Shown here: piece after piece, positions 1 to 64,000 of the stretch | Layout: each line of letters starts with the position of its first letter | How positions within the stretch are numbered: the stretch's first letter is position 1 | DNA from: a virus | Length of the DNA: 64,000 nucleotides | IMG/VR virus record: IMGVR_UViG_3300027911_000001 | Span: 1 to 64,000 of that record | Reading direction: 5' to 3' (one strand) | Translations under genes and position numbers: made by a program | The notes under the pieces: generated by a model | Databases searched by the model: none | The model's input: the letters and a program-made list of their open reading frames with translations, nothing else | What the model was told of the DNA's origin: nothing

Positions 1-110
1 ACCTATGCATATGTGTAAGATAAACTCAAATCTATTTAAAGTACCGTGGGGAGATACCAAATCTGTGCTAAAAGAGTTCGATAAGGAATTCACGGTATAC
101 GATTTTTAGG

Positions 111-139
111 TTGACATTCGGATATATTCGATATAATAT
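111..139 (+). promoter_or_regulatory. sigma70-type promoter (TTGACA-17 nt-TAATAT)
   Basis: TTGACA at 111-116 and TAATAT at 134-139 (alternative TATAAT at 132-137). It fires into a GC-rich tract with no convincing + strand ORF. Confidence 0.55.
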
Positions 140-143
140 TGGA

Positions 144-366
144 TTGTAGAGGCGGCGTGGAAAGCTGTGGCATCAGGAAACTGATTAATGCGATATGCGG
201 TCCTAAAGGACAAGCGTCTAAAAAGTCCACTGGAGACACGCAACATACGTAATAGGCAAGGGGCTTGACCTGAGAGTTCGCGCTAAGAGAGTGAGATGGC
301 ATCAAACCAGTCTTAGATGGCCAAAGTCGTAACAGGATAGTCAGAGTCGCGTCTGGCCCTCTACAA
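144..366 (+). ncRNA. candidate structured ncRNA 1 (family unknown)
   Basis: The predicted +1 coincides with the 5' arm of a terminal helix, TTGTAGAGG (144-152) pairing with CCTCTACAA (358-366). Internal hairpins at 200-211 and 341-356. Visibly GC-richer than the flanks. The only long ORF here is an odd-composition antisense one. Confidence 0.4.
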
Positions 367-367
367 T

Positions 368-1372
368 TTATTCGGGCTTTACTACATACCAATTAGTGTC
401 GTTTTGCTGCAATGCCGGAGTATCTATGTTTCCTACAATTTTTATTCCACCAACATAGCCCTTTGGATCGGCTAAGCTAACGGCAGCCGGATTAGTATCT
501 TGCAAGATAACGCTTTCAATCTTTTTGTGTAATCCGCGTACCCAACTTTGAATAACTCTGCCAAACATAGTTACTTGCCTAGCATAGATCTCTTCGCCGC
601 CTGGGTTGCTGAATTCGGGGTTAAAAATATCAGTACTACTAAGTTTAGTTTCTAAGAACCCGTTATGCTCGAAAAACTCTCTATATCTGAGCAAAGTATA
701 TATAACAATGCTATGCAACCAGAGAAGAGATTGAGGATCGTTCGTAGCGCAGGTTATGTTCCAGTTTTCTTCAAAGAAGCTTCGCCCCATACGAGATTGG
801 AAATATCTATATTGTGGAACTACACTTAGTTGTGTAGCGTCCAATTCTAAATTTGCTTGAATTAAAATATTTTGTCCGTCTACGCCTAAAATAGGTGTGC
901 CGTCGCCATTAGCTGGATTTAGTAAAACCATTCCAGCAGATACGGCGGATAAATCCAAGCCTTCGGCTGTTTCAACGGTGCCTGTACTAGGATCGAAACC
1001 GATGGGCGCAAATGGGGGCACTACGTAGGGAATCTTCTGATCGACTTGATTTGGCAAGAGCACTACATTATGTTCGCCTACGTCACCCATAGTACGATTG
1101 TCTTGGAACTCAACACTGGAACCTAATGTTAAAAATATAGCCGGAAACTTTTCTTTATCTTTACTGAACTGAAGCTGAACGTTAATGTTATTATTGGCAA
1201 ACCATTCTTTGGCGGCTTGAATTTGCTTACTTCCATATGGAGTTTTTAAAAATGAATTGTGGGTAAAATCTGCCAATAGAAAATCTAACAACCAAAGATT
1301 TTCTTTGACGTCTTTTATAGAAGCTTCTAGGATTGCTTTCAACATCGCATCAGTTTGAAATATGCCGCTCAT
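368..1372 (-). CDS. hypothetical protein (distal gene of leftward virion-module operon)
   Basis: 334-aa ORF with a 3-nt spacer to the upstream ORF. No motif recognised. Confidence 0.8.
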   Translation of the reverse strand: MSGIFQTDAMLKAILEASIKDVKENLWLLDFLLADFTHNSFLKTPYGSKQIQAAKEWFANNNINVQLQFSKDKEKFPAIFLTLGSSVEFQDNRTMGDVGEHNVVLLPNQVDQKIPYVVPPFAPIGFDPSTGTVETAEGLDLSAVSAGMVLLNPANGDGTPILGVDGQNILIQANLELDATQLSVVPQYRYFQSRMGRSFFEENWNITCATNDPQSLLWLHSIVIYTLLRYREFFEHNGFLETKLSSTDIFNPEFSNPGGEEIYARQVTMFGRVIQSWVRGLHKKIESVILQDTNPAAVSLADPKGYVGGIKIVGNIDTPALQQNDTNWYVVKPE

Positions 1373-1375
1373 AAA

Positions 1376-2224
1376 TTAATCCTTCCACTTCGCAAAGATT
1401 TCTGGTAGAATCTTGTTATAGAATTCATTCTCTGCCCACTCAGCAGTTTTATCCATATATTTCTTAGCTGTATACCCAGGATGAATAAATTTACTATCGG
1501 CGTATTTAGATGACGCAGTACGAAATGTCATCCAAGATCTAGTGACCTTTGTCTTTCCACTTTTAGATTTAATTGGATTTCCAGCATTATCTTTTTCAAT
1601 AGCCTGGTAGACTCTTATGCGTTCTAGGGGATCGGAATGCCAATTAGACACGGCCTTGCCGCCCTTAAAATTAAACTCGTGCAAGAAACCTTCTTTAGGT
1701 TTACCGTTTTTGTCTGTTTCAATTTTTTTCCACGGAACAGGATCCAGTCCATTAGCTTTTCTAACTTTATTTTGAGCTTTCAACTCAAATTGAACACGGT
1801 CGGATAAGGTTTTTTCGTAACCGCTCTGTTCTGAGGGAAATTTAGAATGCTTGAAAGGTATTACTAGATATTTGTTACCATCTTTACTGACTTTAGTCTT
1901 ATCTGATTTAAATAGCCAGCGATCTGTAGCCATTGGAGTATTTGTCGGAATGCCTTCTTCAACCCACATAGCAGATCCAGACATAGTTATTACGTGCGTG
2001 TTTTCATCAATAGTATTCAGGGTAATATTGTCATCGCCGTCTTTATTCCTTTGAAAGACTTTGTAGACATTATTGCTAAGTTGATCTTTGGCCATCTCAT
2101 TGATATGCTGTTTTGCAGCTATAGCAAGACCCTTGACTGCCCTAGAGAGAAATTTCTTAACTTCCTCTTGAGCATCTTTACATGCGTCTAGTATGTCTTT
2201 TGATTTGATATCAATTTTTAGCAT
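1376..2224 (-). CDS. hypothetical protein (virion module)
   Basis: 282-aa ORF packed in the same-strand operon. No motif recognised. Confidence 0.8.
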   Translation of the reverse strand: MLKIDIKSKDILDACKDAQEEVKKFLSRAVKGLAIAAKQHINEMAKDQLSNNVYKVFQRNKDGDDNITLNTIDENTHVITMSGSAMWVEEGIPTNTPMATDRWLFKSDKTKVSKDGNKYLVIPFKHSKFPSEQSGYEKTLSDRVQFELKAQNKVRKANGLDPVPWKKIETDKNGKPKEGFLHEFNFKGGKAVSNWHSDPLERIRVYQAIEKDNAGNPIKSKSGKTKVTRSWMTFRTASSKYADSKFIHPGYTAKKYMDKTAEWAENEFYNKILPEIFAKWKD

Positions 2225-2226
2225 GT

Positions 2227-2493
2227 TTATCCTTTTACGGGCAAACCTCTGGGACCTTTAACGCGTGGAGATTTCATATCAATCATCGCAATTTTTCCAG
2301 TAGTAGGATCTAAGAATTTTTTTTGTCCTTTAGCGTTCACAGAACCAATAGGATCTGGAGTTTTCGCTATATGCGGGCTAGGACTTTTTGAGGGAAGTTT
2401 TTTAACTGATCCGATTGCCCCCTCGGCTTGCGCTTCGGGGTTACTGCTGTGGGGCTCCGAACGGTCCCTCCTTGGGAACCGCAGGTTGCTCAT
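2227..2493 (-). CDS. small basic Gly/Pro/Lys-rich protein, start uncertain
   Basis: Only ORF filling the 214 nt between the stop of 2441..4090 and the start of 1376..2224. The first in-frame ATG is at 2493. The track ORF runs to a TTG at 2652, in the +1 frame over the acidic tail of the upstream gene. Confidence 0.35.
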   Translation of the reverse strand: MSNLRFPRRDRSEPHSSNPEAQAEGAIGSVKKLPSKSPSPHIAKTPDPIGSVNAKGQKKFLDPTTGKIAMIDMKSPRVKGPRGLPVKG

Positions 2494-4090
2494 TTTCTTT
2501 ATCAGAATGTCCGCAATTAGGACAGCTGTCGTCGGCTGGGACTTCTTGTGGGGCTTCCTCTTGAGGAAACTCTTGTTCGGCTCCGGGCTGTTCTTCTGGA
2601 ACAGCCCCCCCTTCGATTTCATTAACTTCTTGTTCGGCTTCTCCGCCATCAATACCAGCTAGAGAGCAGAGTTCGATGAGTGCGCGTAACAAAGATATGC
2701 ATGAGGAATATAACTCTGGGGCTTGATCTTTTGCTTTATCCAAAATAGCTTTTTGAGATTTGAATCCTTCCAAAGCTTCGCCAATCATATTGATAACCTT
2801 TTCTTTTTGAATATCATCGGCATGCTGGTCTAGGCCATCATTCATGACATTTAAAAGAGAAGAGTCTTCTTCGGCTTCATCTTCGCTAAGTCCCATATCT
2901 TGCTGTTTGTCATCGTAATCTGCGGGATGACTGACGCCATCAGAATCCATGCCGTCAATCATGTCTTTGTGATTTTCGGCGTGTTGATCCAAAACTTCTT
3001 CTACCGAATCTTCGGGACCGCTTCCAATTGAATCGGCAAAATCTTTAGCATTATCTAAATGTTGATCCAGTATGCTTTCGATGTCTTCGCCATGCTCATC
3101 GCAAGTACAGCTTGGACAATGTCTATCTGCGCCCATATCTTCGGCTTCGGTTTCTTCAGCCAAATCAGAGGTAGCATCTTCGATAGGCATATCCGCTTGA
3201 GGCTCAATTTGTTCGCCATCGCCAGGAAGATATTTCAAATCACTAGGCCTGTCTTCTCTAGGTTGAGCTTCGCTTTCAGGAGCTTCACCTTCAGCTTGTC
3301 CATGGTATCCTTTGGGATCTGGTTTAGGTATCATAGGGCCTTCTTCTCCTGGATTTGCAGGTTCTTCGTTCATTACCCGATCACACTCTGGATAGTCGGC
3401 GGAAACAGCTTCAGGCAATCTAGGTTTAGCTTTAAGGTTAGGTTTTTCAATTACGGGTCTTGGCTCATCGTTAGCTTCATAGGATTCTTGTCTAGCTTCA
3501 GGCTCACTGTTTTTATACCCAGAATCATAACCATGATTGTTATCTTTTTTTGGAGGCTCAGAGAGAGTAGGTTCATTTTCTTCTGAATCAGTCCCTTCAG
3601 GAAGAACTTGATCAGAAGGCTCAATTGGATCAGTAACAGCCAGGATAGCTTTTTGTTCTGGGGAATCTCCAGACTCTTGATCTCTTTCTTCTTGAATTTT
3701 TTGAGAATGCTTTTCAGAATTGTCACTATATTGAACTACTTTGTTTTTACCGGTTTCTTTTGCTTCCAAAAGAGCTTTACCGGCTTCGCTTGGTCTAGAG
3801 CCATACCCAATAGATAGGGTAGATCCTATCATGTATTCATAGTCTTTTCTAAGTTGTTCTAAATCGTTTACGGCTTCTGCAGGAGCCTCGAAAACCCCTT
3901 CATCTCCACCGAGACTTATTTTTCTTCCACCACGAGCTTCGAAAAATTCTTGAACCATTTCATTAGCGGCTGTGATAGATTCAGAAATACGGCTAATCTC
4001 TTCAATATTGTCGTCTAATAGAGCGGCGGCGTGTCTTTTGCCGATCTCATCTCCATCAGTTGCAAAGTAAAGAACGTTTTGGTTACCCAT
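2441..4090 (-). CDS. minimal GGDEF/mCpol-like palm (nucleotide-cyclase-type) domain fused to a ~420-aa acidic low-complexity tail
   Basis: The first ~125 aa carry, in order, YFATDGDEIGK, SLGGDEGVF, TLSIGYG and AGKALLEAKETGKNKV. These parallel the GGDEF-domain blocks DxDxFKxxND, GGDEF, SxGxA and ADxALYxAKxxGRNR. The rest is D/E/P-rich with two CxxC pairs. Confidence 0.6.
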   Translation of the reverse strand: MGNQNVLYFATDGDEIGKRHAAALLDDNIEEISRISESITAANEMVQEFFEARGGRKISLGGDEGVFEAPAEAVNDLEQLRKDYEYMIGSTLSIGYGSRPSEAGKALLEAKETGKNKVVQYSDNSEKHSQKIQEERDQESGDSPEQKAILAVTDPIEPSDQVLPEGTDSEENEPTLSEPPKKDNNHGYDSGYKNSEPEARQESYEANDEPRPVIEKPNLKAKPRLPEAVSADYPECDRVMNEEPANPGEEGPMIPKPDPKGYHGQAEGEAPESEAQPREDRPSDLKYLPGDGEQIEPQADMPIEDATSDLAEETEAEDMGADRHCPSCTCDEHGEDIESILDQHLDNAKDFADSIGSGPEDSVEEVLDQHAENHKDMIDGMDSDGVSHPADYDDKQQDMGLSEDEAEEDSSLLNVMNDGLDQHADDIQKEKVINMIGEALEGFKSQKAILDKAKDQAPELYSSCISLLRALIELCSLAGIDGGEAEQEVNEIEGGAVPEEQPGAEQEFPQEEAPQEVPADDSCPNCGHSDKENEQPAVPKEGPFGAPQQ

Positions 4091-4994
4091 TTTTACTCCT
4101 TAATACTTCTAGGAGCATTTCAATATTTTCTTCAGACCAAGATTTAGGAAACGAAACCTTAATACCATCTTCAGTTTTCTTCAAATAAACCTTATTTCCC
4201 ATATCTGACCCAAAACACATACAGGCGGATATACCGGAATCATTAAAAATGGTTTGATTGCAATCAGGGCAGTTAACTGTTTCACTTTTGGTCATTTCAA
4301 TGGAGAATTCTTTTTTTGCAAGTTTCCTTTTTCTATTTTCAACGAAATCAGATAAGGGTGACTTCTTTTTAGAAACTACAATAACTACTGCTTTGGGCTC
4401 TTCCTTTTGTTCTTCTTTGATCTCTTTATGCTCTTCAGTCATTTGAGTAAGCTTTGCCATAATCATTTGCTGAACGGCATCTCTGTGCATTAACTTACCA
4501 TCTATAACTTGATTAATTAAAGAATGTAGATTTAGGCGTTCATCGATGATCTTACTGATCTGACTCTCCATGGAACTATCCATTTTGGGTCCTACAGAAG
4601 GATTTTCAAAATCATACAGTTCGAGCATTGTCATTAAAACTAAACCTAAGCCTGGGACCGATCTATGCATGAAGTCACTTATTTTTACATTATTCTGTAA
4701 AATTTGACCGCTATAGCTGTCTCTTTCGTGCTTGGTAGTACGTACAATAGTATCGTCTTTGCCAGGAATTCGAATTTCCTTGGTATCGCCAATTTGCATT
4801 GGAGAAAGTTCGCGGACTAATAATCCAAGTAGGGCTTTTGGAACTATTTGAAGACCTTGAAAAAGATCATCGGTATCTGTAATTGTTCGAGTGCCTTGCT
4901 TGTATACCTCGCTCTTAGATAAAACTTCCTCTAAAGACTTCGAAAAGTCTTCACCGAGAGTTTTATTAATAAAGAGTTCGGCGTTTTTACCCAT
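4083..4994 (-). CDS. hypothetical protein with C-terminal Cys cluster (CPDC...CMC)
   Basis: 303-aa ORF with an 8-nt overlap with the downstream gene. Lys/Glu-rich linker and a Cys cluster near the C-terminus. Confidence 0.8.
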   Translation of the reverse strand: MGKNAELFINKTLGEDFSKSLEEVLSKSEVYKQGTRTITDTDDLFQGLQIVPKALLGLLVRELSPMQIGDTKEIRIPGKDDTIVRTTKHERDSYSGQILQNNVKISDFMHRSVPGLGLVLMTMLELYDFENPSVGPKMDSSMESQISKIIDERLNLHSLINQVIDGKLMHRDAVQQMIMAKLTQMTEEHKEIKEEQKEEPKAVVIVVSKKKSPLSDFVENRKRKLAKKEFSIEMTKSETVNCPDCNQTIFNDSGISACMCFGSDMGNKVYLKKTEDGIKVSFPKSWSEENIEMLLEVLRSKNG

Positions 4995-4997
4995 ATA

Positions 4998-5480
4998 CTA
5001 AGAAGGGCTGCCAGGTTGATCATTGCTATTTACAAATGCAGGAGCTTGAACTGTGATATTGGTTTCATCATTGATCAAAAATACAAGTAAATTAGCAGAA
5101 CTTGAAATTACCCAACTATTATATCCGCTAGCAAAAAAGCTCCACGAGTTTGCGGGGCAAGGGAGACCGACATTTCCATTGGCATCAGCGATACCAACAG
5201 CAAGAGAAGCAACGGTACCGTCGCTACCAAAAGTAAGAGACAGAACGCCATTAGAGTTGTTATAAACTGCCAAGTTTTTACCGGCACCTGGAAGAGGATA
5301 AGCAGCAGAGCTAACATCTGTGGTATATCCAACCCCAACTCCTGGAACAGGAAGAGGTAATAAATGCTGTCCTTGCTCTGATGTTTTGATGGCTCCGGCT
5401 GCATTATTGTATTGCAGCATTGAAATAGCGCTAGGATCTTGGACTGAACTGCCTGGCTGATTTCTTTTTTTAATATCCAT
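4998..5480 (-). CDS. hypothetical protein (Gly/Ala/Ser/Asn-rich, structural-type composition)
   Basis: 160-aa ORF in the operon. No motif recognised. Confidence 0.75.
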   Translation of the reverse strand: MDIKKRNQPGSSVQDPSAISMLQYNNAAGAIKTSEQGQHLLPLPVPGVGVGYTTDVSSAAYPLPGAGKNLAVYNNSNGVLSLTFGSDGTVASLAVGIADANGNVGLPCPANSWSFFASGYNSWVISSSANLLVFLINDETNITVQAPAFVNSNDQPGSPS

Positions 5481-5526
5481 AAGTCACCGTTTTCCTTTGT
5501 AAATTGCCCATTATATATTATAAAGA

Positions 5527-6471
5527 TTACTCGTCATTTGCGATATCAGTTGTCTCGACCCGAACTATACCGGTTTTGATCGGTATTGTATCAGGAGTTT
5601 CAATAGTTTGCCTATTTTCAGCGCCTTTTTGGGGAGCTGGATGGGTCTCGTCACCCCTGTTAATATTATGATAAAGATACTCTCTTTGAATTTGAACAAA
5701 ATAGGGCATTCTCTCAGATTTTCTAACGGTACCCTCGGTAACATCGGTAATTCTGACTTCTCTAATGATACTGCTTACATAGTAAAAAGCTCTATAAAGA
5801 TACCTGATAGAGTAGGTGCGACCTTCACCGGTATCGGGATCGACTCCTGGATTGGAGGCGCCTTCTATCCATCTGATATTGCCATTTTCAGTAATGATAA
5901 AATCCTTACCTTGACTATATTGGGCACCAGTAGAATCCATTATGGGAAGGAGCATTCTACGGATCGGATACATTGGTACGTTATCTGTGTTAAATGAAAA
6001 ATTCAGTAATTCTTTATTCACTACCAAATCATCAGCTTGGGAATCAGAGTGATAAAGCCTGTCGCCGGGGGTTAAATATATTCTTTTTTCTTCAGGAGGA
6101 CAAGTACAAGGAGATGTGCCATGGTCGTGATCGTAAAATCTTGGAAGTACCAAGTTAGCTTGGGACGAGTCCAAAAGAGCACCTTCGGAAGGTCTAGTTT
6201 GATCTTTTTGATTTCCTGTCATTACAGCAGTAAAGGTTCCCATAGCAGCATAGACGTATCCGTTAGAAGTAATAACGTCGGTCTCGTTCCTGCGATAATC
6301 CCCTTTATCATTTAATCCAATAGGAGATGGGCTGGCGGCCCAATGAGTAAAGGTCGTACCTAGGCCTCTAACGAATGCATCCATTCGAGGTAAATCAAAG
6401 GACTCTTGCACGTAGGGAAAGGTGACAGGTACAGCCTGTATTTGCTCCCCTACAGGTTTCTTATTCGCCAT
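5527..6471 (-). CDS. hypothetical protein (virion module)
   Basis: 314-aa ORF in the operon. No motif recognised. Confidence 0.8.
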   Translation of the reverse strand: MANKKPVGEQIQAVPVTFPYVQESFDLPRMDAFVRGLGTTFTHWAASPSPIGLNDKGDYRRNETDVITSNGYVYAAMGTFTAVMTGNQKDQTRPSEGALLDSSQANLVLPRFYDHDHGTSPCTCPPEEKRIYLTPGDRLYHSDSQADDLVVNKELLNFSFNTDNVPMYPIRRMLLPIMDSTGAQYSQGKDFIITENGNIRWIEGASNPGVDPDTGEGRTYSIRYLYRAFYYVSSIIREVRITDVTEGTVRKSERMPYFVQIQREYLYHNINRGDETHPAPQKGAENRQTIETPDTIPIKTGIVRVETTDIANDE

Positions 6472-6655
6472 CTAGTTCCTTTTGGCAGATTAAGGTAATC
6501 TCTTCTAGCTTTTGATCTGCGGTTTTATGTAAGATAGCCATCTTACCAATTATATCACAAATCATGGATTCTTGTTTTAGCTTCTTATTCTTCTTAAATG
6601 ATTGGGCGTCTACGACTTTATTGTTGTCTTTAGCTGGGGTAATTTTGTCGCTCAT
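6461..6655 (-). CDS. small hypothetical protein
   Basis: 64-aa ORF with AAGGA upstream inside the preceding gene. Overlaps the next gene by 11 nt. Confidence 0.6.
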   Translation of the reverse strand: MSDKITPAKDNNKVVDAQSFKKNKKLKQESMICDIIGKMAILHKTADQKLEEITLICQKELDGE

Positions 6656-6656
6656 A

Positions 6657-7142
6657 TTATTTGATCCTTATCTTTTTTGACTCACAAGATTTTGCTTTTT
6701 CTACAGTAGCGGCGGCCATTGCGCTTTTAAACTCTTCTGGGAAACTAACTTCGGGAATAAAAAGGGAATCATCTTGAACAATACAGCTCAAGGAACCTAC
6801 TTTAAGGTTATGCCTAGTAATTTGAAATTCGATATCGTTTCCTGTTTGTACAGAATAGATATCGTGACCAGATTTACGTAGGTCGTCTGAAAGAAAATGG
6901 GAATGTCTATCAACTATTGCATCGGCAGCAAGATTTTCAGATTTACAAAGAGCGGGTTGGAAACCTGAATGCATTTTAGAGATCATATGTTTTACGATGG
7001 CAGGATGAGACCCAGCGGACAGGACCTTTCCTTTGCTGATACCCATCCAAAAGCCGCCCTTTGTGCGGATGAGCTTTACTTCTTGGCCATCTAGCATTCC
7101 AGCGGATTCGATTGTGTCTATTTGGTCGGGCGTTAAGTTCAT
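6657..7142 (-). CDS. hypothetical protein
   Basis: Start placed at ATG 7142, which is preceded by GAGGAGA and sits 1 nt after the stop of 7144..8394. The track ORF extends to 7166. Confidence 0.75.
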   Translation of the reverse strand: MNLTPDQIDTIESAGMLDGQEVKLIRTKGGFWMGISKGKVLSAGSHPAIVKHMISKMHSGFQPALCKSENLAADAIVDRHSHFLSDDLRKSGHDIYSVQTGNDIEFQITRHNLKVGSLSCIVQDDSLFIPEVSFPEEFKSAMAAATVEKAKSCESKKIRIK

Positions 7143-7143
7143 A

Positions 7144-8394
7144 TTATTTGTCTCCTCTATAAGCATGTCTTATTTTTTGTACATAAGGATGCTTTTCAAT
7201 ATTATGTTTTGCTTTTAAAGCTTTATTTGTTCCGGAAATTCCTTGATTCCAAGCGTATCCTAGTTTAGCAGGATCTCTGCCAAGATGATGCTCTAAACGA
7301 TCGAGATGTCTATTTACAATAGCTTGTTCCAATTTAGGATTATCTTGCATATATCTATTGAGATTATCACCCTGAAGCTGTAAAGCTTTTCTATATTGTC
7401 TTTTTAAATCAGGGTTCATCTTAATAGTTTCATGAATAGTATCTGGCATTACAGCCCAAGCACCATATGCGGTTCCATGAGAAGTTGGCTTATGTTGAGT
7501 ATTTTTACCGCCAGAACTTTCGACTTGTTTGATAGCATTAAGCATTTTATCTCTAGAATATTGTTCGGGGGGATGACCTGCGGCAGGCGCATGGGCGGGA
7601 TTTGCAGCCATAAGACTTCCGGCCATTGCTCCGGCAGTTAACATGCTTTTAAGAGTGCCCTTTTTCATATCTTCAGCCTTTCCAACTTTTTCTGGGAGTT
7701 TTTTGCCTTTTGTAGCTTCATCCCATTCGTGTACGGCGGCTTCTCCGCCTAATGCTTCCTTGCCAGCTTTCGTATGAGCCCAACGTCTTTGAGCATCTGA
7801 AGAATAAGGTTTCATTAAGGGTTCTAAAATTTCGGCTTTTTGAACTTCTTTTGGACCGTAAGTGTATAGAGTGTGAGGCCCGCGTCTTAGCTCAGGATAC
7901 GCAAATTCTATATTAGCATCCGCAGCAGTTTTATAACTATTGGATTTGATTTCATCATATAAAGCTTTAGGTATGGATATATGAGCTTTCCATTCGTATT
8001 CATCTTCAAAACCAAGTACCGAAAGTTTTTCATGTCTGGCTTTCATTTCGTCTGCGTCTGGACCGCTTAAAGTTAGAGAATAGACATCATTGCCTAATCT
8101 ATCTTTTAATACGGAAGGGGTAATTTTCATTTCTTTAGGGTTAGGGATATGAGGTTCAAAATCTTTTGCTATTTTATGAACATTATCTACGCTATCATTT
8201 TCTTTGTCAAAAAATCTTACAGTAGCATGATAAGGAATATTGTTATCTTCCCTACGGTCTTTTCCATTTATAGTGAGCGGATAGGCCAAAATAAACCCAG
8301 TCATAGCCAATGCCTTATAAGCTTGGGGGTTCTCGGCTTTTGAGAGCGGAGAATTTTCTACGAGAGTTTTTTTAAGGCTTTTATAAAGACTCAT
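7144..8394 (-). CDS. 2H-phosphoesterase-like domain + hydrophobic segment + SLT lytic transglycosylase domain (virion/ejection protein candidate)
   Basis: YHATVRF (about aa 56) and KAHISIP (about aa 139) form paired HxT/Sx motifs about 83 aa apart. Hydrophobic stretch LKSMLTAGAMAGSLMAA. C-terminal QVESSGG, AYGAWAVMPDT and GYAWNQG match the family-1 lytic transglycosylase blocks (ES, GLMQ, AYNxG). Confidence 0.65.
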   Translation of the reverse strand: MSLYKSLKKTLVENSPLSKAENPQAYKALAMTGFILAYPLTINGKDRREDNNIPYHATVRFFDKENDSVDNVHKIAKDFEPHIPNPKEMKITPSVLKDRLGNDVYSLTLSGPDADEMKARHEKLSVLGFEDEYEWKAHISIPKALYDEIKSNSYKTAADANIEFAYPELRRGPHTLYTYGPKEVQKAEILEPLMKPYSSDAQRRWAHTKAGKEALGGEAAVHEWDEATKGKKLPEKVGKAEDMKKGTLKSMLTAGAMAGSLMAANPAHAPAAGHPPEQYSRDKMLNAIKQVESSGGKNTQHKPTSHGTAYGAWAVMPDTIHETIKMNPDLKRQYRKALQLQGDNLNRYMQDNPKLEQAIVNRHLDRLEHHLGRDPAKLGYAWNQGISGTNKALKAKHNIEKHPYVQKIRHAYRGDK

Positions 8395-8397
8395 ATT

Positions 8398-9252
8398 TTA
8401 ATATTCACCAATTACATATTTCTTAGCGAATATACCTTTTATTTTGGCGATAAGCTCATTACGACTTTCTTTTAATTCTTCTATACGAAGAGCAAATCTA
8501 CGAGGCCCAAGTGTACTCGAGCTTTGTGATACGCCGTCTTGCGATAGACTTTGAGAAGTAGCAGTATAGAATTGTGCGATTTGGCTAATAAGGTTTATAG
8601 CCGCATTAGTTCCGACAAGCTGATTTACGATTACTGGCAAATGACCTTCGCGATTTGAAATACCGCTCGAATAATTTAATTGCCAATAAGCAGGTACTTG
8701 CCCTGCATTGCCTGCAGAGCCCCAAATTGCCAAGAAGGCAACGCCGGCACCTTGGTTGGTAACGGTTATCGGTGATCCAGTTACAGAGGTCGCTCCAAAA
8801 GCAGCTAACAATGGAATTACGTTGATCTGACCAATACTTGCGTTGGCCATATCCACCCACATGCTTGGAACGACAAATATGGTTTCATCGTTACTCGCCA
8901 CAATAGATAAAGATTCCAAACTAATAATCGGACTGTGCCTAGGTTTTAGGTGAATGAAGGACTTGTATAAGGACCAATCAAAAGGGAGCTTCTCTTTAAA
9001 TTCTTCTCTTGTAAGGGTAACGCCAATTTGAGCTTCGGTCTCATTCATGGCCATCATGATGCGATCTTTAAGGATATCTGGGGTAAATGTATCGCCGTTA
9101 GGAAGAGTTAAAGGAATACCTAAAAGAAATCTATTTTTGAAAAGCTCAGGCGTAAGGAAAGGCTCTACGCGGCGCAAAAGACCGGATGTTTCCTGCGCAT
9201 GGACAGGATACACACTTGTTTGAAACGTACGTGAAGCCAAAAAGTTACTCAT
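8398..9252 (-). CDS. hypothetical protein (virion module)
   Basis: 284-aa ORF in the operon. No motif recognised. Confidence 0.8.
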   Translation of the reverse strand: MSNFLASRTFQTSVYPVHAQETSGLLRRVEPFLTPELFKNRFLLGIPLTLPNGDTFTPDILKDRIMMAMNETEAQIGVTLTREEFKEKLPFDWSLYKSFIHLKPRHSPIISLESLSIVASNDETIFVVPSMWVDMANASIGQINVIPLLAAFGATSVTGSPITVTNQGAGVAFLAIWGSAGNAGQVPAYWQLNYSSGISNREGHLPVIVNQLVGTNAAINLISQIAQFYTATSQSLSQDGVSQSSSTLGPRRFALRIEELKESRNELIAKIKGIFAKKYVIGEY

Positions 9253-9308
9253 TAATTACTCCCGATACCTAATTTAAATATACCCGATGGTAAGCCAAAA
9301 GTCAATTC

Positions 9309-9752
9309 CTAGAAAAAGAATGTATTGTCTGGAAGGTTACCGTCAGAACCATCGGCGCTATATTCGACTACAAGCATTTGCTGTACAATAAAATTACTAG
9401 CCACATTACCTTCAAATAGCTGAAATTTAACAGCTCCTGTTTGCGGAGTATTGGTTTGAGGGATCTGTACGCTAAAGATACTACCGTCGCAACTGTTTTG
9501 CTGCGCTATAAGCGTTATAACCTTGCTACAGTCGATACTAGGGAAATTAACCCTCATACCAATAACTATACCTTCGGCGCATGCGCCAGGCAAATATCGC
9601 AAAGCACACGCCGGATCACAAGCGCTATCTAGATCAACTAGTTGAAAATATAAGGTAGCTTGATTTCCTGCTTGAATAATCCATTGATTCGCGTACTTAA
9701 AACTATTTACGTTTTGATAGTTAATAATAGGTCTTGCTGAAAGTCTGGCCAT
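9309..9752 (-). CDS. hypothetical protein (first gene of leftward virion operon)
   Basis: 147-aa ORF with a Cys-containing, beta-type composition. Confidence 0.75.
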   Translation of the reverse strand: MARLSARPIINYQNVNSFKYANQWIIQAGNQATLYFQLVDLDSACDPACALRYLPGACAEGIVIGMRVNFPSIDCSKVITLIAQQNSCDGSIFSVQIPQTNTPQTGAVKFQLFEGNVASNFIVQQMLVVEYSADGSDGNLPDNTFFF

Positions 9753-9846
9753 ATTTTTTGCCCCTAAAAAGTCTTGACAAAGCAGCCCGAAAAGGGTAAG
9801 CTTTTAAGTAAAGATTGGTTGTTTCGACCGATCGGAAGGTAACTAT

Positions 9847-10122
9847 ATGAAAAGTAAGAAGAAAGCTAAGTCTAAGAAATGTGGCAAGAAAACCAAGGAA
9901 AAATGCAAAAAGCCCAAATGTTGCGATGTGAAGACAAAACAAGCAGAACCTTTTTTAGAAGATCCTGCTTTTCGCGAACCTCCGATAACCATATTAGATT
10001 TTAGCGACCCTAATCTTGGTCGTCCGGCACCTCTTCCCGTTTCTGGTAGCGGAGAGGAAGTCGGCCAATTGTTTGGACCTGTTAAGGCTTTCTTTAAAAA
10101 ACTATTGGGACGCAAAAAATGA
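9847..10122 (+). CDS. Lys/Cys-rich small protein
   Basis: 91-aa ORF with GGAAGG 7 nt upstream of the ATG. Confidence 0.6.
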   Translation: MKSKKKAKSKKCGKKTKEKCKKPKCCDVKTKQAEPFLEDPAFREPPITILDFSDPNLGRPAPLPVSGSGEEVGQLFGPVKAFFKKLLGRKK

Positions 10123-10313
10123 TTTATTTGTCCATTTTTGGTCCAATGTTCTTGTCTCTCACTTTGTTTGGTTATCTTGATACAAAGTATCCTACTGATG
10201 GATGGGAAGGTTTTTTCCCCATATTCATTTTATGGCCAGTGGGATTAGTTCTTTTTATTATAATTTCGCCATATATGTTAGGAAAATATTTAGCAAATAG
10301 GAGCAAAAAATGA
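10119..10313 (+). CDS. small membrane protein
   Basis: 64 aa with two hydrophobic segments. ATGA-coupled on both sides. Confidence 0.6.
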   Translation: MIYLSIFGPMFLSLTLFGYLDTKYPTDGWEGFFPIFILWPVGLVLFIIISPYMLGKYLANRSKK

Positions 10314-10972
10314 AAAGAGTTATTGCTGTGAGTGGCTTTAAGCGTTCAGGAAAAGATACCTTGGCTGATTACCTTTTAAGTAATGACGAATCGGCTTATA
10401 GAGTTTCCTTCGCAGGTCCTTTAAAAGATGAAGTGGCGGATAAATTTAATATTCCACGCGACTGGCTGGATAATCCAGAATATAAAGAATCCCCTATTCT
10501 TTCTATGCCAGTAGACCCCCAAGATAAATTCTCATCTACTGTTATCAATTTTATGCTTCCTGAATTTAAGGTAGCCGATACGAATCAAAGAGATGCCCAG
10601 CTATATTGGACACCACGTGCGCTCGCGATCCTTGTCGGATCAACTTCTAGAGCCGCAGACCCTAATCATTGGGTAAAGCAGGCCATTAAGGAAGCGGAAG
10701 AAGCCCATTATGAAATGGGTTACGAAACTGTGGTTATTTCTGATTTACGTTATAAAAGCGAAGTAGCTTTGTTAAGAAAACAGTTTGGAGATAACTTAAT
10801 TACTATTAGAGTAAATCGTTTCGACACTTCGCCATCTCAAGATCCAAGCGAAGTAGATTTGGTGGGTTACGAACACGATTATGTTATCGACAATAAAGGC
10901 ACAAAAGAAGAGTTCTTTACTAAAATAGATTATCTACTAGCGACATTAAATAAAAAAGGCCCTCAGTCATAA
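10310..10972 (+). CDS. P-loop kinase, phage dNMP-kinase-like
   Basis: N-terminal Walker A (VSGFKRSGKDT). Size and layout resemble phage deoxynucleotide monophosphate kinases. Confidence 0.5.
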   Translation: MKRVIAVSGFKRSGKDTLADYLLSNDESAYRVSFAGPLKDEVADKFNIPRDWLDNPEYKESPILSMPVDPQDKFSSTVINFMLPEFKVADTNQRDAQLYWTPRALAILVGSTSRAADPNHWVKQAIKEAEEAHYEMGYETVVISDLRYKSEVALLRKQFGDNLITIRVNRFDTSPSQDPSEVDLVGYEHDYVIDNKGTKEEFFTKIDYLLATLNKKGPQS

Positions 10973-10992
10973 ACTGAGAGCCTTTAAAATTT
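10958..10992. terminator. bidirectional intrinsic terminator between convergent genes
   Basis: GGCCCTCAGT-cataa-ACTGAGAGCC hairpin (1 mismatch), flanked by an A-run upstream and a T-rich tract downstream. Confidence 0.6.
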
Positions 10993-11008
10993 TTCTTATT
11001 AAAAAGAA

Positions 11009-11356
11009 TTACAATACAAACGAAGCAGCTGCAGGCAATGCAGGCATCGCACGTAAAACGATATAAAGATCGCCTATGACAGCAGCGCCATCGGGATTAG
11101 TCCCTGCAGTAATAACTGCAGCCCAATCAGCATTACCGGCTACAGCTGGAATGTGAATAACCTGATCTCCTACTTTTAAAGCACCGAAATCCGTTACAGC
11201 AGAGGCGGCGGTAGCAACGATAGAAGCTGGAATATAGAATCCACCAAGGGCAGCAACTGCTGCTCCGTTGTTAATAGCTGATACAACTTCGTTACCAGCA
11301 CTTTGAGAAGTCAATGCGATAAGCATTCTTTTTGAAGCATTTGTTGAAAGTGACAT
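11009..11356 (-). CDS. Ala/Gly-rich hypothetical protein
   Basis: 115-aa ORF with AAAGGAGAAA upstream. Confidence 0.7.
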   Translation of the reverse strand: MSLSTNASKRMLIALTSQSAGNEVVSAINNGAAVAALGGFYIPASIVATAASAVTDFGALKVGDQVIHIPAVAGNADWAAVITAGTNPDGAAVIGDLYIVLRAMPALPAAASFVL

Positions 11357-11428
11357 TATTTTTCTCCTTTAAAGTTTGAATCCCGTCGCTAAACGGGGGA
11401 ACATGTTCATTGTAAAGATTGATGTTTT

Positions 11429-12100
11429 CTATAATTCAACCACTATTGGAATGTTAGAAGGCTTGTAATTCTCATCACATATAGCCGCATTGGCATATTT
11501 GACCCCATTAAGATCGACAATACCGTACCCACTATGAAGATGCCCAAAACAATGAAGCTTAAGATTTTTTAACTCTTTAATTCTATCCAAAAGATCTTTG
11601 CATCCGACGTGATCTACTACGACTTCGCCCTTTCCGACATCAAATCTTAATACTGGATCCAAAATACCATACGGTGGGCCATGGGTAGCCAGCGCATCTA
11701 TATCAAAGGGTATCCTATCCCAATGGCGTTTGATCTCATCTCCTCTATATCTATTATAGGCCCAATTATGGAAATAAGGAGTCATAGCCGAGCACCAGAT
11801 CTTGAGACCTTCTAGCTCTATTAAGCCTTCTTCTATAAAGTGAACTCTTGGACAGGCTTCTTCAGCTATTTGTTTGGATAGGGCAAAATTCTTCTCTACA
11901 CCCTTTTCATGGTTACCCTGAACAGAAATAATGTGTTTGGCATCTTGTTTATTAAGCCATTCATGAAAGTTTTTGACTTCATGAGGCTCTCCTAAAAAAC
12001 TGTAGTCTCCGGTAGAAAGCAGAATATCGCATTCTGGAATAATCAGCTTATTAAACTTACAGTGAACATCTGAAATCATACATATTTTAGTCATCGTCAT
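11429..12100 (-). CDS. calcineurin-like metallophosphoesterase
   Basis: Motifs SDVH, GDY, GNHE, THGPP and GHLH occur in the canonical order. Confidence 0.8.
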   Translation of the reverse strand: MTMTKICMISDVHCKFNKLIIPECDILLSTGDYSFLGEPHEVKNFHEWLNKQDAKHIISVQGNHEKGVEKNFALSKQIAEEACPRVHFIEEGLIELEGLKIWCSAMTPYFHNWAYNRYRGDEIKRHWDRIPFDIDALATHGPPYGILDPVLRFDVGKGEVVVDHVGCKDLLDRIKELKNLKLHCFGHLHSGYGIVDLNGVKYANAAICDENYKPSNIPIVVEL

Positions 12101-12196
12101 TGATATATCATAAATTTTAATTGATACAATGTATTGATTTTATTAAGTTTTATACCATGAGAATTAAGCTTTAACTGTAGATACGTATACTTATGC

Positions 12197-12206
12197 CCCT
12201 TACAAG
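12197..12206 (+). promoter_or_regulatory. CCCTTACAAG box upstream of capsid operon
   Basis: An identical 10-mer recurs at 15119-15128 upstream of the tail operon. Confidence 0.3.
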
Positions 12207-12237
12207 GCTGAACTCTTAAAAAAGGAGATTTTAACAA

Positions 12238-12702
12238 ATGATTATTTCAAATCAAAAGTTGCAAGCCGTTGCCCGAGATCTTGGAAACAGACTCGCAATT
12301 CGTTTTGCAAACAGCTCTGGACTAAATACTGTTCGTTATGCTAGCGACGCTAACGGCGGACAAGAACTTTTTTTCTCTCATAATGGAAATGAAGCTGCTG
12401 GACAACCAGTAGTTCTCGTCTATTTGCAACAAATCAGCATGGTTAGCAATGATATTTTCGGAAATGCCGAACTTGCTTATACTCCAAGTATCTCTCAAGT
12501 TTGCTACGAATTGGATGCAAATGGGAAACCAACCCCTTCTCAAGCTGATCTCACTACTATTCAATGGGAGCTTATCCCTTTTGCAATCAGCCAACAACTA
12601 GTTCAGATTGCTCATAATAGTGCTGTCACTGCTGCTAATGCATTGGCCACTACTCCTACTATTCAACTCGACCAACTTTATTGGCCAACCAAAGGGGCTT
12701 AA
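12238..12702 (+). CDS. hypothetical protein (first gene of capsid operon)
   Basis: 154-aa ORF with AAGGAG upstream. Confidence 0.75.
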   Translation: MIISNQKLQAVARDLGNRLAIRFANSSGLNTVRYASDANGGQELFFSHNGNEAAGQPVVLVYLQQISMVSNDIFGNAELAYTPSISQVCYELDANGKPTPSQADLTTIQWELIPFAISQQLVQIAHNSAVTAANALATTPTIQLDQLYWPTKGA

Positions 12703-12741
12703 TAAGGCTTTTAACCAATCTAATAAAGAAAGGAGTAAGTT

Positions 12742-13584
12742 ATGTCGAAATACACACCAAAAGATGTTGCCCAGCTCATCGCAAATGTGGAAGAAGCATT
12801 TACTGCTCAATTGGCTAAAGCTAAAGAGTCGTCCCTTGCTAAATCTGAAGATGGCGAAAAAGACCATAAAGAAGAAAGCAAAGAAGAACATAAACCTGAA
12901 CATAAAGAAGAAGCTCCTAAGCATGAATCTAAGGAACACAGTTCCGAAGAGCCAGCTAAGGAAGACCATAAAGAAGCCGCTCCAGAACACAAGGAAGAGC
13001 AGCATTCAGAAGGTCACGATTACGATGCAGAAGATCTAGCTCACATGGAAAAAATGTATAGCTCGATGTCTGATGGCGAAAAGAAAGCTCATCACGATTG
13101 TCTTTCAAAATGTATGGGTGGCTCGGCAAGCAAGCCAGCAGAAATGTCCAAGAACGAAGACGCAAGTCAAAAAAGAGGTAACGGTGGAGAAATGTCCGCT
13201 TGTGAACCTAAAAACGTTCCTGGAGCAAAATCGCCAGCTAGCGCCGCTGATGGAGATCAAATGAACAAATCAGAAAATACTGAAGTAGAGCTTCTTAAGT
13301 CGGAACTGGCTGCTGAAAAAGCCGAAAAAGCTGCAATCAAGGATTTCTTGACTGCGCTAGCCAAAAAAACCGCCCCTCAAGGTAAGGCTATTACTTCTCT
13401 TGATGTTATCGCTAAAAGCGAAGCACCAGCTGAAGAAAAGGTTCTTTCCAAGAAAGAAATTCACGATATTCTTGTAAAAAAATCCGGGCAATCGGATCTC
13501 AAGAAATCTGATAGAGATGCAATTAATTCATATTATCTGGATGGTCAGATAAACGTTAACGCTGTTAGTCACCTGCTTAAATAA
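12742..13584 (+). CDS. scaffolding-like protein (His/Lys/Glu-rich repeats, helical C-terminus)
   Basis: Lies immediately upstream of the capsid candidate. Charged EHK/KEE-type repeats and a coiled-coil-type tail. Confidence 0.5.
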   Translation: MSKYTPKDVAQLIANVEEAFTAQLAKAKESSLAKSEDGEKDHKEESKEEHKPEHKEEAPKHESKEHSSEEPAKEDHKEAAPEHKEEQHSEGHDYDAEDLAHMEKMYSSMSDGEKKAHHDCLSKCMGGSASKPAEMSKNEDASQKRGNGGEMSACEPKNVPGAKSPASAADGDQMNKSENTEVELLKSELAAEKAEKAAIKDFLTALAKKTAPQGKAITSLDVIAKSEAPAEEKVLSKKEIHDILVKKSGQSDLKKSDRDAINSYYLDGQINVNAVSHLLK

Positions 13585-13611
13585 GGCAGCTTTTTAAAAG
13601 GAGAAATGAAA

Positions 13612-14997
13612 ATGATCGAACAACTTCAATCACTAATGAAAGCCCTTGAAGCAGGCAGTTATATGTCCGCTCCAGGGAACTTAGAACAAGGCGCAGCTCT
13701 TCAAATGGAAGATCTGTCCCCAGTTATGCAGAATGTCACTTTTGACGATTCTCATATCAAATTGCAAAAGATCCTTCCTTCAAAAGAAGTTAAATCTCAA
13801 TTGCACCAATTCAATCGCCAATTAGACTACGGTATCTTTGGTGGATCTGCTCAGTTTGAAGGCGGCGTCGGAGAAGAAGACGTGTCGAATTTCATTCGCG
13901 CAGTGGTCCCAATGTCTTATTACAGCACGATTCGTCGTGTTACTGTTGCTGCCAACATGATTGGCGCATTCGACGGCGTTAAAGCTGAAGATCGCTCTTC
14001 TGCTGATGCTGCAATGAAAATCGCTGGCGATATTGAGTTTGACTCCTTCCGTGGACAATCGAATTTCTCTAACAACGGTGTTTTCGATGGTAACCCTCTC
14101 GCTGTAGCTCAAATGCCGAACATGATCGGTGTTGACCAACAAGTTCGTCAATCCGACAGCCAAGCAAATACTCAAGATTTGATGTTTGCTGAATACGGTT
14201 CTAATCAAACTGTGGTTCTCCAAGTCGGTGGAACTCTTACTCAATCTGTTATCGAAGATTCTTCGGTTCGTTCGGCCATGAACATGGGCGCAGCTGACCG
14301 TTTGATCCTTGATCCTATCAGCTTGTCTGCATATAACAAAATTGCACATGCCAAAGAGCGTATCATGCTCGCTGGCTCTGCTCAAGAAGCGACTGGCGCT
14401 CACCTTCGTACACAATGGACTTCGTCCGCTGTTGTTTCGTTGGAAGCTTCCCGTTTCTTGTCCGGAAAAACCCAACCAGCTCGTAGCCGTGCTGGAGCCC
14501 CTGCTGCTCCTTCTATCGCTGTCGCTGACGGTGGTGCTGCTGGATCCTTGCTCTTAGCTGGAACCTACGTTTATTATGCAACGGCTTGTTCAATCATCGG
14601 TGAGTCTCTCCCTGGTGCTGCTCAAACTGCAACCGTTACCGCTGCTGGCGATAAAGTCAATGTGACTATTACCGCTGTATCGGGCGCTGCATACTACAAC
14701 GTATATCGTTCGGCTCTTGGTTCGAATGCTGCTAATGCAAAATTCATTGGAAGCATCAGACAAGGTAGCGGAAACCCAGTATTCGTTGACTTAGGCAACA
14801 AATCCCCTGGTTTCGTCACTGGATACTTGATCCAAGGCAACACCCTCGGATTTGCTCAATTGGCTCCTTATAGCAAATTAAAACTTGCTGTTTCGGACCT
14901 CTCGCTTCCAGAAGCTCATTTTAGATTCTTAAGCTTAGCTGCTTATCAACCTAGAAAGAACGTCATTCTAGACAATATCACTGGCCAATTAAGCTAA
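13612..14997 (+). CDS. major capsid protein candidate with FN3/Ig-like insertion
   Basis: About 460 aa. AAGGAG lies 8 nt before ATG 13612 (the track start at 13606 is only 2 nt from the SD). Follows the scaffold-like gene and is followed by a strong terminator. The TAVSGAAYYNVYRS segment resembles an FN3-type module. Confidence 0.6.
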   Translation: MIEQLQSLMKALEAGSYMSAPGNLEQGAALQMEDLSPVMQNVTFDDSHIKLQKILPSKEVKSQLHQFNRQLDYGIFGGSAQFEGGVGEEDVSNFIRAVVPMSYYSTIRRVTVAANMIGAFDGVKAEDRSSADAAMKIAGDIEFDSFRGQSNFSNNGVFDGNPLAVAQMPNMIGVDQQVRQSDSQANTQDLMFAEYGSNQTVVLQVGGTLTQSVIEDSSVRSAMNMGAADRLILDPISLSAYNKIAHAKERIMLAGSAQEATGAHLRTQWTSSAVVSLEASRFLSGKTQPARSRAGAPAAPSIAVADGGAAGSLLLAGTYVYYATACSIIGESLPGAAQTATVTAAGDKVNVTITAVSGAAYYNVYRSALGSNAANAKFIGSIRQGSGNPVFVDLGNKSPGFVTGYLIQGNTLGFAQLAPYSKLKLAVSDLSLPEAHFRFLSLAAYQPRKNVILDNITGQLS

Positions 14998-15022
14998 TTA
15001 GATATTCAATATAATTTATAAG

Positions 15023-15059
15023 GGGTCGATCATTAAATTGATCGGCCCTTTTTATTTTT
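15023..15059 (+). terminator. intrinsic terminator after capsid gene
   Basis: 10-bp stem GGGTCGATCA / TGATCGGCCC (one G-U pair), 6-nt loop, then TTTTTATTTTT. Confidence 0.8.
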
Positions 15060-15118
15060 ATCAATATAATCCATTACATACGTGCAAAAAGCCAATCTTT
15101 ACCTTAACATGTAAGTAT

Positions 15119-15128
15119 CCCTTACAAG
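15119..15128 (+). promoter_or_regulatory. CCCTTACAAG box upstream of tail operon
   Basis: Exact copy of 12197-12206. Confidence 0.3.
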
Positions 15129-15158
15129 TTAAATCTTTTAACGTGGGTTAAAAGTACC

Positions 15159-15176
15159 GTTGACCGTGGGGTCAAC
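15159..15176 (+). promoter_or_regulatory. 5'-leader hairpin of tail operon
   Basis: GTTGACC-gtgg-GGTCAAC, a 7-bp stem just before the SD of 15197. Embedded in AAAGTACCGT...CCGTGGGG, which also occurs at 38-51. Confidence 0.4.
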
Positions 15177-15196
15177 TCCTTAAAAGGATTGGTAAA

Positions 15197-16045
15197 ATGG
15201 CATTTGAAAAGGCATGGAGCACTGTCTCCCCTATACCCTTAACAGCAGATGGCACCTCATTAGGTGTCATCACAGTCGCTGATACGGATGGTTTCAAAGT
15301 CAAAGGTATTGCCCAACTAAAAAATAATACCGGTCTGAACATGATAGTTCAGGTCAATCAAGTTCTCTCTAAAACAACAATCATAGTCGGTAAACCTGGA
15401 AGTTCCCCTTCTGCTACAGAAGGCGGCATCCAAAGCGGATCCATAGTGGATGTAAGCGCTTTTACAACAGCATTACTTTCAACTATTGGTTTTGGGATGC
15501 AACCTAAAAATAAAATCAAGCCAGACGACATAGAACAGGCGACATATGAGGCTGATCCTACTGTAGCCGTTAGAACCATAGGTGTAGACCCTTATGGTGA
15601 TTTTTATACAGCTGATAATCCCCTTCCCGTAGCTATCGATGGAACCATTTCCATAGCCCAAGTTGAAGTTAAGGGCACTAATGGAAATTTTTTAGAACCT
15701 AATGCAGATGGATCGATAAATACAGTTGGTACTAGTGTAGTTTCCGGAACGGTTGATGTCAACCTAAATGGTTTAAATGCTTTTCAGACTAGCCAATATC
15801 CGGTAGGAACGGGATCTGTTCAAATAACTCCTACCCCTTTAACTAATAGAAGCAGCGTTTGTCTAAAAGCTATCTGTCCTGGCACAAATATAATTTACAT
15901 TGGAAATAGCAGCGGAGTAACTACCTCTACAGGCTACCCACTATTCAATGGGGATACAGTTCAAATGGACCTGACCCCTTTGGACCAAATTTGGGCTGTC
16001 GGTAATGCTAACGGCAACACTTTATGTGCTTTGGAGATAGGATAA
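15197..16045 (+). CDS. hypothetical protein (tail module)
   Basis: 282-aa ORF preceding the tail fibre gene. Confidence 0.75.
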   Translation: MAFEKAWSTVSPIPLTADGTSLGVITVADTDGFKVKGIAQLKNNTGLNMIVQVNQVLSKTTIIVGKPGSSPSATEGGIQSGSIVDVSAFTTALLSTIGFGMQPKNKIKPDDIEQATYEADPTVAVRTIGVDPYGDFYTADNPLPVAIDGTISIAQVEVKGTNGNFLEPNADGSINTVGTSVVSGTVDVNLNGLNAFQTSQYPVGTGSVQITPTPLTNRSSVCLKAICPGTNIIYIGNSSGVTTSTGYPLFNGDTVQMDLTPLDQIWAVGNANGNTLCALEIG

Positions 16046-16046
16046 T

Positions 16047-16247
16047 ATGGCCAGGATTGGAGCCAGTGGAACTGGCGGTGCATCTACAGGCTTACCAAAT
16101 TACATCTACGCTTACGGATTCATTTGGCTCGATAACGTACCTTTCGGGCAAACCTTTTTTATTGGACCAAACCAACAAAGTTTGGCCATTAATACATTTA
16201 CTTTATACGGCGATATGATCGTAGAAGGTACGTTTTTAATATTATAA
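16047..16247 (+). CDS. small hypothetical protein
   Basis: 66-aa ORF with a 1-nt spacer after the upstream gene. Confidence 0.55.
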   Translation: MARIGASGTGGASTGLPNYIYAYGFIWLDNVPFGQTFFIGPNQQSLAINTFTLYGDMIVEGTFLIL

Positions 16248-16258
16248 GGATTTAAATT

Positions 16259-19200
16259 ATGGCCCAGCTGATCTTTACAGAAAACGCATCAGACCCTACT
16301 TCACCCTCTGCAGGACAATTAAGCTTATTCGCCAAAACAGATGACGAACTTTATGTAAAAACATCTGCCGGTGTAGTATATGCCCTTACTGGTACTTCCG
16401 CTATTACTTCATTATCTGGGGATGTCGTGGCATCTGGACCCGGAGGCGCCGTAGCGACTATTCAACCCAATGTTGTAACGAACGCAAAATTAGCACAGAT
16501 GGCCACCCATACTATTAAAGGAAATAATACCGGGAGTGCTGCAAATGCCGCCGATCTTACAGCAACTCAAGTAACCGCAATGTTAAACTTGTTCAGTTCT
16601 AGTCTTCAAGGATTAGTCCCTGCTTCTGGTGGCGGAACGACTAACTTCCTAAGGGCCGATGGAGCTTGGGCTGTAGCTGGAAGCGGTTCAGTAACGAGCG
16701 TTGCTTTATCCGATGGAAGTACCATTCCAATATATTCTATTTCTGGTAGTCCCGTCACTTCTACCGGAACATTAACTTTTACATTAAGCAATCAAAATGC
16801 AAATTTGGTATTTGCCGGTCCCGCTACTGGTAGCGCAGCTCAACCTACATTTAGATCATTAGTTGCTTCTGATATCCCTAGTCTTTCTGGAATATACCTT
16901 CCTTTGTCTGGTGGAAATCTTACGGGCAATCTTGGTTTAGCGGGGGGAAGTGTCGGTTCTCCATCTCTACACTTTGCTACCGATACTACTAGCGGTTTTT
17001 ATCGTCCAGGCGTTGATCAAATTAATATTGGAATATTGGGCGCACCAGTCGTTAATATCGGCACCAGCGGTGTAGCTATTACTGGCAATGTGTCGGCCAC
17101 TAACCTTTCTGGAACGAATACTGGCGATGTAACGCTAGCGCCCGTAGGAGCTTCTCCGAATGCTAACGCGGCTAGCTTAAGCGGTCAAGCTCTGACGCTT
17201 GAGCCTTTCAGTTCTGCTTTTCCAGGCGTAGTATCGGCCTCTGGCGGTGGTACAACTAACTTTTTAAGAGCCGACGGAACTTGGTCAGCTCCTCCTACTT
17301 CTCCTCCTGGCGGAAGCAATACTCAAGTTCAATTCAATAATTCGGGATCGTTTGGGGGAAGCCCTCTTTTTGCTTGGGATGGATCGCAAGTATTAATAGC
17401 TGGAGCAGGAGAAAACACAGGAGGAGGACTCGCCAATCTACAGTTAACCAATACCTCTTCTGAAACTGGTATAGATTTAAACAATACAGGAACAGGCGGA
17501 AGAAGCTATAATATCGTTTCTGCTAATAGCGGCTCAGCCGTTGGAGCTGGAAATTTCTCCATATTAGATGCTACTGCTAGTGTCGCACGTCTAACAATTA
17601 ACAGTTCAGGTAATGTTGGAATAGGAAATACCAATCCGCAAGCTCGTTTACATATAACAGGTGGCGGAGTTCAAATTGGCGACCCAGGAAATGACCAAAA
17701 TCTTACTTTTGGTGGGACTAACTCAGGAATATATTGGGCAGCTAGCGGCGCAAATATTTATTATAGTGTTGGAAGTTTAATTTTTAGTCCTGTCGGGGCT
17801 CCTAATGCGTTCACTCTTCAAGCTAGTACCGGAAATGGAATATTTACTGGCGCTCTTTCTGCTTCTAATTTATCTGGCACCAATACCGGTGATGTAACTT
17901 TGACTGGAGAAAACTATCTTACTATTGCTGGTCAAGTCATAACAGTTCATCCAGTTAATCTTGCGACCTCAAATGTAACAGGGATACTTCCTGGATCACA
18001 TGTGGGCGCTGGCGGGACTCCAACACAAATGCAATTCAATGATGGGGGCGTCTTAGGCGGATTAGGTCTATCTGCTGTTGACAACGCTTCTTTCTTCATG
18101 GGCCTACAACAAGCTACTCCTATAGCTCCATTGCATGTTACTGGGGCATCTGGTGTAACCGTTGCAGCTCCAGCTTCGCTCACATCCGTTCTAGTATTAG
18201 ATCCCACGGTAACCAGCCCTACAACTTATACGGTTGCACAGGTAAACTCTCCTGCTGCTCCTGTTATTACAGCGACAAATTTAAACTACATTGATAATCC
18301 TAATGCTGGTAGCGGTGTTCAAAATACAGGTAGCGGACCATACATTTGTAACGGACAAGTCATAACATACAATCTTTACACCTATTTACTCGTTGGTGGA
18401 GTGAGAGTCGCCACCGGCAATTACTATACAATGACAGTTCAAGATTTCATCAATGATGGAGTGACTCAGTTTTATGTTGATTTGTCGGGATTTGGTACTG
18501 GTGGAGCTAGCTTTGACGGTTATATACTATGGAAGCAAGACAATCAAGGCTATGGACCTTATTGGATTGATTTGCCCGGCGCTCCAACTGGCTATACCGA
18601 TAACGGATACACAAATCAAGACGCTTATATAGTTTCTCCTTATCAAGCAACAGGATTAACTTGGTCTTCTGGAATATCTCAATATCAAAGCATTGACGGC
18701 ACTAATTATACTGGGAATTATTCTACCAATCCTGCAGGCGATGATTCATCCGGTCGATACTTTTATATTAACACAACTTGGACGGTAGTCGGACTTGATA
18801 CCTATATGGCTGTAAGCGATATAGCATCTAATCACTATGATTTGGGTAATACGGGCACTTTTGACGATTACAATCAAAGCGGTATTCCGCCATATACCCC
18901 TTTTGCTAGTATTGCCTTTGCATATTTTCCTACTGGAATATCCGACGGATCAGAAGTCAGCGTTACTCCCAATGAGTCAGAGGGCGGCAGTTATAATTTT
19001 AACGGTAGCACATATCAATATAATGTTTACGAATACAACACTAATCCTGTAAACGGCATCCAATACTGTACCAGCGGTTATAGTTTCTCTACGGGCGACC
19101 CCAACGATGGAAGCACTACTGGGGCCTTTGATATTATTCTTAATGCAGGTACAGGACAAGGTCGCATTATCACAGTATCAGTCAATGGTGGTCCAATTGT

Positions 19201-21298
19201 TGGCGTCGATATGGGCGGAGCAACCACTATTACAGATTATGGTACTTGGGGTGCTGCGCCTAATACGAGCCATCTTATCAGCAGTTATGCTGGATATCAA
19301 CGCTATTTTAGCGCTTACGGATTTGTTACCAGCCCTTCTACTAAGTATAGTGCCACACACAATGATCAGTCCTTCATAGACAACAATCCCGTTGATGGAT
19401 ATGTCATAAATCATTTTGTTTCTGGGTTTGGCTCAGCTACCAATGTAAAGATAGTGGGCACCACTACATTAGGAGGTACGCCTTTTACTCATGTTATTCC
19501 AAACGCATCCGCAGATCCAAGCTATATATTACAGGGTGCGGCTTCTACCGATGGCAACATCACTGTTACCCCTGCAACTCTAGGATTTCTTGCGACGGGA
19601 CAAACTATAACCTATCAGGCTTGGAGCACAGAGCTAAGTGGTGGTGTTACCATCTATTCGGGCACTTTCGCATCTCACTCCCAAGTATTTCCTAACGATG
19701 GACTATATTATGTAGTTAACTTAACTATTGGCGCTGTTGGTGGCGCCACATATAAACTTGAGAAGGTCGGCACTGGGTATATGCTGAGTGCTACTACTTC
19801 CTTTCAAGACAATAATAGCGTTCCTTGGAATGCATCTAGCACTGTTACTCCAACATCGGGATATATTACTGGGGCCATTATTGAAAGAGGATTTGTCGGG
19901 ACGCCGGGAGAACCTGGATGCGCTCAGTTTAAAAGTACTTCCGTTTATTCTCCATATAATCAATTCTTTTCTAACGGCTCAGAAATTGCTAGGTATGGAA
20001 TGGAGGCCGGAGGAAATTTCTTTATTGCTCCCAATGGACAATATGGGCTTGAAATCGGTACGCAGGGTAATCCTCATACAATTATAGCGGGCGCCAATGG
20101 CCAATCTACCATATTCAACAACTTAGCTCAAACGAATAGCCCGTTCATTATTAAAGGAGCCAATAATGAAATAGTGCATACGGATCCTTTCTACAACACA
20201 TTCTTTTTGGGTAATCATGGCGCTCTTTCTTCTAATCCAAACGCCCAGCTTTCCATCATACCTTGGAATAGCAATTTAGCTATAAACGCAATTCAGCCTG
20301 GTGCGGCTTCTCCGCTTAACGTAGCAATACAGGTGACCGACTCCACTAACGGACAAGCTTTTGGCGTCAGTTGGGGCGGTCGGGCTTGGTTTGCGTTTGG
20401 TGGAAATAAAACAACCTCTAACCTATCTATCGGACAGGGACAAAATAGTCTAGATCAAATTCATTTAGACAACTCCTCAACTCCACCTCCCTTAGCTAGC
20501 AATGATTCTCCTGGGGGGATTAATAGATATGACAATAATGGATATGTGCCAAATGCTAACGCTATCGGCACTCAGTTATTATTTACTGACAAAAACAGTC
20601 ACACATACGCTATTCTAACCAATGTAGATCCGGCTACGGGTGGCTCTGGAAATAACTCTTGCTTCTGGCGTACAGGTACTAATGGTATGCCCGTCCCTGA
20701 CACTGGATTTTTTACAAATAGCACCCATACTCTTTATATTTTTTCAGGTGCGCAAGTTGAGTTTAAGCAAGGCGCTTCGATTGATAATTCTCAGTTCTTA
20801 GGAATAGGGAATGCACTCACAATAGGGGCGAGCAGCGGCCCTAGCAGCAATCCTGGGTTCAGCGGACACATGACTTTTGGTATTAGCAATGCAAGCACCC
20901 AAAGAGTAGGGTTCTTTGGTACAGTTCCAATCGCTCAGCAAGCGAACACGGTAGCAATAGATACGAACTTAATTAACCAAGGGCTGCTTGCAGCTGGTAC
21001 TATTGCTAAATTTGACACGGATGTTAAGATTGGGGTTGTCGGAAAAGGTCTTTATATTAAAGAAGGTACAAACGCAACAATGGGAGTTGCGACTTTGGTG
21101 GCCGGAACTGTCGTTGTTAGCACTACCAAAGTTACCGCTAGTTCTCGTATATTTTTGACTGCACAATCGTTAGGAACAATCACTGTTCCGGCTGCGCTTG
21201 CAGTATCAGCAAGAACAGCCGGAACATCTTTCACAATTTTATCAAGTAATCTTACCGATACTTCGGTAGTTGCTTGGCAAATTATAGAACCAGCATAA
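16259..21298 (+). CDS. tail fibre / large receptor-binding structural protein
   Basis: 1679 aa, rich in Gly/Ser/Thr/Asn. ASGGGTTNFLRADG(A/T)W occurs twice (nt ~16621-16668 and ~17236-17283). NLSGTNTGDVTL occurs twice (~17101 and ~17866). Confidence 0.75.
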   Translation: MAQLIFTENASDPTSPSAGQLSLFAKTDDELYVKTSAGVVYALTGTSAITSLSGDVVASGPGGAVATIQPNVVTNAKLAQMATHTIKGNNTGSAANAADLTATQVTAMLNLFSSSLQGLVPASGGGTTNFLRADGAWAVAGSGSVTSVALSDGSTIPIYSISGSPVTSTGTLTFTLSNQNANLVFAGPATGSAAQPTFRSLVASDIPSLSGIYLPLSGGNLTGNLGLAGGSVGSPSLHFATDTTSGFYRPGVDQINIGILGAPVVNIGTSGVAITGNVSATNLSGTNTGDVTLAPVGASPNANAASLSGQALTLEPFSSAFPGVVSASGGGTTNFLRADGTWSAPPTSPPGGSNTQVQFNNSGSFGGSPLFAWDGSQVLIAGAGENTGGGLANLQLTNTSSETGIDLNNTGTGGRSYNIVSANSGSAVGAGNFSILDATASVARLTINSSGNVGIGNTNPQARLHITGGGVQIGDPGNDQNLTFGGTNSGIYWAASGANIYYSVGSLIFSPVGAPNAFTLQASTGNGIFTGALSASNLSGTNTGDVTLTGENYLTIAGQVITVHPVNLATSNVTGILPGSHVGAGGTPTQMQFNDGGVLGGLGLSAVDNASFFMGLQQATPIAPLHVTGASGVTVAAPASLTSVLVLDPTVTSPTTYTVAQVNSPAAPVITATNLNYIDNPNAGSGVQNTGSGPYICNGQVITYNLYTYLLVGGVRVATGNYYTMTVQDFINDGVTQFYVDLSGFGTGGASFDGYILWKQDNQGYGPYWIDLPGAPTGYTDNGYTNQDAYIVSPYQATGLTWSSGISQYQSIDGTNYTGNYSTNPAGDDSSGRYFYINTTWTVVGLDTYMAVSDIASNHYDLGNTGTFDDYNQSGIPPYTPFASIAFAYFPTGISDGSEVSVTPNESEGGSYNFNGSTYQYNVYEYNTNPVNGIQYCTSGYSFSTGDPNDGSTTGAFDIILNAGTGQGRIITVSVNGGPIVGVDMGGATTITDYGTWGAAPNTSHLISSYAGYQRYFSAYGFVTSPSTKYSATHNDQSFIDNNPVDGYVINHFVSGFGSATNVKIVGTTTLGGTPFTHVIPNASADPSYILQGAASTDGNITVTPATLGFLATGQTITYQAWSTELSGGVTIYSGTFASHSQVFPNDGLYYVVNLTIGAVGGATYKLEKVGTGYMLSATTSFQDNNSVPWNASSTVTPTSGYITGAIIERGFVGTPGEPGCAQFKSTSVYSPYNQFFSNGSEIARYGMEAGGNFFIAPNGQYGLEIGTQGNPHTIIAGANGQSTIFNNLAQTNSPFIIKGANNEIVHTDPFYNTFFLGNHGALSSNPNAQLSIIPWNSNLAINAIQPGAASPLNVAIQVTDSTNGQAFGVSWGGRAWFAFGGNKTTSNLSIGQGQNSLDQIHLDNSSTPPPLASNDSPGGINRYDNNGYVPNANAIGTQLLFTDKNSHTYAILTNVDPATGGSGNNSCFWRTGTNGMPVPDTGFFTNSTHTLYIFSGAQVEFKQGASIDNSQFLGIGNALTIGASSGPSSNPGFSGHMTFGISNASTQRVGFFGTVPIAQQANTVAIDTNLINQGLLAAGTIAKFDTDVKIGVVGKGLYIKEGTNATMGVATLVAGTVVVSTTKVTASSRIFLTAQSLGTITVPAALAVSARTAGTSFTILSSNLTDTSVVAWQIIEPA

Positions 21299-21309
21299 AG
21301 GAAAAATAT

Positions 21310-21627
21310 ATGGCATTAACTTTAGATAAACCAATCATTGTAGCAAATAAACAGAACATTAAATTTCTAACTGTATCTATTAATAGTACAATTAGTGGAC
21401 TACAGGCGGTTCTTGTTGCAGCCATTTCTGATGAAAATGGTAAGTTTGTGGAACAGATATCCAAAATCTATACCGGGACAGACTTTGATAATTTTTGGAA
21501 AGGCTTTAATACCGGAACATTTCTTTATCAAGAAATAGCCAAATTAGCCGGAGCACCAATTCCAGCCCCATTAACGATGGAAAACCTATTCTTAAACGTT
21601 CAACCGAATCCGCCACCTAAGAAATAG
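21310..21627 (+). CDS. hypothetical protein
   Basis: Start placed at ATG 21310 after AAAGGAAAAA. The track ORF starts at 21274, inside the fibre gene. Confidence 0.65.
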   Translation: MALTLDKPIIVANKQNIKFLTVSINSTISGLQAVLVAAISDENGKFVEQISKIYTGTDFDNFWKGFNTGTFLYQEIAKLAGAPIPAPLTMENLFLNVQPNPPPKK

Positions 21628-22026
21628 TTATCGGCCTATAAGACGAGCTGTAACTAAGCCTGCACCAATAATAGTTAGTGCTCCTAAACCAAAGTATAGC
21701 CATTGATTCGTACGCTCCATAGAATCAATTTTGGTTAATCGATCTTCTAGTTGCGAAGACGTGTTCGTCCATAATTGGACGCGTTTATCGCTCATGTCTA
21801 GAGCTAAATCTTTTAATTGAATAGCTTTAGTTAAATCCTGTATCTGAGCGTCCTTTGCTTTATTGTCCTCTACTAATTTACCTACACAGATATGAAGGTC
21901 CTCAGGATATTTATAATACGTACCATCTGCCGATGGCTGAATTTTACTCCAGTCACAGCTTTGGTCCGCTAAGACCACATTAGAAACCATTAAAAACAAA
22001 AGCAAAACAGAAATTAACTTTTTCAT
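21628..22026 (-). CDS. signal-peptide + coiled-coil + C-terminal TM protein (spanin-like topology)
   Basis: N-terminal hydrophobic leader, a helical middle, and the C-terminal segment YFGLGALTIIGAGLVTARLIG. Last gene of a three-gene membrane cassette. Confidence 0.4.
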   Translation of the reverse strand: MKKLISVLLLFLMVSNVVLADQSCDWSKIQPSADGTYYKYPEDLHICVGKLVEDNKAKDAQIQDLTKAIQLKDLALDMSDKRVQLWTNTSSQLEDRLTKIDSMERTNQWLYFGLGALTIIGAGLVTARLIGR

Positions 22027-22325
22027 TTTTTCTTATACCAATCCTTGTCCACGTTTTGTTCTTTGGAAGGTTCTTGTTGAGCTTGCACTACTAAGGCATC
22101 CGCCTGAGTATTCGCGGTATTCTCCTGGCTAGCTAGCTTCGCATCTTGCTTAATAGCGTTATCTTCAACCCTTTTAGCACTACCTACCAATAAACTAATC
22201 AAAATGTCTCTGAATTTGACAACGACGACCCCGACGGCTATTAGAATAAATAGGCCTTTTTCCTTATCAAAAAGATCAATTAATTGCTGTTTTAACTTCG
22301 CTAAGAAAGCTTTTAGACTATTCAT
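22023..22325 (-). CDS. single-pass membrane protein
   Basis: 100 aa with one TM segment (LFILIAVGVVVV). ATGA-coupled. Confidence 0.6.
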   Translation of the reverse strand: MNSLKAFLAKLKQQLIDLFDKEKGLFILIAVGVVVVKFRDILISLLVGSAKRVEDNAIKQDAKLASQENTANTQADALVVQAQQEPSKEQNVDKDWYKKK

Positions 22326-22555
22326 TTTGAATCCCTCTTAGCGTTCAAATGGGCAGTTAGGATCTCGCCAATATGATCTACTCCAGCCGCGCCCATAAAA
22401 GCAATCCCTACGCCTTTTAAACAGTCCATTACCGACTCCCCGGACACTCCACCCTTAAAGTGCATTATGCCCCCAAAGGCCATAATGGAGAGATAGACTA
22501 TAGTCTTCCTCAATCCAACAAAAAGCTCTAGAAAATCCAATACATATTGTTTCAT
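22322..22555 (-). CDS. small two-TM membrane protein, holin-like
   Basis: 77 aa with two hydrophobic segments and a charged C-terminus. First gene of the membrane cassette. Confidence 0.4.
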   Translation of the reverse strand: MKQYVLDFLELFVGLRKTIVYLSIMAFGGIMHFKGGVSGESVMDCLKGVGIAFMGAAGVDHIGEILTAHLNAKRDSK

Positions 22556-22703
22556 TTTAAACCTCTTAAAAACTCATAGACTCTATAAAACGATAAACCT
22601 AAACAAATACACATTGCTATAAAAGCCAATAATCGTCCTTTTGCCATAACTACCTTAGTATATCATAACTTCATATTAATCTTTAATTAATAAGAGGGCG
22701 CCT

Positions 22704-23081
22704 ATGGGATCACTAAATTTCAATGATATTTTGACTTTAGCCGGTGGAATTTCCGTCATTTCTGGCGCCGTATATGCGGTAATGAAAATCCTAAGAGAAA
22801 TCAGAAAAGCTAAGAAAGAAAGTGCCGAAAAGATCTTAGAAGAAGCTAAAGAGTACGATAACGAACTCAAAGCTAAATTAGAGAACAGAATTGATATTTT
22901 AGAGCTAGATCTTCATAATTTAAAATCTAGCGTAGTTAAAGATATTAAGAACTTAAAAGAAAATCACGCAATAGAATTAGCTAATTTAGCAGATAAGATC
23001 CAAGTTTTAAGAAACGACTTACAATCGCAGCACGCCTCAGTCTTGGATTTGCTCACACAATTGGTCAAAAATACTAGATAG
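22704..23081 (+). CDS. N-terminal TM + coiled-coil protein
   Basis: 125-aa ORF with a hydrophobic N-terminus followed by a heptad-like charged region. Confidence 0.65.
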   Translation: MGSLNFNDILTLAGGISVISGAVYAVMKILREIRKAKKESAEKILEEAKEYDNELKAKLENRIDILELDLHNLKSSVVKDIKNLKENHAIELANLADKIQVLRNDLQSQHASVLDLLTQLVKNTR

Positions 23082-23264
23082 CTACTTTTTAAGTCTTTCT
23101 ACTGCTTCCCTAAGTAATTCTTCAGCTTTTTCTTCTAATTGCATTTTTTCAACTTCTCTATCAATATCCAATTGATCTGTTATACACAAGGAACTGTACT
23201 CGTATTGTCCCAGCCATCCCCACTTATGTAAAACTAGTCGTCTATAAGCATCTATTTTATCCAT
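23082..23264 (-). CDS. small hypothetical protein
   Basis: 60-aa ORF packed in the operon. Confidence 0.6.
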   Translation of the reverse strand: MDKIDAYRRLVLHKWGWLGQYEYSSLCITDQLDIDREVEKMQLEEKAEELLREAVERLKK

Positions 23265-23266
23265 AT

Positions 23267-23518
23267 CTACTCCTGAGCAAATCCATAAGATCCAACCGCT
23301 GTTTCGATACTTAATAGATCTACAGAACTAACATAGATACTAAATGGCTCCATGTCATCCAAGAAAAATACTGTCACTACCTTAACAGGTCTCTCTTGAA
23401 TTATTGAATCCTGAGCCGCTACCATCTTAACCGCATTAGGATTAAAGGTAACAGACATATCATCTTCGGGTTTCTCACCATAGGAAAGTACTGTTAAAAC
23501 GCGCATATCTACATTCAT
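23267..23518 (-). CDS. small hypothetical protein
   Basis: 83-aa ORF, ATGA-coupled. Confidence 0.65.
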   Translation of the reverse strand: MNVDMRVLTVLSYGEKPEDDMSVTFNPNAVKMVAAQDSIIQERPVKVVTVFFLDDMEPFSIYVSSVDLLSIETAVGSYGFAQE

Positions 23519-23712
23519 TCTCTGTGATCTCCTCTAGGGTCGCATTGGCCTTCTGTTCCAAAATAATCCATGGAGTGAAGTTCGTCTAAATGTTCGTTTA
23601 GCCATTCGGCTTCAAGTTTAAGATTTTCTTTACAGCTTTCTTCTTCTAAAAAATCAGCAAAAGCTCTTAAATGCTTCACTACTGTTTTTGATGTAGTCTT
23701 TTTTGTTTTCAT
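23515..23712 (-). CDS. small hypothetical protein
   Basis: Start moved to ATG 23712 (MKTKKTT...), ATGA-coupled to the upstream mini-ORF. Confidence 0.6.
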   Translation of the reverse strand: MKTKKTTSKTVVKHLRAFADFLEEESCKENLKLEAEWLNEHLDELHSMDYFGTEGQCDPRGDHRE

Positions 23713-23858
23713 TTTTTTACTTCCTTCTTCAATTCTGGGTATACATAAAGGCCGCAATTATAGCAAGCCCATCCTTGAGCGAACCTAACAAAATTTGTTT
23801 GCCCGCACTTGTTGCATTTATTGCAACTACTGTTACTTTTGACTAATTTAATGGTCAT
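23709..23858 (-). CDS. zinc-ribbon mini-protein (49 aa)
   Basis: Manual translation gives MTIKLVKSNSSCNKCNKCGQ...CYNCG, with CxxC pairs. Overlaps neighbours by 1 nt and 4 nt. Below the track size cut-off. Confidence 0.5.
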   Translation of the reverse strand: MTIKLVKSNSSCNKCNKCGQTNFVRFAQGWACYNCGLYVYPELKKEVKK

Positions 23859-24136
23859 TAACTAGCCACTCTAGTAGAAATGTCTTTTTGAAAAGTATAC
23901 ATAAAAGTCCCAAAGATACCAAAGACAGCTGCGTTTAGACCATCGATATCCATGTCTTCTACGGCTTTTTCGATTTCCGAAAGATCAATCCCTAACTTCT
24001 GAGTCATATAAACAACAAGTTCTTTTAGAGTACCATGTCTTGGATTATTGCCATCGCATTCAATAATCCATTGGTCTAATTCTGGAAAGGGTCTGTAGAT
24101 CACTGTTGAGGAAAGTTTGCTAAATTGGTAGTTCAT
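23858..24136 (-). CDS. hypothetical protein
   Basis: 92-aa ORF. Confidence 0.65.
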   Translation of the reverse strand: MNYQFSKLSSTVIYRPFPELDQWIIECDGNNPRHGTLKELVVYMTQKLGIDLSEIEKAVEDMDIDGLNAAVFGIFGTFMYTFQKDISTRVAS

Positions 24137-24145
24137 GTTTTCTCC

Positions 24146-24523
24146 TTAAAAGCTTTTATTAAAAGCCTCATCTAAGATCTTATCAAAGTCTTCAGAATTT
24201 GCAACATCTTTTTTTGAGGGATTGAATTTCTTTTTAACGAACTTAGGATCGATTTTATCAAAATTAAGCTTATATCGATTTGAATAGCCGGTATTGCCCT
24301 TCTTATAACTGATTAAGCCCTTGTCTTTTAAGGATTTAATACAAGTATTTACGGTTTTATCAGAAAATCCAGTCGTTTCGGCAATGTTCTTAATCGATGG
24401 ATAGATATCTTTACGGTTTTGAAATGACATAAGATAAACTAAAATTGTAAATTCGCTGCCATTGAGCTTATGATTATAGACCCCCAGGGGAAGTCTTAAA
24501 AAATTGCCATGTTTCTGTTCCAT
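24146..24523 (-). CDS. winged-helix/HTH DNA-binding protein
   Basis: The SIKNIAETTGFSDKTVNTCIKSLKDKGLI segment has a helix-turn-helix pattern. First gene after the divergent control region. Confidence 0.5.
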   Translation of the reverse strand: MEQKHGNFLRLPLGVYNHKLNGSEFTILVYLMSFQNRKDIYPSIKNIAETTGFSDKTVNTCIKSLKDKGLISYKKGNTGYSNRYKLNFDKIDPKFVKKKFNPSKKDVANSEDFDKILDEAFNKSF

Positions 24524-24543
24524 ATCAAATCTCCTACAGCTAC

Positions 24544-24570
24544 GTTATATCATATCTGAGGAAATGTCAA
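24544..24570 (-). promoter_or_regulatory. sigma70-type promoter for leftward operon
   Basis: On the minus strand: TTGACA-15 nt-TATAAC with a TGa extended -10. AGGAG SD downstream. Confidence 0.4.
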
Positions 24571-24666
24571 GAAAAATCCTTTTAATATTAAACTTATGTA
24601 ATTTTTACGTACCACAAAGACTCACTCACAAACAATAAGACTCTAATAAAATTTTCAATTTTTGAA

Positions 24667-24694
24667 AACGGGAACGGGAACGGGAACGGGAACG
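24667..24694. repeat. (AACGGG) x4.7 tandem hexamer
   Basis: Perfect tandem copies in the 407-nt divergent intergenic region. Confidence 0.9.
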
Positions 24695-24797
24695 CAATCC
24701 GTACAGCACTACCTATAGAATAGTCTATGTCTTAAGCCCCGTCTTTGTCTATGGCTCGGCAACAGCATATAAAACGTAATAAAATCAGGGGGTGAAA

Positions 24798-24842
24798 TTT
24801 GGGTTTTGGTCTGATTTTGGCTTATAGGCCGTTATCTTTTGG
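24798..24842. repeat. TTT(T)GG iteron-like cluster (4 copies)
   Basis: TTTGGG at 24798, and TTTTGG at 24804, 24815 and 24837. Confidence 0.6.
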
Positions 24843-24913
24843 TTTATGCGACCTGGGGGATCATTTAATCGTTTAAACCTTGCCACGAGGCTGGGAACCA
24901 TCTTCTAGCAAAT

Positions 24914-24922
24914 TGTGATATA
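24914..24922 (+). promoter_or_regulatory. TGTGATATA box exactly 8 nt before an SD-less ATG (extended -10 / leaderless candidate)
   Basis: Same box and spacing occur at 25140, 42588 and 42735. Confidence 0.45.
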
Positions 24923-24930
24923 TACAGATC

Positions 24931-25137
24931 ATGGATATAGTTTGGCTGTACAAACATTTGAAAATGAGAATCAAGATGTTCTCAGAGCGCAAAACCTATA
25001 AGACTCAAAGGGAAAGAGATTGGGATAGGGCTTATGCTTCTGCGTTCGAGGACGTATTACGTTGGATTAGGCGTGAAGCCGTAGAGGAAAGACTTAAACG
25101 TAGGGCTGCCCGCAAGTATATGAACAAACATTGGTAA
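24931..25137 (+). CDS. small basic hypothetical protein
   Basis: 68-aa ORF with no SD. Preceded by the TGTGATATA box. Confidence 0.55.
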   Translation: MDIVWLYKHLKMRIKMFSERKTYKTQRERDWDRAYASAFEDVLRWIRREAVEERLKRRAARKYMNKHW

Positions 25138-25139
25138 GT

Positions 25140-25148
25140 TATGATATA
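25140..25148 (+). promoter_or_regulatory. TATGATATA box 8 nt before an SD-less ATG
   Basis: See 24914. Confidence 0.45.
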
Positions 25149-25156
25149 TACTGGTA

Positions 25157-25633
25157 ATGGATAAGCCAAAAGAAGAATTGAAACAAGAAAAAGAAGACAT
25201 TTTTATCAATGGCGATGGAACCGCTACCTACTTTATCAGGGAAGAGTCCGATATCATGGGCACTGTTTCTGGCCCATTTCAGTTCAAATGCATCCTTACC
25301 CCAATGGATCAGCTCTTAGCCGGTAAAGAATATAAGAATCTTATTGGCCAAAATATAGCTGAAAGCGCTGAGAACGACCGCTTTTTGGCTTGGAGCTTAT
25401 CTCAGTTACGTTACCGAATTCTTAAATCCCCTCCATTTTGGACTTCGGCCCCCGAGTATCCTGGTAATATCGATGACCAAAATATTATAGCTATTATTTT
25501 AGATAAAGCTATTACCTCGGAAAAACTCTACAAGCAACAATTAAAACAACGTAAAGAAGAGGCCTTAACTAAGGCTTCTGACGCTTTAAAGGCAATGCAA
25601 GAGGCTTCTAATCCAAAACCAGAGCTAGAGTAG
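25157..25633 (+). CDS. hypothetical protein
   Basis: 158-aa ORF. Confidence 0.7.
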   Translation: MDKPKEELKQEKEDIFINGDGTATYFIREESDIMGTVSGPFQFKCILTPMDQLLAGKEYKNLIGQNIAESAENDRFLAWSLSQLRYRILKSPPFWTSAPEYPGNIDDQNIIAIILDKAITSEKLYKQQLKQRKEEALTKASDALKAMQEASNPKPELE

Positions 25634-25638
25634 GCTTT

Positions 25639-26145
25639 GTGTCTATTATTAACGAATTTACTTTTTTTGACTTAATTCAAACAGCTCAGGCTATTGCTAT
25701 AGCTGGTAGGCTGTCTCCTGATGAAAAATACATTTATGATAGAGTTTGTAGGGAATATAGCAAAGATTTTTCCACGCCATTGCATATTGTTCATACGTTA
25801 AATCCTGAATTTGTATTAACGAACTATTACGCCGAGCAGTTCTCTAATTGGAATTTGGAAGAGTCAGCTGACGAAATTCGCGATATGATTGGCGCATTAA
25901 ACGATCCTGAGTATGATGCTAAACGTGAAGCAGAATTGCGCGAGATGGATAGAAGAATGTTAGCAGAAGAAGAAGAGCGCGTAAAAGACAACAAAGCCAT
26001 TCATCCTGTATTGGAAAAGAAAAAGTCTGCCGTTATAATGCCTGAAGAAAATATAGTACCGGAGGGTTTACCGAAATCTGGAGGTTTGAATTCTAAATTG
26101 ATTCAGCAGTTACGTAATGATGGTGGAGAATCTGAGGGATTCTAG
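25639..26145 (+). CDS. hypothetical protein (GTG start)
   Basis: 168-aa ORF with no in-frame ATG near the 5' end. Confidence 0.7.
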   Translation: MSIINEFTFFDLIQTAQAIAIAGRLSPDEKYIYDRVCREYSKDFSTPLHIVHTLNPEFVLTNYYAEQFSNWNLEESADEIRDMIGALNDPEYDAKREAELREMDRRMLAEEEERVKDNKAIHPVLEKKKSAVIMPEENIVPEGLPKSGGLNSKLIQQLRNDGGESEGF

Positions 26146-26363
26146 ATCTCTGTCGGCCATGGACTAATAAGCGGCGGAGTTAAAACCGTATACATTGACA
26201 ATGGTTGATTATCGGTTTCAAAAGTTCTATTCTCTGTTGTTTTACAAAATTGACAAATTCTACCCATATTGACTATCTTTGGTCCCAAAACAAGCCCATG
26301 AGAACTATAGTAAGTAAGCCAGTTATGTCCATCAATTTCGCACCATTGTTCTAATTCGCTCAT
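26142..26363 (-). CDS. small hypothetical protein
   Basis: 73-aa ORF, convergent with 25639..26145 with a 4-nt overlap. Confidence 0.6.
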   Translation of the reverse strand: MSELEQWCEIDGHNWLTYYSSHGLVLGPKIVNMGRICQFCKTTENRTFETDNQPLSMYTVLTPPLISPWPTEI

Positions 26364-26366
26364 GGT

Positions 26367-26708
26367 CTATTCGACCTCAGTATCTAAAAATCTTTGGATG
26401 GTTTCATGAACAATATTGCCGTAATCATTGCGAATATCATCGTGCGCTTTTTGAAAAAAAGTAAGGCCTATTATATCAAAAGGCATCAGTTCTTCAAGAT
26501 CGGGATGCTGAAGTAATAAATATTTAACGGGAGCTTCGCAATAAAGACCCTTATGATTATCTGGGATAAAACATCCCACAGCGCATCGATTTTTTTCATT
26601 ATCTAAATAGGTGCATGTAGAGCCGATCATGGCCCTGCGACCGTTATTATATTTTTTAACCTGCTCCATTACTTTTTCTTTAGTCCAACCATTAATTAAT
26701 TTAATCAT
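26367..26708 (-). CDS. hypothetical protein
   Basis: 113-aa ORF. Confidence 0.7.
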   Translation of the reverse strand: MIKLINGWTKEKVMEQVKKYNNGRRAMIGSTCTYLDNEKNRCAVGCFIPDNHKGLYCEAPVKYLLLQHPDLEELMPFDIIGLTFFQKAHDDIRNDYGNIVHETIQRFLDTEVE

Positions 26709-26796
26709 ATTTCTCCTTAAGAAATTACTGTATTAACGGCCCAAATAAGAGCTATAGCTGCCAATAAGTATAGAGCAAGTCCTTCTATTAATTTGG

Positions 26797-27009
26797 TCAT
26801 TTTTTGGTTTCCATTTTAAAAACTCTTGTAAACCATCCACATTTAGAATTCCAAGTATTTTTAAAACATCCTCTTTTCCATTTAGTAACAATGGGCCAAT
26901 CAAGCGCTTCTCTTTTGGCTTCTATGTAACTTTTGTGTATGCTTACAACATAACGTCCACATTCACTTTTATAATACTCTCTTTCTACAATCCAAACTTT
27001 CATCCTCAA
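26797..27009 (-). CDS. small hypothetical protein
   Basis: 70-aa ORF. Its MKVWIV N-terminus resembles 28732..28914 and 28559..28735. Confidence 0.6.
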   Translation of the reverse strand: MRMKVWIVEREYYKSECGRYVVSIHKSYIEAKREALDWPIVTKWKRGCFKNTWNSKCGWFTRVFKMETKK

Positions 27010-27034
27010 ATCTCCCTAAATAAAAGTGAAATGC

Positions 27035-27199
27035 TCATTTTGCTTTATCTAAATTTTCTGACTCCACTACCCAATCCTCTTGGACTAAATCGAGAACTTT
27101 TATTACACAACTATCAGTAATGTCAATATAGTATTCCCATCGTGCTCTTTTTATTCTTTTTCCTTGTTTAAGAAACACAATCGCTTCTTTTAATTTCAT
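27035..27199 (-). CDS. DUF2829/Tad2-like mini-protein
   Basis: MKLKEAIVFLKQGKRIKRARW ... LVQEDWVV matches the F-x-EA-x-x-LK-x-GKK-x-x-R-x-x-W start and DW end remembered for DUF2829. Start moved to ATG 27199, just after the integrase stop. Confidence 0.4.
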   Translation of the reverse strand: MKLKEAIVFLKQGKRIKRARWEYYIDITDSCVIKVLDLVQEDWVVESENLDKAK

Positions 27200-27200
27200 A

Positions 27201-27734
27201 TTAAATCCCCCTAATTGCATTGTTAATATTGTCTTGGTCAAAGCTCAAATAGCTAGTAGTACTATTGATAGATACGTGACCCATAGCCTTTTGAGTACCA
27301 ATCAAATCACGTCCAAGTGCCTCGTAAATTTTCTTGGCAAACGTTTTCCTGGCCGAGTGAGTAGTCACTTTACCTTCAACTCTTGCCCTTAAAACCGCTT
27401 CTTTTATGATCCTGCTTGCATGCCTCTTACATACCGGAAACAGCTCGCTTTCAATTTTGGTTGATTCTAAGTATAGTCGTAAGGCTTCTTTGGCGTCATT
27501 ATGCAATACAACGCTTCTAGATCTAGTCTTGCCCTTCATATTGGATCTACTAACTGTAATAGAATCCCTGATCTTACCATATTGAGTTACATCCCCAACT
27601 GTTAGAGAAAGAATCTCCCCAATACGAAAGCCGGTCTTGAGTCCTATGGTAAACATGCACTGATCTCTTAGGTTACCAAGCTCTGTTAGAATTAGCTTGA
27701 CTTCTGTTTCTGTTAGTGGTCGTGATCCAATCAT
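27201..27734 (-). CDS. tyrosine recombinase/integrase (catalytic domain only, 177 aa)
   Basis: Catalytic residues in order: GFRIGE (R), KGKT (K), HSARKT (HxxR), GHVS (H) and TSYL (Y). Start at ATG 27734 after AAGGAG. Confidence 0.8.
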   Translation of the reverse strand: MIGSRPLTETEVKLILTELGNLRDQCMFTIGLKTGFRIGEILSLTVGDVTQYGKIRDSITVSRSNMKGKTRSRSVVLHNDAKEALRLYLESTKIESELFPVCKRHASRIIKEAVLRARVEGKVTTHSARKTFAKKIYEALGRDLIGTQKAMGHVSINSTTSYLSFDQDNINNAIRGI

Positions 27735-27744
27735 ATCGTCTCCT

Positions 27745-27924
27745 TTAGTTTGCCCAGCTGGCCTCATCAGCCTTATCCTTGGGATCTACCGCAGAGTCCT
27801 CGATTTGGAAGTAAACCAAGTCTCCATCATCAGAGTCTAATACGTCTACGCATTGAATGCAATTAAAATATCTTGATGGTGGTAATAATTTGTTACATTG
27901 CCTACATTTTCTTTTAGTTTTCAT
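27745..27924 (-). CDS. zinc-ribbon mini-protein (59 aa)
   Basis: Manual translation gives MKTKRKCRQCNKLLPPSRYFNCIQCVDV.... TAATG-coupled upstream. Its stop lies inside the SD region of the integrase. Confidence 0.5.
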   Translation of the reverse strand: MKTKRKCRQCNKLLPPSRYFNCIQCVDVLDSDDGDLVYFQIEDSAVDPKDKADEASWAN

Positions 27925-28379
27925 TAGTTAGCTCCTTTTATTCTTTTTTTGTTTTTATGCCATTCGCTATTGGTACCCAGGTTAACCATATTAGGATTAT
28001 CTGCATTAAGAGAAATAAAAACTTCTTCTATAGGTAGCAATGCCTTTGTGATCGCTGGGCCAATTTTTGGTTCATTAAATTTTACTACTTTTAATATTTC
28101 TATTTGCCAATCGTAGGCATTCCCCAGTTTTGCCGTGCTAGACATTCGTTGATATATGTGATCTCGTATTCTGGTTAATATATCACCTGTCTGTCCTATA
28201 TAAAATTTTTTAGTTTTAGTGTTTTTTATTTTATAAATAAAGCCCCGTTTTACTGGCTGAGTCTTGCAGTGTAGATCGATCCACTTGAATTTGAAACCGC
28301 CCTCGATTTCTTCTTGGTCTAAGAATTCCATTTTAGGCTTATGTACTGCACCTCCCAATCTATGGTTTAATCGTTTCAT
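27924..28379 (-). CDS. GIY-YIG nuclease domain protein (free-standing homing-endonuclease-like)
   Basis: GFIYKIKNTKTKKFYIGQT...R...H gives a GIY-(10 aa)-YIG motif. Confidence 0.7.
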   Translation of the reverse strand: MKRLNHRLGGAVHKPKMEFLDQEEIEGGFKFKWIDLHCKTQPVKRGFIYKIKNTKTKKFYIGQTGDILTRIRDHIYQRMSSTAKLGNAYDWQIEILKVVKFNEPKIGPAITKALLPIEEVFISLNADNPNMVNLGTNSEWHKNKKRIKGAN

Positions 28380-28569
28380 TAGCTGTCTCCTTTGGTTGAT
28401 GCAAATAATATCTCATTTCTTCAATAACTCGTCCCCAATGTTTTCTGGTTACAAAGTCTGATAGTTCATCCCGACAATCAAACTTTAATCTGTGTATCCA
28501 TTCGGTAACCACATCAAGATGATCGTGTGTCTTACAGGAATATATTACTTTACTAATCTTAAGATCCAT
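28360..28569 (-). CDS. small hypothetical protein
   Basis: 69-aa ORF. Confidence 0.6.
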   Translation of the reverse strand: MDLKISKVIYSCKTHDHLDVVTEWIHRLKFDCRDELSDFVTRKHWGRVIEEMRYYLHQPKETANETIKP

Positions 28570-28735
28570 TGTTTTCTCCCTGCAATTCTAGCTCATATAT
28601 CTCATAATCAAAGCAATTTGGATTATCTTTTTGTTTAGCGAGCCTCCACTCTAGCGCCTCTATACCATAGACAGTAGCAAACTTAGGCTTGCTGGACTCG
28701 TATTGATATCCTTCTGTTACAATATAGACTTTCAT
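28559..28735 (-). CDS. small hypothetical protein (58 aa)
   Basis: Manual translation gives MKVYIVTEGYQYESSKP.... ATGA-coupled to the upstream gene. Confidence 0.45.
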   Translation of the reverse strand: MKVYIVTEGYQYESSKPKFATVYGIEALEWRLAKQKDNPNCFDYEIYELELQGENNGS

Positions 28736-28914
28736 TCTTCCTCCCGTTCAATAAAAATAATCATTTTTACGCGCTTATTTTCATGTAGTTTAAAATCATA
28801 GTGATCCTGTACAAGAGCTTCCACTTCTAATTGTTCAATAGAATACTGATACCCATAAGATGTAACGTCTCGTCTTATGACTCCTGCTGTTTCTATTACT
28901 TCATACACTTTCAT
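28732..28914 (-). CDS. small hypothetical protein
   Basis: 60-aa ORF. Confidence 0.55.
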   Translation of the reverse strand: MKVYEVIETAGVIRRDVTSYGYQYSIEQLEVEALVQDHYDFKLHENKRVKMIIFIEREEE

Positions 28915-29107
28915 ATTTAAAATCCCTCCAGTATTCTTCGTCTTCTTTTCTCACCTTTATTTGATCATTCCCTATAAAGCCTCCATTGAATATATTATAC
29001 CATTCCACAGAATAAATCGTAAGCTTTTTATCGTCTACAAATATATCCTTCACATATAGATAAACATCTGTGTTTCCCATGTGTTTATAGCAATGGTCGC
29101 GTTTCAT
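28901..29107 (-). CDS. small hypothetical protein
   Basis: 68-aa ORF. Confidence 0.6.
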   Translation of the reverse strand: MKRDHCYKHMGNTDVYLYVKDIFVDDKKLTIYSVEWYNIFNGGFIGNDQIKVRKEDEEYWRDFKYESV

Positions 29108-29310
29108 GTTCTGTCCTCCTCGATAGGTTCCACTTCAAAGATAAACTTCCTGGTAACACGGATGTCGAAATTAACTTTGCATTTTGGACATGGTACTTCG
29201 TAAAAAAATATTCCCATACCCTCATTCACGCATTCGTAAGATAGCACCTTGCCCCAATTATTTATTCCTATCTTGCAGTAAGGACACCTTGGATAGTCAT
29301 CGTATTTCAT
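29104..29310 (-). CDS. zinc-ribbon mini-protein
   Basis: CPYC ... CPKC pairs. Confidence 0.6.
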   Translation of the reverse strand: MKYDDYPRCPYCKIGINNWGKVLSYECVNEGMGIFFYEVPCPKCKVNFDIRVTRKFIFEVEPIEEDRT

Positions 29311-29548
29311 TGATTTCCTCCAGTATTACCCTAAACGCGTCTTCGACCGATCCCTTATTTGGAATGAGCCAACCGGCACACATATCGTCCGAATACCTTT
29401 CCCAAATCATTCTTACTTCTTGCGTACTTAAATGATCTAAGCCGTATTCATCTTTAAGTTCTTGAGCCCATTCATCGTGTGGTTCTGGAGTATCGTCCTC
29501 GTTATTGTATTTCGGAGGTTTTACTTGAGCTACTCTATATTTACTCAT
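29297..29548 (-). CDS. small acidic hypothetical protein
   Basis: 83-aa ORF. Confidence 0.65.
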   Translation of the reverse strand: MSKYRVAQVKPPKYNNEDDTPEPHDEWAQELKDEYGLDHLSTQEVRMIWERYSDDMCAGWLIPNKGSVEDAFRVILEEINEIR

Positions 29549-29742
29549 AAAACCTCCACAACTACTTTGAAGATCCTAGGCTTTTCGCGCTTGTCAATCA
29601 GTAGGTTTGCTTTGTCTTTCTCAATATTCTCCAAAGCTTCCTGTTTGGTTTTATGTAAAAGCATATGCTGATTGTAGAATTCAAGAGCCTCAACTACTGT
29701 CTCTCCCGATCGCTTATATCCATATCCTAGCACCTTCTTCAT
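29545..29742 (-). CDS. small hypothetical protein
   Basis: 65-aa ORF, ATGA-coupled. Confidence 0.6.
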   Translation of the reverse strand: MKKVLGYGYKRSGETVVEALEFYNQHMLLHKTKQEALENIEKDKANLLIDKREKPRIFKVVVEVL

Positions 29743-29745
29743 AGC

Positions 29746-29922
29746 TTAGTCCTCCTCGTAAATACATACGTCGTCGATATCATAACAGTCTAGATCTTGC
29801 TCATCTAAAAATTCACTTTTGTCAAATTTAATTCTGGCTTCTTTTACGTTCTTAGCTTCAACGGTAGCCATTCTTTTGACTTCGCATCTATAAATTACTG
29901 TGAATTGTTTTAGCTTAGCCAT
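29746..29922 (-). CDS. small hypothetical protein (58 aa)
   Basis: Manual translation gives MAKLKQFTVIYRCEVKRMATVEAKN.... Confidence 0.45.
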   Translation of the reverse strand: MAKLKQFTVIYRCEVKRMATVEAKNVKEARIKFDKSEFLDEQDLDCYDIDDVCIYEED

Positions 29923-29925
29923 AAA

Positions 29926-30120
29926 TCACTTTCCTTTCTTATTTTTTGTTTCTAGTTTAATTTCATAATTCGGCAATTCTCCCATCCCACAGTGTGGGCA
30001 TTGGAAGTTATCCCAACAACCTGTCCAAGATACCTTGCATGTATCACAACTCATTGAGCGGCTATGCCATGGTGGAGTAGCTGAGAAGTCTCCTAAGTAT
30101 TTGTATTCTTGCTCAATCAT
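29926..30120 (-). CDS. zinc-ribbon mini-protein
   Basis: CDTC ... CPHC pairs. Confidence 0.6.
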   Translation of the reverse strand: MIEQEYKYLGDFSATPPWHSRSMSCDTCKVSWTGCWDNFQCPHCGMGELPNYEIKLETKNKKGK

Positions 30121-30409
30121 TTAATAGCCTTACTAGTAAATCTGGAAGAGTCTCTTTTAGAATTTCTTTAGCTCCCTCAAAATAGGAATCATACTTTGGA
30201 TTGGTTAAGTCTCTCTTCCCTATTTCAATAATGCTTTGAAGAATCTGCTGATGTTTTCTAAAGGCCTCAACCACGCCCTTCAATTGACTATCTCGATGGG
30301 CAATACCTTCCAGATAACAAAGCTCCAAGTCGCCCTTATGCAATTCATCATCTGGCGTATATTCGTATTCTTGGAGTAAGAATTTAATAGCCGCTTCTTT
30401 GTCAGTCAT
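30113..30409 (-). CDS. hypothetical protein
   Basis: 98-aa ORF. Confidence 0.65.
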   Translation of the reverse strand: MTDKEAAIKFLLQEYEYTPDDELHKGDLELCYLEGIAHRDSQLKGVVEAFRKHQQILQSIIEIGKRDLTNPKYDSYFEGAKEILKETLPDLLVRLLND

Positions 30410-30424
30410 AAAATCTCCTTAACT

Positions 30425-30952
30425 TCACTCTTGATTTTGCTGTCTTTCTTTTTCTAAAGCAGCCATTGCCTTAACTGTAAAATCTTTAAACTCTATTCTC
30501 TTCCAAGGCTTAGTGCCTCCTCTGTATACCTTAACACACTTCTTATCTAAGTCAAGCTCATATGCCCATTCACAAAATAGCCCATCTTTTAGGAAATCGT
30601 GCATGTTATGCAATAGTTTAACTTGACCCTTTGCGATTAGATTTAGTATTCCTGCGCCTGTATCTCTAGATAGCTCAGGATATAAGGCTTTATGTTTATC
30701 GGCAATATCAAAAGAGACTAGGTCAGAATTAGCGTCTGCTCCGCATTCAATCCAAGTATTCTTGAGAGCCTTTGGAGAGATCCATTCAAGCTTAGCTACT
30801 TCCTTTTTAAAGGTAACCAAATCGAATTGTTTAGATTGTAAAAATTTAGCGATATCCGCGCCTTGTCCACTTGGGTAGCCATCCCATTGTCCATACTGTG
30901 CTACTTTCACTCTACCTTTTAATCTCACTATTACTAAATGTCTTGTTCCCAT
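30425..30952 (-). CDS. hypothetical protein
   Basis: 175-aa ORF preceded by the conserved AGTGAATTTTAACAAGGAGA leader. Confidence 0.75.
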   Translation of the reverse strand: MGTRHLVIVRLKGRVKVAQYGQWDGYPSGQGADIAKFLQSKQFDLVTFKKEVAKLEWISPKALKNTWIECGADANSDLVSFDIADKHKALYPELSRDTGAGILNLIAKGQVKLLHNMHDFLKDGLFCEWAYELDLDKKCVKVYRGGTKPWKRIEFKDFTVKAMAALEKERQQNQE

Positions 30953-30956
30953 ATTG

Positions 30957-30976
30957 TCTCCTTGTTAAAATTCACT
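30957..30976 (-). promoter_or_regulatory. conserved leader AGTGAATTTTAACAAGGAGA (copy 1)
   Basis: A 20-mer including the SD. Near-identical copies at 35888, 36344 and 36879. Confidence 0.6.
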
Positions 30977-31005
30977 CTTTAATTCGTTTCTATTGATTCT
31001 TTGTT

Positions 31006-32016
31006 TTAAAGGGCTACCCATCCAGTAGCCGAAGTCCAATGATATCCTCCGGCTACCCAGGTAGAGTAAACATTAGATCCAGATCCCCAATTAATTTGCG
31101 ACCATGTGGTTCCATCTCCTGTCACTGAGAAGTTACAGCCACTAGAATCTGTGTCGATATAACTTCCATTTGGAATAAAAGCAAAGCGAGTATTTTGGCC
31201 TGATACTGTCTCAGAGAAAGAAGCTAAGATCTGTCCACCTTGTAACCCAAGCAATGTTTCTTTCCAAGGCGAAGAATTCGCTCCGCAAGGTTCAATCGCT
31301 TGAACTAGACTAAACGAGACCGTACCTCCAGAACTACCGTTAGTGCCGTTAGTTCCGGCCTGGCCATTTTGCCCATTAGCGCCGTTATTTCCATTACAAA
31401 CGTAATCTGTCTCTGAATGCGTTGAGTCAGTTAGCGTCAGATCAAAACCGCCATTGGTGCAATGAGTGCCATTGTCTGTAACTATACTAAAAGTTGTACT
31501 CACGCCATTCGTACCATTGGTGCCGTTTGTGCCATTTGACCCATTGCTTCCATTTGACCCGTTGGTTCCGTTCGATCCGTTGCTGCCATTAGATCCATTG
31601 CAAACATAAGTCAATCCTAATAGTGATTCGCCTGTATCTAATGTTCCATTATTGTTTAGATCTTGAAAGTTCTCCAATTGCACTCCGCCATTGGGGCAAT
31701 TAGCGTTACCTACCGATAGTTGAGTCGTTTTAATGCCAGCCCCATAACCTTGGGCACCGTTAGTTCCATTGGTCCCAGCGTTACCCTGAGTGCCTGCTGC
31801 CCCTGTCTGCCCCGTGGCTCCTTGGTCTCCAGTGTCTCCTTTAGATCCCGATGCCCCAGGGGCACCACTCGGCCCTACTACTGGGACTAATTCCTTTCTT
31901 TTACCGCATCCATTCAATCCTAACAAGATAAAGATAATTGCCATTACTGAAAAAACGATTCCCAGTCCCGACACAATAAGAGCCGCTTGATTGGTCTGTT
32001 CTTTAATTATTTTCAT
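31006..32016 (-). CDS. collagen-like repeat lipoprotein
   Basis: N-terminal TM helix plus the lipobox-like LLGLNGC. Three blocks of G-X-Y triplets: GPSGAPGASGSKGDTGDQGATGQTGAAGTQGNAGTNGTNGAQG, (GSN/GTN)n, and GNNGANGQNGQAGTNGTNG. Confidence 0.75.
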   Translation of the reverse strand: MKIIKEQTNQAALIVSGLGIVFSVMAIIFILLGLNGCGKRKELVPVVGPSGAPGASGSKGDTGDQGATGQTGAAGTQGNAGTNGTNGAQGYGAGIKTTQLSVGNANCPNGGVQLENFQDLNNNGTLDTGESLLGLTYVCNGSNGSNGSNGTNGSNGSNGSNGTNGTNGTNGVSTTFSIVTDNGTHCTNGGFDLTLTDSTHSETDYVCNGNNGANGQNGQAGTNGTNGSSGGTVSFSLVQAIEPCGANSSPWKETLLGLQGGQILASFSETVSGQNTRFAFIPNGSYIDTDSSGCNFSVTGDGTTWSQINWGSGSNVYSTWVAGGYHWTSATGWVAL

Positions 32017-32041
32017 ATCATTCTCCTCATTTTATGGTTAT

Positions 32042-32057
32042 TGCAGGCATTGTGCCA
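32042..32057 (-). promoter_or_regulatory. sigma54-type -24/-12 promoter (a)
   Basis: Minus strand reads TTGGCACAATGCCTGCAA, with GG-N10-GC spacing. It lies about 26 nt upstream of ATG 32016, with GAGGAG between. Confidence 0.6.
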
Positions 32058-32086
32058 ACCGTAACTATTTGGTTTTACTACATTGT

Positions 32087-32099
32087 GACAAAAATTGTC
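32087..32099. promoter_or_regulatory. GACAA-AAA-TTGTC inverted repeat upstream of promoter (a)
   Basis: An identical 13-mer occurs at 33457-33469. Confidence 0.5.
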
Positions 32100-32111
32100 T
32101 GTATATTTATT

Positions 32112-32507
32112 TTACGCTGCATTGTTCTTAGACACTGTTAATCCGTAGCAACTCCTCTTTGGGAGTTTAATCCGTTCTTTTAGTTTAGCATAACGCTTTA
32201 TAAACGCTACATGTTTTTTACCTTTTATAATATGCCTATCTTCTAACTCATAAACCTTAATTTCAAATCCATCGTAATAAGAGATATTGGTTAATTCCTC
32301 TCTATTAAACCAATTCGTTAACTGCGTTAAGCTCTCGAATCCATAAAAATATTCTGCGGAGACGTAGCTAGGTAAAATAATCCCATCTGCATGAGGTGCT
32401 GGATGGGTAGGCAATTCATGCTTTCTTTCAGTCCATGCTAAGCTGCCCATCGATATCCCAGAATATGGGCCTTGCCCGTAAAAGCCCTCAATTCTATATA
32501 CCCTCAT
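32112..32507 (-). CDS. hypothetical protein
   Basis: 131-aa ORF with AGGAGGA upstream. Confidence 0.7.
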   Translation of the reverse strand: MRVYRIEGFYGQGPYSGISMGSLAWTERKHELPTHPAPHADGIILPSYVSAEYFYGFESLTQLTNWFNREELTNISYYDGFEIKVYELEDRHIIKGKKHVAFIKRYAKLKERIKLPKRSCYGLTVSKNNAA

Positions 32508-32515
32508 AAGTCCTC

Positions 32516-32650
32516 CTATTTTGGTTTAAACTCAGGCCATTTTCTATAGAATATCTTTAGTGTTTCTACGCACAACTGACATACAAATCGGTCCGATGGT
32601 TTAGAAGTATGAAAGACCTTATTGCACGTTTCGCATTCGCACTCTTTCAT
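32516..32650 (-). CDS. zinc-finger mini-protein (44 aa)
   Basis: Manual translation gives MKECECETCNKVFHTSKPSDRFVCQLCVETLK.... Confidence 0.45.
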   Translation of the reverse strand: MKECECETCNKVFHTSKPSDRFVCQLCVETLKIFYRKWPEFKPK

Positions 32651-32803
32651 CTAATACTCTCTCATTCTAGCTTCATGATAAGCCACAGTCAACAGTGGAT
32701 TAACTACCAAAAACACAAAGAATAGAATTGGATTAGTGGCCATTAGGTCCGCCGTTGCAAATCCCATAAGCGCCCCTTGTGCGATCATAATTAAGTTAAT
32801 CAT
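32651..32803 (-). CDS. small membrane protein (50 aa)
   Basis: Manual translation gives MINLIMIAQGALMGFATADLMATNPILFFVFLVVNPLL.... GAGGAG upstream. Confidence 0.45.
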   Translation of the reverse strand: MINLIMIAQGALMGFATADLMATNPILFFVFLVVNPLLTVAYHEARMREY

Positions 32804-33005
32804 TTTGTTTCTCCTCTTGTTTAATATCCTTTTTAATCGAATCGATCACCACATCTAAAGAACCAATGAAGCTAAATGTTTCAACGATTGTCTTATATAT
32901 TCTATGCCTACGCCAATCATCTTCAGGATAGCTAAACTCCACGCCCCTTATTAAAGCCTTAGCCTGCATTAGGTCGTCGAGCCTTTCCTTATTGGTTCTA
33001 ATCAT
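32796..33005 (-). CDS. small hypothetical protein
   Basis: 69-aa ORF. Confidence 0.6.
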   Translation of the reverse strand: MIRTNKERLDDLMQAKALIRGVEFSYPEDDWRRHRIYKTIVETFSFIGSLDVVIDSIKKDIKQEEKQND

Positions 33006-33160
33006 AAATCTACCCCAGAACTCTTTATGGCCATATCCCTAATCGATTCGTAGTCGTTGCTATGGGCTACCTCGACATTATTTACCGATAGCGTAAAGCC
33101 CCCAGAATCGTGGGCCACACATACATCGATACCCTTATTGATAATTTTAAAAATATACAT
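33002..33160 (-). CDS. small hypothetical protein (52 aa)
   Basis: Manual translation gives MYIFKIINKGIDVCVAHDSGG.... ATGA-coupled downstream. Confidence 0.45.
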   Translation of the reverse strand: MYIFKIINKGIDVCVAHDSGGFTLSVNNVEVAHSNDYESIRDMAIKSSGVDL

Positions 33161-33171
33161 ACTTCCCTTTC

Positions 33172-33342
33172 TTAATTTGTTTCATCTTTCAATCGTTTAT
33201 ATACGATACTTCCACGCATAGTAACTCCTAGCAAATACGCAAAAGCTAGCAGCCATCGACCGTCCGTGAAATAGCACCCCACTAAGAATCCCCAAGTCGC
33301 CAATAGTACGACATTAAAAATTTTACTTGTCTTATTACTCAT
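33172..33342 (-). CDS. small membrane protein (56 aa)
   Basis: Manual translation gives MSNKTSKIFNVVLLATWGFLVGCYF.... AAAGGAG upstream. First gene after sigma54-type promoter (b). Confidence 0.45.
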   Translation of the reverse strand: MSNKTSKIFNVVLLATWGFLVGCYFTDGRWLLAFAYLLGVTMRGSIVYKRLKDETN

Positions 33343-33411
33343 ACCAATCTCCTTTCAAAAACTATCCCTGTTCGCAATCCGTTTATTCAGATCGCTTGCA
33401 TTTATATCTAT

Positions 33412-33427
33412 TGCAGCCGACGTGCCA
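33412..33427 (-). promoter_or_regulatory. sigma54-type -24/-12 promoter (b)
   Basis: Minus strand reads CTGGCACGTCGGCTGCAA. Confidence 0.6.
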
Positions 33428-33456
33428 GTCCTAAATATTTGGATTTATTAGGAAGC

Positions 33457-33469
33457 GACAAAAATTGTC
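33457..33469. promoter_or_regulatory. GACAA-AAA-TTGTC inverted repeat upstream of promoter (b)
   Basis: Same 13-mer as 32087-32099, about 30 nt upstream of the -24 element. Confidence 0.5.
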
Positions 33470-33573
33470 CGTAGAACTTTTATTCATTTGATATTTCTTA
33501 GACAACAAAACGAAAAAGCGCCCTAGTTTAAAACTAGAGCGCTGATTATCGAACTATAAAGTTTTTAGTTCTT

Positions 33574-34116
33574 CTAAAAGGACCGCTGGCCCAACGTGGC
33601 CCTAATTTTGTCCAAGTCCATTTCGGTGGCATTTGAGGGTAAGATAACTTCGGCAATCAAGCCGCTACTCAAAGTGATAGAGTAAAGTTTTCGCTCGATT
33701 TTTAAGACCACTTTTCTTGAGCGTCTTTTTTTAATCACCGGCTGAATTGGCTTGATGGCCACTACCTTAGGGACTCGTTTGGCCAATTCTCTAACTTCGT
33801 TCTCTTTTCCTTCTATAGCTACCTTTGCAATGCTTTTAAGCGAATAGTACCATTGGAACTTGTCAGGTCCTCCACGACGACCATAAACGATGGTGCCAAT
33901 TCCTAGGTCTTGTAGATCTTTCCAGAACTTTTGAAAATCCTCATCTACTACCTTCTCTCCCATGCTCACTAATTGCTGTTTTGCAAGAGTAATGTTAGAA
34001 TACCCTCTAGCGCGCTCCCTGAGCGCCAGCATGAGCATAGTCACCACGGCAGTATGGGATGTATTGGTTAAGGCTTTGAGTTTTTCACTGTTCATTTTTA
34101 CGATTTGGTTTTCCAT
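33574..34116 (-). CDS. hypothetical protein
   Basis: 180-aa ORF downstream of sigma54-type promoter (c). Confidence 0.75.
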   Translation of the reverse strand: MENQIVKMNSEKLKALTNTSHTAVVTMLMLALRERARGYSNITLAKQQLVSMGEKVVDEDFQKFWKDLQDLGIGTIVYGRRGGPDKFQWYYSLKSIAKVAIEGKENEVRELAKRVPKVVAIKPIQPVIKKRRSRKVVLKIERKLYSITLSSGLIAEVILPSNATEMDLDKIRATLGQRSF

Positions 34117-34175
34117 TTTCTTATTTCCTTCTTTTTATTTAGCGTGTCGTTATTGACTCGCTTGCTTGTACTATA

Positions 34176-34191
34176 TGCACCAGGCGTGCCA
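34176..34191 (-). promoter_or_regulatory. sigma54-type -24/-12 promoter (c)
   Basis: Minus strand reads ATGGCACGCCTGGTGCAT. Confidence 0.55.
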
Positions 34192-34247
34192 TATATAACT
34201 ATTTGATATTATTGACATGCCCATTATGACACCATAGAGAAATTATA

Positions 34248-34616
34248 TCAAGTTCTTTGTGCAGTGACACTTTTTGTACAGTTTATCAAAGAGAACAGCT
34301 GATCCATCTCGAATGGTTTTAACAGCACGTCGTCCATATGCAGTTTGTCGGCTACTTCCTTAGCTAATTTTTTTGGCATTGCCGTAAAAAGAACCGTGTG
34401 ACAATTTTTGTAATGGCTCCGGCAATAAGCTATAGCTTCCGTAGAGTCCTCCTTGGTCAATCTCATATCCGCCAATAAAAGCAACGGCTCATTTGACCGC
34501 ATAAAATCTATGGCCTCTTCACAGCTAGAGGATACCTTGTATTTGGCATCAAGCGAATCTAAACACAGGCTTAATATCTCTTTAAGTGCATCGTCGTCTT
34601 CTAGTATTAAAATCAC
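34248..34616 (-). CDS. stand-alone response-regulator receiver (REC/CheY-like) domain
   Basis: ILILEDDD (acidic pocket), LLLLADMRL (phospho-acceptor Asp position), LFTAM (Thr) and LLKPF (Lys). GTG start 7 nt after GGGAGA. Confidence 0.75.
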   Translation of the reverse strand: MILILEDDDALKEILSLCLDSLDAKYKVSSSCEEAIDFMRSNEPLLLLADMRLTKEDSTEAIAYCRSHYKNCHTVLFTAMPKKLAKEVADKLHMDDVLLKPFEMDQLFSLINCTKSVTAQRT

Positions 34617-34815
34617 TTCTTAGTCTCCCTATCATATGCAGTACGTTTCGCATAAGCGTACCTCTATCCATGCTCTTATAAACGCACTTCGTGCGCGAAT
34701 TTTTACCCCAATAGATTGTAACCTGATGGCCTTCATCAACTGGAGATAGCCTGATTGCTATGTGATTGATAGATATAAAAGAAAAAAGGGACTTGTCAAC
34801 AGAATTTGTTTTCAT
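34582..34815 (-). CDS. questionable small ORF
   Basis: 77 aa with no SD. Overlaps the REC start by 35 nt. Confidence 0.35.
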   Translation of the reverse strand: MKTNSVDKSLFSFISINHIAIRLSPVDEGHQVTIYWGKNSRTKCVYKSMDRGTLMRNVLHMIGRLRSDFNTRRRRCT

Positions 34816-34846
34816 TAGACAAGCGTTAATCGAAAAAATACTTTTG

Positions 34847-35032
34847 TCAATTAGTTAAACAGTACTCGTCCCTGAATAAATCGAAGGCCTCTCCATTCCA
34901 TATGCCAAATTCATGTTGCAAATCAAATTCAATTAGGGTATCCTTCGGAATTGTTACCTCTGTGGCTCCCCGCATATAGGTAACGTTTTTTGTAAGGTTG
35001 ACTGTTATTAATTGATCCATATATTCTCCCAC
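34847..35032 (-). CDS. small hypothetical protein
   Basis: 61-aa ORF downstream of a sigma70-type promoter. Confidence 0.55.
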   Translation of the reverse strand: MGEYMDQLITVNLTKNVTYMRGATEVTIPKDTLIEFDLQHEFGIWNGEAFDLFRDEYCLTN

Positions 35033-35040
35033 CCTATAAC

Positions 35041-35069
35041 AGAGTAAAATGGTATAAAATAAAAGTCAA
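35041..35069 (-). promoter_or_regulatory. sigma70-type promoter (TTGACT-17-TACTCT)
   Basis: Read on the minus strand. Precedes 34847..35032 and the REC gene. Confidence 0.5.
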
Positions 35070-35128
35070 CCCAAAAAACACTTTTGAAAATTGAATCTAT
35101 AGCAAATGAAAAATTGACGGTAGGGGGC

Positions 35129-35611
35129 TTACTCAAAACCCTTTGCGATGTCTTGAATGACTGAGTCTAGAGCTATGGATTTGGAAGATGCACATCTACC
35201 CCATATAACCAGGCCTTTGAAGTTTATAACCATTTCGTTGCGCTCTTTTAGCCGTTCGCCTAACCAATCGGAAACTATCCAATATTCTTGCGCTTCTCGG
35301 CAAACCTCGGATTGTTTGGTTTCTTTGTTTCGAGCTTCACAGCAACATTCGTCCAGGTCTTCTTTGTGCCTCGAACTGTAACCACATTGAGAACATTGAT
35401 ACACTGTCCCATGGGACACACGCACGAGATCGCTCGCATATTTCTGGTCTCTTAGGAGTTCTTTTACCATGTTCGAAACGCAGTAATGGACTTCATGTAT
35501 AGCCAGCCGATAAGCCCTGATAGATAGTTCCATATTAGTATGCCTCGAATGACCAGACCTTAAAATATTTAAAATGTCAACGGAAATTTCACTTTTGGTA
35601 TTATTGCCCAC
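35129..35611 (-). CDS. hypothetical Cys-rich protein
   Basis: 160-aa ORF containing CSQCGYSS...CCCEAR. Confidence 0.7.
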   Translation of the reverse strand: MGNNTKSEISVDILNILRSGHSRHTNMELSIRAYRLAIHEVHYCVSNMVKELLRDQKYASDLVRVSHGTVYQCSQCGYSSRHKEDLDECCCEARNKETKQSEVCREAQEYWIVSDWLGERLKERNEMVINFKGLVIWGRCASSKSIALDSVIQDIAKGFE

Positions 35612-35882
35612 CGAATCCGATTTTGAAGTCTACCCCACTAGTCAAATGCGGCAGTCTCCTGATATGTGACTCCCTATCTTGATAGATATGCTTGACTTCA
35701 ACGTGTTCGGTCATGTCTAAAAACTTGCCCGCGTCGATGTCTTCCTCAAGATAGGCATAGCGCTTCGATTCGTAACTGCACCGAGTAAACACATGGCCCT
35801 TGGCTTGTAACTCCCTGATTAGTTTTAGCGGTACTCTTAACCAACCGTGTCCTGAATCACTATAAGATTTTAATTTAAGCAT
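35601..35882 (-). CDS. hypothetical protein
   Basis: Start moved to ATG 35882 after AAAGGAG. The track's GTG extension lies inside the conserved leader repeat. Confidence 0.65.
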   Translation of the reverse strand: MLKLKSYSDSGHGWLRVPLKLIRELQAKGHVFTRCSYESKRYAYLEEDIDAGKFLDMTEHVEVKHIYQDRESHIRRLPHLTSGVDFKIGFGGQ

Positions 35883-35887
35883 AGATA

Positions 35888-35920
35888 CTCCTTTGTTAAA
35901 ATTCACTTTTAAAATTCACT
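35888..35920 (-). promoter_or_regulatory. conserved leader AGTGAATTTTAACAAAGGAG plus an extra AGTGAATTTT half-copy (copy 2)
   Basis: See 30957. Confidence 0.6.
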
Positions 35921-35954
35921 CTTACGTACAGTCAATTTTTGACCACCAGGGCTA

Positions 35955-35998
35955 CCGATATCTATCGGGACACTGTGTCCAGATTAATGTCCAGATTA
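35955..35998. repeat. palindrome CCGATA-TC-TATCGG followed by direct repeat TGTCCAGATTA x2
   Basis: Palindrome at 35955-35968. Direct repeats at 35976-35986 and 35988-35998. All lie in a 259-nt intergenic region. Confidence 0.7.
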
Positions 35999-36141
35999 CT
36001 ACCTACCTAGTTTTGCTAGCACATGAGTAGGATAAAATAGCGGACCAACCGAAAAGCATAGAAGTCTCTCCACACTATCCTTTGGTCGAGTTATTCTATA
36101 CATGGCTAGGCTAGAATAAACCCAATACAAAACTAAGTAAA

Positions 36142-36339
36142 TCATTTTGACCTCTTTTTGTTAACTTTAGTCATTTCCTTACACATTATGTTAGCCATAA
36201 TCCTAACATGGTCAAAGGGATTTTTGCCTGTTTCGCCTGCTCGATATGATTCTATCGACATTGCCTTAAGCTCGTCGCATATCTTGGCTAGGGATACTTC
36301 GTTGCAGTCTTTTTTATTAACTACCGTTTTCTTATCCAT
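36142..36339 (-). CDS. small hypothetical protein
   Basis: 65-aa ORF with the conserved leader upstream. Confidence 0.6.
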   Translation of the reverse strand: MDKKTVVNKKDCNEVSLAKICDELKAMSIESYRAGETGKNPFDHVRIMANIMCKEMTKVNKKRSK

Positions 36340-36343
36340 ATTA

Positions 36344-36363
36344 TCTCCTTGTTAAAATTCACT
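36344..36363 (-). promoter_or_regulatory. conserved leader (copy 3)
   Basis: Plus strand reads tctccttgttaaaattcact, identical to 30957-30976. Confidence 0.6.
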
Positions 36364-36394
36364 TTTTATAAACATTGCTAATTAAACTCAATTT

Positions 36395-36874
36395 TTAGCC
36401 CTCCCTATAGGTCCCCAGCGCATCGCTATATTTAATTGGATTTTTGACGGCTAGCCCTGTTACCTTGCGAGCATAGTTTACTCCGTCCGTCCAATCTTTA
36501 GCCGATCCGTCGCTTGACACCCTAACACAGTCTCCTAGTCTATGCTTGAGAATAGCCAAACATGCAACGACTACTAAGTCATAAGGCTTTTGCGCTGTTT
36601 TGCAAAAATTAAACCCCTCATTGGCTAAGTTTTCGTTAAAATGCTCTCTTAGCACGAAAGTCTCATGACCGTCGTCGCCCTTGCCGTTTACATTGATGCC
36701 GCCATATTGGCCTATCTTGGTATGCGCTGAATATCCGGATAGTCCGCCATTCTCGGCATAGTATCGTTTGATTACCCTTTGACAGTCTTCGATAGCGCGT
36801 TGATACTTATTCTCAATTGCCGTCGCTTGACTTCTCGATGCCGCTTTGAAAGTAAAATAATGTGTATAGCCCAT
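36395..36874 (-). CDS. hypothetical protein
   Basis: 159-aa ORF with the conserved leader upstream. Confidence 0.75.
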   Translation of the reverse strand: MGYTHYFTFKAASRSQATAIENKYQRAIEDCQRVIKRYYAENGGLSGYSAHTKIGQYGGINVNGKGDDGHETFVLREHFNENLANEGFNFCKTAQKPYDLVVVACLAILKHRLGDCVRVSSDGSAKDWTDGVNYARKVTGLAVKNPIKYSDALGTYREG

Positions 36875-36878
36875 ATAG

Positions 36879-36898
36879 TCTCCTTGTTGAAATTCACT
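36879..36898 (-). promoter_or_regulatory. conserved leader (copy 4, 1 mismatch)
   Basis: Plus strand reads tctccttgttgaaattcact. Confidence 0.6.
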
Positions 36899-36939
36899 TT
36901 TAAATTAAGTGAGTTAGTTTGTTAAAAATTGACCTATCC

Positions 36940-37131
36940 TTACCCTGTTAAACTATCGTCAATGGTTAGCTCGCTTTTAAGGTATATCTCGCCATTGTTT
37001 AGCTCATAGCCATATTCAAAATGAGCGCTTGACTCGCCACAATGCCCTAGGCTTGACTCATTGACTTGGGTCATACAATAAGGACATACTAGGACCTTGT
37101 TAGTTACTTGACTAATATCTATTCGTTTCAT
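36940..37131 (-). CDS. small Cys-containing protein
   Basis: 63-aa ORF with CPYC...HC. Confidence 0.55.
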   Translation of the reverse strand: MKRIDISQVTNKVLVCPYCMTQVNESSLGHCGESSAHFEYGYELNNGEIYLKSELTIDDSLTG

Positions 37132-37134
37132 TGG

Positions 37135-37266
37135 TTAGTCTCCTTTTAGTTTAATTAACAGTCTTAAATATTTAAACGGGCAATAGTATGGACATTTATC
37201 GTCGTGCATAGTTTCAGGCAATGCGCCACAATGCCCGCATTTTGACGTATATTGAATTCTAATCAT
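37135..37266 (-). CDS. Cys-rich mini-protein (43 aa)
   Basis: Manual translation gives MIRIQYTSKCGHCGALPETMHDDKCPYYCPF.... Confidence 0.45.
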   Translation of the reverse strand: MIRIQYTSKCGHCGALPETMHDDKCPYYCPFKYLRLLIKLKGD

Positions 37267-37286
37267 AGTCCTATCTCCTTATTTTG

Positions 37287-37961
37287 TTATGCTACCCTAT
37301 CCCATGCCGTGTTAGACCATTTTTTAGCATGGTGAAAGACTAAACCGACCTTGTTAGACTCGCCCATAGCCGCCACCATGTCGTCAATTGTACCGTTAAC
37401 ATATCCCGCTTGAGTTAATAGCTCGATTGACTCGAAAACTCGACTATGCCTATCCGTGTTAACGTCAATCAATGCGTCTTGTTTTCCGCCGAAACTATAA
37501 ATTAAAGTAAAGTTAGCAGGGATAGCGCCTAGTTGAGTTAATTGTTTGAATAACTTTACTTGCTTAGTGTACGCATAGAACGACACGCGAAAATCACTCT
37601 TAAAATGTCGCATGACTTCAAGCCATTTATTGACATAGGCTAGGTCGTAAAAATCCCCACTATCGTGAATTCTGATTTTTAGTTGTTTAACCGACCGCTT
37701 TTTTAACCATAGGTCAATTTCACTAATCATAACGCTCGCAAAATCATCTTGTTGAGTCAATGCGAGCTTTGATTCGTGCGCTCGCCTAACATTGCTAAAA
37801 AGATAGGTACCTGATCGAGCATAACAGCCTTTCGCGCATGCCCCTGCTTGAGGACATGTCCTAAAACCGTTTTGACTTAAAAAGGCTGGGATAGTCCAAT
37901 TGACGACGACTAAACCGTTTTGACTTGACTTCTTCATTTTTGTATTTTGAACTAATAACAT
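37287..37961 (-). CDS. conserved Cys-cluster protein, possibly GP88-like
   Basis: The LLVQNTKMKKS...TCPQAGACAKGCYA N-terminus resembles the phage gene-product-88 family as remembered. Not verified. Confidence 0.4.
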   Translation of the reverse strand: MLLVQNTKMKKSSQNGLVVVNWTIPAFLSQNGFRTCPQAGACAKGCYARSGTYLFSNVRRAHESKLALTQQDDFASVMISEIDLWLKKRSVKQLKIRIHDSGDFYDLAYVNKWLEVMRHFKSDFRVSFYAYTKQVKLFKQLTQLGAIPANFTLIYSFGGKQDALIDVNTDRHSRVFESIELLTQAGYVNGTIDDMVAAMGESNKVGLVFHHAKKWSNTAWDRVA

Positions 37962-38182
37962 AACTTACCCTTTCGTTTTTGTTTAGCGTTTATAGAGTTT
38001 TCTAGTCTCTCTATTAGTTTCGTTAGATATCTCTCATGATATTCTAACACGTCAAAGTCATTATGTCCGCATAGGTCTATGATACCATCCGATTGATCTA
38101 TGGACCTCTCTATGTCCGATAATTCACTTTTAGTCAATGGCTCTCGACTATCCAAAAATTGACTAGGTAGGGGATTAAACAT
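37952..38182 (-). CDS. small hypothetical protein
   Basis: 76-aa ORF. Its leader AAAGGAGTCAATTTTATG is shared with 38200..38772. Confidence 0.6.
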   Translation of the reverse strand: MFNPLPSQFLDSREPLTKSELSDIERSIDQSDGIIDLCGHNDFDVLEYHERYLTKLIERLENSINAKQKRKGKLCY

Positions 38183-38199
38183 AAAATTGACTCCTTTGG

Positions 38200-38772
38200 T
38201 TATGCAACCCTTTTTTTGGTTTTTGCCTTAGTCTTAGTCTTAGTCTTAGTCTTAGTCTTAGTCTTAGTCTTAGTCTTTTTAACTTTGGGTAAAGTCATAT
38301 GCTCGCCGTTGACGATAGTCATAACGTTATTTTTAATTAATATAGTCCCGATATCGTCAAAATTCTCGCCGCGCCATTGCACGCAACCCGTTAGCTCATA
38401 GCCCTTTGGTTTTAGGACCTTATTGATTATGTATTCAATCCATGCAATATAATTGTAAAACTTTTCGCCACCATCCCATGCAATGCCCGTGCCATTGTCA
38501 TTAGGTCGCCATTGACACCATAAACCGGGTTGAGTTCTAGGCGGTCGGTTATGATCTAAAACCGTGTCGTCGTCGTCTTGACCTGCAAAACCGTCGCCGT
38601 TGACAAAAAACTCGCCGTCAATGCCGTAGTCAATGCCCGTTTTAGCTTTTAGTTTTGCACTATCTCTTAGCATGCGTCTAGTCTCATTCAGTTTGACTAA
38701 AAAACCATGCGTGTCGAGGTCAAGCGGTTTATTAAGTTTAAATGTCCCGTTAAAATCCGTAGTATATCCCAT
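38200..38772 (-). CDS. hypothetical protein with C-terminal (Lys-Thr)n tail
   Basis: 190-aa ORF whose tail is encoded by a hexanucleotide microsatellite. Confidence 0.75.
   Translation of the reverse strand: MGYTTDFNGTFKLNKPLDLDTHGFLVKLNETRRMLRDSAKLKAKTGIDYGIDGEFFVNGDGFAGQDDDDTVLDHNRPPRTQPGLWCQWRPNDNGTGIAWDGGEKFYNYIAWIEYIINKVLKPKGYELTGCVQWRGENFDDIGTILIKNNVMTIVNGEHMTLPKVKKTKTKTKTKTKTKTKTKAKTKKRVA
38227..38274. repeat. (CTTAGT) x8 perfect microsatellite inside a CDS
   Basis: Encodes KTKTKTKTKTKTKTKT on the minus strand. The unit length of 6 keeps the reading frame. Confidence 0.95.
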
Positions 38773-38786
38773 AAAATTGACTCCTT

Positions 38787-39005
38787 TTAGTTTAGTTTCG
38801 ATAGTTCAATTTCAAGTCTATCTCTTAGGCCATACCATGACCTAAGAGCGTCTTTTTGGTTTTTATGTCCCGACTGCGTTAAGTATCCCGCAATTTTAAA
38901 AGCATGGCGTGGCGTTAGATCAATATGCAAGGTATATGTCCCATTGACTTTTTTGGTTATATGTCCACGCGCTAAGCCAAAAATACTAGATAGATAGTAT
39001 GTCAT
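38787..39005 (-). CDS. small hypothetical protein
   Basis: 72-aa ORF. Confidence 0.6.
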   Translation of the reverse strand: MTYYLSSIFGLARGHITKKVNGTYTLHIDLTPRHAFKIAGYLTQSGHKNQKDALRSWYGLRDRLEIELSKLN

Positions 39006-39008
39006 AAC

Positions 39009-39407
39009 TCACGCCACTCTCTTTTTGTTTTTAAAATCGACCGCGATAACTTCACACAATGGATTATCTAATTGTGCGGCTAGTGCGGCGCCCATAATAG
39101 TCTCTTTACATCCAAAATCAGGCCTAACAATGTTATCAGGGGCTTGACGCCATGTCGCGTCATTATACCATAGGTCAATCCATTTAATACCGCCACGCGC
39201 ATTGTCCCTATCGGCTACGGTAGGCTGATAGGCTTTTACGCCATACTCTCGACTAACAGCGTTTGAAATATCAATGCCATACAATTGACCTAACTGATTA
39301 GCTTTTTTGAGTTTTGCCCATACTTTCGCGTCAAGCCTAACTCTCACCTTGACGGTATCTTGATAACTTCTCTCGACTGAAACTATCCTAAAATCAAAAC
39401 TTAGCAT
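39009..39407 (-). CDS. hypothetical protein
   Basis: 132-aa ORF. First gene after sigma54-type promoter (d). Confidence 0.7.
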   Translation of the reverse strand: MLSFDFRIVSVERSYQDTVKVRVRLDAKVWAKLKKANQLGQLYGIDISNAVSREYGVKAYQPTVADRDNARGGIKWIDLWYNDATWRQAPDNIVRPDFGCKETIMGAALAAQLDNPLCEVIAVDFKNKKRVA

Positions 39408-39448
39408 ATATCCTACCTTTCGACCTATCCGGTCACACTATAGACTAT

Positions 39449-39464
39449 TGCATAGGCTAGGCCA
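39449..39464 (-). promoter_or_regulatory. sigma54-type -24/-12 promoter (d)
   Basis: Minus strand reads TTGGCCTAGCCTATGCAA. Confidence 0.5.
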
Positions 39465-39578
39465 AACGAATCAATGTGATATTATTGACTAATCAATGCA
39501 ATAAGCATTTTTTAACCTGTAGAACTTTTATACACTGTGACAATTTTTGGCAACGATGCGAAACTAAAAGCCTTTTAT

Positions 39579-39595
39579 ATGACAATTATTGTCAT
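39579..39595. promoter_or_regulatory. perfect palindrome ATGACAAT-T-ATTGTCAT about 115 nt upstream of promoter (d)
   Basis: 8-bp arms. Overlaps the stop codon of 39592..40011. Same GACAA/TTGTC core as 32087 and 33457. Confidence 0.5.
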
Positions 39596-40011
39596 GCGCT
39601 TTTTGCCTCAATGCGTTGACGCTCGCTATTAAAGTCATTCCCTAGGGCTAGCCTTAATTTTTTGTTTATGTCCATGCATTCCCTATATGTGTCAAGCGCT
39701 TTTAGGCTATCGTTACTATAACCAAAGTTATCGCAAAAATCATTGAATGACTCACTACCTGCTTGACTATCTGAAAACAGGCATTCTAAGACTTGATCAA
39801 TTTCCGGTACGTGTACCCATTCTTTTTCGAGCGAGATAGTTTTAATAGCCGGTTTAGTCCAAAGTCTCTTACCGAAAAGGTTGACCTTACCCGTTGCGTG
39901 ACCTAGTCCGGTCTTATAATCAAAACTAACGCCATTGATCATAACATGCCATTTATAATGTGCCCATTCTTTTGATTCGTTTCTACCTGTAAAATTTATT
40001 GAGTATTTCAT
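39592..40011 (-). CDS. hypothetical protein
   Basis: 139-aa ORF. Confidence 0.7.
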   Translation of the reverse strand: MKYSINFTGRNESKEWAHYKWHVMINGVSFDYKTGLGHATGKVNLFGKRLWTKPAIKTISLEKEWVHVPEIDQVLECLFSDSQAGSESFNDFCDNFGYSNDSLKALDTYRECMDINKKLRLALGNDFNSERQRIEAKSA

Positions 40012-40031
40012 AAAATCCCTTTCAAGGAGTT

Positions 40032-40080
40032 ATAGGGCATAACAGTTTGGCTTAGTCGATTGACTCCTGCTATGCCCTAT
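40032..40080. repeat. 10-bp inverted repeat ATAGGGCATA / TATGCCCTAT (29-nt spacer)
   Basis: Lies in the 78-nt gap between 40090..40878 and 39592..40011. No T-run follows. Confidence 0.6.
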
Positions 40081-40089
40081 TAGGTGGGT

Positions 40090-40878
40090 TTAGGCGGCAA
40101 GTTTTAAAACCGCATCAAATAAACCTTGGTTAAAATCCATGTCTTTTACTGTATTGGGTTTAATAGTCCTAGTTGACATATGTCTAACATTGTTTTGACC
40201 ATTGTTATCAATGCTTTGTGTCGTATATGCTACCCGACCGCCTAGCATTGAGTTTTCTTGCACTACGTTAAAAACCGACCACGCATCATTGCCGGTATCT
40301 TCAGCGCGTTTAGGAGTCAATAGACGATGCCTGATATTCAAAGCGTTTTCAGGAGTTAGCAATTTAATAGCGTCTTGAGCTAACTGCTCTTTTAGTTCAG
40401 GAGTCAACTCAATGCCTTGCAATTTTTGGATAGTCTCACCTAGTCGTTTTTGAATATCAAGGGCATGCGCAACGGCTAAGTCAAGATTTTCGTAAGTATC
40501 GCCATTGTGTCGAATCCCCTCGCTGAAAAATGACTTGCCTGCTACCATACCGTTTGAACACACTAGGCGATAGATACCGACTAAAATTTCAGTTAGTCCC
40601 CTACCCATATGAGGATTTTTGACTAATAGGTCTAAAAAGATCGGTTTTCCATCCTTATCATGCGAAACTACCGGACCTCTAAACCTGCTAATCGTTTTTT
40701 GAAAGTCTACCTTATCAGCGTGGCGAGCGTTGCCCGTTTTAATACTAACTAAACTTAGGCCATGTTTTTGCATGGTATCGCCTATTGACGACGCTTGAAT
40801 GACCTTGTATTTTTCAGATACAAGACTATGACGCTGATTTTGCACGTAACTACCTGAAATGTTTACAATGTTTGACAT
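40090..40878 (-). CDS. hypothetical protein, possibly DUF932-like
   Basis: Start moved to ATG 40878. The overall pattern (C-terminal NVVQENSMLGG) resembles DUF932 as remembered. Not verified. Confidence 0.55.
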   Translation of the reverse strand: MSNIVNISGSYVQNQRHSLVSEKYKVIQASSIGDTMQKHGLSLVSIKTGNARHADKVDFQKTISRFRGPVVSHDKDGKPIFLDLLVKNPHMGRGLTEILVGIYRLVCSNGMVAGKSFFSEGIRHNGDTYENLDLAVAHALDIQKRLGETIQKLQGIELTPELKEQLAQDAIKLLTPENALNIRHRLLTPKRAEDTGNDAWSVFNVVQENSMLGGRVAYTTQSIDNNGQNNVRHMSTRTIKPNTVKDMDFNQGLFDAVLKLAA

Positions 40879-40991
40879 AAATACTCTTTTCTGCACGTTA
40901 TAGCGTGCGGTTTAACTAAACAATAGGATACTTTTTAATAAAACACAACTAAATAAAACGACATAGACTAAAACCAAGTAACTTTTATGAC

Positions 40992-41147
40992 TCATATAGT
41001 TACCCAAACGGTATCATTTTGGCTAGGCCTTGGGATAGTCCCTTGTAGCTCGCCGTCAATAAACTTAGCCAAAACATTGCCTTGACTATCTATAAGGTAC
41101 TCCTCGCCGATACCCGTTAGGTCTTTTAGTTGTCCTATTCTGATCAT
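40992..41147 (-). CDS. small hypothetical protein (51 aa)
   Basis: Manual translation gives MIRIGQLKDLTGIGEEYLIDSQGNVLAKF.... AGGTGAG upstream. Confidence 0.45.
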   Translation of the reverse strand: MIRIGQLKDLTGIGEEYLIDSQGNVLAKFIDGELQGTIPRPSQNDTVWVTI

Positions 41148-41278
41148 AACTCACCTGAATCATAATAGCTATCGTGTTCGTCGATCATTTCAAACATGGC
41201 TAGCAATTCATTTTCTGTAAAATCATCGTTATTTAGTTCTAAGGTAACGGGATATGTGTTGTCGCTATAAGTTTTCAT
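41144..41278 (-). CDS. small acidic protein (44 aa)
   Basis: Manual translation gives MKTYSDNTYPVTLELNNDDFTENELLAMFEMIDEH.... ATGA-type overlap downstream. Confidence 0.45.
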   Translation of the reverse strand: MKTYSDNTYPVTLELNNDDFTENELLAMFEMIDEHDSYYDSGEL

Positions 41279-41288
41279 AAAAGCCTTT

Positions 41289-41387
41289 CTAGTTAGTTTT
41301 GGTTAAAGTTTTAGCAATTTTTGCCGCGAATACTGCAATGGTTAAAGTATTAAGGAATATTAAAAACAAAATAAATGAGTTATCCAT
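41289..41387 (-). CDS. membrane mini-peptide (32 aa)
   Basis: Manual translation gives MDNSFILFLIFLNTLTIAVFAAKIAKTLTKTN. AAAGGAGAC upstream. First ORF after sigma54-type promoter (e). Confidence 0.4.
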   Translation of the reverse strand: MDNSFILFLIFLNTLTIAVFAAKIAKTLTKTN

Positions 41388-41429
41388 AAAGTCTCCTTTG
41401 TAACCTTGTTGGTTACGGTTATAATATAT

Positions 41430-41445
41430 TGCATAGGCGATGCCA
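41430..41445 (-). promoter_or_regulatory. sigma54-type -24/-12 promoter (e)
   Basis: Minus strand reads TTGGCATCGCCTATGCAA. The leader contains the hairpin GTAACC-aacaa-GGTTAC. Confidence 0.55.
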
Positions 41446-41714
41446 AACGGACTAATGAGAGTAAAATCAGGGACTAATCAATGTGATATTTTAGTGTGTC
41501 ATTGAGTTAACCGTCAAAGCCTATATAAGGGCTAACCATAGTTAATTTAGTGTAGAACTTATATACACTAGTGACAATAAATGGCAAAGCATTGATATCA
41601 TAGCGTAACGTAGTGACAATTTTGGGCATATACTTGTAACATCGCGTTATTATAGGCATTTATAGGCGCTTTTTAAAGACGCTGTAAAAGGTACGTCAAG
41701 GATACGGTTTAGGT

Positions 41715-41776
41715 CTAGTCCCAAAGGTCAAACTAAGCTAGTTATATGAGCGTCAAAATAAACCGTTTGGGACTAG
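41715..41776. repeat. 11-bp inverted repeat CTAGTCCCAAA / TTTGGGACTAG
   Basis: Arms at 41715-41725 and 41766-41776. Confidence 0.8.
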
Positions 41777-41843
41777 CATAGGCATAGACTTAGGGTAGCG
41801 TTGCGGTCATTATACTGGTCAAGTGCTGTTATGAGGTCCTTTG

Positions 41844-41873
41844 CGCGTCTAAGACGCGGCTATAAGACGCTGT
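41844..41873. repeat. palindrome CGCGTCT-A-AGACGCG plus AAGACGCTGT repeat
   Basis: AAGACGCTGT also occurs at 41676-41685. GCGTCT occurs at 42006-42011. Confidence 0.75.
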
Positions 41874-42587
41874 TATCTAGTCCATTCCCTAGCTATAGTC
41901 AATCTTTACTATAAGGACTAACCTTAGCGTGATATAAGGCAATAGTTTTTTGATTTTTACTCTCGACCTTTTAAACCTGCACGCTAGCGCGATGCGGGCA
42001 TTTTTGCGTCTAGTACCCTAGGCTAGGCCATTGAGGTCATTCCATCAAGTCTCATATAGTAGAGATAGGTCAAGGCTAGCAATGTCCTGTTTTATCAAAA
42101 CCGGCTATTTTTAATGATATCAACTAGTTAGTATAAATCTATGGGCGACGACATACCGACCGCATCATATATGCAACGCTTTTTTAGGACAATATAAAGA
42201 GAGCGTCCATATAACATATAGGTCATGACTAAGTAATAGGCAGTGTCCTGACACAGGCAAAATAATAATCATATCAATAGGTTAAGTATCTATCAAAGGC
42301 CTTGACAAAGCTAGCCGCACGACACAGTCTAACTATATAGTATCATTAGGGTATTTGATAAAAATAACGAAAACCGGGGAATTCAATCATTACGAGTTGT
42401 TAATCCCAATTATTACAGACACGCAATCTCTAATAAAATTTTTCCAAAAATATTTTTATAATTTTTCTGGATCCTATTCCTAATATAACGCCTCCCTTAC
42501 AGAAAGGGCTCTAGAATCGATTTTAATCCCTAGCACAATCTCCTTAGGTCCAAATTGATAAAACCCCTTATAGCCTCTTACAGGGCT

Positions 42588-42596
42588 TATGATATA
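42588..42596 (+). promoter_or_regulatory. TATGATATA box 8 nt before an SD-less ATG
   Basis: See 24914. Confidence 0.45.
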
Positions 42597-42604
42597 CAGG
42601 CAAT

Positions 42605-42739
42605 ATGACTTTATTTAAAAGAATTCTCTTTATATCGCTATTTATTCCATTATTCATATTTGTTTTGGCAAATATAGCTTCACTTGCTTTTTGGATCGCC
42701 GAACATGTTTATAGGTTTTGGGGTTTGGCCAATTTGTGA
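42605..42739 (+). CDS. membrane mini-protein (44 aa)
   Basis: Manual translation gives MTLFKRILFISLFIPLFIFVLANIASLAFWIAEHVYRFWGLANL. No SD. Confidence 0.45.
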   Translation: MTLFKRILFISLFIPLFIFVLANIASLAFWIAEHVYRFWGLANL

Positions 42740-42743
42740 TATA
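42735..42743 (+). promoter_or_regulatory. TGTGATATA box 8 nt before an SD-less ATG
   Basis: See 24914. Overlaps the stop of 42605..42739. Confidence 0.45.
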
Positions 42744-42751
42744 CTCTCTTT

Positions 42752-42949
42752 ATGAAATACCTAACTGCCGTTATATCGGTTCTTTGCCTTCCAACAGCCA
42801 TATACGCAAGCCTAATAGTGCTGGATATCTTTAGTAGAATAGTTAACGGTAATGGGAACGGTTTTCAAGACTATCTTTTTCTGATTTCTTCTATTTCCCT
42901 GCTCTTGTTGCCCTTGGTCTCATTGGCCAGGTTCATAAGGGAGTTTTAG
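42752..42949 (+). CDS. two-TM membrane mini-protein
   Basis: 65 aa, hydrophobic, with an NGNGNG loop. Confidence 0.6.
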   Translation: MKYLTAVISVLCLPTAIYASLIVLDIFSRIVNGNGNGFQDYLFLISSISLLLLPLVSLARFIREF

Positions 42950-42950
42950 T

Positions 42951-43148
42951 ATGACTAACACTGATCTCTTATGGTACTTATCAGGATGGCTAATTCTCGC
43001 CCTATCTGACTGGTGGCAGCAGGGCAAGCTGACTTACACCTCTATTTTATTAAATCTCCTCTGTTCCTTTTTGGGGCTATATGCGATAATTGTCCCGATC
43101 GGCTTTCTTTTAGTAAACGGTAACCATAGGATTAAGGATTCCAAATGA
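42951..43148 (+). CDS. two-TM membrane mini-protein
   Basis: 65 aa, Trp-rich and hydrophobic. Confidence 0.6.
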   Translation: MTNTDLLWYLSGWLILALSDWWQQGKLTYTSILLNLLCSFLGLYAIIVPIGFLLVNGNHRIKDSK

Positions 43149-43741
43149 AAGACGTAATAAATGTAACCTCCGGACCCCTAAAAATTGTAAATCTTTCGAC
43201 ATTTTTGAAATTCATAAACAGATCTGAATTTAATATAGATAGGCATGTATACCGATTTAATGTATTGGCCACTCAAGGAGCGATCAGTGCCCAATTTATA
43301 GAAGGCGATCTTGCCTCATCCCAAGCCGAATCTACCTATAATGCCACTCAAACCTATCTGTTGGATATTTCAGAAGAAGAAGCTTTTAAAACTGGAATCT
43401 ATAGTCAACTGTATCTGAATAACTTATATAAACGAGATGTCGTAAGTATTATTGAAGATGTGTCTGTTGATTGCCTCGAAAACTTTGGAATACCCACTCA
43501 TTTAGTTAGGATAGATCCTAGGACCTGGCTTATATGTAATCCAGATGACTTTACTTTGGTTTATAATCATAGAGGTAAAGCGGTAGTTTGTCGATCACGT
43601 CCCTCTAATAGGTTATTTACCATCGAACGTACGCTGGAATCTGATTTAATTGCAGGAACTAAGGTTCGATTTTCATATATATCTAATTTGATTGACTTAT
43701 CAGACGAATCCCTGCAAAAGCAGTTTCGTAAATTATCTTGA
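43145..43741 (+). CDS. hypothetical protein (orphan)
   Basis: 198-aa ORF, ATGA-coupled. No motif recognised. Confidence 0.75.
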   Translation: MKDVINVTSGPLKIVNLSTFLKFINRSEFNIDRHVYRFNVLATQGAISAQFIEGDLASSQAESTYNATQTYLLDISEEEAFKTGIYSQLYLNNLYKRDVVSIIEDVSVDCLENFGIPTHLVRIDPRTWLICNPDDFTLVYNHRGKAVVCRSRPSNRLFTIERTLESDLIAGTKVRFSYISNLIDLSDESLQKQFRKLS

Positions 43742-43758
43742 CTTATTAAAGGAATTTT

Positions 43759-44763
43759 ATGATCACCCTAACCCGTCTTGCAATGTCTTCTCTTGAAATA
43801 GTCTATTCCCGTAGGCTAACCCCTCATCGGCTTAAGCATTATACTTTCCACTTTTCTGATATATTGTTTTCAGGTAAATCTCCCGATATCTTTGCTATTG
43901 AAAGAATCGCCAAGCTAGAAGGCATCGGTTTAGACGAAGTTGAGATTAAGGGTGGTAGTCTCCAAGGTCCACCGGCAGAAGAAGTGCTCAAATCAAAGGA
44001 AGCCCCCTCCGTGCTGGAAGGCCTAAGTAAGGTCCGAAAACAGCTACTGAAGAGCAAGGGCTATGGGCTAGTTCATCAATATTTGGTTCCAAAGTCCAAC
44101 CCCTTGTTTTGTTTCTTGGGTCGTTTCATAGGCTCTCTCAACCAATTAATTGGCAAAGTTAACCTATTTTTGGCCCGTATTCGTTGTCTTACTATCCCAA
44201 CGCTACCTGAACCAGAATACGATCATAGGATGACTCAGGCTACCTGCCTATCTATTATCTTTGAGGCTGAAGACCTAGAGAAGGCAGTTTCAATATTCCG
44301 CAATGATCTTAGTACGTTGGCAGATAGAAAGCTTATCGTCGGTCACTTAGCAATGCCCTCCATGATGCTCTTGGCCGACACGGTTGGGAGTGGGCAATCA
44401 ACATATGTTATGTTTTGCTATCTATTCTTAGATCAGGATCGCCTAGCGGAGGTTCCAGGTTATATCCCCAATAGTTATAAGCTTCAACTGGGCGAATTGC
44501 TTGGTATTAAATGCGAAGGCACAGAAGGCGGCATTGGCTGTCGAGATCTCGAGCCTAGTTTAAAATACAATATCGAAAGAGTCTGTGTTGGCAGCCGAAT
44601 TCAAGAACGTAACGATGCCCATCATGATAGCTATATGGAAAGTTTAGAGCAAGTCAACAAGGTAGGTAAGGTTTTCGCAGATGCCCTGGCTGATCCTGAA
44701 AATGAGACTATTGCAAAACTCAAGGAAGATCTTAGGGTTAAGAACCCAAAGCCGACAGCATAA
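43759..44763 (+). CDS. hypothetical protein (orphan)
   Basis: 334-aa ORF with AAAGGAA upstream. No motif recognised. Confidence 0.8.
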   Translation: MITLTRLAMSSLEIVYSRRLTPHRLKHYTFHFSDILFSGKSPDIFAIERIAKLEGIGLDEVEIKGGSLQGPPAEEVLKSKEAPSVLEGLSKVRKQLLKSKGYGLVHQYLVPKSNPLFCFLGRFIGSLNQLIGKVNLFLARIRCLTIPTLPEPEYDHRMTQATCLSIIFEAEDLEKAVSIFRNDLSTLADRKLIVGHLAMPSMMLLADTVGSGQSTYVMFCYLFLDQDRLAEVPGYIPNSYKLQLGELLGIKCEGTEGGIGCRDLEPSLKYNIERVCVGSRIQERNDAHHDSYMESLEQVNKVGKVFADALADPENETIAKLKEDLRVKNPKPTA

Positions 44764-44842
44764 TCAAGATTATATTACAGGCAATCGACACTAATGTCCA
44801 CTTCCCTCGTTATATATGGACTCGGAAGGGAACTCCGAACCC

Positions 44843-44888
44843 ATATTAGCTCCATTACCTAATATTAGCACTTATTAGCCAATATTAC
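44843..44888. repeat. (A/T)TATTAGC operator-like array
   Basis: ATATTAGC at 44843 and 44862, TTATTAGC at 44872, ATATTAC at 44882, and a further ATATTAG at 44922. Confidence 0.6.
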
Positions 44889-44963
44889 TAATAAATCCCT
44901 AAAACTGCCCTTCATAGGGAAATATTAGAATTGTACATTGTAATGATCATAAAGACCCTTAAC

Positions 44964-44979
44964 GTACACTATAGTGTAC
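44964..44979. repeat. perfect 16-bp palindrome GTACACTATAGTGTAC
   Basis: Flanked by further TGTAC(A) half-sites at about 44932 and about 45013. Confidence 0.85.
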
Positions 44980-45153
44980 AATCCTGAGATATGCAGAAAA
45001 GACTGTTTAACGGTACATTCTGCAAATTATAGGGGTTCCGGAAAATAAACGGAAGACCTGTAATGGTTATTACAAATCATAATATGTAATAAATTCAACT
45101 ATTTCTCATTTATTAAATTGATTTTACCTATATATGCAAATATAATTTATAGG

Positions 45154-45663
45154 CTATTCTTTAACAATACCCAAAATACAACCAAAAATCTTTAATACGT
45201 TATTTAATTTACCGATATCGTTAATAGGTTTTCCAGATTCTAGAGCGCTAATATATTTTTGTGATGTTTTAGCTTTAATAGCTAAGTCCATTTGTGTCAT
45301 ATCCGCATGCCTTCTGCTATTTCTTACAAATGTGGGTATAGCTCCTTCTATGTTAGCGTTTGAGATCGGAGCCTCTACGTCAAATGATCTGGGCTCAGAA
45401 ATCAAAGAATTGAACAAAGGATTTCCCTTTTCAAATTCTTTAGATATTTCCGATTGTTCCAACTTAAAAGCGTCTTCTTCCGTATTGCATATGTGTAGTA
45501 TTTCTACAGAATAAGCGAGACCTTTATTGTTTAGTGTCTTTACGTACAATTTCCAGGCCGTTGAACGATCTTTTTGAGCATAACAACGATTTCCCGTTCC
45601 TTTTCCTATATAAAAAGGTTTTTTATTTTCTGGGTTGATATGAGAGTAAACGTAATATTTCAT
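45154..45663 (-). CDS. GIY-YIG nuclease domain fused to an XRE-type HTH
   Basis: YYVYSHINPENKKPFYIGKGTGNR gives the GIY-YIG motif. The C-terminal MTQMDLAIKAKTSQKYISALESGK gives the HTH. Confidence 0.7.
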   Translation of the reverse strand: MKYYVYSHINPENKKPFYIGKGTGNRCYAQKDRSTAWKLYVKTLNNKGLAYSVEILHICNTEEDAFKLEQSEISKEFEKGNPLFNSLISEPRSFDVEAPISNANIEGAIPTFVRNSRRHADMTQMDLAIKAKTSQKYISALESGKPINDIGKLNNVLKIFGCILGIVKE

Positions 45664-45695
45664 AAATACACCATATCACAAAAAATATCCATATG

Positions 45696-46160
45696 TTATA
45701 ATTTGTCTGTATCGATAACCACATTTAGGTATTCTAAAGGACTAGCCAGTGTCATTTGGATATCCACCAAAACCAAGTCTTTAGGGTTAGGTTCCAGATA
45801 CTTGGGCATATCTAGCCGGTAAGGAAATTCTGAAACGTCCTTATCTGGATTTTCATCTACCCATTCTAGGTAATCAAGTTCATGTTGTAGCTTTATGATT
45901 TTTCTTTCCAGATCTCCATGCTTTTTGAGCGGGAACCTATTATAAACAAACCATTTTATCTTTTCTTTTATGGTCATCTTATTCCAGGCGCTATCGCAAT
46001 TACTAACAAAGGTATTTTTAACCCCTGGAGTATTAGACAGGGCTTCCGCCATTATATTGCTTATAGCTTTCCTGGCCTTCTTAGTGTTTTTGGTTCCCAC
46101 GAATCTAAGTAGGTTAAGCTTGAGATTTGCCTGGAACTCTTTCAATTCTTGATCGGTCAT
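45696..46160 (-). CDS. hypothetical protein
   Basis: Start moved to ATG 46160 (ATGA-coupled). Confidence 0.7.
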   Translation of the reverse strand: MTDQELKEFQANLKLNLLRFVGTKNTKKARKAISNIMAEALSNTPGVKNTFVSNCDSAWNKMTIKEKIKWFVYNRFPLKKHGDLERKIIKLQHELDYLEWVDENPDKDVSEFPYRLDMPKYLEPNPKDLVLVDIQMTLASPLEYLNVVIDTDKL

Positions 46161-46324
46161 TTGGTCTCTTTCGCTGGTTGATACCAATGCCAGCATTCTT
46201 TTGGGATATTATAATCCCCGAACCAGTCTCGATACACAATACGATTGCAGTACTCTAAGCTATAGTTTTGTTTGGTACATGCCGTAAAGAATAACCCGAT
46301 AATTACAATATAGGTAATTTTCAT
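46157..46324 (-). CDS. small lipoprotein candidate (55 aa)
   Basis: MKITYIVIIGLFFTAC carries a lipobox-like FTAC. Start moved to ATG 46324 (ATGA-coupled). Confidence 0.5.
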   Translation of the reverse strand: MKITYIVIIGLFFTACTKQNYSLEYCNRIVYRDWFGDYNIPKECWHWYQPAKETK

Positions 46325-46872
46325 TCCAAAGCTTCTTTCTTCAGTTCCGCAATGAAAACCGGCCAAACACGTTCCATAAAGGCCACTAAACTCGGATGTG
46401 TACCGCTAACCCAAGGGATATCGTATGGATTATTATCATAGATCTTTTCCATTAGAGTAGGCGCCTGATCGACTAGAGTCGAGTACAGCTCAGTACTAGT
46501 TTTGTGATCATTGCCCTCTATGTCATCTAGTTCGAGGGTACAAGTGAGGGCTTCAACTTTATCAATACTTCCCTGTTTATATTTTTCTGCAATCTCTGCC
46601 CTAATGTTATCTATAGTTTTATCATCAAAAAAGTGTTCATTTTTGCCCCCATAACCAAATTTTTGCATAACATACGAATCATTGGTTGATAAGAGGAATT
46701 GTTTTAAAGTTACGCCTATGCCTCTGGCTGTCCACCAATAGGCATAGTTACCATAGTCGGATTGAATGCTAATATCGCCGGATTGGTCATCAACCATAAT
46801 ATGGGCTTGCCATTGGCCTCTTTCGTCTCTAATTGTATATTTTTCTACTGTTGTCTTTTTCACTCTGCTCAT
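46321..46872 (-). CDS. hypothetical protein
   Basis: 183-aa ORF. Confidence 0.75.
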   Translation of the reverse strand: MSRVKKTTVEKYTIRDERGQWQAHIMVDDQSGDISIQSDYGNYAYWWTARGIGVTLKQFLLSTNDSYVMQKFGYGGKNEHFFDDKTIDNIRAEIAEKYKQGSIDKVEALTCTLELDDIEGNDHKTSTELYSTLVDQAPTLMEKIYDNNPYDIPWVSGTHPSLVAFMERVWPVFIAELKKEALE

Positions 46873-47090
46873 TTTAGTACCTTCCCTAATAAATGTTGAT
46901 AGTGTGTATGGCTGTGCGAGGTAAGAACTGCCAAAACTACTGATAGCACAAATGCTACTTTAAATAATTCCCAAACCTTTGGAATAGTATCAACGTCACC
47001 TTTCCACACTTTAGCGCCCACAACAAAGGCGAAAATAGCGCCTACGTGGATGACGTACATGTGGCCCCATTGAACCAAATAAGAAATCAC
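46869..47090 (-). CDS. small membrane protein
   Basis: GTG start at 47090, 5 nt after AAGGAG and GTGA-coupled to the upstream gene. The track ORF extends to 47111. Confidence 0.55.
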   Translation of the reverse strand: MISYLVQWGHMYVIHVGAIFAFVVGAKVWKGDVDTIPKVWELFKVAFVLSVVLAVLTSHSHTHYQHLLGKVLK

Positions 47091-47395
47091 GACTTCTCCT
47101 TTTGGTCGCATTTGGTACAGAACCTATAAGAATCCGTAAATCCTTGATAATCTATCCATTTGTGACTGCATCCGTTTGTGTTAATATTTGAACGTATAGC
47201 AGGCTTACCATTTATATATCGGCCATTTTTTATATCGAATTCTTCAACGGTCATCAAATATTCTCCAAATGACGGAAATTTATTTTTCTGAAAAGACACC
47301 GTATAAAGATCTCCAAGCGCCGGATGATACCCTGTAATTTCACCCCATTCTTTTTGGACTTTACAGTATACTGTATCACCCACTTTAAGTCTCAC
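47087..47395 (-). CDS. SH3-like N-terminus + C-terminal CxH...CTKC zinc-ribbon paralog 3
   Basis: GDTVYCKVQKEWGEITGY ... CSHKWIDYQGFTDSYRFCTKCDQKEK. GTG start after AAGGAG. Confidence 0.7.
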   Translation of the reverse strand: MRLKVGDTVYCKVQKEWGEITGYHPALGDLYTVSFQKNKFPSFGEYLMTVEEFDIKNGRYINGKPAIRSNINTNGCSHKWIDYQGFTDSYRFCTKCDQKEKS

Positions 47396-47766
47396 GGTTT
47401 CTCCTTTTGATTACACTTTGTACAAAAACGATAAGCTTCCATCAATCCTTGATAGTCTTGCCAGGTATGTTCGCAAGATACCTTAGTCTTTCTATTTAGG
47501 CTATTTTGCATAGTTTCTGTCTTTTCATCCACATAGGTTAGATCACTTTGAGGCAAGCTTTCTATCTTGGTTCTAGGGACTATATAAAGAATTTGTCCAG
47601 TGCCATCCATATCCTCAAATCCTTCGTATTCGAATGAGACATCGTAGGTAACGTCGCTATTCGGAGCGCCAGCGGAACAGCTATAATAGTAGCTTATAAT
47701 TTCTCCAATGTTATTCATTGATCTTGAATATACGCGGTCTCCAATACTAAACAGAGGTGTTGCCAT
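47392..47766 (-). CDS. paralog 2 of the same family
   Basis: IGDRVYSRSMNNIGEIISYY ... CEHTWQDYQGLMEAYRFCTKCNQKEK. Start moved to ATG 47766 after AAGGAAA. Confidence 0.7.
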   Translation of the reverse strand: MATPLFSIGDRVYSRSMNNIGEIISYYYSCSAGAPNSDVTYDVSFEYEGFEDMDGTGQILYIVPRTKIESLPQSDLTYVDEKTETMQNSLNRKTKVSCEHTWQDYQGLMEAYRFCTKCNQKEKP

Positions 47767-47767
47767 T

Positions 47768-48124
47768 CTAATTTTCCTTCTTATTGCATTTTGTGCAGAA
47801 TTGATAGGATTCAATTAAGCCCTGATACGGCTGCCATTGGTGGTCACATGCTACTGTATTTGAAGCCTTTCCTTCTAGGATGGCCCTTTCAGCGCTTTCG
47901 CTTACGGCACATATATCGTCTTCGGGTAATTGGACATGGACATATCTGGGTAATACTTCAGCTATCCAAGTTCCATCTACAGGGATAGCGGCTAAGTCTG
48001 TAAACATCACGTCATATATTGGTTGATTCGGCGGTCTATGATTAAATCCGCATACAATGCCTATTTTTTGTTTAGAAAACGAATATACGTGTTCTCCAGG
48101 ATTATACCATCTATTTTTGGGCAT
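47768..48124 (-). CDS. paralog 1 of the same family
   Basis: PGEHVYSFSKQKIGIVCGF ... CDHQWQPYQGLIESYQFCTKCNKKEN. Confidence 0.7.
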   Translation of the reverse strand: MPKNRWYNPGEHVYSFSKQKIGIVCGFNHRPPNQPIYDVMFTDLAAIPVDGTWIAEVLPRYVHVQLPEDDICAVSESAERAILEGKASNTVACDHQWQPYQGLIESYQFCTKCNKKEN

Positions 48125-48142
48125 ATCTATTCTCCAATATAG

Positions 48143-48171
48143 ACTTTATCAGGCAATACCCCAAAAGTCAA
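48143..48171 (-). promoter_or_regulatory. sigma70-type promoter (TTGACT-17-TAAAGT)
   Basis: Read on the minus strand. Drives 47768..48124. Confidence 0.55.
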
Positions 48172-48185
48172 GCTAAAAATATCTA

Positions 48186-48214
48186 TTGACAAAGTGGTTC
48201 TATTAGGTTAGCCT
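48186..48214 (+). promoter_or_regulatory. sigma70-type promoter (TTGACA-17-TAGCCT)
   Basis: Divergent partner of the promoter at 48143. Drives 48231 onward. Confidence 0.55.
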
Positions 48215-48230
48215 ATCAATAGGAGACCCT

Positions 48231-48596
48231 ATGGGCGCCACTGGACATATTGCAATCTACAGCTATTCCAAATTTATGGATCAATTTGATGAAGAAATCA
48301 TTGATTCCTTCATGGCCCACTTTACTAGTTTTAAGATGTATATCCAGTCTTTGGAAGGCAAATACTATATAACTAGATATGGGGGCGATAATTTTCGATC
48401 AGGTATTAGCGATCTATATGATGTTGTGGATCAATGCTATAATGTAGAGACTGATTCTTTTAATAAGGAATCGCGAGCTTATGAAGAGCTTGCTGCTAAA
48501 TATTTTATGAAGCTCTTGAATAGACAAGCATTTTACGAAATGACTCAATTTTTGGAAAAGGAATGCCGGTTGACTAGTTGGGAGGTCTGGACATGA
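48231..48596 (+). CDS. hypothetical protein
   Basis: 121-aa ORF with AGGAGA upstream. Confidence 0.7.
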   Translation: MGATGHIAIYSYSKFMDQFDEEIIDSFMAHFTSFKMYIQSLEGKYYITRYGGDNFRSGISDLYDVVDQCYNVETDSFNKESRAYEELAAKYFMKLLNRQAFYEMTQFLEKECRLTSWEVWT

Positions 48597-48832
48597 AGAA
48601 GATTATGTTTTGGTGTTTATTTCTGTCTATGACATACGCTTGTGATTTAGATCATAAAAAATATATTCACTCCGAACTGAAATACGCCGTTGAGGTATGG
48701 GAGTATAGAAAATCATATGAATGTGAGTCGTATTATAATGAAGCAGCCGAGAATTGTTTTGAGGCGTATTCTCACGGTCACGTATCAAAGCTTATTTTTG
48801 GCAAATCTTTTGTGGAGGTATCAGAAAAATGA
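48593..48832 (+). CDS. small secreted protein candidate
   Basis: Start moved to ATG 48593 (MKKIMFWCLFLSMTYAC) after GGAGG. Confidence 0.6.
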   Translation: MKKIMFWCLFLSMTYACDLDHKKYIHSELKYAVEVWEYRKSYECESYYNEAAENCFEAYSHGHVSKLIFGKSFVEVSEK

Positions 48833-48966
48833 AGAAAGAAACTGTATCTATGAATAAAACGTTACTTTTGCTATCTGTGCTATTGGCCATTATGCTTTGG
48901 GCAGTTCGTAAGTTTGTACAAACCGATCATCCGAGGCCGCCACTGATTCATCGTAGGATTAAGTAG
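48829..48966 (+). CDS. membrane mini-protein (45 aa)
   Basis: Manual translation gives MKKETVSMNKTLLLLSVLLAIMLWAVRKF.... ATGA-coupled. Confidence 0.45.
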   Translation: MKKETVSMNKTLLLLSVLLAIMLWAVRKFVQTDHPRPPLIHRRIK

Positions 48967-49034
48967 TGTGTAAGGAAGAGATTGTGGTATATACCATTTT
49001 ATTTGTATTGGCTTATATTTTTGAGGATTAAGAT

Positions 49035-49505
49035 ATGAACGCTAAAGAATTCGCAATAGCAGCCCATGGAGAACAGAAATACGGAGATTTGCCGTACTCT
49101 TATCATTTGGAAAAAGTAGCGGAAGCTTTAGAAAGATTTGGCTATAACGATCCAGAGCTTATATCAGCTGCATGGTTACATGATGTGGTAGAGGATACCG
49201 ATACCACCATAGAAGAAGTAAGAAAAGAGTTTGGCGATAGAGTTGCTGAATTGGTTTTCGCTGTTACAAACGAGCCTGGCATTAATCGAAAAGAAAGACA
49301 TTCTAAGACATATATTAAGATTAAAAAATTAAGTGATGCTATCGTTTTAAAGTTAGCGGACAGAATAGCTAATACTGAATCTTCTATAGAAACTAAGTCT
49401 AAATTATTAGGTATGTACAAAAAAGAATTTCCTCATTTTAAGGAAGCATTAAAAGGAACTCAAGCCCTGGAAATGTGGGATTACTTAGAAAGTATATCCA
49501 AGTAA
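49035..49505 (+). CDS. HD-domain hydrolase, SpoT/Mesh1-type small alarmone hydrolase-like
   Basis: AAHGEQKYGDLPYSYHLEKVA ... AAWLHDVVEDT ... LADRIAN match the HD_4-type blocks. Confidence 0.75.
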   Translation: MNAKEFAIAAHGEQKYGDLPYSYHLEKVAEALERFGYNDPELISAAWLHDVVEDTDTTIEEVRKEFGDRVAELVFAVTNEPGINRKERHSKTYIKIKKLSDAIVLKLADRIANTESSIETKSKLLGMYKKEFPHFKEALKGTQALEMWDYLESISK

Positions 49506-49511
49506 GGAATT

Positions 49512-49688
49512 ATGAATATGACAAAAGAAGACCTGTTAAACTTAGAAGAAAGACTGGATATTATAGAGCTTAAATTAGAAAGACTAATCGATAATTTATT
49601 GCCGGAAGACGAAAAGAAAACGGTTGATATGTACATAAGCGATATAAAGACTTATTATTGGGAAAAGAGAATGGGTGAAGATTTATGA
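49512..49688 (+). CDS. small hypothetical protein (58 aa)
   Basis: Manual translation gives MNMTKEDLLNLEERLDIIELKLERL.... AAGGAA upstream. ATGA-coupled downstream. Confidence 0.5.
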   Translation: MNMTKEDLLNLEERLDIIELKLERLIDNLLPEDEKKTVDMYISDIKTYYWEKRMGEDL

Positions 49689-49993
49689 TGATTAATGCGC
49701 TTTTAGTGTGCGCCATTATTATAATGGCAGATAGGGTTTTTATTTGGAAACATGCCAGGCGTCTAGAAGAAAGTCTAAAAAATCTTAACGATCGTCTTAA
49801 TGAAGAAAGAGATAAACGTATCAATGATAGTTTCAAGATTAATGAGGCCAATCACAAGATCGCTTCACTAACAAATAAGTACCTGATTTTATCTGATAGA
49901 TACACCGATCTTAGAAGAGAAAACAGTTCCCTAAGAAGGGACTTGACACTTTCTGGCGCATTTGTTACAAATAAGAAGGATAGTCATAGGTAG
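49685..49993 (+). CDS. N-terminal TM + coiled-coil protein
   Basis: 102-aa ORF. Confidence 0.65.
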   Translation: MMINALLVCAIIIMADRVFIWKHARRLEESLKNLNDRLNEERDKRINDSFKINEANHKIASLTNKYLILSDRYTDLRRENSSLRRDLTLSGAFVTNKKDSHR

Positions 49994-49995
49994 AT

Positions 49996-50199
49996 ATGAC
50001 GCTTAAAGAACAACGCATCCAAATGGGTCTAACTAGTATTGAGATTGCCTATTGCGAGGCCATAGATAGAGAAATACACAAAACTAGTTTTTACATTCCT
50101 TCTACTTCGTCTTTGTACGGCGGATCTTTTTATTGGACGCAAAAATATCAAAAGCTTTCCGATATGTTAGTTAGATATAGGAAAATGAACGGGAGATAG
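49996..50199 (+). CDS. small hypothetical protein
   Basis: 67-aa ORF. Confidence 0.6.
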   Translation: MTLKEQRIQMGLTSIEIAYCEAIDREIHKTSFYIPSTSSLYGGSFYWTQKYQKLSDMLVRYRKMNGR

Positions 50200-50200
50200 C

Positions 50201-50347
50201 ATGAAAATAAAACCCACTCCTACACCCACCAAAGGCAAAGTCATTAGAGAGGTTCCTCATCCGGTAGCATCTATGGGAGTTATTTTGCCCATAATGATTC
50301 TGTTACTGTCTGTATTAATCTCGTGGAGACTATATGGGAATATTTAA
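50201..50347 (+). CDS. membrane mini-protein (48 aa)
   Basis: Manual translation gives MKIKPTPTPTKGKVIREVPHPVASMGVILPIMILLLSVLISWRLYGNI. Confidence 0.45.
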   Translation: MKIKPTPTPTKGKVIREVPHPVASMGVILPIMILLLSVLISWRLYGNI

Positions 50348-50639
50348 AAATATCTTTCAGGCTTTGTTTGAAAACGGTGAACTTCCAGAAGGACCGGACC
50401 ATGACGGCCCGGACAACCCTACCCCACAGGAACTATTGGATGCGGAAGATCGATGCCCAGACGTAAGGTTTGTAAAAAGTTGTCGCGCTTTCTTCGAAAA
50501 GCGTGGATTCTTGTCTGATAAACAGAAACGCGCTTTAACATTTGCCGGCACCCGAAATAGACGTTCTAGGCAATTTCACGGAGATTATTACCAAAGGAGA
50601 GAAGATGACGAATCAATGGGCATTGATCCCTGGGATTAA
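50334..50639 (+). CDS. hypothetical protein
   Basis: 101-aa ORF. Confidence 0.65.
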   Translation: MGIFKNIFQALFENGELPEGPDHDGPDNPTPQELLDAEDRCPDVRFVKSCRAFFEKRGFLSDKQKRALTFAGTRNRRSRQFHGDYYQRREDDESMGIDPWD

Positions 50640-50652
50640 GCTATGAATTTAC

Positions 50653-50681
50653 TTGACAAACAATCCTAACCCTGATAATCT
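50653..50681 (+). promoter_or_regulatory. consensus sigma70-type promoter (TTGACA-17-TAATCT)
   Basis: The predicted +1 at about G50688 is the first base of the terminal helix of the RNA candidate. Confidence 0.65.
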
Positions 50682-50687
50682 GTAAAA

Positions 50688-50803
50688 GTAGGCCGGACCC
50701 GTGTAATGGCCTGTCTTGGATGGTCACCCGCTAAATACGGTCGCGGCCAGAGCTGTCGTGAGATACCTCTGCGATGTAGGTTCAAGTCCTATCGGTCTAC
50801 GCA
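50688..50803 (+). ncRNA. tRNA-like structured RNA candidate (not a canonical tRNA)
   Basis: An 8-bp terminal helix, GTAGGCCG (50688-95) with CGGTCTAC (50793-800), abuts a canonical T-arm GTAGG-TTCAAGT-CCTAT (50776-92). About 80 nt of GC-rich interior with further helices. No encoded CCA. Confidence 0.5.
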
Positions 50804-50817
50804 TTTTAAGGAGTTTT

Positions 50818-51018
50818 ATGAAATTATACGAACGATACGCAGAAGAATGGGTAGCTGATAGGATTCATCATGATGAACCCAGATCTGCTCAAACCGCTTA
50901 TAAGGCAGGCTTTTCCGTAGCCCTTCAATTGGCCGCTGTAGTTGGAAGACTTGCTCAGTTAGAACGTAACGTAGTAGACATAGAGATAATGAAGATTTTA
51001 GAAAGAGAAGATGGTTAG
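50818..51018 (+). CDS. small hypothetical protein
   Basis: Start moved to ATG 50818 (MKLYERY...) after AAGGAG. The track's 34-aa N-terminal extension covers the RNA candidate. Confidence 0.55.
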   Translation: MKLYERYAEEWVADRIHHDEPRSAQTAYKAGFSVALQLAAVVGRLAQLERNVVDIEIMKILEREDG

Positions 51019-51039
51019 TATATTACACAAAATTAAAAC

Positions 51040-51075
51040 ATGTAACACAATATGTAACAGAAGGTTTATGTAACA
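51040..51075 (+). repeat. ATGTAACA x3 direct repeats abutting a start codon
   Basis: Copies at 51040, 51052 and 51068. The last overlaps ATG 51075. Confidence 0.7.
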
Positions 51076-51470
51076 TGAACTTAAACGAATGGGTTAAAGA
51101 AACAAAAGAACTGTGTGATAAAGCGACGGCTGGAAAATGGAGCGCTGGATACTCAGATGGGAGCGGTCCTGAATATATAGTATCAAAAGACCCTATAGCA
51201 AAAACTAATTGGGGATGCTCTTGTTGCGAGTTGGAATTAACTGAACAAAAACTAAAAGACGCCAAATTCATCGCTGCATCACGTACCGATTTACCTCGCG
51301 CATTGGAAGTGATCGAGGTATTGAGAGAAGCTTTAAGTCTTATAGGTCACCCAAGTTTTGATTTTTGGCTAAAGAGCACGACTCCGGCATTAATCGAAGC
51401 TTACGGTTTTGATTGTAAGAGAGCAAAAGCGGCGCTCGCCAAAGCTGATGAGATTGTAGGCGAAACATGA
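51075..51470 (+). CDS. hypothetical protein, possibly Ead/Ea22-like
   Basis: ATAGKWSAG...DAKFIAASRTDLPRALEVIE resembles the ATPGPW / FIAAAR pattern of Ead/Ea22-like proteins as remembered. Confidence 0.6.
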   Translation: MNLNEWVKETKELCDKATAGKWSAGYSDGSGPEYIVSKDPIAKTNWGCSCCELELTEQKLKDAKFIAASRTDLPRALEVIEVLREALSLIGHPSFDFWLKSTTPALIEAYGFDCKRAKAALAKADEIVGET

Positions 51471-51700
51471 CTATCAATAAGCTTATAAAAGAACTGCAAA
51501 AACTAGAGAAACAGTACGGGAGTAGGATTCAAGTATCCGCCGACACTCGCGTTCTGAGAAGTACCTGCAATGATGTTTTTGATATAGTTAATATCTCGCG
51601 TATTGAGCCGACCTACGTTTATTTGTGCGATGGTGATGGCTATCAAGAAATGACCCAAAAGTGTACAGAACGTGGCGGCTATAGGGTGGTATTAAAATGA
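51467..51700 (+). CDS. small hypothetical protein
   Basis: 77-aa ORF, ATGA-coupled. Confidence 0.65.
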   Translation: MTINKLIKELQKLEKQYGSRIQVSADTRVLRSTCNDVFDIVNISRIEPTYVYLCDGDGYQEMTQKCTERGGYRVVLK

Positions 51701-51888
51701 CCGTACAAGAACTTATTGTTTCATTATCAAAGCTGCCCCAAGATAAACAGGTTGTTTGTCAGGTTGTAGCAGAGGACAATACCGTTTGGAATTGCTGGTA
51801 TGATTTTAATGACATTGAAAGATCGCAATTGGTACAGCTTAGGATTCATCATGATGAGCTAAAGACCCTAAATGGAGTAAACAAATGA
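51697..51888 (+). CDS. small hypothetical protein
   Basis: 63-aa ORF, ATGA-coupled. Confidence 0.6.
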   Translation: MTVQELIVSLSKLPQDKQVVCQVVAEDNTVWNCWYDFNDIERSQLVQLRIHHDELKTLNGVNK

Positions 51889-52073
51889 ACGTTAAAGAAC
51901 TTTACTGTATTTTGGATAAAGCAATAGAGGCCGGTTACGGCCATGCCGAGGTTTTATTCGATACCGAAGCCAGGACATTCGGGTACCATATGGCCGTGGT
52001 TGGCGCTGCGTATTTAGAAACCGAATTTATGCCAGACAAGCCCTATCTGTCACTTCATGAGGAAAGAGAATGA
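51885..52073 (+). CDS. small hypothetical protein
   Basis: 62-aa ORF, ATGA-coupled. Confidence 0.6.
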   Translation: MNVKELYCILDKAIEAGYGHAEVLFDTEARTFGYHMAVVGAAYLETEFMPDKPYLSLHEERE

Positions 52074-52345
52074 AAAAGAATACTAAAAATAAATTTCCAT
52101 TTAGGGATGAATTTGTTGGATTGTGGATAGTTATCAAATATTCACCTTATGGATTTGTATTATACCACCCAATTAAATGGCTAGGCGAATGGACGCTGAC
52201 TTCTTTGGGCAAACGCCCCGATGTTGTGGGTACTAGTTTTGATTTTCTTGCTACCGGAGTTTTAACCATACTGGTCTTTTCAGCTTCTCTAGGTTTAGTT
52301 GTTAGTATCTTCGATTTGTTAGGCAGATTAGGGAAGGACAGCTAA
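52070..52345 (+). CDS. membrane protein
   Basis: 91-aa ORF with hydrophobic segments. Confidence 0.65.
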   Translation: MKKNTKNKFPFRDEFVGLWIVIKYSPYGFVLYHPIKWLGEWTLTSLGKRPDVVGTSFDFLATGVLTILVFSASLGLVVSIFDLLGRLGKDS

Positions 52346-52346
52346 T

Positions 52347-52604
52347 ATGGCAAACCCAGACATCTATACTATACCTAAGTCCGGAGTTTATCTTGTGGCC
52401 GCAAAAACTACCCATTGTATTCCTACGGGAACTTTCAAGACAGTTCCAAATAAAGATAGGAAATTCTGGCAGTTCTGGAAACCTAAAACAGTTACCCTAC
52501 AAATATATAGATATGAGGAACATCTCGATGGCCAGGAAACCAGACACTTTAAAAAAGGCGACCAAGTAAGTATAAACTTAAAACCCCACAGGTTAGGAAA
52601 TTAA
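52347..52604 (+). CDS. small hypothetical protein
   Basis: 85-aa ORF. Confidence 0.65.
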   Translation: MANPDIYTIPKSGVYLVAAKTTHCIPTGTFKTVPNKDRKFWQFWKPKTVTLQIYRYEEHLDGQETRHFKKGDQVSINLKPHRLGN

Positions 52605-52605
52605 C

Positions 52606-52851
52606 ATGTCAAAATTTTGGATTAAGCCTACAGATACACAAGTAGAATGGAAAGAGATTGATGATCCTTACGATCATTGCGTAGACTCATATGATGCCGC
52701 TGTGTTGGCTGGACAGAATTTTTATGACAATAATCCGATTGAGCCAAGTGACTTAGAGTTCAATGTTAGCGTAAAAGACAAAGACGGCAACATTACTAAT
52801 TGGGTAGTTACGGCGGAACAAACAATAGATTTCCATGCAAATGAGGCATAA
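52606..52851 (+). CDS. small hypothetical protein
   Basis: 81-aa ORF. Confidence 0.65.
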   Translation: MSKFWIKPTDTQVEWKEIDDPYDHCVDSYDAAVLAGQNFYDNNPIEPSDLEFNVSVKDKDGNITNWVVTAEQTIDFHANEA

Positions 52852-52967
52852 TGAAAAATAAAAATATTGTCATCCTAACTAGAAAACAATTCCGCAAATT
52901 TTACGGCAAGCACCCAGATTGGCTGTGGGAAATTCTAAAGGACAACTATAGGAGAATGAAAAAATGA
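52851..52967 (+). CDS. basic mini-protein (38 aa)
   Basis: Manual translation gives MKNKNIVILTRKQFRKFYGKHPDWLWEILKDNYRRMKK. TAATG- and ATGA-coupled. Confidence 0.45.
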   Translation: MKNKNIVILTRKQFRKFYGKHPDWLWEILKDNYRRMKK

Positions 52968-53191
52968 GATTGATTGATTTAAAAACTAGAAGCATGGTCT
53001 CCGTCAGAGCTAATTTGGGTAGCATGGGAGCATTTAGGGAGCTTACTTTGAAAGATAATGGTGAAGAACTCGAAGGATGCTCTTATGTTACATTCGGAGG
53101 AGAGATTTTTTTGTTAGATGAAGAGTCTACTAAACGCCTTAAAGCCGAATTGGACTTTATAAAAACGAATCAGGCGGTATACGTACAATGA
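52964..53191 (+). CDS. small hypothetical protein
   Basis: 75-aa ORF. Confidence 0.65.
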   Translation: MRLIDLKTRSMVSVRANLGSMGAFRELTLKDNGEELEGCSYVTFGGEIFLLDEESTKRLKAELDFIKTNQAVYVQ

Positions 53192-53343
53192 AATACCTTT
53201 TACTGTTTTTGTCCCTTTCTAGCTGCTCATCCCCAAGACTTTGGGGCGATACCTACAACATATATCTTTACAATTGCTCCAAAGAGCAGATGGAGAGTTG
53301 CGCAGCTTCTAGCAATCCACAAATGGAGTGTAAGTGCAAATGA
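53188..53343 (+). CDS. small lipoprotein candidate (51 aa)
   Basis: Manual translation gives MKYLLLFLSLSSCSSPRLW..., with a lipobox-like LSSC. ATGA-coupled on both sides. Confidence 0.5.
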   Translation: MKYLLLFLSLSSCSSPRLWGDTYNIYLYNCSKEQMESCAASSNPQMECKCK

Positions 53344-53825
53344 AAACGGCTGAAATAAGCGAGTGTGGGAAGTATAGATATACTCTTACCAGAAAAACCA
53401 ATTGTCTTATGAGATGGGTACATCCGGCTTTATTTATTATGCTAAATCCTTCTACGGCAGATGAATCTAAGGATGATCCTACGATTAGGCGCTGTATTTC
53501 TTTTGCAGAACGTGAAGGATGTACGGATCTTACCGTGATTAATTTATTTGCGTTTCGTTCTACAAAACCTTATGATCTAACAAAAGCGGCAGATCCTATC
53601 GGTCCATTAAACGATATTAGAATAGCTGAACAGATAGAGATGCATAGAGATTTTGGGATAGTGGTTGCGGCTTGGGGGCAGCATCCATTTGCTAAAAAAA
53701 GAGCAGAAGAAGTAATAAGTAAATTCGGACCCTTTATGTGCTTAGGAATTACGCAGAATGGATACCCTAGACATCCTCTTTATCTCAGCAAAAATACGCC
53801 CCTGATGAAATTGGAGTGCAAATGA
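53340..53825 (+). CDS. DUF1643-like protein
   Basis: CGKYRYTL ... FIMLNPSTADESKDDPTIRRC ... INLFA matches the pattern remembered for DUF1643. Start moved to ATG 53340. Confidence 0.5.
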   Translation: MKTAEISECGKYRYTLTRKTNCLMRWVHPALFIMLNPSTADESKDDPTIRRCISFAEREGCTDLTVINLFAFRSTKPYDLTKAADPIGPLNDIRIAEQIEMHRDFGIVVAAWGQHPFAKKRAEEVISKFGPFMCLGITQNGYPRHPLYLSKNTPLMKLECK

Positions 53826-54175
53826 AATATTATGCCGTAGTTGCTATTATGGACGGAGTTCCGGATTCTTCTGGCGACATTTTGACAGAGAATGTTGATA
53901 TTCCACAATTTTTAGTGCCAGTATCAAATGCTTTCTCCCCACCGGTTATCGGACAGGCTCTAATAACTAAAGAGGGACATAGCCTTACAGCAAAAATTGA
54001 AATTGATGAAAGTAGATTTCCGACAGAGCTGATTGAGCAAATGACAGGAGTTGTTGGCGGAACTATTATTTATAGAAATGGACCTATTGTAGATAAATGG
54101 AAAGTTACAGAGGTAGGATTAACGCGAGAGCCAAGCGATAATAGATTGCCAAAACTTAAAAGGATCGAAGAATGA
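53822..54175 (+). CDS. hypothetical protein
   Basis: Start moved to ATG 53822 (ATGA-coupled, with TTGGAG upstream). Confidence 0.65.
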   Translation: MKYYAVVAIMDGVPDSSGDILTENVDIPQFLVPVSNAFSPPVIGQALITKEGHSLTAKIEIDESRFPTELIEQMTGVVGGTIIYRNGPIVDKWKVTEVGLTREPSDNRLPKLKRIEE

Positions 54176-54513
54176 AAAATACAGTTATTGTTACTGGTGG
54201 CCGCGATTACGAAGACTATGCTATGGTAGCCGATGTATTGGATTTATTCGATGCCGATCTTATTATTCAGGGCGGAGCCGCTGGAGCCGATAGAATGGCA
54301 CGAGACTATGCCTATCAAAATAATATTATTTGTGAGACTGTAAAAGCGGATTGGAATAAGCATGGAAAGGCAGCCGGTCCAATCAGAAACCTAGAGATGT
54401 TAAAGAAGTATCCAAATGCTGTAGTTGTAGCATTCCCAGGCGGTAAAGGTACAGAAAATTGTGTAAAACAAGCTGCAAGCCTTAATATGATTGTGTTAAC
54501 GGTGCATAAATAA
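54172..54513 (+). CDS. SLOG-superfamily protein (DUF2493/YspA-like)
   Basis: VIVTGGRDY ... IIQGGAAGADRMA ... AFPGGKGT gives a Rossmann-like SLOG signature. Confidence 0.55.
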   Translation: MKNTVIVTGGRDYEDYAMVADVLDLFDADLIIQGGAAGADRMARDYAYQNNIICETVKADWNKHGKAAGPIRNLEMLKKYPNAVVVAFPGGKGTENCVKQAASLNMIVLTVHK

Positions 54514-54662
54514 TGGAATCTAGAATCGTTGGTTTTTCAGGATCTGTTCTTTTAACAATCTGCGGGACATCTATTGGCCATGACACGATAGTCTCTGTAT
54601 TTTTTGGTTTAGCAGGGTTTATTTTTGTTGCCGGGGCTATAGAGATTGGAGCCAATAAATGA
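54513..54662 (+). CDS. membrane mini-protein (49 aa)
   Basis: Manual translation gives MESRIVGFSGSVLLTICGTSIGHDTIVSVFFGLAGFIFVAGAIEIGANK. Confidence 0.45.
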   Translation: MESRIVGFSGSVLLTICGTSIGHDTIVSVFFGLAGFIFVAGAIEIGANK

Positions 54663-55474
54663 AATGGTTTGAACATCCCCAAGATGAAGTAAGAGGGTTT
54701 TATTTAAAAGAGCCCTACAGTAGGATTTTTATTGGTTGTGATCCTAGAGATGGTATGACTAAGGAATCCGCCGATTCGTTCGATGCCTTTATTAATGTTA
54801 GCGATACGGCATGCACTACCTTTGAACCATCTAAGCCAGGCCAACAAATGCATTGGTATCCGGTAAATGAAGGCGGCCTTTGGAATTTGAGTTATCTATA
54901 TTGGCTTAAGACTGTAATGGATCATCACTTTGATGCTGGCCATAGGATCTATTTACATTGCCATGCAGGCGCCTATAGGTCTCCAAGCGCAGCGGTTCTT
55001 TGGCTACAAAGTAGAGGCTATTCTCCCGAAGACGCCCTGTTATTGGTTAGAGAAAAAGGAAGCGCTCTATATCGTCTTTGGAATAGTTACGACAATATTC
55101 CAAAGCTAAAAGATCAGGTATTTAAACTGATGAACGAGCATCCAAATTGGTCTTTAGGGGCTATTCTACACGAAACCGGAGATTATTGGAACAAAGAAGT
55201 TATAAGCGGACATTGTCGCACTACGGGTTTAAAACATAGGTACTTTTGGTTTTACTATCTACCAAAATGGTGGATTAGGAATAGACGAGATTGGCTTAAG
55301 GATTGGCTTGGAGGTAAGGGATTTTATACTGAAGGGTTCGGAACCTACATTTATAAACGTAAACATTTTTGGGCATGGCCCTGTAACGCTGAGCCTAATG
55401 ACATAAATGAAGATATAATTACCCATCGCCGTTGGAATTCTAATACTAAATCTTGGGAGAAGACAAATGAATAA
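54659..55474 (+). CDS. dual-specificity / protein-tyrosine phosphatase-like protein with Trp-rich C-terminal extension
   Basis: HCHAGAYRS is the C-X5-R(S/T) P-loop. Confidence 0.7.
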   Translation: MKWFEHPQDEVRGFYLKEPYSRIFIGCDPRDGMTKESADSFDAFINVSDTACTTFEPSKPGQQMHWYPVNEGGLWNLSYLYWLKTVMDHHFDAGHRIYLHCHAGAYRSPSAAVLWLQSRGYSPEDALLLVREKGSALYRLWNSYDNIPKLKDQVFKLMNEHPNWSLGAILHETGDYWNKEVISGHCRTTGLKHRYFWFYYLPKWWIRNRRDWLKDWLGGKGFYTEGFGTYIYKRKHFWAWPCNAEPNDINEDIITHRRWNSNTKSWEKTNE

Positions 55475-55649
55475 AAATGGCCTTAGGGCCGTGTACTGTT
55501 TTTGGGCTGCTATGTTACTTTTCGGTATACTGATGCTTTTATTTCAATGGCTTATGTCTGTTTTTGGTCCCGTAGCCTTTCTAGCCATCATATTGTTTGT
55601 AATTACGGTTCTATTTAGTGTTTTTATTTATGAGACCTCTAAGGATTAA
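55467..55649 (+). CDS. small membrane protein
   Basis: 60-aa hydrophobic ORF. Confidence 0.6.
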   Translation: MNKNGLRAVYCFWAAMLLFGILMLLFQWLMSVFGPVAFLAIILFVITVLFSVFIYETSKD

Positions 55650-55686
55650 AAGCTTGACAAAACCACGTAAGTATGTCATGCTTACT

Positions 55687-55852
55687 ATGTGTCCTGCGAG
55701 CGTAAACTTGCGAAAAAATGTTCCTCTCCGTAAAGAGCGCATTGGTGAAGGGCTACTTCGTGAGGAAGTAATGAACTGTGGAGTACCACAGAGTGGGAGT
55801 ATGCCGTTCTGCCCGCATAGCCACTGGCCCCGTAGACCTTAGTGGGACACAT
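55687..55852 (+). ncRNA. candidate structured ncRNA 3 (family unknown)
   Basis: A 217-nt GC-rich gap between genes. Ends pair over 8 bp: ATGTGTCC (55687-94) with GGACACAT (55845-52), followed by TTTT. Perfect hairpins TACTTC-gtgag-GAAGTA (55754-70) and CTGTGG-agta-CCACAG (55776-91). TTGACA at 55654, but no good -10 at 17 nt. Confidence 0.3.
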
Positions 55853-55866
55853 TTTTAGGAGTTTAG

Positions 55867-56019
55867 ATGACAGCTTTAGATAGCATTAATTCTTTAGAAG
55901 AATTGGCTGCGTACTTATCAGATGTCTCCTGTACTTTAGCCATAAGTCATGACGGCATAGGCAAAAAATGGGCAATGGAATTCCTTAAAAGAGCAATCGA
56001 GATTGAGAGGACCAAATGA
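55867..56019 (+). CDS. small hypothetical protein (50 aa)
   Basis: Manual translation gives MTALDSINSLEELAAYLSDVSCTLAISHDG.... TAGGAG upstream. ATGA-coupled downstream. Confidence 0.5.
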   Translation: MTALDSINSLEELAAYLSDVSCTLAISHDGIGKKWAMEFLKRAIEIERTK

Positions 56020-56594
56020 ACGAATTAACTTTGGTATGTAGTGGACAAACGGTCAATATTTATCCATACAATAGCACATATTGGCAGAACCATGTCGATA
56101 GATTTGGTTTTTCTGTTCCCAAGAATATCGTAGATCGTACAATGGGTAAATCTGTTTGCGACAAGTGCAAGCAGGTTTATTCTGGAAACCAACCGAGATG
56201 TACTAGATTGCGTTGGGGATATAAGACGAGGTCTTGGCAAAGTTCTCCCGATTTTGGATACTATATGGTGGGCGAATACAATAGACATGGCGATAAAGTA
56301 TGCGAATCAAGAGAATACGAATGTGACGGATATCTTAGTTGGGATTTATCGGAAACATTTAGCAAACAGCAACAGCTATTTAGTACTTTGGATTATCTTG
56401 TTAATGCTCTGCCTACGGAATATAAGCCAGAAGGGTTTAATCTTACGCTAGATCAACGCGAAAAGATAGCGCTTTTTCAGCGAATTGATTTTTTAACTCA
56501 CGAGAACAATATGGTAAAACAGGCACTTAGAGAAGTTATCAATAGATTAAATCAAGGCGGACAAGGTTTACTAGGCGGAAACTTTAGTTTTTAG
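56016..56594 (+). CDS. hypothetical protein
   Basis: 192-aa ORF. Confidence 0.75.
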   Translation: MNELTLVCSGQTVNIYPYNSTYWQNHVDRFGFSVPKNIVDRTMGKSVCDKCKQVYSGNQPRCTRLRWGYKTRSWQSSPDFGYYMVGEYNRHGDKVCESREYECDGYLSWDLSETFSKQQQLFSTLDYLVNALPTEYKPEGFNLTLDQREKIALFQRIDFLTHENNMVKQALREVINRLNQGGQGLLGGNFSF

Positions 56595-56601
56595 GAGACT
56601 T

Positions 56602-56859
56602 ATGGGCTGGTATCAAGATAGAGATTTTCCAGAGATTAAAACAGAACGCTTTGGCGATACTCCAGAGATCTTAGCTGTAGTTGAAAATAAAGAGCAAAGA
56701 GAAAGACTTATTAGGGAATATAACAATTTAGAGTATAGACTTTGGGAAGAAAAACGTAAGGCCGATAAACTGATTGAGGCGCTGGTTGGCGGCGCTGAAT
56801 TTGGCGGAGTTTTTTGGAGAGAAAATGCAATAGATGAATACTTGGAGAACAAGAAATGA
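56602..56859 (+). CDS. small hypothetical protein
   Basis: 85-aa ORF with TAGGAGA upstream. Confidence 0.65.
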   Translation: MGWYQDRDFPEIKTERFGDTPEILAVVENKEQRERLIREYNNLEYRLWEEKRKADKLIEALVGGAEFGGVFWRENAIDEYLENKK

Positions 56860-57032
56860 AGATTTGTCCGGTTTGTAGGGGCGAAGGCGTATGGTACGAT
56901 TACGACGGCATGTTCGACCATCGCAATAATTGCGATTCATGCGATAAGACTGGAAAGGTTTTGACTGAGTTTGAGATCAATGAGATCAGAATAGACAAGG
57001 CATTAGAAGATGCTTGGGAGAAAAATAGATGA
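56856..57032 (+). CDS. zinc-finger mini-protein (58 aa, CxxCxGxG type)
   Basis: Manual translation gives MKICPVCRGEGVWYDYDGMFDHRNNCDSCDKTGKV.... Confidence 0.5.
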   Translation: MKICPVCRGEGVWYDYDGMFDHRNNCDSCDKTGKVLTEFEINEIRIDKALEDAWEKNR

Positions 57033-57415
57033 ATGGAATTTTATTGGGTTTGTGCATGTTATTAGCTTCGGCTGCTTTCGTGGCTTCTCTAATTTTTGGA
57101 ATAGAGTACTATTGTCATGTTACCTTTACTAAAAAATATGCTATTAAAAATCAATGCACCGTGAAAAACGCTTCTATGGATGATTTGGAATTCGAGCTTG
57201 GCAGAAATAAGCTTGCAAAGCTTTCGAATGATTTATTTGTTGCAGAAAAAAGTAATGTTTTAAAAATCCAATTAGACAATTGGACGGTGCGATTCCACAG
57301 CCAAATGTTACTTTTTGGTCCAATCGATTATATCCGTTATAGAATTTTACTAAAGAGCGATAGAATGCAAAATATAGAAGTTCCAGATTATTGGAAGAAA
57401 TTTATGGAGAGATAG
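57029..57415 (+). CDS. N-terminal TM protein
   Basis: 128-aa ORF. Confidence 0.7.
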   Translation: MNGILLGLCMLLASAAFVASLIFGIEYYCHVTFTKKYAIKNQCTVKNASMDDLEFELGRNKLAKLSNDLFVAEKSNVLKIQLDNWTVRFHSQMLLFGPIDYIRYRILLKSDRMQNIEVPDYWKKFMER

Positions 57416-57416
57416 T

Positions 57417-57710
57417 ATGTCCATTGAAAATACAAGTAAAAGAGTACAAGAATTATTCGATAATATATCGAAGGCCCAAGATGAACTAGCTCAAATTAGG
57501 TCTGCTTGTGCTCATCCCACCTATTACATCGGAAGATGGTCTTGGAGAGTAGGGGCCTTCGAGCTTGCTCGTATTTGCAGTATCTGTTGTGCAAGTATCC
57601 CAGGTATTACCGATGAAGAGCGTAATCAATTTCCAGACGAGTTTGCGCAATCCACCACTGGCATTTATATGACATTAACAGGTTGCGATAATTCTAATAA
57701 AGGAGAATAA
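57417..57710 (+). CDS. hypothetical protein
   Basis: 97-aa ORF. Confidence 0.65.
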   Translation: MSIENTSKRVQELFDNISKAQDELAQIRSACAHPTYYIGRWSWRVGAFELARICSICCASIPGITDEERNQFPDEFAQSTTGIYMTLTGCDNSNKGE

Positions 57711-57711
57711 T

Positions 57712-58032
57712 ATGACCGACATAAAGAAAGAATTAGAGAGCGCTGGCCTGTCCGAGGGACAAGTAGAAGCTTTGGTGGCTCAAAGCCTCAATAACTTCGG
57801 GGCAGATCCGGCTCTCCTTGGCTTTGTCCATGCTGAAAACTATGACAATGACCACAAAGATTTGGCCGAAGATAACCAAAAACTTAGAGATAGAATTTTT
57901 CTATTAGAATCAGCTGCGCGAAATCTACGTACAGCACAAAAGCTTTATATGGCCAATCGTGGAAATCAAGAATATGGTAAAGCCGTGGCTGTGGCGGCTA
58001 AGCAATTAGACAAAGTACTTGGTGATGTTTAA
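57712..58032 (+). CDS. hypothetical protein
   Basis: 106-aa ORF. Confidence 0.65.
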   Translation: MTDIKKELESAGLSEGQVEALVAQSLNNFGADPALLGFVHAENYDNDHKDLAEDNQKLRDRIFLLESAARNLRTAQKLYMANRGNQEYGKAVAVAAKQLDKVLGDV

Positions 58033-58582
58033 GCCTTCTAAAAATCCCAAAGTAGAGGAACTTACTAAGTCTATTAGGAGTAGATCCTATAATCTTTCTT
58101 GTTTGCAACCAATTATATTGGAAGAACTTAATAAAAAGGGTCAAACAAAGAAGCTGTGCGCTTGGTGCGCTGAAGGCGAATTCTATAATGGGAATCAGAA
58201 ATACTGCAGTAACGAATGCTCCGACTCTGCTATGGCGTGGGCATATCCCCAAAAAGAGAACGCTCTAAGATTTTTACTCATTAGACAAGAATGGAAATGC
58301 GCCGGATGTCAATTTGATTATCTACCGATCATGAAGACAATCCTGCAAAGGGAGAAAAAAGACTATCCAAGCACTCCCGATATCGATCCGGGCAAATTGC
58401 CTTGGTATTATTTTAAAAGGCTAAAAGGTAGATGTCCCGATGATAGACGCATAGAGATTGACCACGTTATAGCTATTAGGCATGGCGGAGATTCTTTAGG
58501 TATTTCAAATCATCGAGCGCTTTGCTATACATGCCACAAAGCAAAGACTAAGATTGATAATTCAGTTAAAAGAAATAAATAA
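58019..58582 (+). CDS. HNH endonuclease
   Basis: IEIDHVIAIRHGGDSLGISNHRALCYTCHKAKT, plus upstream Cys pairs. Confidence 0.8.
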   Translation: MVMFKPSKNPKVEELTKSIRSRSYNLSCLQPIILEELNKKGQTKKLCAWCAEGEFYNGNQKYCSNECSDSAMAWAYPQKENALRFLLIRQEWKCAGCQFDYLPIMKTILQREKKDYPSTPDIDPGKLPWYYFKRLKGRCPDDRRIEIDHVIAIRHGGDSLGISNHRALCYTCHKAKTKIDNSVKRNK

Positions 58583-58583
58583 T

Positions 58584-58757
58584 ATGTCTAAAGTAGATAC
58601 CCTAAAGACTGCCAAGATTTCTGTTTCTGCGGAAGACATGGCAAGTGACGGCCATCATGATCGCCATGTAAAGAAAGCTCGTCGTAAAGAACGCCAAAAA
58701 GGCAAGAAAGTCATTAAAGAAGAACTAAAGAATATGGCTAAGAAGTCTGAAGATTGA
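58584..58757 (+). CDS. small basic protein
   Basis: Start moved to ATG 58584 (MSKVDTLK...). Confidence 0.55.
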   Translation: MSKVDTLKTAKISVSAEDMASDGHHDRHVKKARRKERQKGKKVIKEELKNMAKKSED

Positions 58758-59037
58758 TTTTTATATACCCTTCTAAATTCAATTTCCCATAACGCCTTCG
58801 CATTCTTCTTTCTCTACGTTTATCAGGTCTGGGCCTTTTATCGGAATTTAGACATTTTTCTGAACACCAAATATCACCATAACCCCAAGGAATACTGTGG
58901 TGGCCAATAGCCTTAGAATACCTAACGCGCTTATCGCAGGCTAGACAACGAGTAAAGGAAACCGCAGCATAACAAGATTCGTACATTTCATCGGTTGGAG
59001 GGAACCATTCGGATAGTTTAACTGGATATATGCTCAT
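58738..59037 (-). CDS. Cys-rich basic-tailed protein (isolated minus-strand gene)
   Basis: Start moved to ATG 59037 after AGGAGA. Convergent 20-nt overlap with 58584..58757. Confidence 0.6.
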   Translation of the reverse strand: MSIYPVKLSEWFPPTDEMYESCYAAVSFTRCLACDKRVRYSKAIGHHSIPWGYGDIWCSEKCLNSDKRPRPDKRRERRMRRRYGKLNLEGYIKINLQTS

Positions 59038-59163
59038 AAGATCTCCTAAAGATAGGGTATAATGCCTAATCTGGGATGTCAACGAAATTAAATGTCTTTG
59101 TAACCTATTGTTTATGTTAATATATCCGGTCTTCAAAACTAAAGTCTCAATCTTTACTTAAGC

Positions 59164-59892
59164 ATGAGTAATCCTATATATCCCTTTACAGTCCTGCGCT
59201 ATACCCTCAACCCTTCTATTTGGCAGGTTGGTCAGGCCGTTTCAGTAGGTCCTAGTCCTGGGGCCGCCCAGGCGACTTACGCCATTACTTCTGGTACCTT
59301 GCCGGCAGGGCTCAGTTTAAGTAGTTCGACGGGCATTATAAGCGGTACGCCAACTACTGTCACGCCAGCTTCTACCATTCTCATCACAGCTACCTTAACA
59401 GATGCCTCGACCAAACAATGCTCCGTTATTATCACTATTTCTGATATCCCAGTCATAGCACCTGCCGCCAATCAAACTAGTGCTACCGATCTAACGGCCC
59501 TTATGAATCAAGCGGCCATCAATTTTATTACCGATGCTACGGCTATGATCGTCAATAACAATCAACTTGGCTTATTTCAGGCATTCTTTGATCTATTAGA
59601 TTACGCTCCTATAAATGCCCTTAGGACTTACTTCCAAAATCTCGGATATACTTTCAATATAGTAACTCAAGAGAACTGGCAATATCAGTATAATTCACCT
59701 TATTTGGGCGAGTTTTATTATATTGGCTATCCTTATTATCAAAACGGTCCACTTAATCCATTTGGCCCCGTACCTGCCCTCAACTATCCCTATTCTGGCC
59801 CCCAACAGACCCCTGTAAGGCCCAGAGTCCTCATCACATGGCAATCCACCCCGGTTTGCCCTCAATGGCCATATTATCCATTTGGCACTTAA
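59164..59892 (+). CDS. putative-Ig (He_PIG-like) domain protein with Tyr/Pro/Asn/Gln-rich C-terminus
   Basis: YAITSGTLPAGLSLSSSTGIISGTPT is the classic putative-Ig motif. No SD is visible upstream. Confidence 0.6.
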   Translation: MSNPIYPFTVLRYTLNPSIWQVGQAVSVGPSPGAAQATYAITSGTLPAGLSLSSSTGIISGTPTTVTPASTILITATLTDASTKQCSVIITISDIPVIAPAANQTSATDLTALMNQAAINFITDATAMIVNNNQLGLFQAFFDLLDYAPINALRTYFQNLGYTFNIVTQENWQYQYNSPYLGEFYYIGYPYYQNGPLNPFGPVPALNYPYSGPQQTPVRPRVLITWQSTPVCPQWPYYPFGT

Positions 59893-59904
59893 TTAAAAAA
59901 TAGG

Positions 59905-59933
59905 TTGACATCTTAGAACAGCTCTGCTATTCT
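59905..59933 (+). promoter_or_regulatory. sigma70-type promoter (TTGACA-17-TATTCT)
   Basis: Precedes 59951, with AGGAGA SD between. Confidence 0.6.
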
Positions 59934-59950
59934 CTTTGTAGGAGAAAGCA

Positions 59951-60934
59951 ATGAACTCTAAGGTCATCAAGTCAATTCTCAATAAGAAGCTAAATCAATG
60001 GGTTGAGTCTATAAAAGACGACAAAGTCAAACAACTTGTTAAAAAGAACACAATTGTAACCGGCGGATCCATCGCCTCCATGCTTTTGGGCGAAGAATAC
60101 AAAGATATCGATGTTTATTTTAAAGATAAGCAGACGACTTATTTGGTGGCCCAATATTACGCTCAAGAATTCAATAAAGCTCATCCGGATAAAGTAAAAG
60201 CCTTCGTTGTCGATGGAGAAGTTGATTTTAGTAATGGAACATTGATCAACCCAACTCTGATGCGCGAGTTCAGTCACAATGCTGGCGTACTTAGGAATGT
60301 TACCCCAGATAGGGTAAAGATCCTAATTAATTCTGTAGGCGTAGTAGCTGAAAATGAAGATGTATTAAAAGCTCCCTTCGAGGATGCCGTTCAAGCTATT
60401 ACTGATGCAGACCATATTGATGAAAATGCCTTAGAAGGTGTGGGAGATAAAAAAGATCCCTATCGAGCTGTATTTTTAAGTAGCAACGCTATTACGCTGG
60501 CAGACAAAATTCAACTAATTGTCAGATTCTATGGTGATCCTGAAAAGGTTCACGAATCTTTTGATTTCGTCCATTGCACCAATTATTACGATTACGGTAC
60601 TAAGGAATTGGTCTTAAAAAAAGAAGCCCTCGAATGTTTGATGGCTAAAGAACTTCGGTATATGGGTTCAAAATATCCCGTTTGCTCTATTATAAGGACC
60701 AGAAAATTTATTAAGCGCGGTTTTAATATTAATGCAGGTCAATATCTGAAGATGATGTTCCAGATATCTCAATTGGATCTAACCAATCTAGATGTTTTGG
60801 ATGAGCAACTTGTTGGTGTAGACAGCGCATACTTTAGTCACCTAATTAATGCATTGAGAACAAAACAAGAGTCCGATCCGACCTTTACAGTAGACAGCAC
60901 TTATCTTGGTACACTAATCGATAGAATTTTTTAA
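59951..60934 (+). CDS. pol-beta-superfamily nucleotidyltransferase-like protein (CCA-adding/poly(A)-polymerase-like head)
   Basis: IVTGGSIASMLLGEEYKDIDVYF fits hG[GS]-x9-13-DhD. The later FLSSNAITLAD resembles the RRDxTxNA block. Confidence 0.4.
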   Translation: MNSKVIKSILNKKLNQWVESIKDDKVKQLVKKNTIVTGGSIASMLLGEEYKDIDVYFKDKQTTYLVAQYYAQEFNKAHPDKVKAFVVDGEVDFSNGTLINPTLMREFSHNAGVLRNVTPDRVKILINSVGVVAENEDVLKAPFEDAVQAITDADHIDENALEGVGDKKDPYRAVFLSSNAITLADKIQLIVRFYGDPEKVHESFDFVHCTNYYDYGTKELVLKKEALECLMAKELRYMGSKYPVCSIIRTRKFIKRGFNINAGQYLKMMFQISQLDLTNLDVLDEQLVGVDSAYFSHLINALRTKQESDPTFTVDSTYLGTLIDRIF

Positions 60935-60944
60935 GGAGCAACCC

Positions 60945-61925
60945 ATGTCCGACGAAAGTGATTTTGAAGAATTTGTAAGATTGACCGATAGGTTTGAAAA
61001 GCCGTCTAGAGTTGGAAGATCCGTATTTCCTACTAGTGCTGAAGAGCCCATCGAATCCAAGGACAGGATAGTTTCTCCTGGTCAGCCCACTCAATATGCC
61101 TTATTTGATGATGGGTATAAGCCCACTACCTCGACCGTTAGATTTCTTCCTTCTGGATCTTATGTCGTTAACGTAAGCCAACACGGACCCTATGTTTCCC
61201 CAATGCCCGAGCCATCAGGCCTTCTTTTGGAATTGCCCGAGATGCGTTCCGATGACATCATTAAGTTGGTTCAAAATTTCTGGGATTCGGAAAAAGACTA
61301 TAAAGAAGGAAACGAATTTGTAATCGGAGGCGCCATATTTAAGCAGGGACTCTTAATTTATGGCCCTCCAGGGTCAGGAAAATCTTGTACTCTAAAGATC
61401 TTGTCTAAAAAACTTATCGAACGTGAAGGACTTGTATTTTATTCTTCCGTGCATCCTATGCATTTGGGAAATTTTTTATCTGATTTCTCTAAAATTGAAA
61501 CACAAAGAAAGATCATTGTAATTTTAGAAGATATCGATAGTCAAATCGAACAATTTGGAGAGTCTAATTTTCTAGAAGTTTTAGATAGCGCCAAAACTAT
61601 TGATAATGTTTTATTCGTAGCTACAACCAACTATCCGGAGAGACTGGATCCAAGAATTTATAACAGACCTGGGCGCTTCGCAAATGTAGTTAAGGTTGGA
61701 TATCCTACTATAAAAGCAAGAGAGGCTTACTTAAAGGCTATTCTAAAAAATCATAAGGATATCCCATATATCGTAGAGCATTCAGATGGCTTTACGGTGG
61801 ACCACCTAAGCTCTTTGGTAAATTCAGTTTATCGAGAGAAGAAAGAACTCAAATCAGAGATTGAGCGTCTTAGGACTCTTTTTAAGGTTCCGAAGGCCAA
61901 CGAATCGTTAAAGATTGGATTTTAA
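60945..61925 (+). CDS. classical AAA+ ATPase
   Basis: Walker A is GPPGSGKS and Walker B is IIVILEDID. The second region of homology is ATTNYPERLDPRIYNRPGRF. Confidence 0.85.
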   Translation: MSDESDFEEFVRLTDRFEKPSRVGRSVFPTSAEEPIESKDRIVSPGQPTQYALFDDGYKPTTSTVRFLPSGSYVVNVSQHGPYVSPMPEPSGLLLELPEMRSDDIIKLVQNFWDSEKDYKEGNEFVIGGAIFKQGLLIYGPPGSGKSCTLKILSKKLIEREGLVFYSSVHPMHLGNFLSDFSKIETQRKIIVILEDIDSQIEQFGESNFLEVLDSAKTIDNVLFVATTNYPERLDPRIYNRPGRFANVVKVGYPTIKAREAYLKAILKNHKDIPYIVEHSDGFTVDHLSSLVNSVYREKKELKSEIERLRTLFKVPKANESLKIGF

Positions 61926-61934
61926 GGAGAAAAA

Positions 61935-62111
61935 ATGGCACTAAAGTTACTAAAAATTAATATCGCTTCAATAGAAATCAAAGCAAACCCCAAAGATCCA
62001 GAGGATATCAAAGAAAAGGTATATGAATATCTTATGTTTGAGATCGAAAATGAAGATCTGGTCTATGAAGTAGATGAGGAAGAGTCAGAAGACTACGAGA
62101 TGGAGGATTAG
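61935..62111 (+). CDS. small acidic protein (58 aa)
   Basis: Manual translation gives MALKLLKINIASIEIKANPKDPEDIKEKVYEY.... AAGGAGA upstream. Confidence 0.5.
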   Translation: MALKLLKINIASIEIKANPKDPEDIKEKVYEYLMFEIENEDLVYEVDEEESEDYEMED

Positions 62112-62309
62112 ATGAAGACCAAGTATGAAACGGCTTGGACATGGATTTGTCCTGACATTGGAATGGGCAAGTTCGCAGTAGCAACCAAGGAGATTCTTTT
62201 AGAAGAAGGCAAAATGACACCTGAATCAAAGCCATTAAGAGTAGTTTTGGTTCCTTATGCTGAAGTAAATAAACGTGCTTGGAAAAACCTTAGAGGTAAA
62301 AACAAATGA
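62112..62309 (+). CDS. small hypothetical protein
   Basis: 65-aa ORF. Confidence 0.6.
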   Translation: MKTKYETAWTWICPDIGMGKFAVATKEILLEEGKMTPESKPLRVVLVPYAEVNKRAWKNLRGKNK

Positions 62310-62782
62310 AAGTTAAATTTAAAAAGCTACATGAGGATGCCGTTTTGCCCCAATATGCTAAGCCCGGCGATGCCGGAATGGATTTAACCGCCACATCTAA
62401 TGGCGCCTTTATCGAATCTCCAAAGGGAGACCCGATTTGGTACTACATAGAGTTTAAGACTGGCTTGGCTGCAGAAATTCCAGAGGGCCATGTAGGTTTG
62501 TTATTCCCAAGGTCTTCTATTAGTAAATCTGCTCTTATGCTCAGCAACGCGGTTGGAGTTTTGGACAGCTCGTACCGTGGCGAAATATGTTTCAGATTCA
62601 AGGTAGATTCAGGAATCGTTATGAGCACTAACAATACCTTTGATAATCCGGCTAAATATGCAAAGGGCGATCGCATTGGACAGTTATTGATCCTTCCTTA
62701 TCCTGCCATTGAGCCAGAATTTGCAGATGAACTTTCTACTACCGAAAGAGGGTCCGGTGGATGGGGAAGCAGCGGACAATGA
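62306..62782 (+). CDS. dut: dUTP diphosphatase (trimeric dUTPase)
   Basis: The five dUTPase motifs are present: GDAGMDL, PRSSI, GVLDSSYRGE, RIGQLL and RGSGGWGSSG. Confidence 0.9.
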   Translation: MKVKFKKLHEDAVLPQYAKPGDAGMDLTATSNGAFIESPKGDPIWYYIEFKTGLAAEIPEGHVGLLFPRSSISKSALMLSNAVGVLDSSYRGEICFRFKVDSGIVMSTNNTFDNPAKYAKGDRIGQLLILPYPAIEPEFADELSTTERGSGGWGSSGQ

Positions 62783-63018
62783 AAAACTCTGAAATTCTAG
62801 ATCTTATTCTTAAAATAAATAATCTTGACTACGAAGTTAAATTTTCTCCCGACTTTCATGATATGGTTAGAATTGGGTTTTTTAGCGAATATGATGAAAA
62901 ATTTTACGAGCACGACCACGTTGGTTGTCCTGGATTTCCTAGAAAACTAGAGCGTGGAGTAATAAAATCATTAAAACAGTTTATAGAAAAACACAAAACA
63001 GAAAGTGAGTCAAAATGA
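62779..63018 (+). CDS. small hypothetical protein
   Basis: Start moved to ATG 62779 (ATGA-coupled). Confidence 0.6.
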   Translation: MKNSEILDLILKINNLDYEVKFSPDFHDMVRIGFFSEYDEKFYEHDHVGCPGFPRKLERGVIKSLKQFIEKHKTESESK

Positions 63019-63233
63019 TGTTCGATATTGATTATATGGCAGATGGAACTCCCTTCCTTAAGAAGGTAGATAGACGTAGAAATAGAGACGTAGATGGTAG
63101 GACTTTATGGGTAGAAGTAGGTAAAGCTCATGAGAAAGGCATAAGCAATATTATTGAGCAGAATAAGGCCCAAGGGTATTTGGTTTTGATGGACGAGGAT
63201 GGCGTTTACAGGGCTCTTATTAATACAGATTGA
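63015..63233 (+). CDS. small hypothetical protein
   Basis: 72-aa ORF. Confidence 0.6.
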   Translation: MMFDIDYMADGTPFLKKVDRRRNRDVDGRTLWVEVGKAHEKGISNIIEQNKAQGYLVLMDEDGVYRALINTD

Positions 63234-63242
63234 GAAGTTAAA

Positions 63243-63419
63243 GTGCCAAAATTAACACAAGAACAATTTGAGTTTATGATGTACCTACTAGAAATAGGCG
63301 ATCCAGTAGAAGCCTTGGATAGATTTGTAGAGATAATGCATGAAGAGAAATTAGACGTAAAATATCTTTATAGGGCCATTGAGATTACCATGAGAAAGTT
63401 CGAAAAACGGAGGACTTAG
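63243..63419 (+). CDS. small hypothetical protein (GTG start, 58 aa)
   Basis: Manual translation gives VPKLTQEQFEFMMYLLEIGDPVEALDRF.... Start uncertain, with an alternative ATG at 63276. Confidence 0.4.
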   Translation: MPKLTQEQFEFMMYLLEIGDPVEALDRFVEIMHEEKLDVKYLYRAIEITMRKFEKRRT

Positions 63420-64000
63420 ATGTTGGTGGTAAGTAAGTTCCACGATTACTACGATGTAGGAATGAAGCTGGGAATAGATAAGACTGTCGTTTATGAAAGG
63501 AACACTACCTTTCTTAAGGGTAAGAAATTTCCCAACACGCCAAATCTCTCTACAAGCGAATGGAGATGTTTTGTATTGGCTTTTTGTGGTAAGTTCTATC
63601 CTTTTGTTTGTCGATTTGCTAGATTCGAGATAAAAGATATCGTTTGGGATGTAGAAGAGGCTGTAAACGTGTTACCTAAAACAAATCGCACGAAATACTA
63701 CTCTTGGGACGAATATAAGCTGGACACCGAAAAAGGAATAAGGGAGTTTTTTGATAAAAAATATCCACATTTAGAAAAGTTTTACCATGAACATAGAACT
63801 CCTGTTTTTGGATTCATCCCAGAAAGAGCCTATCATTGGAGATCTAAGAACGACGAATATAGCACTTTAGTTCTTAATCCTAATCTGAAAGATCTAGAAT
63901 TCTATAAGGTAAAGGATCCAATTACCGCCTTTCAAGACATCGCAATGTATATGGGAGGAGTTATCGGAGCACCTCCGCCACCAAAGGAAAAGATCGATGA
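63420..64000 (+). CDS. hypothetical protein, 3'-truncated by window end
   Basis: Open frame from ATG 63420 (MLVVSKFHDYYDVGMKLG...) to the last base of the window. Confidence 0.7.
   Translation, partial: MLVVSKFHDYYDVGMKLGIDKTVVYERNTTFLKGKKFPNTPNLSTSEWRCFVLAFCGKFYPFVCRFARFEIKDIVWDVEEAVNVLPKTNRTKYYSWDEYKLDTEKGIREFFDKKYPHLEKFYHEHRTPVFGFIPERAYHWRSKNDEYSTLVLNPNLKDLEFYKVKDPITAFQDIAMYMGGVIGAPPPPKEKID

Follow-up and report, generated by a model that had tools for sequence, protein, structure and literature searches.

The 64-kb stretch of viral DNA analysed here (the window) belongs to the genome of an Mx1-like myovirus of about 165 kb. On its minus strand lies a co-directional gene block in which one gene encodes an mCpol palm domain fused to a long acidic tail; an identical protein, P0001, is encoded on a 164.8-kb metagenomic contig. 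The gene and its surroundings are laid out as follows:

368..9752, minus strand: co-directional structural block of 11 genes, the mCpol gene included
2227..2493, minus strand: +1-frame ORF of 88 aa (pI 10.6), listed as a separate gene by the gene caller
2441..4090, minus strand: mCpol-tail gene, a complete 549-aa ORF in the ORF list, comprising the mCpol palm domain and then the acidic tail
4083..4994, minus strand: 303-aa gene upstream, with an 8-nt overlap between its stop and the mCpol start
13606..14997, plus strand: major capsid protein (phrog_752, E 1.9e-38), 51.9% identical to its Mx1 counterpart

The initial annotation had recognized the block order of GGDEF-type palm domains in the first ~125 residues of the 549-aa protein and had compared their size and layout to the mCpol type. 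All four motifs that it quoted are present in the claimed order (YFATDGDEIGK, aa 8-18; SLGGDEGVF, aa 59-67; TLSIGYG, aa 91-97; AGKALLEAKETGKNKV, aa 103-118), and their joint presence and order are far above chance level. The domain and its putative catalytic elements map to the following positions:

3722..4075, minus strand: mCpol palm domain, aa 6-123, with β-α-β-β-α-β-α-β topology (Pfam, PDB sequence matches, AlphaFold2 and Foldseek)
4049..4057, minus strand: D12-G13-D14, first-strand metal-binding Asp motif, with D12 aligned to catalytic Asp6 of KpOptS
3899..3910, minus strand: G61-G62-D63-E64 (GGDE) hairpin, with D63 and/or E64 aligned to KpOptS Asp57

In the profile search, the Pfam mCpol family (PF18182) scored 67.7 bits (gathering cutoff 26.4; E 1.5e-18), with the profile matched from position 1 to 114 of 114, and phmmer against PDB sequences retrieved the OptS mCpol of Panoptes (9mnr/9nwn) over the whole domain with an E value of about 5e-7. 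The AlphaFold2 model of the protein shows pLDDT values above 90 across aa 10-130, and its top Foldseek matches were again OptS structures (9mnr/9pd0/9nwn; E 1e-8, TM-target 0.86-0.89, rmsd 1.5-1.8 Å over 116 columns), followed in the next tier by GGDEF domains and Cas10/Csm1 palms. Profile, solved-structure sequence matches and fold therefore bear out the mCpol-type size and layout, and the domain is almost certainly an mCpol-type minimal palm, an assignment more specific than GGDEF-like.

Two related enzyme classes were ruled out. GGDEF structures were second-tier fold matches only (E about 1e-4, TM 0.47-0.58); PF00990 (GGDEF) gave no match to the protein in the Pfam scan even at E values up to 1, the translated hairpin reads GGDEG instead of GG(D/E)EF, and the RxxD inhibitory site is absent upstream of it, where the translation reads EARGGRKISL. 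The protein is thus not a GGDEF diguanylate cyclase. Nor is it a Cas10, the polymerase of type III CRISPR systems: it contains a single palm, to which the Cas10 profile PF22335 matched below threshold (19-23 bits against a gathering cutoff of 27), and Pfam scans found no other Cas10 domain in the protein and no Cas family among the window ORFs. Fusion to a 424-aa tail without known domain is unlike the stand-alone (about 120-130 aa) or CARF/HEPN-fused arrangements of other mCpols; membership in the mCpol domain family stands irrespective of this difference in architecture. Searching a large protein database with an N-domain profile yielded mostly fragments.

The catalytic residues of KpOptS are D6 and D57 (PMC12657218), and the equivalent positions are strictly maintained in the phage proteins. 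Across 57 aligned homologues D12, D14, G61, G62 and D63 are invariant, and position 64 is Glu or Gln throughout the family. The full catalytic signature occurs at 36 of 41 distinct loci, with N12/S61 variants in four more and only Mx1 degenerate. In an independent, tail-based search, all 61 palm-bearing representatives retained D12, D14, GGD(E/Q) and K111, position 115 being Lys in 60 and Arg in one. The Ser that contacts ATP (S30 in KpOptS, S36 here) is found in 59 of these 61 representatives, and Ser or Thr occupies the position in the 41 loci, while the second base-contact position is hypervariable, in line with the reported role of base-contact positions in product diversity (PMC12657218). 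Judged by these residues, palms with a complete active site are probably catalytically active, and conservation of catalytic residues favours synthesis of a nucleotide over its scavenging.

The remainder of the protein (aa 126-549; 424 aa) has a pI of 4.06, a D+E content of 26.7%, 9.4% Pro and a net charge of -81. It had been annotated as a D/E/P-rich disordered region; its acidity is evident, but plain disorder does not fit the invariant motifs, helices and helical bundle that it contains:

3101..3715, minus strand: acidic Pro-rich linker, aa 126-330 (net charge -34, 13% Pro, low pLDDT)
3512-3532, 3434-3445 and 3101-3121, minus strand: linker motifs GYDSGYK, KPNL and HCPSCTC, respectively, with invariant columns
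2954..3082, minus strand: two conserved helices in aa 337-379 (AlphaFold2: aa 337-354 and 363-379, pLDDT 72-80)
2660..2857, minus strand: helical bundle, aa 412-477 (AlphaFold2 pLDDT 75-86), the best-conserved part of the tail

An LDQHxxN repeat occurs once in each of the two helices, with a third copy at aa 420. Alignment columns 419-479 are nearly invariant, and the bundle recurs in the Mx1 orthologue WNM70340.1 (detected by BLASTP) and in palm-less relatives. No relatives of the tail or of the neighbouring genes were found in PHROG, Pfam or PDB, and the earlier likening of the tail to internal or ejected virion proteins is by analogy; a 424-aa, extremely acidic segment is also not an obvious cargo to co-package with DNA.

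The last ~63 residues of the 88-aa ORF (2230-2418) constitute a conserved basic peptide of ~60 aa that is linked to the mCpol-tail protein in different ways. It is fused in-frame in 11 relatives, connected via a -1 frameshift site in 16, and encoded in the +1 frame at nine loci, the window included. In the -1 group, a phased C_CCA_AAR or A_AAA_AAG heptamer is found 4-28 nt before the stop in 16/16 cases, compared to a background of 9.4%, and in all but one of the 16 relatives (15 of 16) the extension lacks its own start codon. The corresponding element of the window is:

2441..2455, minus strand: junction GCC CCA CAG CAG TAA, at which the frame-0 end APQQ* overlaps PHSS(N/K)P in the +1 frame

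This junction is conserved in seven of the nine +1-group loci, with CC CCA CA kept in all nine, and is the positional homologue of the C_CCA_AAR -1 slip site in the relatives. A slippery heptamer is present neither in the window nor at any of the nine +1-group loci (0/9). The 88-aa ORF has a possible ATG start at 2493, which is not preceded by a Shine-Dalgarno sequence, as opposed to 8 of 11 operon genes. We therefore do not class the 88-aa ORF of the window as the product of a programmed -1 frameshift site.

C-terminal isoforms produced at a fixed ratio by frameshifting are a hallmark of phage structural genes, such as lambda G/GT and T7 10A/10B. The 16 relatives resemble these cases in that a phased X_XXY_YYZ heptamer leads into a conserved C-terminal extension; however, the gene described here is neither a tail-assembly chaperone nor a capsid protein, and the window departs from -1 systems by its +1-frame extension, the missing heptamer and the possible ATG at 2493. 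With C_CCA_AAR, the relatives add a clear new case of a conserved -1 frameshift site that falls outside the classical tail-chaperone and capsid genes.

The block comprises, in order, genes for proteins of 147, 284 (phrog_772, tail fibre), 416 (SLT), 169, 64, 314, 160 and 303 aa, the mCpol-tail protein, and proteins of 282 (phrog_16819) and 334 aa (phrog_1000/SP10_terminator-like). The leftward structural operon proposed in the initial annotation was supported by PHROG matches to tail-fibre and virion proteins within the operon, by the Mx1-like capsid, by synteny of the block in about 50 phage contigs and by the absence of minus-strand terminator-like sites inside 368..9752; a scan for sigma-70 promoters revealed no enrichment over shuffles. 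In relatives L004 and L066, the block is followed downstream by a gene of sheath size and one for a tail tube of the Phi812 type. The claimed adjacency of the SLT gene did not hold, as five genes separate it (7144..8394) from the mCpol gene, and the SLT match itself barely passes its cutoff (21.4 versus 21.3 bits). The genomic setting speaks for late expression together with the virion genes; large phages also have non-structural genes in their structural operons.

The locus lies outside a defence island, as the initial annotation had stated. PADLOC, run on six operon proteins (the mCpol protein, the products of both adjacent genes and of two genes farther upstream, and that of the 88-aa ORF), matched the palm to its CARF_HEPN_mCpol model and detected no other component in any of them. 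A Pfam sweep of the 100 other ORFs in the 64-kb window of the about 165-kb genome found no sponge or nuclease genes, and 2TM-beta, CARF, HEPN or other effectors were absent from the neighbours in Pfam, PHROG and PADLOC searches. The context is not a defence operon. The 303-aa neighbour, conserved in all relatives and bearing a C-terminal CxxC...CxC motif, gave no indication of a sensor or effector (AlphaFold2 mean pLDDT 63.5, no PDB fold match below E 0.1). By eye, no transmembrane segment is evident in its sequence. Profiles of four neighbouring gene families (A4-A7) matched nothing below E 0.4 among PDB sequences, three neighbours compared with phages by tblastn retrieved nothing but unannotated Mx1 genes, and positions 1-12000 of the window had no DNA similarity to GenBank phages.

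Searches with the full-length query recovered a family of 59 proteins, and those with tail residues 330-500 alone 105 clusters. Among 96 tail-bearing representatives, 61 have a palm and 35 have none; in the palm-less relative L066 the block is complete and a palm was found nowhere in 14 kb. Since the palm is absent in L066 and dead in Mx1, the tail rather than the palm is the constant part of this gene slot, and the palm is dispensable in some lineages, having been lost (L066) or inactivated (Mx1) while the gene persisted. We rejected the idea of the tail as an all-purpose delivery module for exchangeable N-terminal cargo, as Pfam domains other than mCpol occurred in none of the 96 tail-bearing proteins. 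A ParB/Srx-like DGxHR motif in the palm-less L066 protein was likewise dismissed, lacking Pfam support even at E values up to 1. An apparent split of palm and tail in L067 was discounted, with assembly Ns present; a similar split in L065 may be real or an assembly frameshift. A collection of 185,579 species genomes, scanned with an N-domain alignment of 12 sequences, contained only two matches, both on phage contigs binned into MAGs; the mCpol-tail family is phage-restricted.

The positional orthologue in Mx1 is WNM70340.1, a hypothetical protein of 468 aa. Its flanking genes are 31% and 28% identical to those of the window and its palm-like N-terminal domain 28%; both proteins further have an acidic linker of Pro/Gly type, the helical block and a C-terminal region of basic character. 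The Mx1 protein differs in having lost the catalytic residues (D12 to S, GGDE to LGAV, R81 to A, K111 to Q). Its Pfam mCpol score of 21 bits falls short of the cutoff. A tblastn search of phages with the N-domain gave no match, the Mx1 orthologue being too diverged or degenerate. Unlike the window, Mx1 encodes a separate GGDEF protein (WNM70324.1) in its head module; a comparison of such GGDEF genes with mCpol status across viral contigs found no relatives of the GGDEF gene. A literature search found no published biochemical or proteomic work on Mx1.

The closest characterized counterparts of the phage palm are the signal generators of Panoptes types I and II, in which mCpol has this role (PMC12657218). 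mCpols have been prominent since 2025 as the source of the decoy nucleotide that signals "all is well" in the Panoptes guard system, and those characterized have all been bacterial defence genes. The phage palm equals OptS in its minimal size and topology (27% identity; TM 0.87-0.89), in the first-strand Asp, the acidic hairpin residue and the ATP-contact Ser, and in lacking a sensor domain. It differs in its hairpin (canonical GGDE, compared to QAAD in KpOptS), in being phage-encoded instead of bacterial, in residing in a structural operon and not in a defence island, and in its fusion to a 424-aa acidic tail, whereas OptS is a stand-alone protein of ~120-130 aa. No 2TM-beta or CARF-TM effector lies beside the phage gene. 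We therefore rejected membership in a Panoptes system (OptS-OptE or mCpol-CARF-TM), given that the gene has no adjacent effector and belongs to a phage structural block, not to a bacterial defence island.

A second parallel is offered by the GGDEF domains of phage "polyvalent proteins", which have been predicted to be packaged and injected (Iyer et al. 2017, PMC5512222) and for which host interference and action against rivals were proposed (PMC5512222). In both cases a palm-type domain that generates cyclic nucleotides forms part of a larger phage protein whose gene lies among those of the virion, interference with host nucleotide signalling is the proposed role, and packaging is a prediction. 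However, polyvalent proteins carry several disparate enzymatic domains, while mCpol stands alone here (other Pfam domains, 0/96), and the palm is of the mCpol rather than the GGDEF type. T4 Alt ADP-ribosyltransferase and N4 virion RNA polymerase are enzymes from late or structural genes that are packaged and delivered with the DNA (PMC5512222); the analogy to them is functional, with no relation in sequence or fold, and packaging is a prediction in the present case.

Based on these comparisons, we tentatively suggest, at slightly less than an even chance, that the gene provides an active cyclase, produced along with the Mx1-like virion and probably travelling inside it, that tampers with host signalling. 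OptS has no sensor domain, is constitutively active, requires no more than its palm, and forms dimers and tetramers (PMC12657218). By analogy, the phage palm would most likely behave as a constitutive cyclase: residues 1-125 would oligomerize and condense NTPs into a cyclic di- or trinucleotide whenever the protein is in the cytoplasm, with ATP as the probable substrate because the ATP-contacting Ser is conserved. Residues 126-549, together with the basic ~60-aa peptide (as fusion, frameshift product or separate ORF), are the conserved occupant of a fixed position in the head-to-tail structural block. As this part is present with an intact, a dead or no palm, it would carry the basic, palm-independent function of the slot, presumably by helping to assemble the virion or by residing in it. 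The palm would be an accessory enzymatic passenger, produced late alongside particle proteins and probably entering the next cell inside the particle, where its product would tamper with host nucleotide signalling. Judged solely from gene order, the chances for and against virion association of the protein are balanced; that the palm acts on immune signalling is possible but rather doubtful. The target we favour for such action would be a Panoptes-type guard, which would be kept quiet as immune nucleotides are degraded or sequestered by the phage. Against this purpose speaks that no sponge or nuclease calling for it was recognized in the 64 kb scanned of about 165 kb.

An active cyclase need not be packaged. 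It could work late in the cytoplasm of the producing cell, its gene merely residing within the late operon, and influence envelope, motility or development, for example, in the manner of c-di-AMP or c-di-GMP, or target co-infecting rivals. This alternative, somewhat unlikely in our estimate, would be compatible with the conserved active site, and a late-operon setting by itself does not prove packaging; the second palm cyclase of Mx1 (GGDEF protein WNM70324.1, head module) suggests a general use of nucleotide signals in this phage group, and host interference and action on rivals have both been proposed for phage GGDEF domains (PMC5512222). It leaves without obvious reason why the palm should be fused to a structural-block protein, a fusion kept in 61 of 96 representatives, or share a frameshift-controlled C-terminus, and no receptor for the signal has been identified. 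Alternatively, the palm might be a structural or oligomerization module, in practice a pseudo-enzyme, within an assembly, scaffold or neck component. The Mx1 orthologue keeps fold-level similarity and synteny without D12, GGDE, R81 and K111, L066 does without a palm entirely, and the dimers and tetramers of OptS imply that such a domain could multimerize the tail. Yet both first-strand Asp residues, GGD(E/Q) and the lysines of AK..GK(N/D) are kept in 61/61 representatives, and likewise at 36/41 loci; such invariance is unexpected for a purely structural domain at 30-45% overall identity, and with Mx1 as the single exception we regard this explanation as improbable.

Two further alternatives appear highly improbable. 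A phage-borne Panoptes-like or toxin-antitoxin-like module, pairing mCpol with an effector for superinfection exclusion or addiction, could be invoked on the grounds that mCpol makes the signal of Panoptes I and II and that the palm matches the PADLOC model; however, searches of the vicinity revealed no effector, the coupled 303-aa neighbour has no evident transmembrane segment or known fold, and the flanking genes are all conserved structural-block genes. A nucleotide binder or scavenger (sponge) in place of a synthase had been suggested by the initial annotation, and phage sponges for immune nucleotides are common (PMC12657218). Here, the conserved residues are metal- and phosphate-binding catalytic ones and do not form a product-binding pocket, known sponges have unrelated folds, and a single palm per 549-aa chain would be stoichiometrically poor.

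The preferred reading of a virion-associated cyclase can be extended to an enzyme delivered by the virion against Panoptes. The authors who described Panoptes expected a phage counter-measure to it, for which the term "anti-anti-anti-defence" was used (PMC12657218). In this extended scenario, the palm would renew the decoy cyclic nucleotide at entry and again late in infection, keeping the effector off, and the phage could deplete the signals of CBASS, type III CRISPR or Thoeris while the guard stays untriggered; the acidic tail and the recoded basic peptide would load the palm into the particle at a fixed copy number. Taken as a whole, this scenario is unlikely. In more general terms, phage mCpol could be a viral tool to manipulate Panoptes-like signalling.

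New here is a phage-restricted mCpol family with a strictly conserved active site, fused to a protein that large Mx1-like myoviruses conserve in their structural operon. Should the enzyme be inactive or unpackaged, the finding shrinks to an unusual domain fusion in an uncharacterized virion gene. If it is active, phages themselves would produce Cas10-type, immune-like signals, and one could test directly if guards are disarmed by decoy signals that viruses counterfeit. The family holds natural controls, namely the dead palm of the cultivable phage Mx1 and the palm-less relatives. In one distant relative, the cGAMP nuclease Acb5 is encoded 5 kb from the gene.

The gene at window 2441..4090(-) is listed among the ORFs of the window as encoding 549 aa, and the initial annotation had assigned its N-terminus to a GGDEF/mCpol-like palm on the basis of four sequence blocks, all of which are present in the proposed order (aa 8-18, 59-67, 91-97 and 103-118). 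The Pfam mCpol profile (PF18182) was matched over its full length (positions 1-114 of 114) with 67.7 bits (E 1.5e-18), the curated cutoff being 26.4. For this domain, the model of the second Cas10 palm stayed below threshold, and GGDEF (PF00990) gave no match to the 549-aa protein. In a phmmer search of all PDB sequences, the whole palm domain matched 9mnr/9pd0 and 9nwn (E ~5e-7), two independently solved mCpol proteins of the Panoptes anti-phage defence. An AlphaFold2 model computed with 57 homologues reached a pLDDT >90 at aa 10-130, with a beta-alpha-beta-beta-alpha-beta-alpha-beta topology, and Foldseek placed structures of OptS, the Panoptes mCpol nucleotide cyclase, at the top (E 1e-8; TM-target 0.86-0.89; rmsd 1.5-1.8 Å over 116 columns), followed by a second tier of GGDEF domains and Cas10/Csm1 palms (E ~1e-4). 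By these three independent tests, the N-terminal domain is an mCpol, a domain type that is itself already known. The palm-type identification was therefore correct, as Pfam, phmmer and AlphaFold2/Foldseek all point to mCpol and both a profile match and a palm fold were found. The remainder of the protein (aa 126-549) is as acidic as had been claimed, with a pI of 4.06, 26.7% Asp+Glu, 9.4% Pro and a net charge of -81.

In the Klebsiella protein KpOptS, Asp6 and Asp57 are catalytic and Ser30/Asn34 contact ATP (PMC12657218, PMC12657230). Pairwise alignment places these residues at D12, E64 (beside D63), S36 and T40, respectively, of the 549-aa protein. Positions D12, D14, G17, G61, G62, D63, R81, K111 and G114 showed no variation across the 57 homologues. 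Among 41 distinct loci, DD…GGD(E/Q) was found in 36 and an N12/S61 variant in four, Myxococcus phage Mx1 alone being degenerate. In a separate sample, retrieved by searching with the tail only, D12, D14, GGD(E/Q) and K111 were kept in all 61 palm-bearing cluster representatives, and position 115 was K or R. Because D63 is constant, whereas E64 is replaced by Q in about one fifth of the members, D63 rather than E64 is probably the metal ligand. While S36 is essentially invariant, position 40 is occupied by more than ten different residues in the 41 loci, which fits the role in product diversity reported for the base-contact positions of OptS-type enzymes (PMC12657218).

For window 1-12000, no near DNA match was found among GenBank phages. 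The major capsid protein (13606..14997; phrog_752) is 51.9% identical to that of Mx1, a cultivable 169.6-kb myovirus, and a 164.8-kb metagenomic contig encodes an identical mCpol protein. Eleven co-directional genes between 9752 and 368 form a block inside which no minus-strand terminator-like sites were detected; the mCpol gene comes ninth, and 8 nt at its start are shared with the stop end of the gene before it:

Window 4083-4994(-): 303-aa protein, translationally coupled to the mCpol gene, with an invariant C-terminal C-x2-C…C-x-C motif

All 216 homologues of this protein are unannotated, and its model was mediocre and gave no fold match. Other block members match phrog_772 (tail fibre), phrog_1004 (virion structural, weak), phrog_16819 and phrog_1000/SP10_terminator (weak). 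One carries a borderline SLT domain; the SLT gene, proposed to lie next to the mCpol gene, is in fact five genes away. The gene order 147-284-SLT-169-314-160-303-mCpol-282-334 is conserved in about 50 related contigs. In the relatives L004 and L066, a gene of sheath size and a Phi812-type tail tube come after the block; in Mx1, the homologues of the block genes are bracketed by the capsid and tail sheath genes.

In place of the 416-aa SLT protein of the window, Mx1 (L003) encodes a 1,479-aa 'NUDIX hydrolase' and a 619-aa 'kinase' (24404-30710), possibly polyvalent or ejected enzymes. Just past the left edge of the window, contig L001 carries opposite-strand Macro domain, NAPRTase and phosphoribosyltransferase genes (13982-16697), inserted so that they separate the structural block from the sheath-sized gene, the Macro gene extending to window ~1-109; the trio looks like an NAD+/ADP-ribose salvage or counter-defence cassette. 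Elsewhere in the window, a 1,679-aa tail fibre/spike (16259-21298(+)) bears a C-terminal K1-lyase domain (PF24146, 85 bits), and a collagen-repeat fibre protein is encoded nearby (31006-32016(-)). A 188-aa phage-integrase-family protein (27201-27767(-); 72 bits) was found in a genome that otherwise has the appearance of a large lytic myovirus, as were homing-type nucleases of the GIY-YIG (27924-28379) and HNH (58019-58582) types. Where leftward genes switch to rightward, an ORF-poor stretch of ~1.6 kb (41150-42750) contains a 14-nt direct repeat and a 17-nt imperfect inverted repeat whose copies lie 735 nt from each other; it yielded no tRNA or Rfam family and may have a regulatory or origin function.

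Full-length homologues share 50-60% identity with the 549-aa protein over ~100% of its length. The tail contains the invariant motifs GYDSGYK, KPNL, RxMN, HCPSCTC, three LDQHxxN repeats, DMGLSE and VNEIEG, as well as a helical block predicted by AlphaFold2 at aa 412-477 (pLDDT 75-86). With aa 330-500 alone as the query, 105 clusters were retrieved from 1.84 billion cluster representatives; of 96 tail-bearing representatives scanned, 61 contained mCpol and 35 were tail-only, and none contained a Pfam domain other than mCpol. Two relatives occupy the same slot without an intact palm active site:

L066 6001-8100: palm-less orthologue of 699 aa, with a Cys/His-rich N-terminus MKKLCKTHQEKVCDLHK… common to about eight cluster representatives
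L003 (OR576727.2) 33963-35369: WNM70340.1, annotated as hypothetical, the positional orthologue in Mx1, mCpol-like with all catalytic residues lost

The syntenic block of L066 is complete, and no palm was found anywhere in its 14 kb; the ~370-aa N-terminal region of its slot protein has no recognised domain, an initial guess of a ParB-like domain having been dropped as unsupported. In WNM70340.1, the N-domain is still palm-like (28% identity) and both the helical block and a basic region at the C-terminus are retained; D12, GGDE, R81 and K111 are lost. In a further relative, L065, palm (154 aa) and tail (239 aa) are neighbouring but separate ORFs. The palm-less L066, the dead palm of Mx1 and the tail-only representatives therefore indicate that the tail carries the palm-independent function of the slot. 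The palm is an accessory, yet, apart from Mx1, its active site is strictly conserved in the proteins that have one. A second Mx1 protein, WNM70324.1, is a GGDEF 'nucleotide cyclase' (L003 17173-17904; Pfam GGDEF, 38 bits), its gene standing between those for a 1,239-aa 'prohead protease' and the capsid protein; the window has no counterpart.

In 36 distinct loci, the gene is directly followed by sequence encoding a basic peptide of ~60 aa (…G-x-x-[IV]-[GK]-K-L-P-[TS]-K…H-[IV]-A-[KR]…K-G-x-x-G-x-P-V-K-G), which is fused in frame in 11 and otherwise encoded in the -1 frame (16 loci) or the +1 frame (nine, including the window). All 16 members of the -1 group (L011, L016, L017, L020, L021, L027, L028, L036, L038-L040, L042, L043, L046, L059 and L060) have a correctly phased slippery heptamer 4-28 nt ahead of the frame-0 stop (C_CCA_AAR in 15, A_AAA_AAG in one), and in 15 of them the peptide lacks a start codon. 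Among all ORFs in these loci, any such heptamer occurs in the last 60 nt of 9.4%, and CCCAAAN in 1.5%. These sequence patterns are strong evidence for programmed -1 frameshifting in the -1 group. The +1 group has a conserved junction, NCC CCA CAR, where homology places the slip site of the -1 group; in the window it reads GCC CCA CAG CAG TAA (2441-2455). Frame 0 (APKEG…APQQ*) agrees with the fused relatives as far as Pro, past which the agreement moves to the +1 frame (PHSSKP…KKLP); in the related locus L008, the +1-frame peptide is maintained with different Ser codons. In the window, an ATG could start a separate protein that ends in the peptide, and the gene caller lists it in this way:

Window 2227-2493(-): possible independent 88-aa protein, pI 10.6, ATG at 2493

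No AAGGA(G) Shine-Dalgarno sequence precedes this ATG, unlike the starts of eight of the 11 operon genes, and three +1-group loci have no start codon for the peptide at all. In the window, the peptide may be reached either by a +1/-2 shift on C_CCC_A or by an independent start at ATG 2493.

The reading with the best support is an active mCpol cyclase, attached as an accessory to the N-terminus of a conserved protein of the structural block; the enzyme would be synthesised late and then probably loaded into the phage particle. The data show the identity of the domain, its conserved active site, the operon in which its gene lies, the modular make-up of the protein and the recoding in relatives; catalytic activity, product, packaging and purpose are what we infer. 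The observation made by the initial annotation is confirmed, and its interpretation is partly supported. The closest conceptual precedent is a 2017 analysis of polyvalent proteins (PMC5512222), which noted GGDEF domains in phage proteins whose packaging and injection it predicted and suggested that such cyclases disturb nucleotide signalling of the host or are directed against rivals. An active late enzyme that stays outside the particle is a possible, less probable alternative. A purely structural pseudo-enzyme is unlikely, given the active-site residues conserved in every palm-bearing representative, and we consider a virion-delivered replenisher of the Panoptes signal, directed against that defence, about equally doubtful.

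A phage-borne Panoptes-like module is very improbable, as no effector (OptE in Panoptes) was found among the neighbouring genes by Pfam, PHROG or PADLOC. The mCpol gene does not lie in a defence operon; in PADLOC, only the palm portion of the CARF_HEPN_mCpol model was matched, and none of five other operon proteins scanned matched any model. A Pfam sweep of 100 further window ORFs revealed no Acb/Tad-type sponge or nuclease. When 185,579 prokaryotic species, represented by one genome each, were scanned for the pattern, only two contigs matched, both with the same phage block binned into MAGs, and on this evidence the mCpol-tail family is phage-restricted. We give similarly little credence to a role of the palm as a sponge. 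The literature searched contains no description of a phage-encoded mCpol or an anti-Panoptes factor, nor of a phage-restricted, tail-fused mCpol family in a structural operon with recoded C-termini. The same phage encodes other nucleotide- or signal-related proteins, an HD_4 (RelA/SpoT-type HD) protein at window 49035-49505(+) and, among the 100 swept ORFs, a SLOG-family (YAcAr) protein and a response-regulator receiver domain. In a single observation, the distant relative L005 carries an Acb5-family gene (cGAMP-degrading anti-CBASS nuclease; 4588-4845(-)) in the early-gene cluster, ~5 kb from the 756-aa mCpol-tail gene of that contig.

Follow-up and report, generated by a model that had tools for sequence, protein, structure and literature searches.

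Phage "polyvalent proteins" were described by Iyer, Burroughs, Anand, de Souza, and Aravind in 2017 (J Bacteriol 199:e00245-17; PMC5512222), who proposed that the virion carries these proteins and injects them together with the DNA, breaching the wall, and that their 2H modules degrade host-defence nucleotide signals or act as RNases. In the available text of that study, 2H modules, like lysozyme/transglycosylase modules, are listed as confined to polyvalent proteins of the phage type. The gene analysed here encodes a 2H phosphoesterase domain and an SLT lytic transglycosylase domain in one chain (2H-SLT), and it resembles the polyvalent genes described there in specifying several unrelated effector enzymes per polypeptide and in lying among late virion genes. 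It differs in having just two enzymes in 416 aa and no MuF, portal, or metallopeptidase (zincin-peptidase) domain, by which packaging of polyvalent proteins is usually recognized. The K-[A/S]-E motifs in the linkers of 2H-SLT suggest that a prohead protease, rather than a built-in peptidase, does the processing. The preliminary description of this locus regarded a 2H domain coupled to a wall-piercing module as something not described before. This holds narrowly: the polyvalent 2H modules in the available text of Iyer et al. are fused to MuF or portal domains, and a direct 2H-SLT pair was not confirmed there. However, 2H and lysozyme modules in polyvalent proteins were already presented in that text (PMC5512222); the protein belongs to a type that had been put forward in 2017, and its novelty was overstated.

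Acb1 of phage T4 (gp57B) is, like the N-terminal domain of 2H-SLT, phage encoded with two HxT/S motifs, and it is a structural neighbour (PDB 7t27 and 7t26). It differs in being a free protein of ~150 aa, unfused to a wall-cutting domain, and we found no packaged Acb1-like enzyme in the literature. The same 2H fold occurs in the C-terminal domain of rotavirus VP3, a multidomain protein carried within the virion, and in coronavirus ns2, both 2',5'-phosphodiesterases, which are among the top structural matches (6o3v, 4ye2, and 4rpt). These proteins differ from 2H-SLT in coming from eukaryotic RNA viruses, in their capping-enzyme partner domains, and in having no sequence similarity to it. The 2H module of VP3 destroys an immune oligonucleotide signal (as cited in PMC5512222, reference 109).

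The SLT domain of 2H-SLT shares the family 1 fold and the catalytic Glu-Ser with ejected proteins of the T7 gp16 type and with phiKZ gp144; virion-associated SLT proteins such as T7 gp16 help to cross peptidoglycan (PMC5512222, section 25). While gp16, a podovirus core protein of 1318 aa, has its SLT domain at the N terminus, the SLT domain of 2H-SLT is C-terminal and encoded in a myovirus-type genome, and it is missing in some relatives. In phage T4, IPI-III and Alt are small effectors that the prohead takes up; the prohead protease trims them after Glu, and they are injected along with the DNA. For 2H-SLT, whose packaging we infer, these proteins offer a mechanistic analogy only, as they share no homology with it and as the T4 cleavage rule (L/I-x-E) and targeting sequence differ from K-[A/S]-E. 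Alt is also discussed by Iyer et al. (PMC5512222).

Gene layout and genomic neighbourhood

The window studied here is a 64,000-nt stretch (positions 1 to 64,000) of IMG/VR virus record IMGVR_UViG_3300027911_000001. Judging from its sequence, the source is an uncultured ~165-kb contractile-tailed phage related to Myxococcus phage Mx1. The previously noted open reading frame (ORF) at 7144..8394 is real; it has an ATG start, encodes 416 aa, and lies on the minus strand, which had not been stated. A 100% identical protein (P0001) is encoded on a 164.8-kb metagenome contig. From the N terminus, the protein consists of a leader, the 2H phosphoesterase domain, a small helical module, a Gly/Ala-rich linker, and the SLT lytic transglycosylase domain. 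The family has more than 200 members, including natural variants without the 2H domain or without the SLT domain. Database copies are labelled "hypothetical protein," apart from one short variant with the label "RNA binding exosome subunit," to which we attach little weight.

The leader (aa 1 to 21; MSLYKSLKKTLVENSPLSKAE; 8332..8394, minus strand) ends in the first of three K-A-E motifs. AlphaFold models it as a low-confidence helix, with a pLDDT below 50 at aa 14 to 18, and its E21 is conserved in at least 90% of the aligned homologues; the leader is possibly a targeting sequence or propeptide. The small helical module (aa 189 to 241; 7672..7830, minus strand) has the second K-A-E motif and the third at its borders and modelled helices at aa 200 to 228 (pLDDT of ~88). 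It is restricted to a subset of homologues, yet it is 62 to 77% identical even in NUDIX-type variants. Pfam searches gave no matches for the aa 189-to-275 linker region, the inserts of longer variants, or the neighbouring small ORFs.

The gene sits in a conserved late head/neck block with the capsid gene on one side and the tail sheath gene on the other. The order is capsid, metallophosphatase, dNMP kinase, a 147-aa protein, a 284-aa protein, 2H-SLT, and small ORFs, continuing with an mCpol (minimal CRISPR polymerase) protein, a terminator-like protein, sheath, and tube. The cultured phage Mx1 shares this order, as do four contigs with identities as low as 42%. Among GenBank phages, tblastn with the protein and megablast with 20 kb yielded no match, and the capsid protein alone led to Mx1. 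The major capsid protein (13606-14997, plus strand; phrog_752, major head protein, E = 1.9e-38) is 52% identical to its Mx1 counterpart. The 284-aa protein encoded directly upstream of 2H-SLT (8398..9252, minus strand; phrog_772, tail fibre protein, E = 1.5e-14) is likewise conserved, with 30% identity to Mx1 positions 23551-24396.

In Mx1, the counterpart slot encodes a 1479-aa GNAT + ART-PolyVal + NUDIX + SLT polyvalent protein, which the Mx1 genome announcement does not mention. This protein has the ART-PolyVal domain that is diagnostic of polyvalent proteins, and its aa 1078 to 1228 are homologous to our SLT domain (31% identity; E = 2e-9). Other relatives carry GNAT, VTC, NUDIX, and PI3/4-kinase-like modules on the same SLT domain in this slot; family variants include 2H+GNAT+SLT and VTC+NUDIX+SLT, and the 2H module is also embedded in proteins of 800 to 1900 aa with GNAT, VTC, NUDIX, and kinase-like domains. 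A scan of GTDB genomes recovered two contigs only, from metagenome-assembled genomes, one assigned to "Ca. Taylorbacteria" and the other to a "Deltaproteobacteria" genome from a bog; both are probably phage contigs.

The N-terminal 2H domain

The paired HxT/Sx motifs that had been noted in the N-terminal region are present, 82 aa apart. The first, H56-A-T58-V (aa 56 to 59; 8218..8229, minus strand), opens the modelled strand 56-62, and the second, H138-I-S140-I (aa 138 to 141; 7972..7983, minus strand), lies on strand 138-140. A bare pair of H-x-[TS]-x tetrapeptides is not significant, as at least two occur in 13.5% of shuffles of aa 1 to 190, and the SLT domain itself holds two (HGTA306 and HETI321). 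Both N-terminal motifs have hydrophobic flanks (Y-HATV-R and A-HISI-P), and two such flanked motifs are expected by chance with a P value of 0.004. The motif pair is solid because of its conservation: among 76 to 85 homologues at 35 to 63% identity, H56 and H138 are invariant and positions 58 (T/S) and 140 (S/T) are conserved at ~97% and ~99%, respectively. All four positions are also kept in the stand-alone and embedded copies of the 2H module.

The domain, placed at aa 22 to 182 (7849..8331, minus strand) by AlphaFold and Foldseek, has a pLDDT of 83 when modelled alone and of ~96 within the full-length model. Both catalytic histidines, H56 and H138, stand at the start of a beta strand, and the two motifs lie on facing strands. 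The best 19 Foldseek matches in the PDB are all 2H enzymes, and nearly all of the best 50 matches in BFVD are 2H proteins, which include phage proteins of the 2'-5' RNA ligase superfamily and several Acb1 entries. In both sets, the match probability is 1.0 and the TM-scores are modest (0.40 to 0.51). We conclude from the sequence conservation and the models that aa 22 to 182 are predicted to form a genuine 2H phosphoesterase domain. The 2H assignment of aa 1 to 190 in the preliminary description thus holds up, in that the structure matches do not point to an unrelated fold and the histidines are conserved among homologues.

The relation of the domain to named families was also examined with sequence profiles. 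The query domain had no matches to curated 2H profiles in Pfam (LigT_PEase, 2_5_RNA_ligase2, CPDase, Acb1, and others), and across 81 homologues PF13563 was matched in only 2 (best E = 0.0029) and LigT in 1 (E = 0.19). No 2H protein was retrieved from PDB sequences with the family profile, and neither this profile nor the single sequence brought up any relevant PDB sequence, not even for the SLT domain. The whole protein had two PHROGs matches, both insignificant. A profile of the N-terminal domain run against a set of 5.8 billion proteins added only 19 short variants and did not connect the domain to annotated 2H families. The combination of modest TM-scores and the lack of a profile link to a named 2H family means that the substrate is unreadable from homology. 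Nor does the best PDB match, 9q2g, a phosphodiesterase of Burkholderia phage BCSR5, serve as a guide, because we found no paper on it in the literature.

An Acb1-like identity, one of the possibilities raised earlier, is not demonstrable, as Acb1 is one of many 2H proteins with a similar structure and the sequence link falls short of significance. The Pfam Acb1 profile (PF23474) matched only 2 of 81 homologues, at an E value of 0.06 or worse, and hhalign against T4 gp57B gave a nonsignificant probability of 1.6% (E = 0.032) with the second HxT motif in register. Membership in the Acb1 family was rejected on these grounds.

The C-terminal transglycosylase domain

The C-terminal third (aa 275 to 416; 7147..7572, minus strand) was correctly recognized as a family 1, SLT-type lytic transglycosylase, as seen from the PF01464 profile, the conserved blocks, and the fold. 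The blocks are Q-V-E292-S293-S-G-G, G311-A-W-A-V-M-P317 (family consensus, GLMP), and Y-A-W382-N-Q-G385. The catalytic Glu292-Ser293 pair (7516..7521, minus strand) is invariant in 76 sequences, as are G311, W382, and G385, and P317 is conserved in at least 90% of them. PF01464 passes marginally for the query (21.4 bits against a cut-off of 21.3) and is matched by 37 of 81 homologues at E values of up to 1 (best E = 6.2e-07). The model (pLDDT of ~97) has a Goose-lysozyme/Slt70-type fold, with Foldseek matches to Slt70 (1qte and 1sly), Cj0843, Pseudomonas aeruginosa Slt, MltD, and phiKZ gp144. The domain is therefore predicted to be a catalytically intact Slt70-type lytic transglycosylase.

Among 139 sampled homologues, 17 keep the 2H domain without the catalytic half of the SLT domain, so the physical coupling of 2H to wall cutting is not obligatory. 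Six of the 139 lack the SLT domain altogether. As the domain is partly or wholly lost in relatives, wall cutting is dispensable.

K-[A/S]-E motifs at the domain borders

The motif K-[A/S]-E occurs at aa 19 to 21, 186 to 188, and 239 to 241, that is, in all three low-pLDDT linkers (besides the leader, the pLDDT is below 50 at aa 183 to 192 and 236 to 270). The second motif (7831..7839, minus strand) lies in the linker C-terminal to the 2H domain and the third (7672..7680, minus strand) directly N-terminal to the Gly/Ala-rich segment; both are candidate protease sites. The first K-A-E stands at the border between leader and 2H domain in 82 homologues too. Family-wide, we counted 378 motifs, compared with 118 ± 10 in shuffled sequences and no enrichment of control motifs, although these are not independent events because the sequences are related. 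The 2H core contains just 9 of 330 motifs.

The motif also occurs elsewhere in the head genes. In the window, 13 of 16 K-[A/S]-E motifs fall in the head/neck module, 5 of them in the scaffold-position ORF (12742-13584, plus strand), and the Mx1 scaffold-position protein has 4. Those of the Mx1 polyvalent protein (aa 131, 309, 608, and 1253) lie between or beside the Pfam-mapped GNAT, ART, and SLT-homologous segments. The N-terminal region of the capsid protein contains no exact K-[A/S]-E, only KALE. Because the motif marks all three linkers and is enriched in the scaffold-position protein, we suggest that K-[A/S]-E sites may be cut by a prohead protease.

Proposed role of the protein

The sequence and models predict a two-enzyme protein with a catalytically intact 2H domain and a catalytically intact SLT domain separated by flexible linkers. 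We favour the reading, with a probability of about 0.55, that the gene encodes a small polyvalent-type effector of an Mx1-like phage that is delivered with the DNA and whose 2H domain most likely erases immune signals. Like polyvalent proteins, it has at least two unrelated effector domains, a late virion gene location, and modules shared with large polyvalent proteins. The protein would be made late and loaded into the prohead, where a probable cut at K-[A/S]-E would release a free 2H enzyme (aa 22 to 188) and a fragment comprising the Gly/Ala linker and the SLT domain (aa 242 to 416). At the next infection, the pieces would leave with the DNA; the SLT part would make local nicks in the peptidoglycan, and the 2H part would be in the new host ahead of any phage gene expression. 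There it may hydrolyse 2',3'-cyclic, 2'-5', or 3'-5' phosphodiester bonds, most likely those of host cyclic-oligonucleotide or oligoadenylate immune signals, with RNA ends as the alternative. Packaging in the virion, delivery before gene expression, and the 2H substrate are inferred here. Against this reading, contractile-tailed phages normally carry their wall-cutting enzyme at the tail tip and not in the head, the domains that usually indicate packaging are missing, and some homologues do without an intact SLT domain.

The foremost alternative, which we regard as possible but clearly less probable, is that the delivered 2H domain targets RNA and not immune second messengers, working either as a Usb1-like 3' exoribonuclease or RNase against transcripts of the host or as an end-healing enzyme that repairs 2',3'-cyclic phosphates and so counters host anticodon or ribotoxic nucleases. 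Structurally, Usb1, the LigT/YjcG-type "2'-5' RNA ligases," and CPDases rank level with Acb1 and the viral 2-5A phosphodiesterases, and the "RNA binding exosome subunit" label points, if faintly, in the same direction. The RNase reading is weighted equally in the available text of Iyer et al. 2017 (PMC5512222). According to the same text, however, the polyvalent-type 2H is never associated with RNA ligases (PMC5512222), which disfavours repair and leaves an RNase role unaffected. Also against this alternative, neither an RNA ligase nor a polynucleotide kinase adjoins the gene in the five contexts examined.

A second alternative is suggested by the gene five ORFs downstream (2441..4090, minus strand; PF18182, E = 1.5e-18), a cyclase-like gene that had been placed in the same operon. 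It does lie in the same block, on the same strand and tightly packed: the spacing is 0- to 56-nt gaps or overlaps, and no minus-strand terminator-like site was found between 9752 and 90. Its 549-aa product has an N-terminal mCpol palm domain with intact DGD and GGDE motifs and a very acidic tail of ~420 aa. The mCpol slot is likewise occupied in L002, L003, L005, and an ENA contig, so that the gene is conserved along with the block in every contig examined, weakly so in Mx1. Decoy 2',3'-c-di-AMP or cA3 is produced by the mCpol enzymes of hosts, and Panoptes defence is triggered when this decoy is lost (PMC12657218). The 2H domain might thus be paired with the phage's own mCpol, trimming or turning over the phage nucleotide, or the pair might swap a host signal for a decoy. 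We consider this unlikely, as the linkage may be just frozen structural gene order and as Mx1 has an mCpol-like gene but a slot protein without 2H, meaning that the two are not obligate partners.

More unlikely still is an unpackaged, endolysin-like protein of late infection, with the Gly/Ala-rich linker (aa 246 to 270; GTLKSMLTAGAMAGSLMAANPAHAP; 7585..7659, minus strand) acting as a signal-arrest-release (SAR)-like segment and the 2H domain active in the cell that makes the protein. Lysis genes are also expressed late, the composition of the segment recalls SAR sequences, and the lysine-rich residues N-terminal to it would place the SLT domain outside the membrane by the positive-inside rule. 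The linker is conserved, charge-poor, and weakly hydrophobic, with a GALKNxLTAGAMAGALA-type motif, and the preliminary description had taken it for a membrane segment, but it failed each transmembrane-helix test applied. Its 19-aa Kyte-Doolittle mean is ~0.8 to 1.0 against the usual threshold of ~1.6, its summed Hessa score is +6.3 kcal/mol, and AlphaFold models it as coil (pLDDT of 35 to 41) and not as a helix. A transmembrane anchor was ruled out by these hydropathy and model checks. The segment is, moreover, internal, following 245 residues, and the gene lies among head/neck genes with no holin-like neighbours; the GNAT, ART, NUDIX, and kinase modules found on the same SLT domain fit injected effectors rather than an endolysin.

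More speculative again, and rather improbable, is an extension in which the phage particle would be a pre-made "erase and replace" kit. The 2H enzyme released at K-[A/S]-E would break down the host's cyclic-oligonucleotide alarm signals seconds after the DNA enters, and the mCpol decoy nucleotide would keep Panoptes-type guards, which fire on signal loss, silent. If true, this would be the "anti-anti-anti-defence" foreseen by the Panoptes authors (PMC12657218). Finally, we consider it very improbable that the 2H-like domain has lost catalysis and serves as a structural scaffold with relic motifs: the known 2H family profile HMMs all score below significance, but the two His and the two Thr/Ser positions vary little or not at all at 35 to 60% overall identity, which indicates purifying selection on the active site.

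To our knowledge, the characterized phage nucleases of immune second messengers (Acb1, Apyc1, and AcrIII-1) are all made after infection begins, which gives the host signal a head start. A ready-made phosphodiesterase arriving with the DNA, as in the effector reading that we favour, would, if true, close that head start; the idea was put forward on genomic grounds in 2017, and we know of no 2H module for which such predelivered signal destruction has been shown biochemically. As this 2H clade goes undetected by current Pfam and PHROG models, it will be overlooked by routine anti-defence annotation. With two well-folded domains, one-domain variants, and the cultured relative Mx1, the family is a compact test case, and the interchangeable enzyme modules in its slot provide a readable catalogue of what the phage lineage finds useful to deliver.

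The protein pairs a 2H domain with an SLT domain

The gene is a single ATG-initiated ORF (window 7144-8394, minus strand; 416 aa). It opens 3 nt past the upstream gene's stop, shares 23 nt with the next gene, and belongs to a run of at least 12 tightly packed, codirectional ORFs (9752 down to 90), within which there are no terminator-like sites on the minus strand and promoter-like sites show no excess over shuffles.

The preliminary description rested its 2H assignment on paired HxT/Sx motifs, which are indeed present: HATV (aa 56 to 59) and HISI (aa 138 to 141), 82 residues apart. A bare pair is weak evidence, as 13.5% of shuffles contain at least two and a further two matches lie in the SLT domain itself; a hydrophobic-flanked pair is rarer in shuffles (P = 0.004). 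The family comprises over 200 proteins, every one unannotated. In 76 to 85 homologues of the same architecture (35 to 63% identity), H56 and H138 never vary, and conservation at T/S58 and S/T140 is 97 to 99%. AlphaFold2, given the family alignment, predicts a confident alpha+beta N-terminal domain (pLDDT of 83 when modeled alone and of about 96 within the full-length protein), with each of the two histidines at the start of a beta strand. In a Foldseek search of the PDB with this domain model, the top 19 matches were all 2H enzymes (probability, 1.0; TM-scores, 0.40 to 0.51). The PDB matches include a phage BCSR5 phosphodiesterase, the "2′-5′ RNA ligases" of P. horikoshii and B. subtilis, the rotavirus VP3 phosphodiesterase, Usb1, Acb1, AKAP18, and CPDases, and the matching predicted viral structures are phage 2′-5′ RNA-ligase-superfamily proteins and Acb1. 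Pfam gave no match for this domain in the protein itself, with stray subthreshold 2H matches among homologues; PDB sequence searches yielded nothing significant for the domain, nor did hhalign against T4 Acb1. As sequence profiles are blind to the domain, it is not assigned to the Acb1 family or another named 2H family. Conserved histidines in the alignment and the 2H fold of the model instead identify it as a real 2H phosphoesterase at the superfamily level. The original assignment is upheld: of the two outcomes named as refuting it, an unrelated fold or unconserved His motifs, neither was seen.

The SLT assignment was also correct. Pfam SLT scores 21.4 bits, just above the threshold of 21.3, and matches 37 of 81 homologues at E values up to 1 (best, 6.2e-07). 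E292-S293, G311, W382, and G385 are invariant in the homologue alignment, and the modeled domain (pLDDT of about 97) resembles Slt70, Cj0843, P. aeruginosa Slt, MltD, and phiKZ gp144, all of which points to an SLT-type lytic transglycosylase.

Between the enzymes, aa 246 to 270 form a conserved, charge-poor, Gly/Ala-rich stretch (type GALKNxLTAGAMAGALA), previously described as a membrane segment. An anchor is unsupported, and a transmembrane helix is not convincing, given the low hydropathy (Kyte-Doolittle mean of about 0.8 to 1.0), a Hessa scale sum of +6.3 kcal/mol, and a low-confidence coil in the AlphaFold model; the stretch may serve as a linker, either flexible or membrane active. A small helical module (aa 189 to 241; 7672-7830, minus strand; SSDAQRRWAHTKAGKEALGGEAAVHEWDEATKGKKLP...) has no family match and is missing from most of the ∼370-aa homologues, and it is 62 to 77% identical in distant variants, NUDIX-type ones among them.

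Family architectures resemble polyvalent proteins

Among 139 sampled family members, 111 combine 2H with a full SLT domain. Inserts are also present in some members of the family (e.g., 2H+GNAT+SLT). Six have 2H without SLT, and five have SLT without 2H, three of these carrying NUDIX and two of the three VTC as well. The other 17 occupy the same genomic slot, within the head/neck block between the capsid and tail-sheath genes, and have only the C-terminal half of SLT, without the catalytic Glu. Half-SLT homologues (proteins P0121-P0136; related contig L005, 6001-6723) keep the helical half with the motif YLEDNP...H..R..HFG, a remnant that may have a noncatalytic role, e.g., in assembly. In one example, P0127, the 2H part is 54% identical and the neighbors are unchanged. 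As close relatives have lost the catalytic SLT half, wall cutting is accessory and the 2H module the constant.

When 1.84 billion representatives were searched exhaustively with phmmer, 104 relatives of the 2H module emerged, many of them inside 800- to 1,900-aa proteins; those large proteins that were scanned contain GNAT, VTC, NUDIX, or kinase-like domains. The slot and SLT module likewise accommodate interchangeable cargo, namely, GNAT, VTC (triphosphate-tunnel) plus NUDIX, ART-PolyVal, and PI3/4-kinase-like domains (P0038, P0040, P0050, P0056, P0143, P0147, P0156, and P0194; phage Mx1, L001 24404-30710), and several cargo inserts of 100 to 260 aa had no Pfam match. Such multienzyme architectures follow the "polyvalent protein" pattern set out in Iyer et al. 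2017 (PMC5512222), where late-gene context is argued to mean packaging and injection and the 2H modules are proposed to be RNases or degraders of host-defense nucleotide signals.

The gene lies in a conserved head/neck block

The window is phage DNA, with genes for a major head protein (13606-14997; phrog_752, E = 1.9e-38), collagen-like tail fibers, and a 1,679-aa protein (16259-21298, plus strand) with a C-terminal K1-lyase_C intramolecular-chaperone domain (E = 4.8e-24). This last protein is probably a tail spike or fiber that degrades capsule. Elsewhere (59951-61925, plus strand), a 327-aa phrog_4400 protein with weak nucleotidyltransferase similarity adjoins a 326-aa AAA/clamp-loader-like ATPase. 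Just past window position 1, the source contig (L003 18286-21001) carries macro domain, NAPRTase, and phosphoribosyltransferase genes beside the structural block, which looks like an NAD-salvage/ADP-ribose-processing set of the counterdefense-linked kind.

A 164.8-kb metagenome contig encodes an identical protein, and the nearest cultured relative is the contractile-tailed Myxococcus phage Mx1 (169.6 kb; capsid protein identity, 52%). Four contigs keep the block around the slot, with slot protein identity down to 42%: capsid protein, metallophosphatase, dNMP kinase, 147-aa ORF, 284-aa ORF (phrog_772), the 2H-SLT gene, five small ORFs, an mCpol (minimal CRISPR polymerase palm domain) protein, 88-aa and 282-aa ORFs, terminator-like protein, sheath, and then tube. 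Mx1 shares this order (local tblastn). Its 1,479-aa slot protein, annotated as "NUDIX hydrolase," contains GNAT, ART-PolyVal, and NUDIX domains as well as a segment (aa 1078 to 1228) homologous to our SLT domain (31% identity; E = 2e-9), and a PI3/4-kinase-like protein comes next. In T4 (L006 73591-75954), the 2H gene acb1 (57B) likewise lies beside dNMP kinase gene 1, tail terminator gene 3, head-completion genes, and ipI, which encodes an internal head protein; the resemblance to window 7144-10972 (dNMP kinase, 10310-10972) could be coincidence or old synteny. Among 185,579 species genomes, only two MAG contigs matched (L007 and L008), one from a Ca. Taylorbacteria bin and the other from a bog "Deltaproteobacteria" genome. 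Both are probably misbinned phage contigs, the latter loosely fitting a myxobacterial or related host.

K-[A/S]-E motifs mark the linkers

Prohead proteases cleave at L/I-x-E in T4 and at S/A/G-x-E in phiKZ. The three disordered linkers of our model each contain K-A-E (aa 19 to 21, 186 to 188, and 239 to 241; 8332-8340, 7831-7839, and 7672-7680, minus strand), against 0.5 K-[A/S]-E expected for the whole protein. In 231 collected relatives, 378 K-[A/S]-E motifs were observed versus 118 ± 10 in shuffles, counts drawn from related sequences and so not independent events; six control tripeptides were at or under expectation. In the 197 proteins whose 2H domain is complete, just 9 of 330 motifs fall in the domain core; 82 share a single fixed site at the N-border, and 28 lie 5 residues past the C-border. 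The Mx1 polyvalent protein (L001 24404-28843) has the motif at aa 131, 309, 608, and 1253, beside or between Pfam-mapped GNAT, ART, and SLT-homologous segments; the Mx1 scaffold-position ORF (18798-19670) has four and the portal two. Of the 16 motifs in the window's 58 ORFs, 13 belong to the head/neck module, including five in the scaffold-position ORF (12742-13584, plus strand; 1.3 expected), and ORF 4083-4994 (minus strand) has the motif too. The motif is over-represented in the scaffold-position ORF of either phage. By analogy, K-[A/S]-E may be a prohead-protease cleavage site, perhaps lineage-wide. If so, the protein would be a prohead resident, and cleavage would release three pieces: the 2H enzyme on its own, a small helical segment, and the SLT domain with its linker.

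Proposed function

We favor, at a probability of roughly 55%, a bifunctional effector that is made late and delivered by the virion: its SLT part would nick peptidoglycan, and the 2H part, already in the new host ahead of phage gene expression, would cleave phosphodiester signals or RNA ends. Structural neighbors divide equally between signal-degrading enzymes (Acb1 and VP3/ns2 type) and RNA-end enzymes (LigT, Usb1, and CPDase), and a 2H domain that acts on RNA is the leading, if clearly less probable, alternative. A partnership with the phage mCpol is rather unlikely. That protein (2441-4090, minus strand) sits at a conserved position among the neck genes in every relative examined and has a palm domain with intact DGD/GGDE motifs and an extremely acidic, probably disordered tail of ∼420 aa; as host mCpol enzymes generate the Panoptes defense signal (PMC12657218), the phage copy could itself be a countermeasure. 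Still more doubtful is a nonpackaged protein with a lysis-type role. A dead 2H domain is highly improbable, with both histidines invariant.

The preliminary description overstated the novelty of coupling 2H to wall cutting, since the concept and both modules already appear in the 2017 survey (PMC5512222). The new element is a 2H clade that is large, highly divergent, and unannotated; it comes in a compact two-enzyme form, its place in Mx1-like phages is a modular cargo slot, and its linkers bear candidate protease sites.
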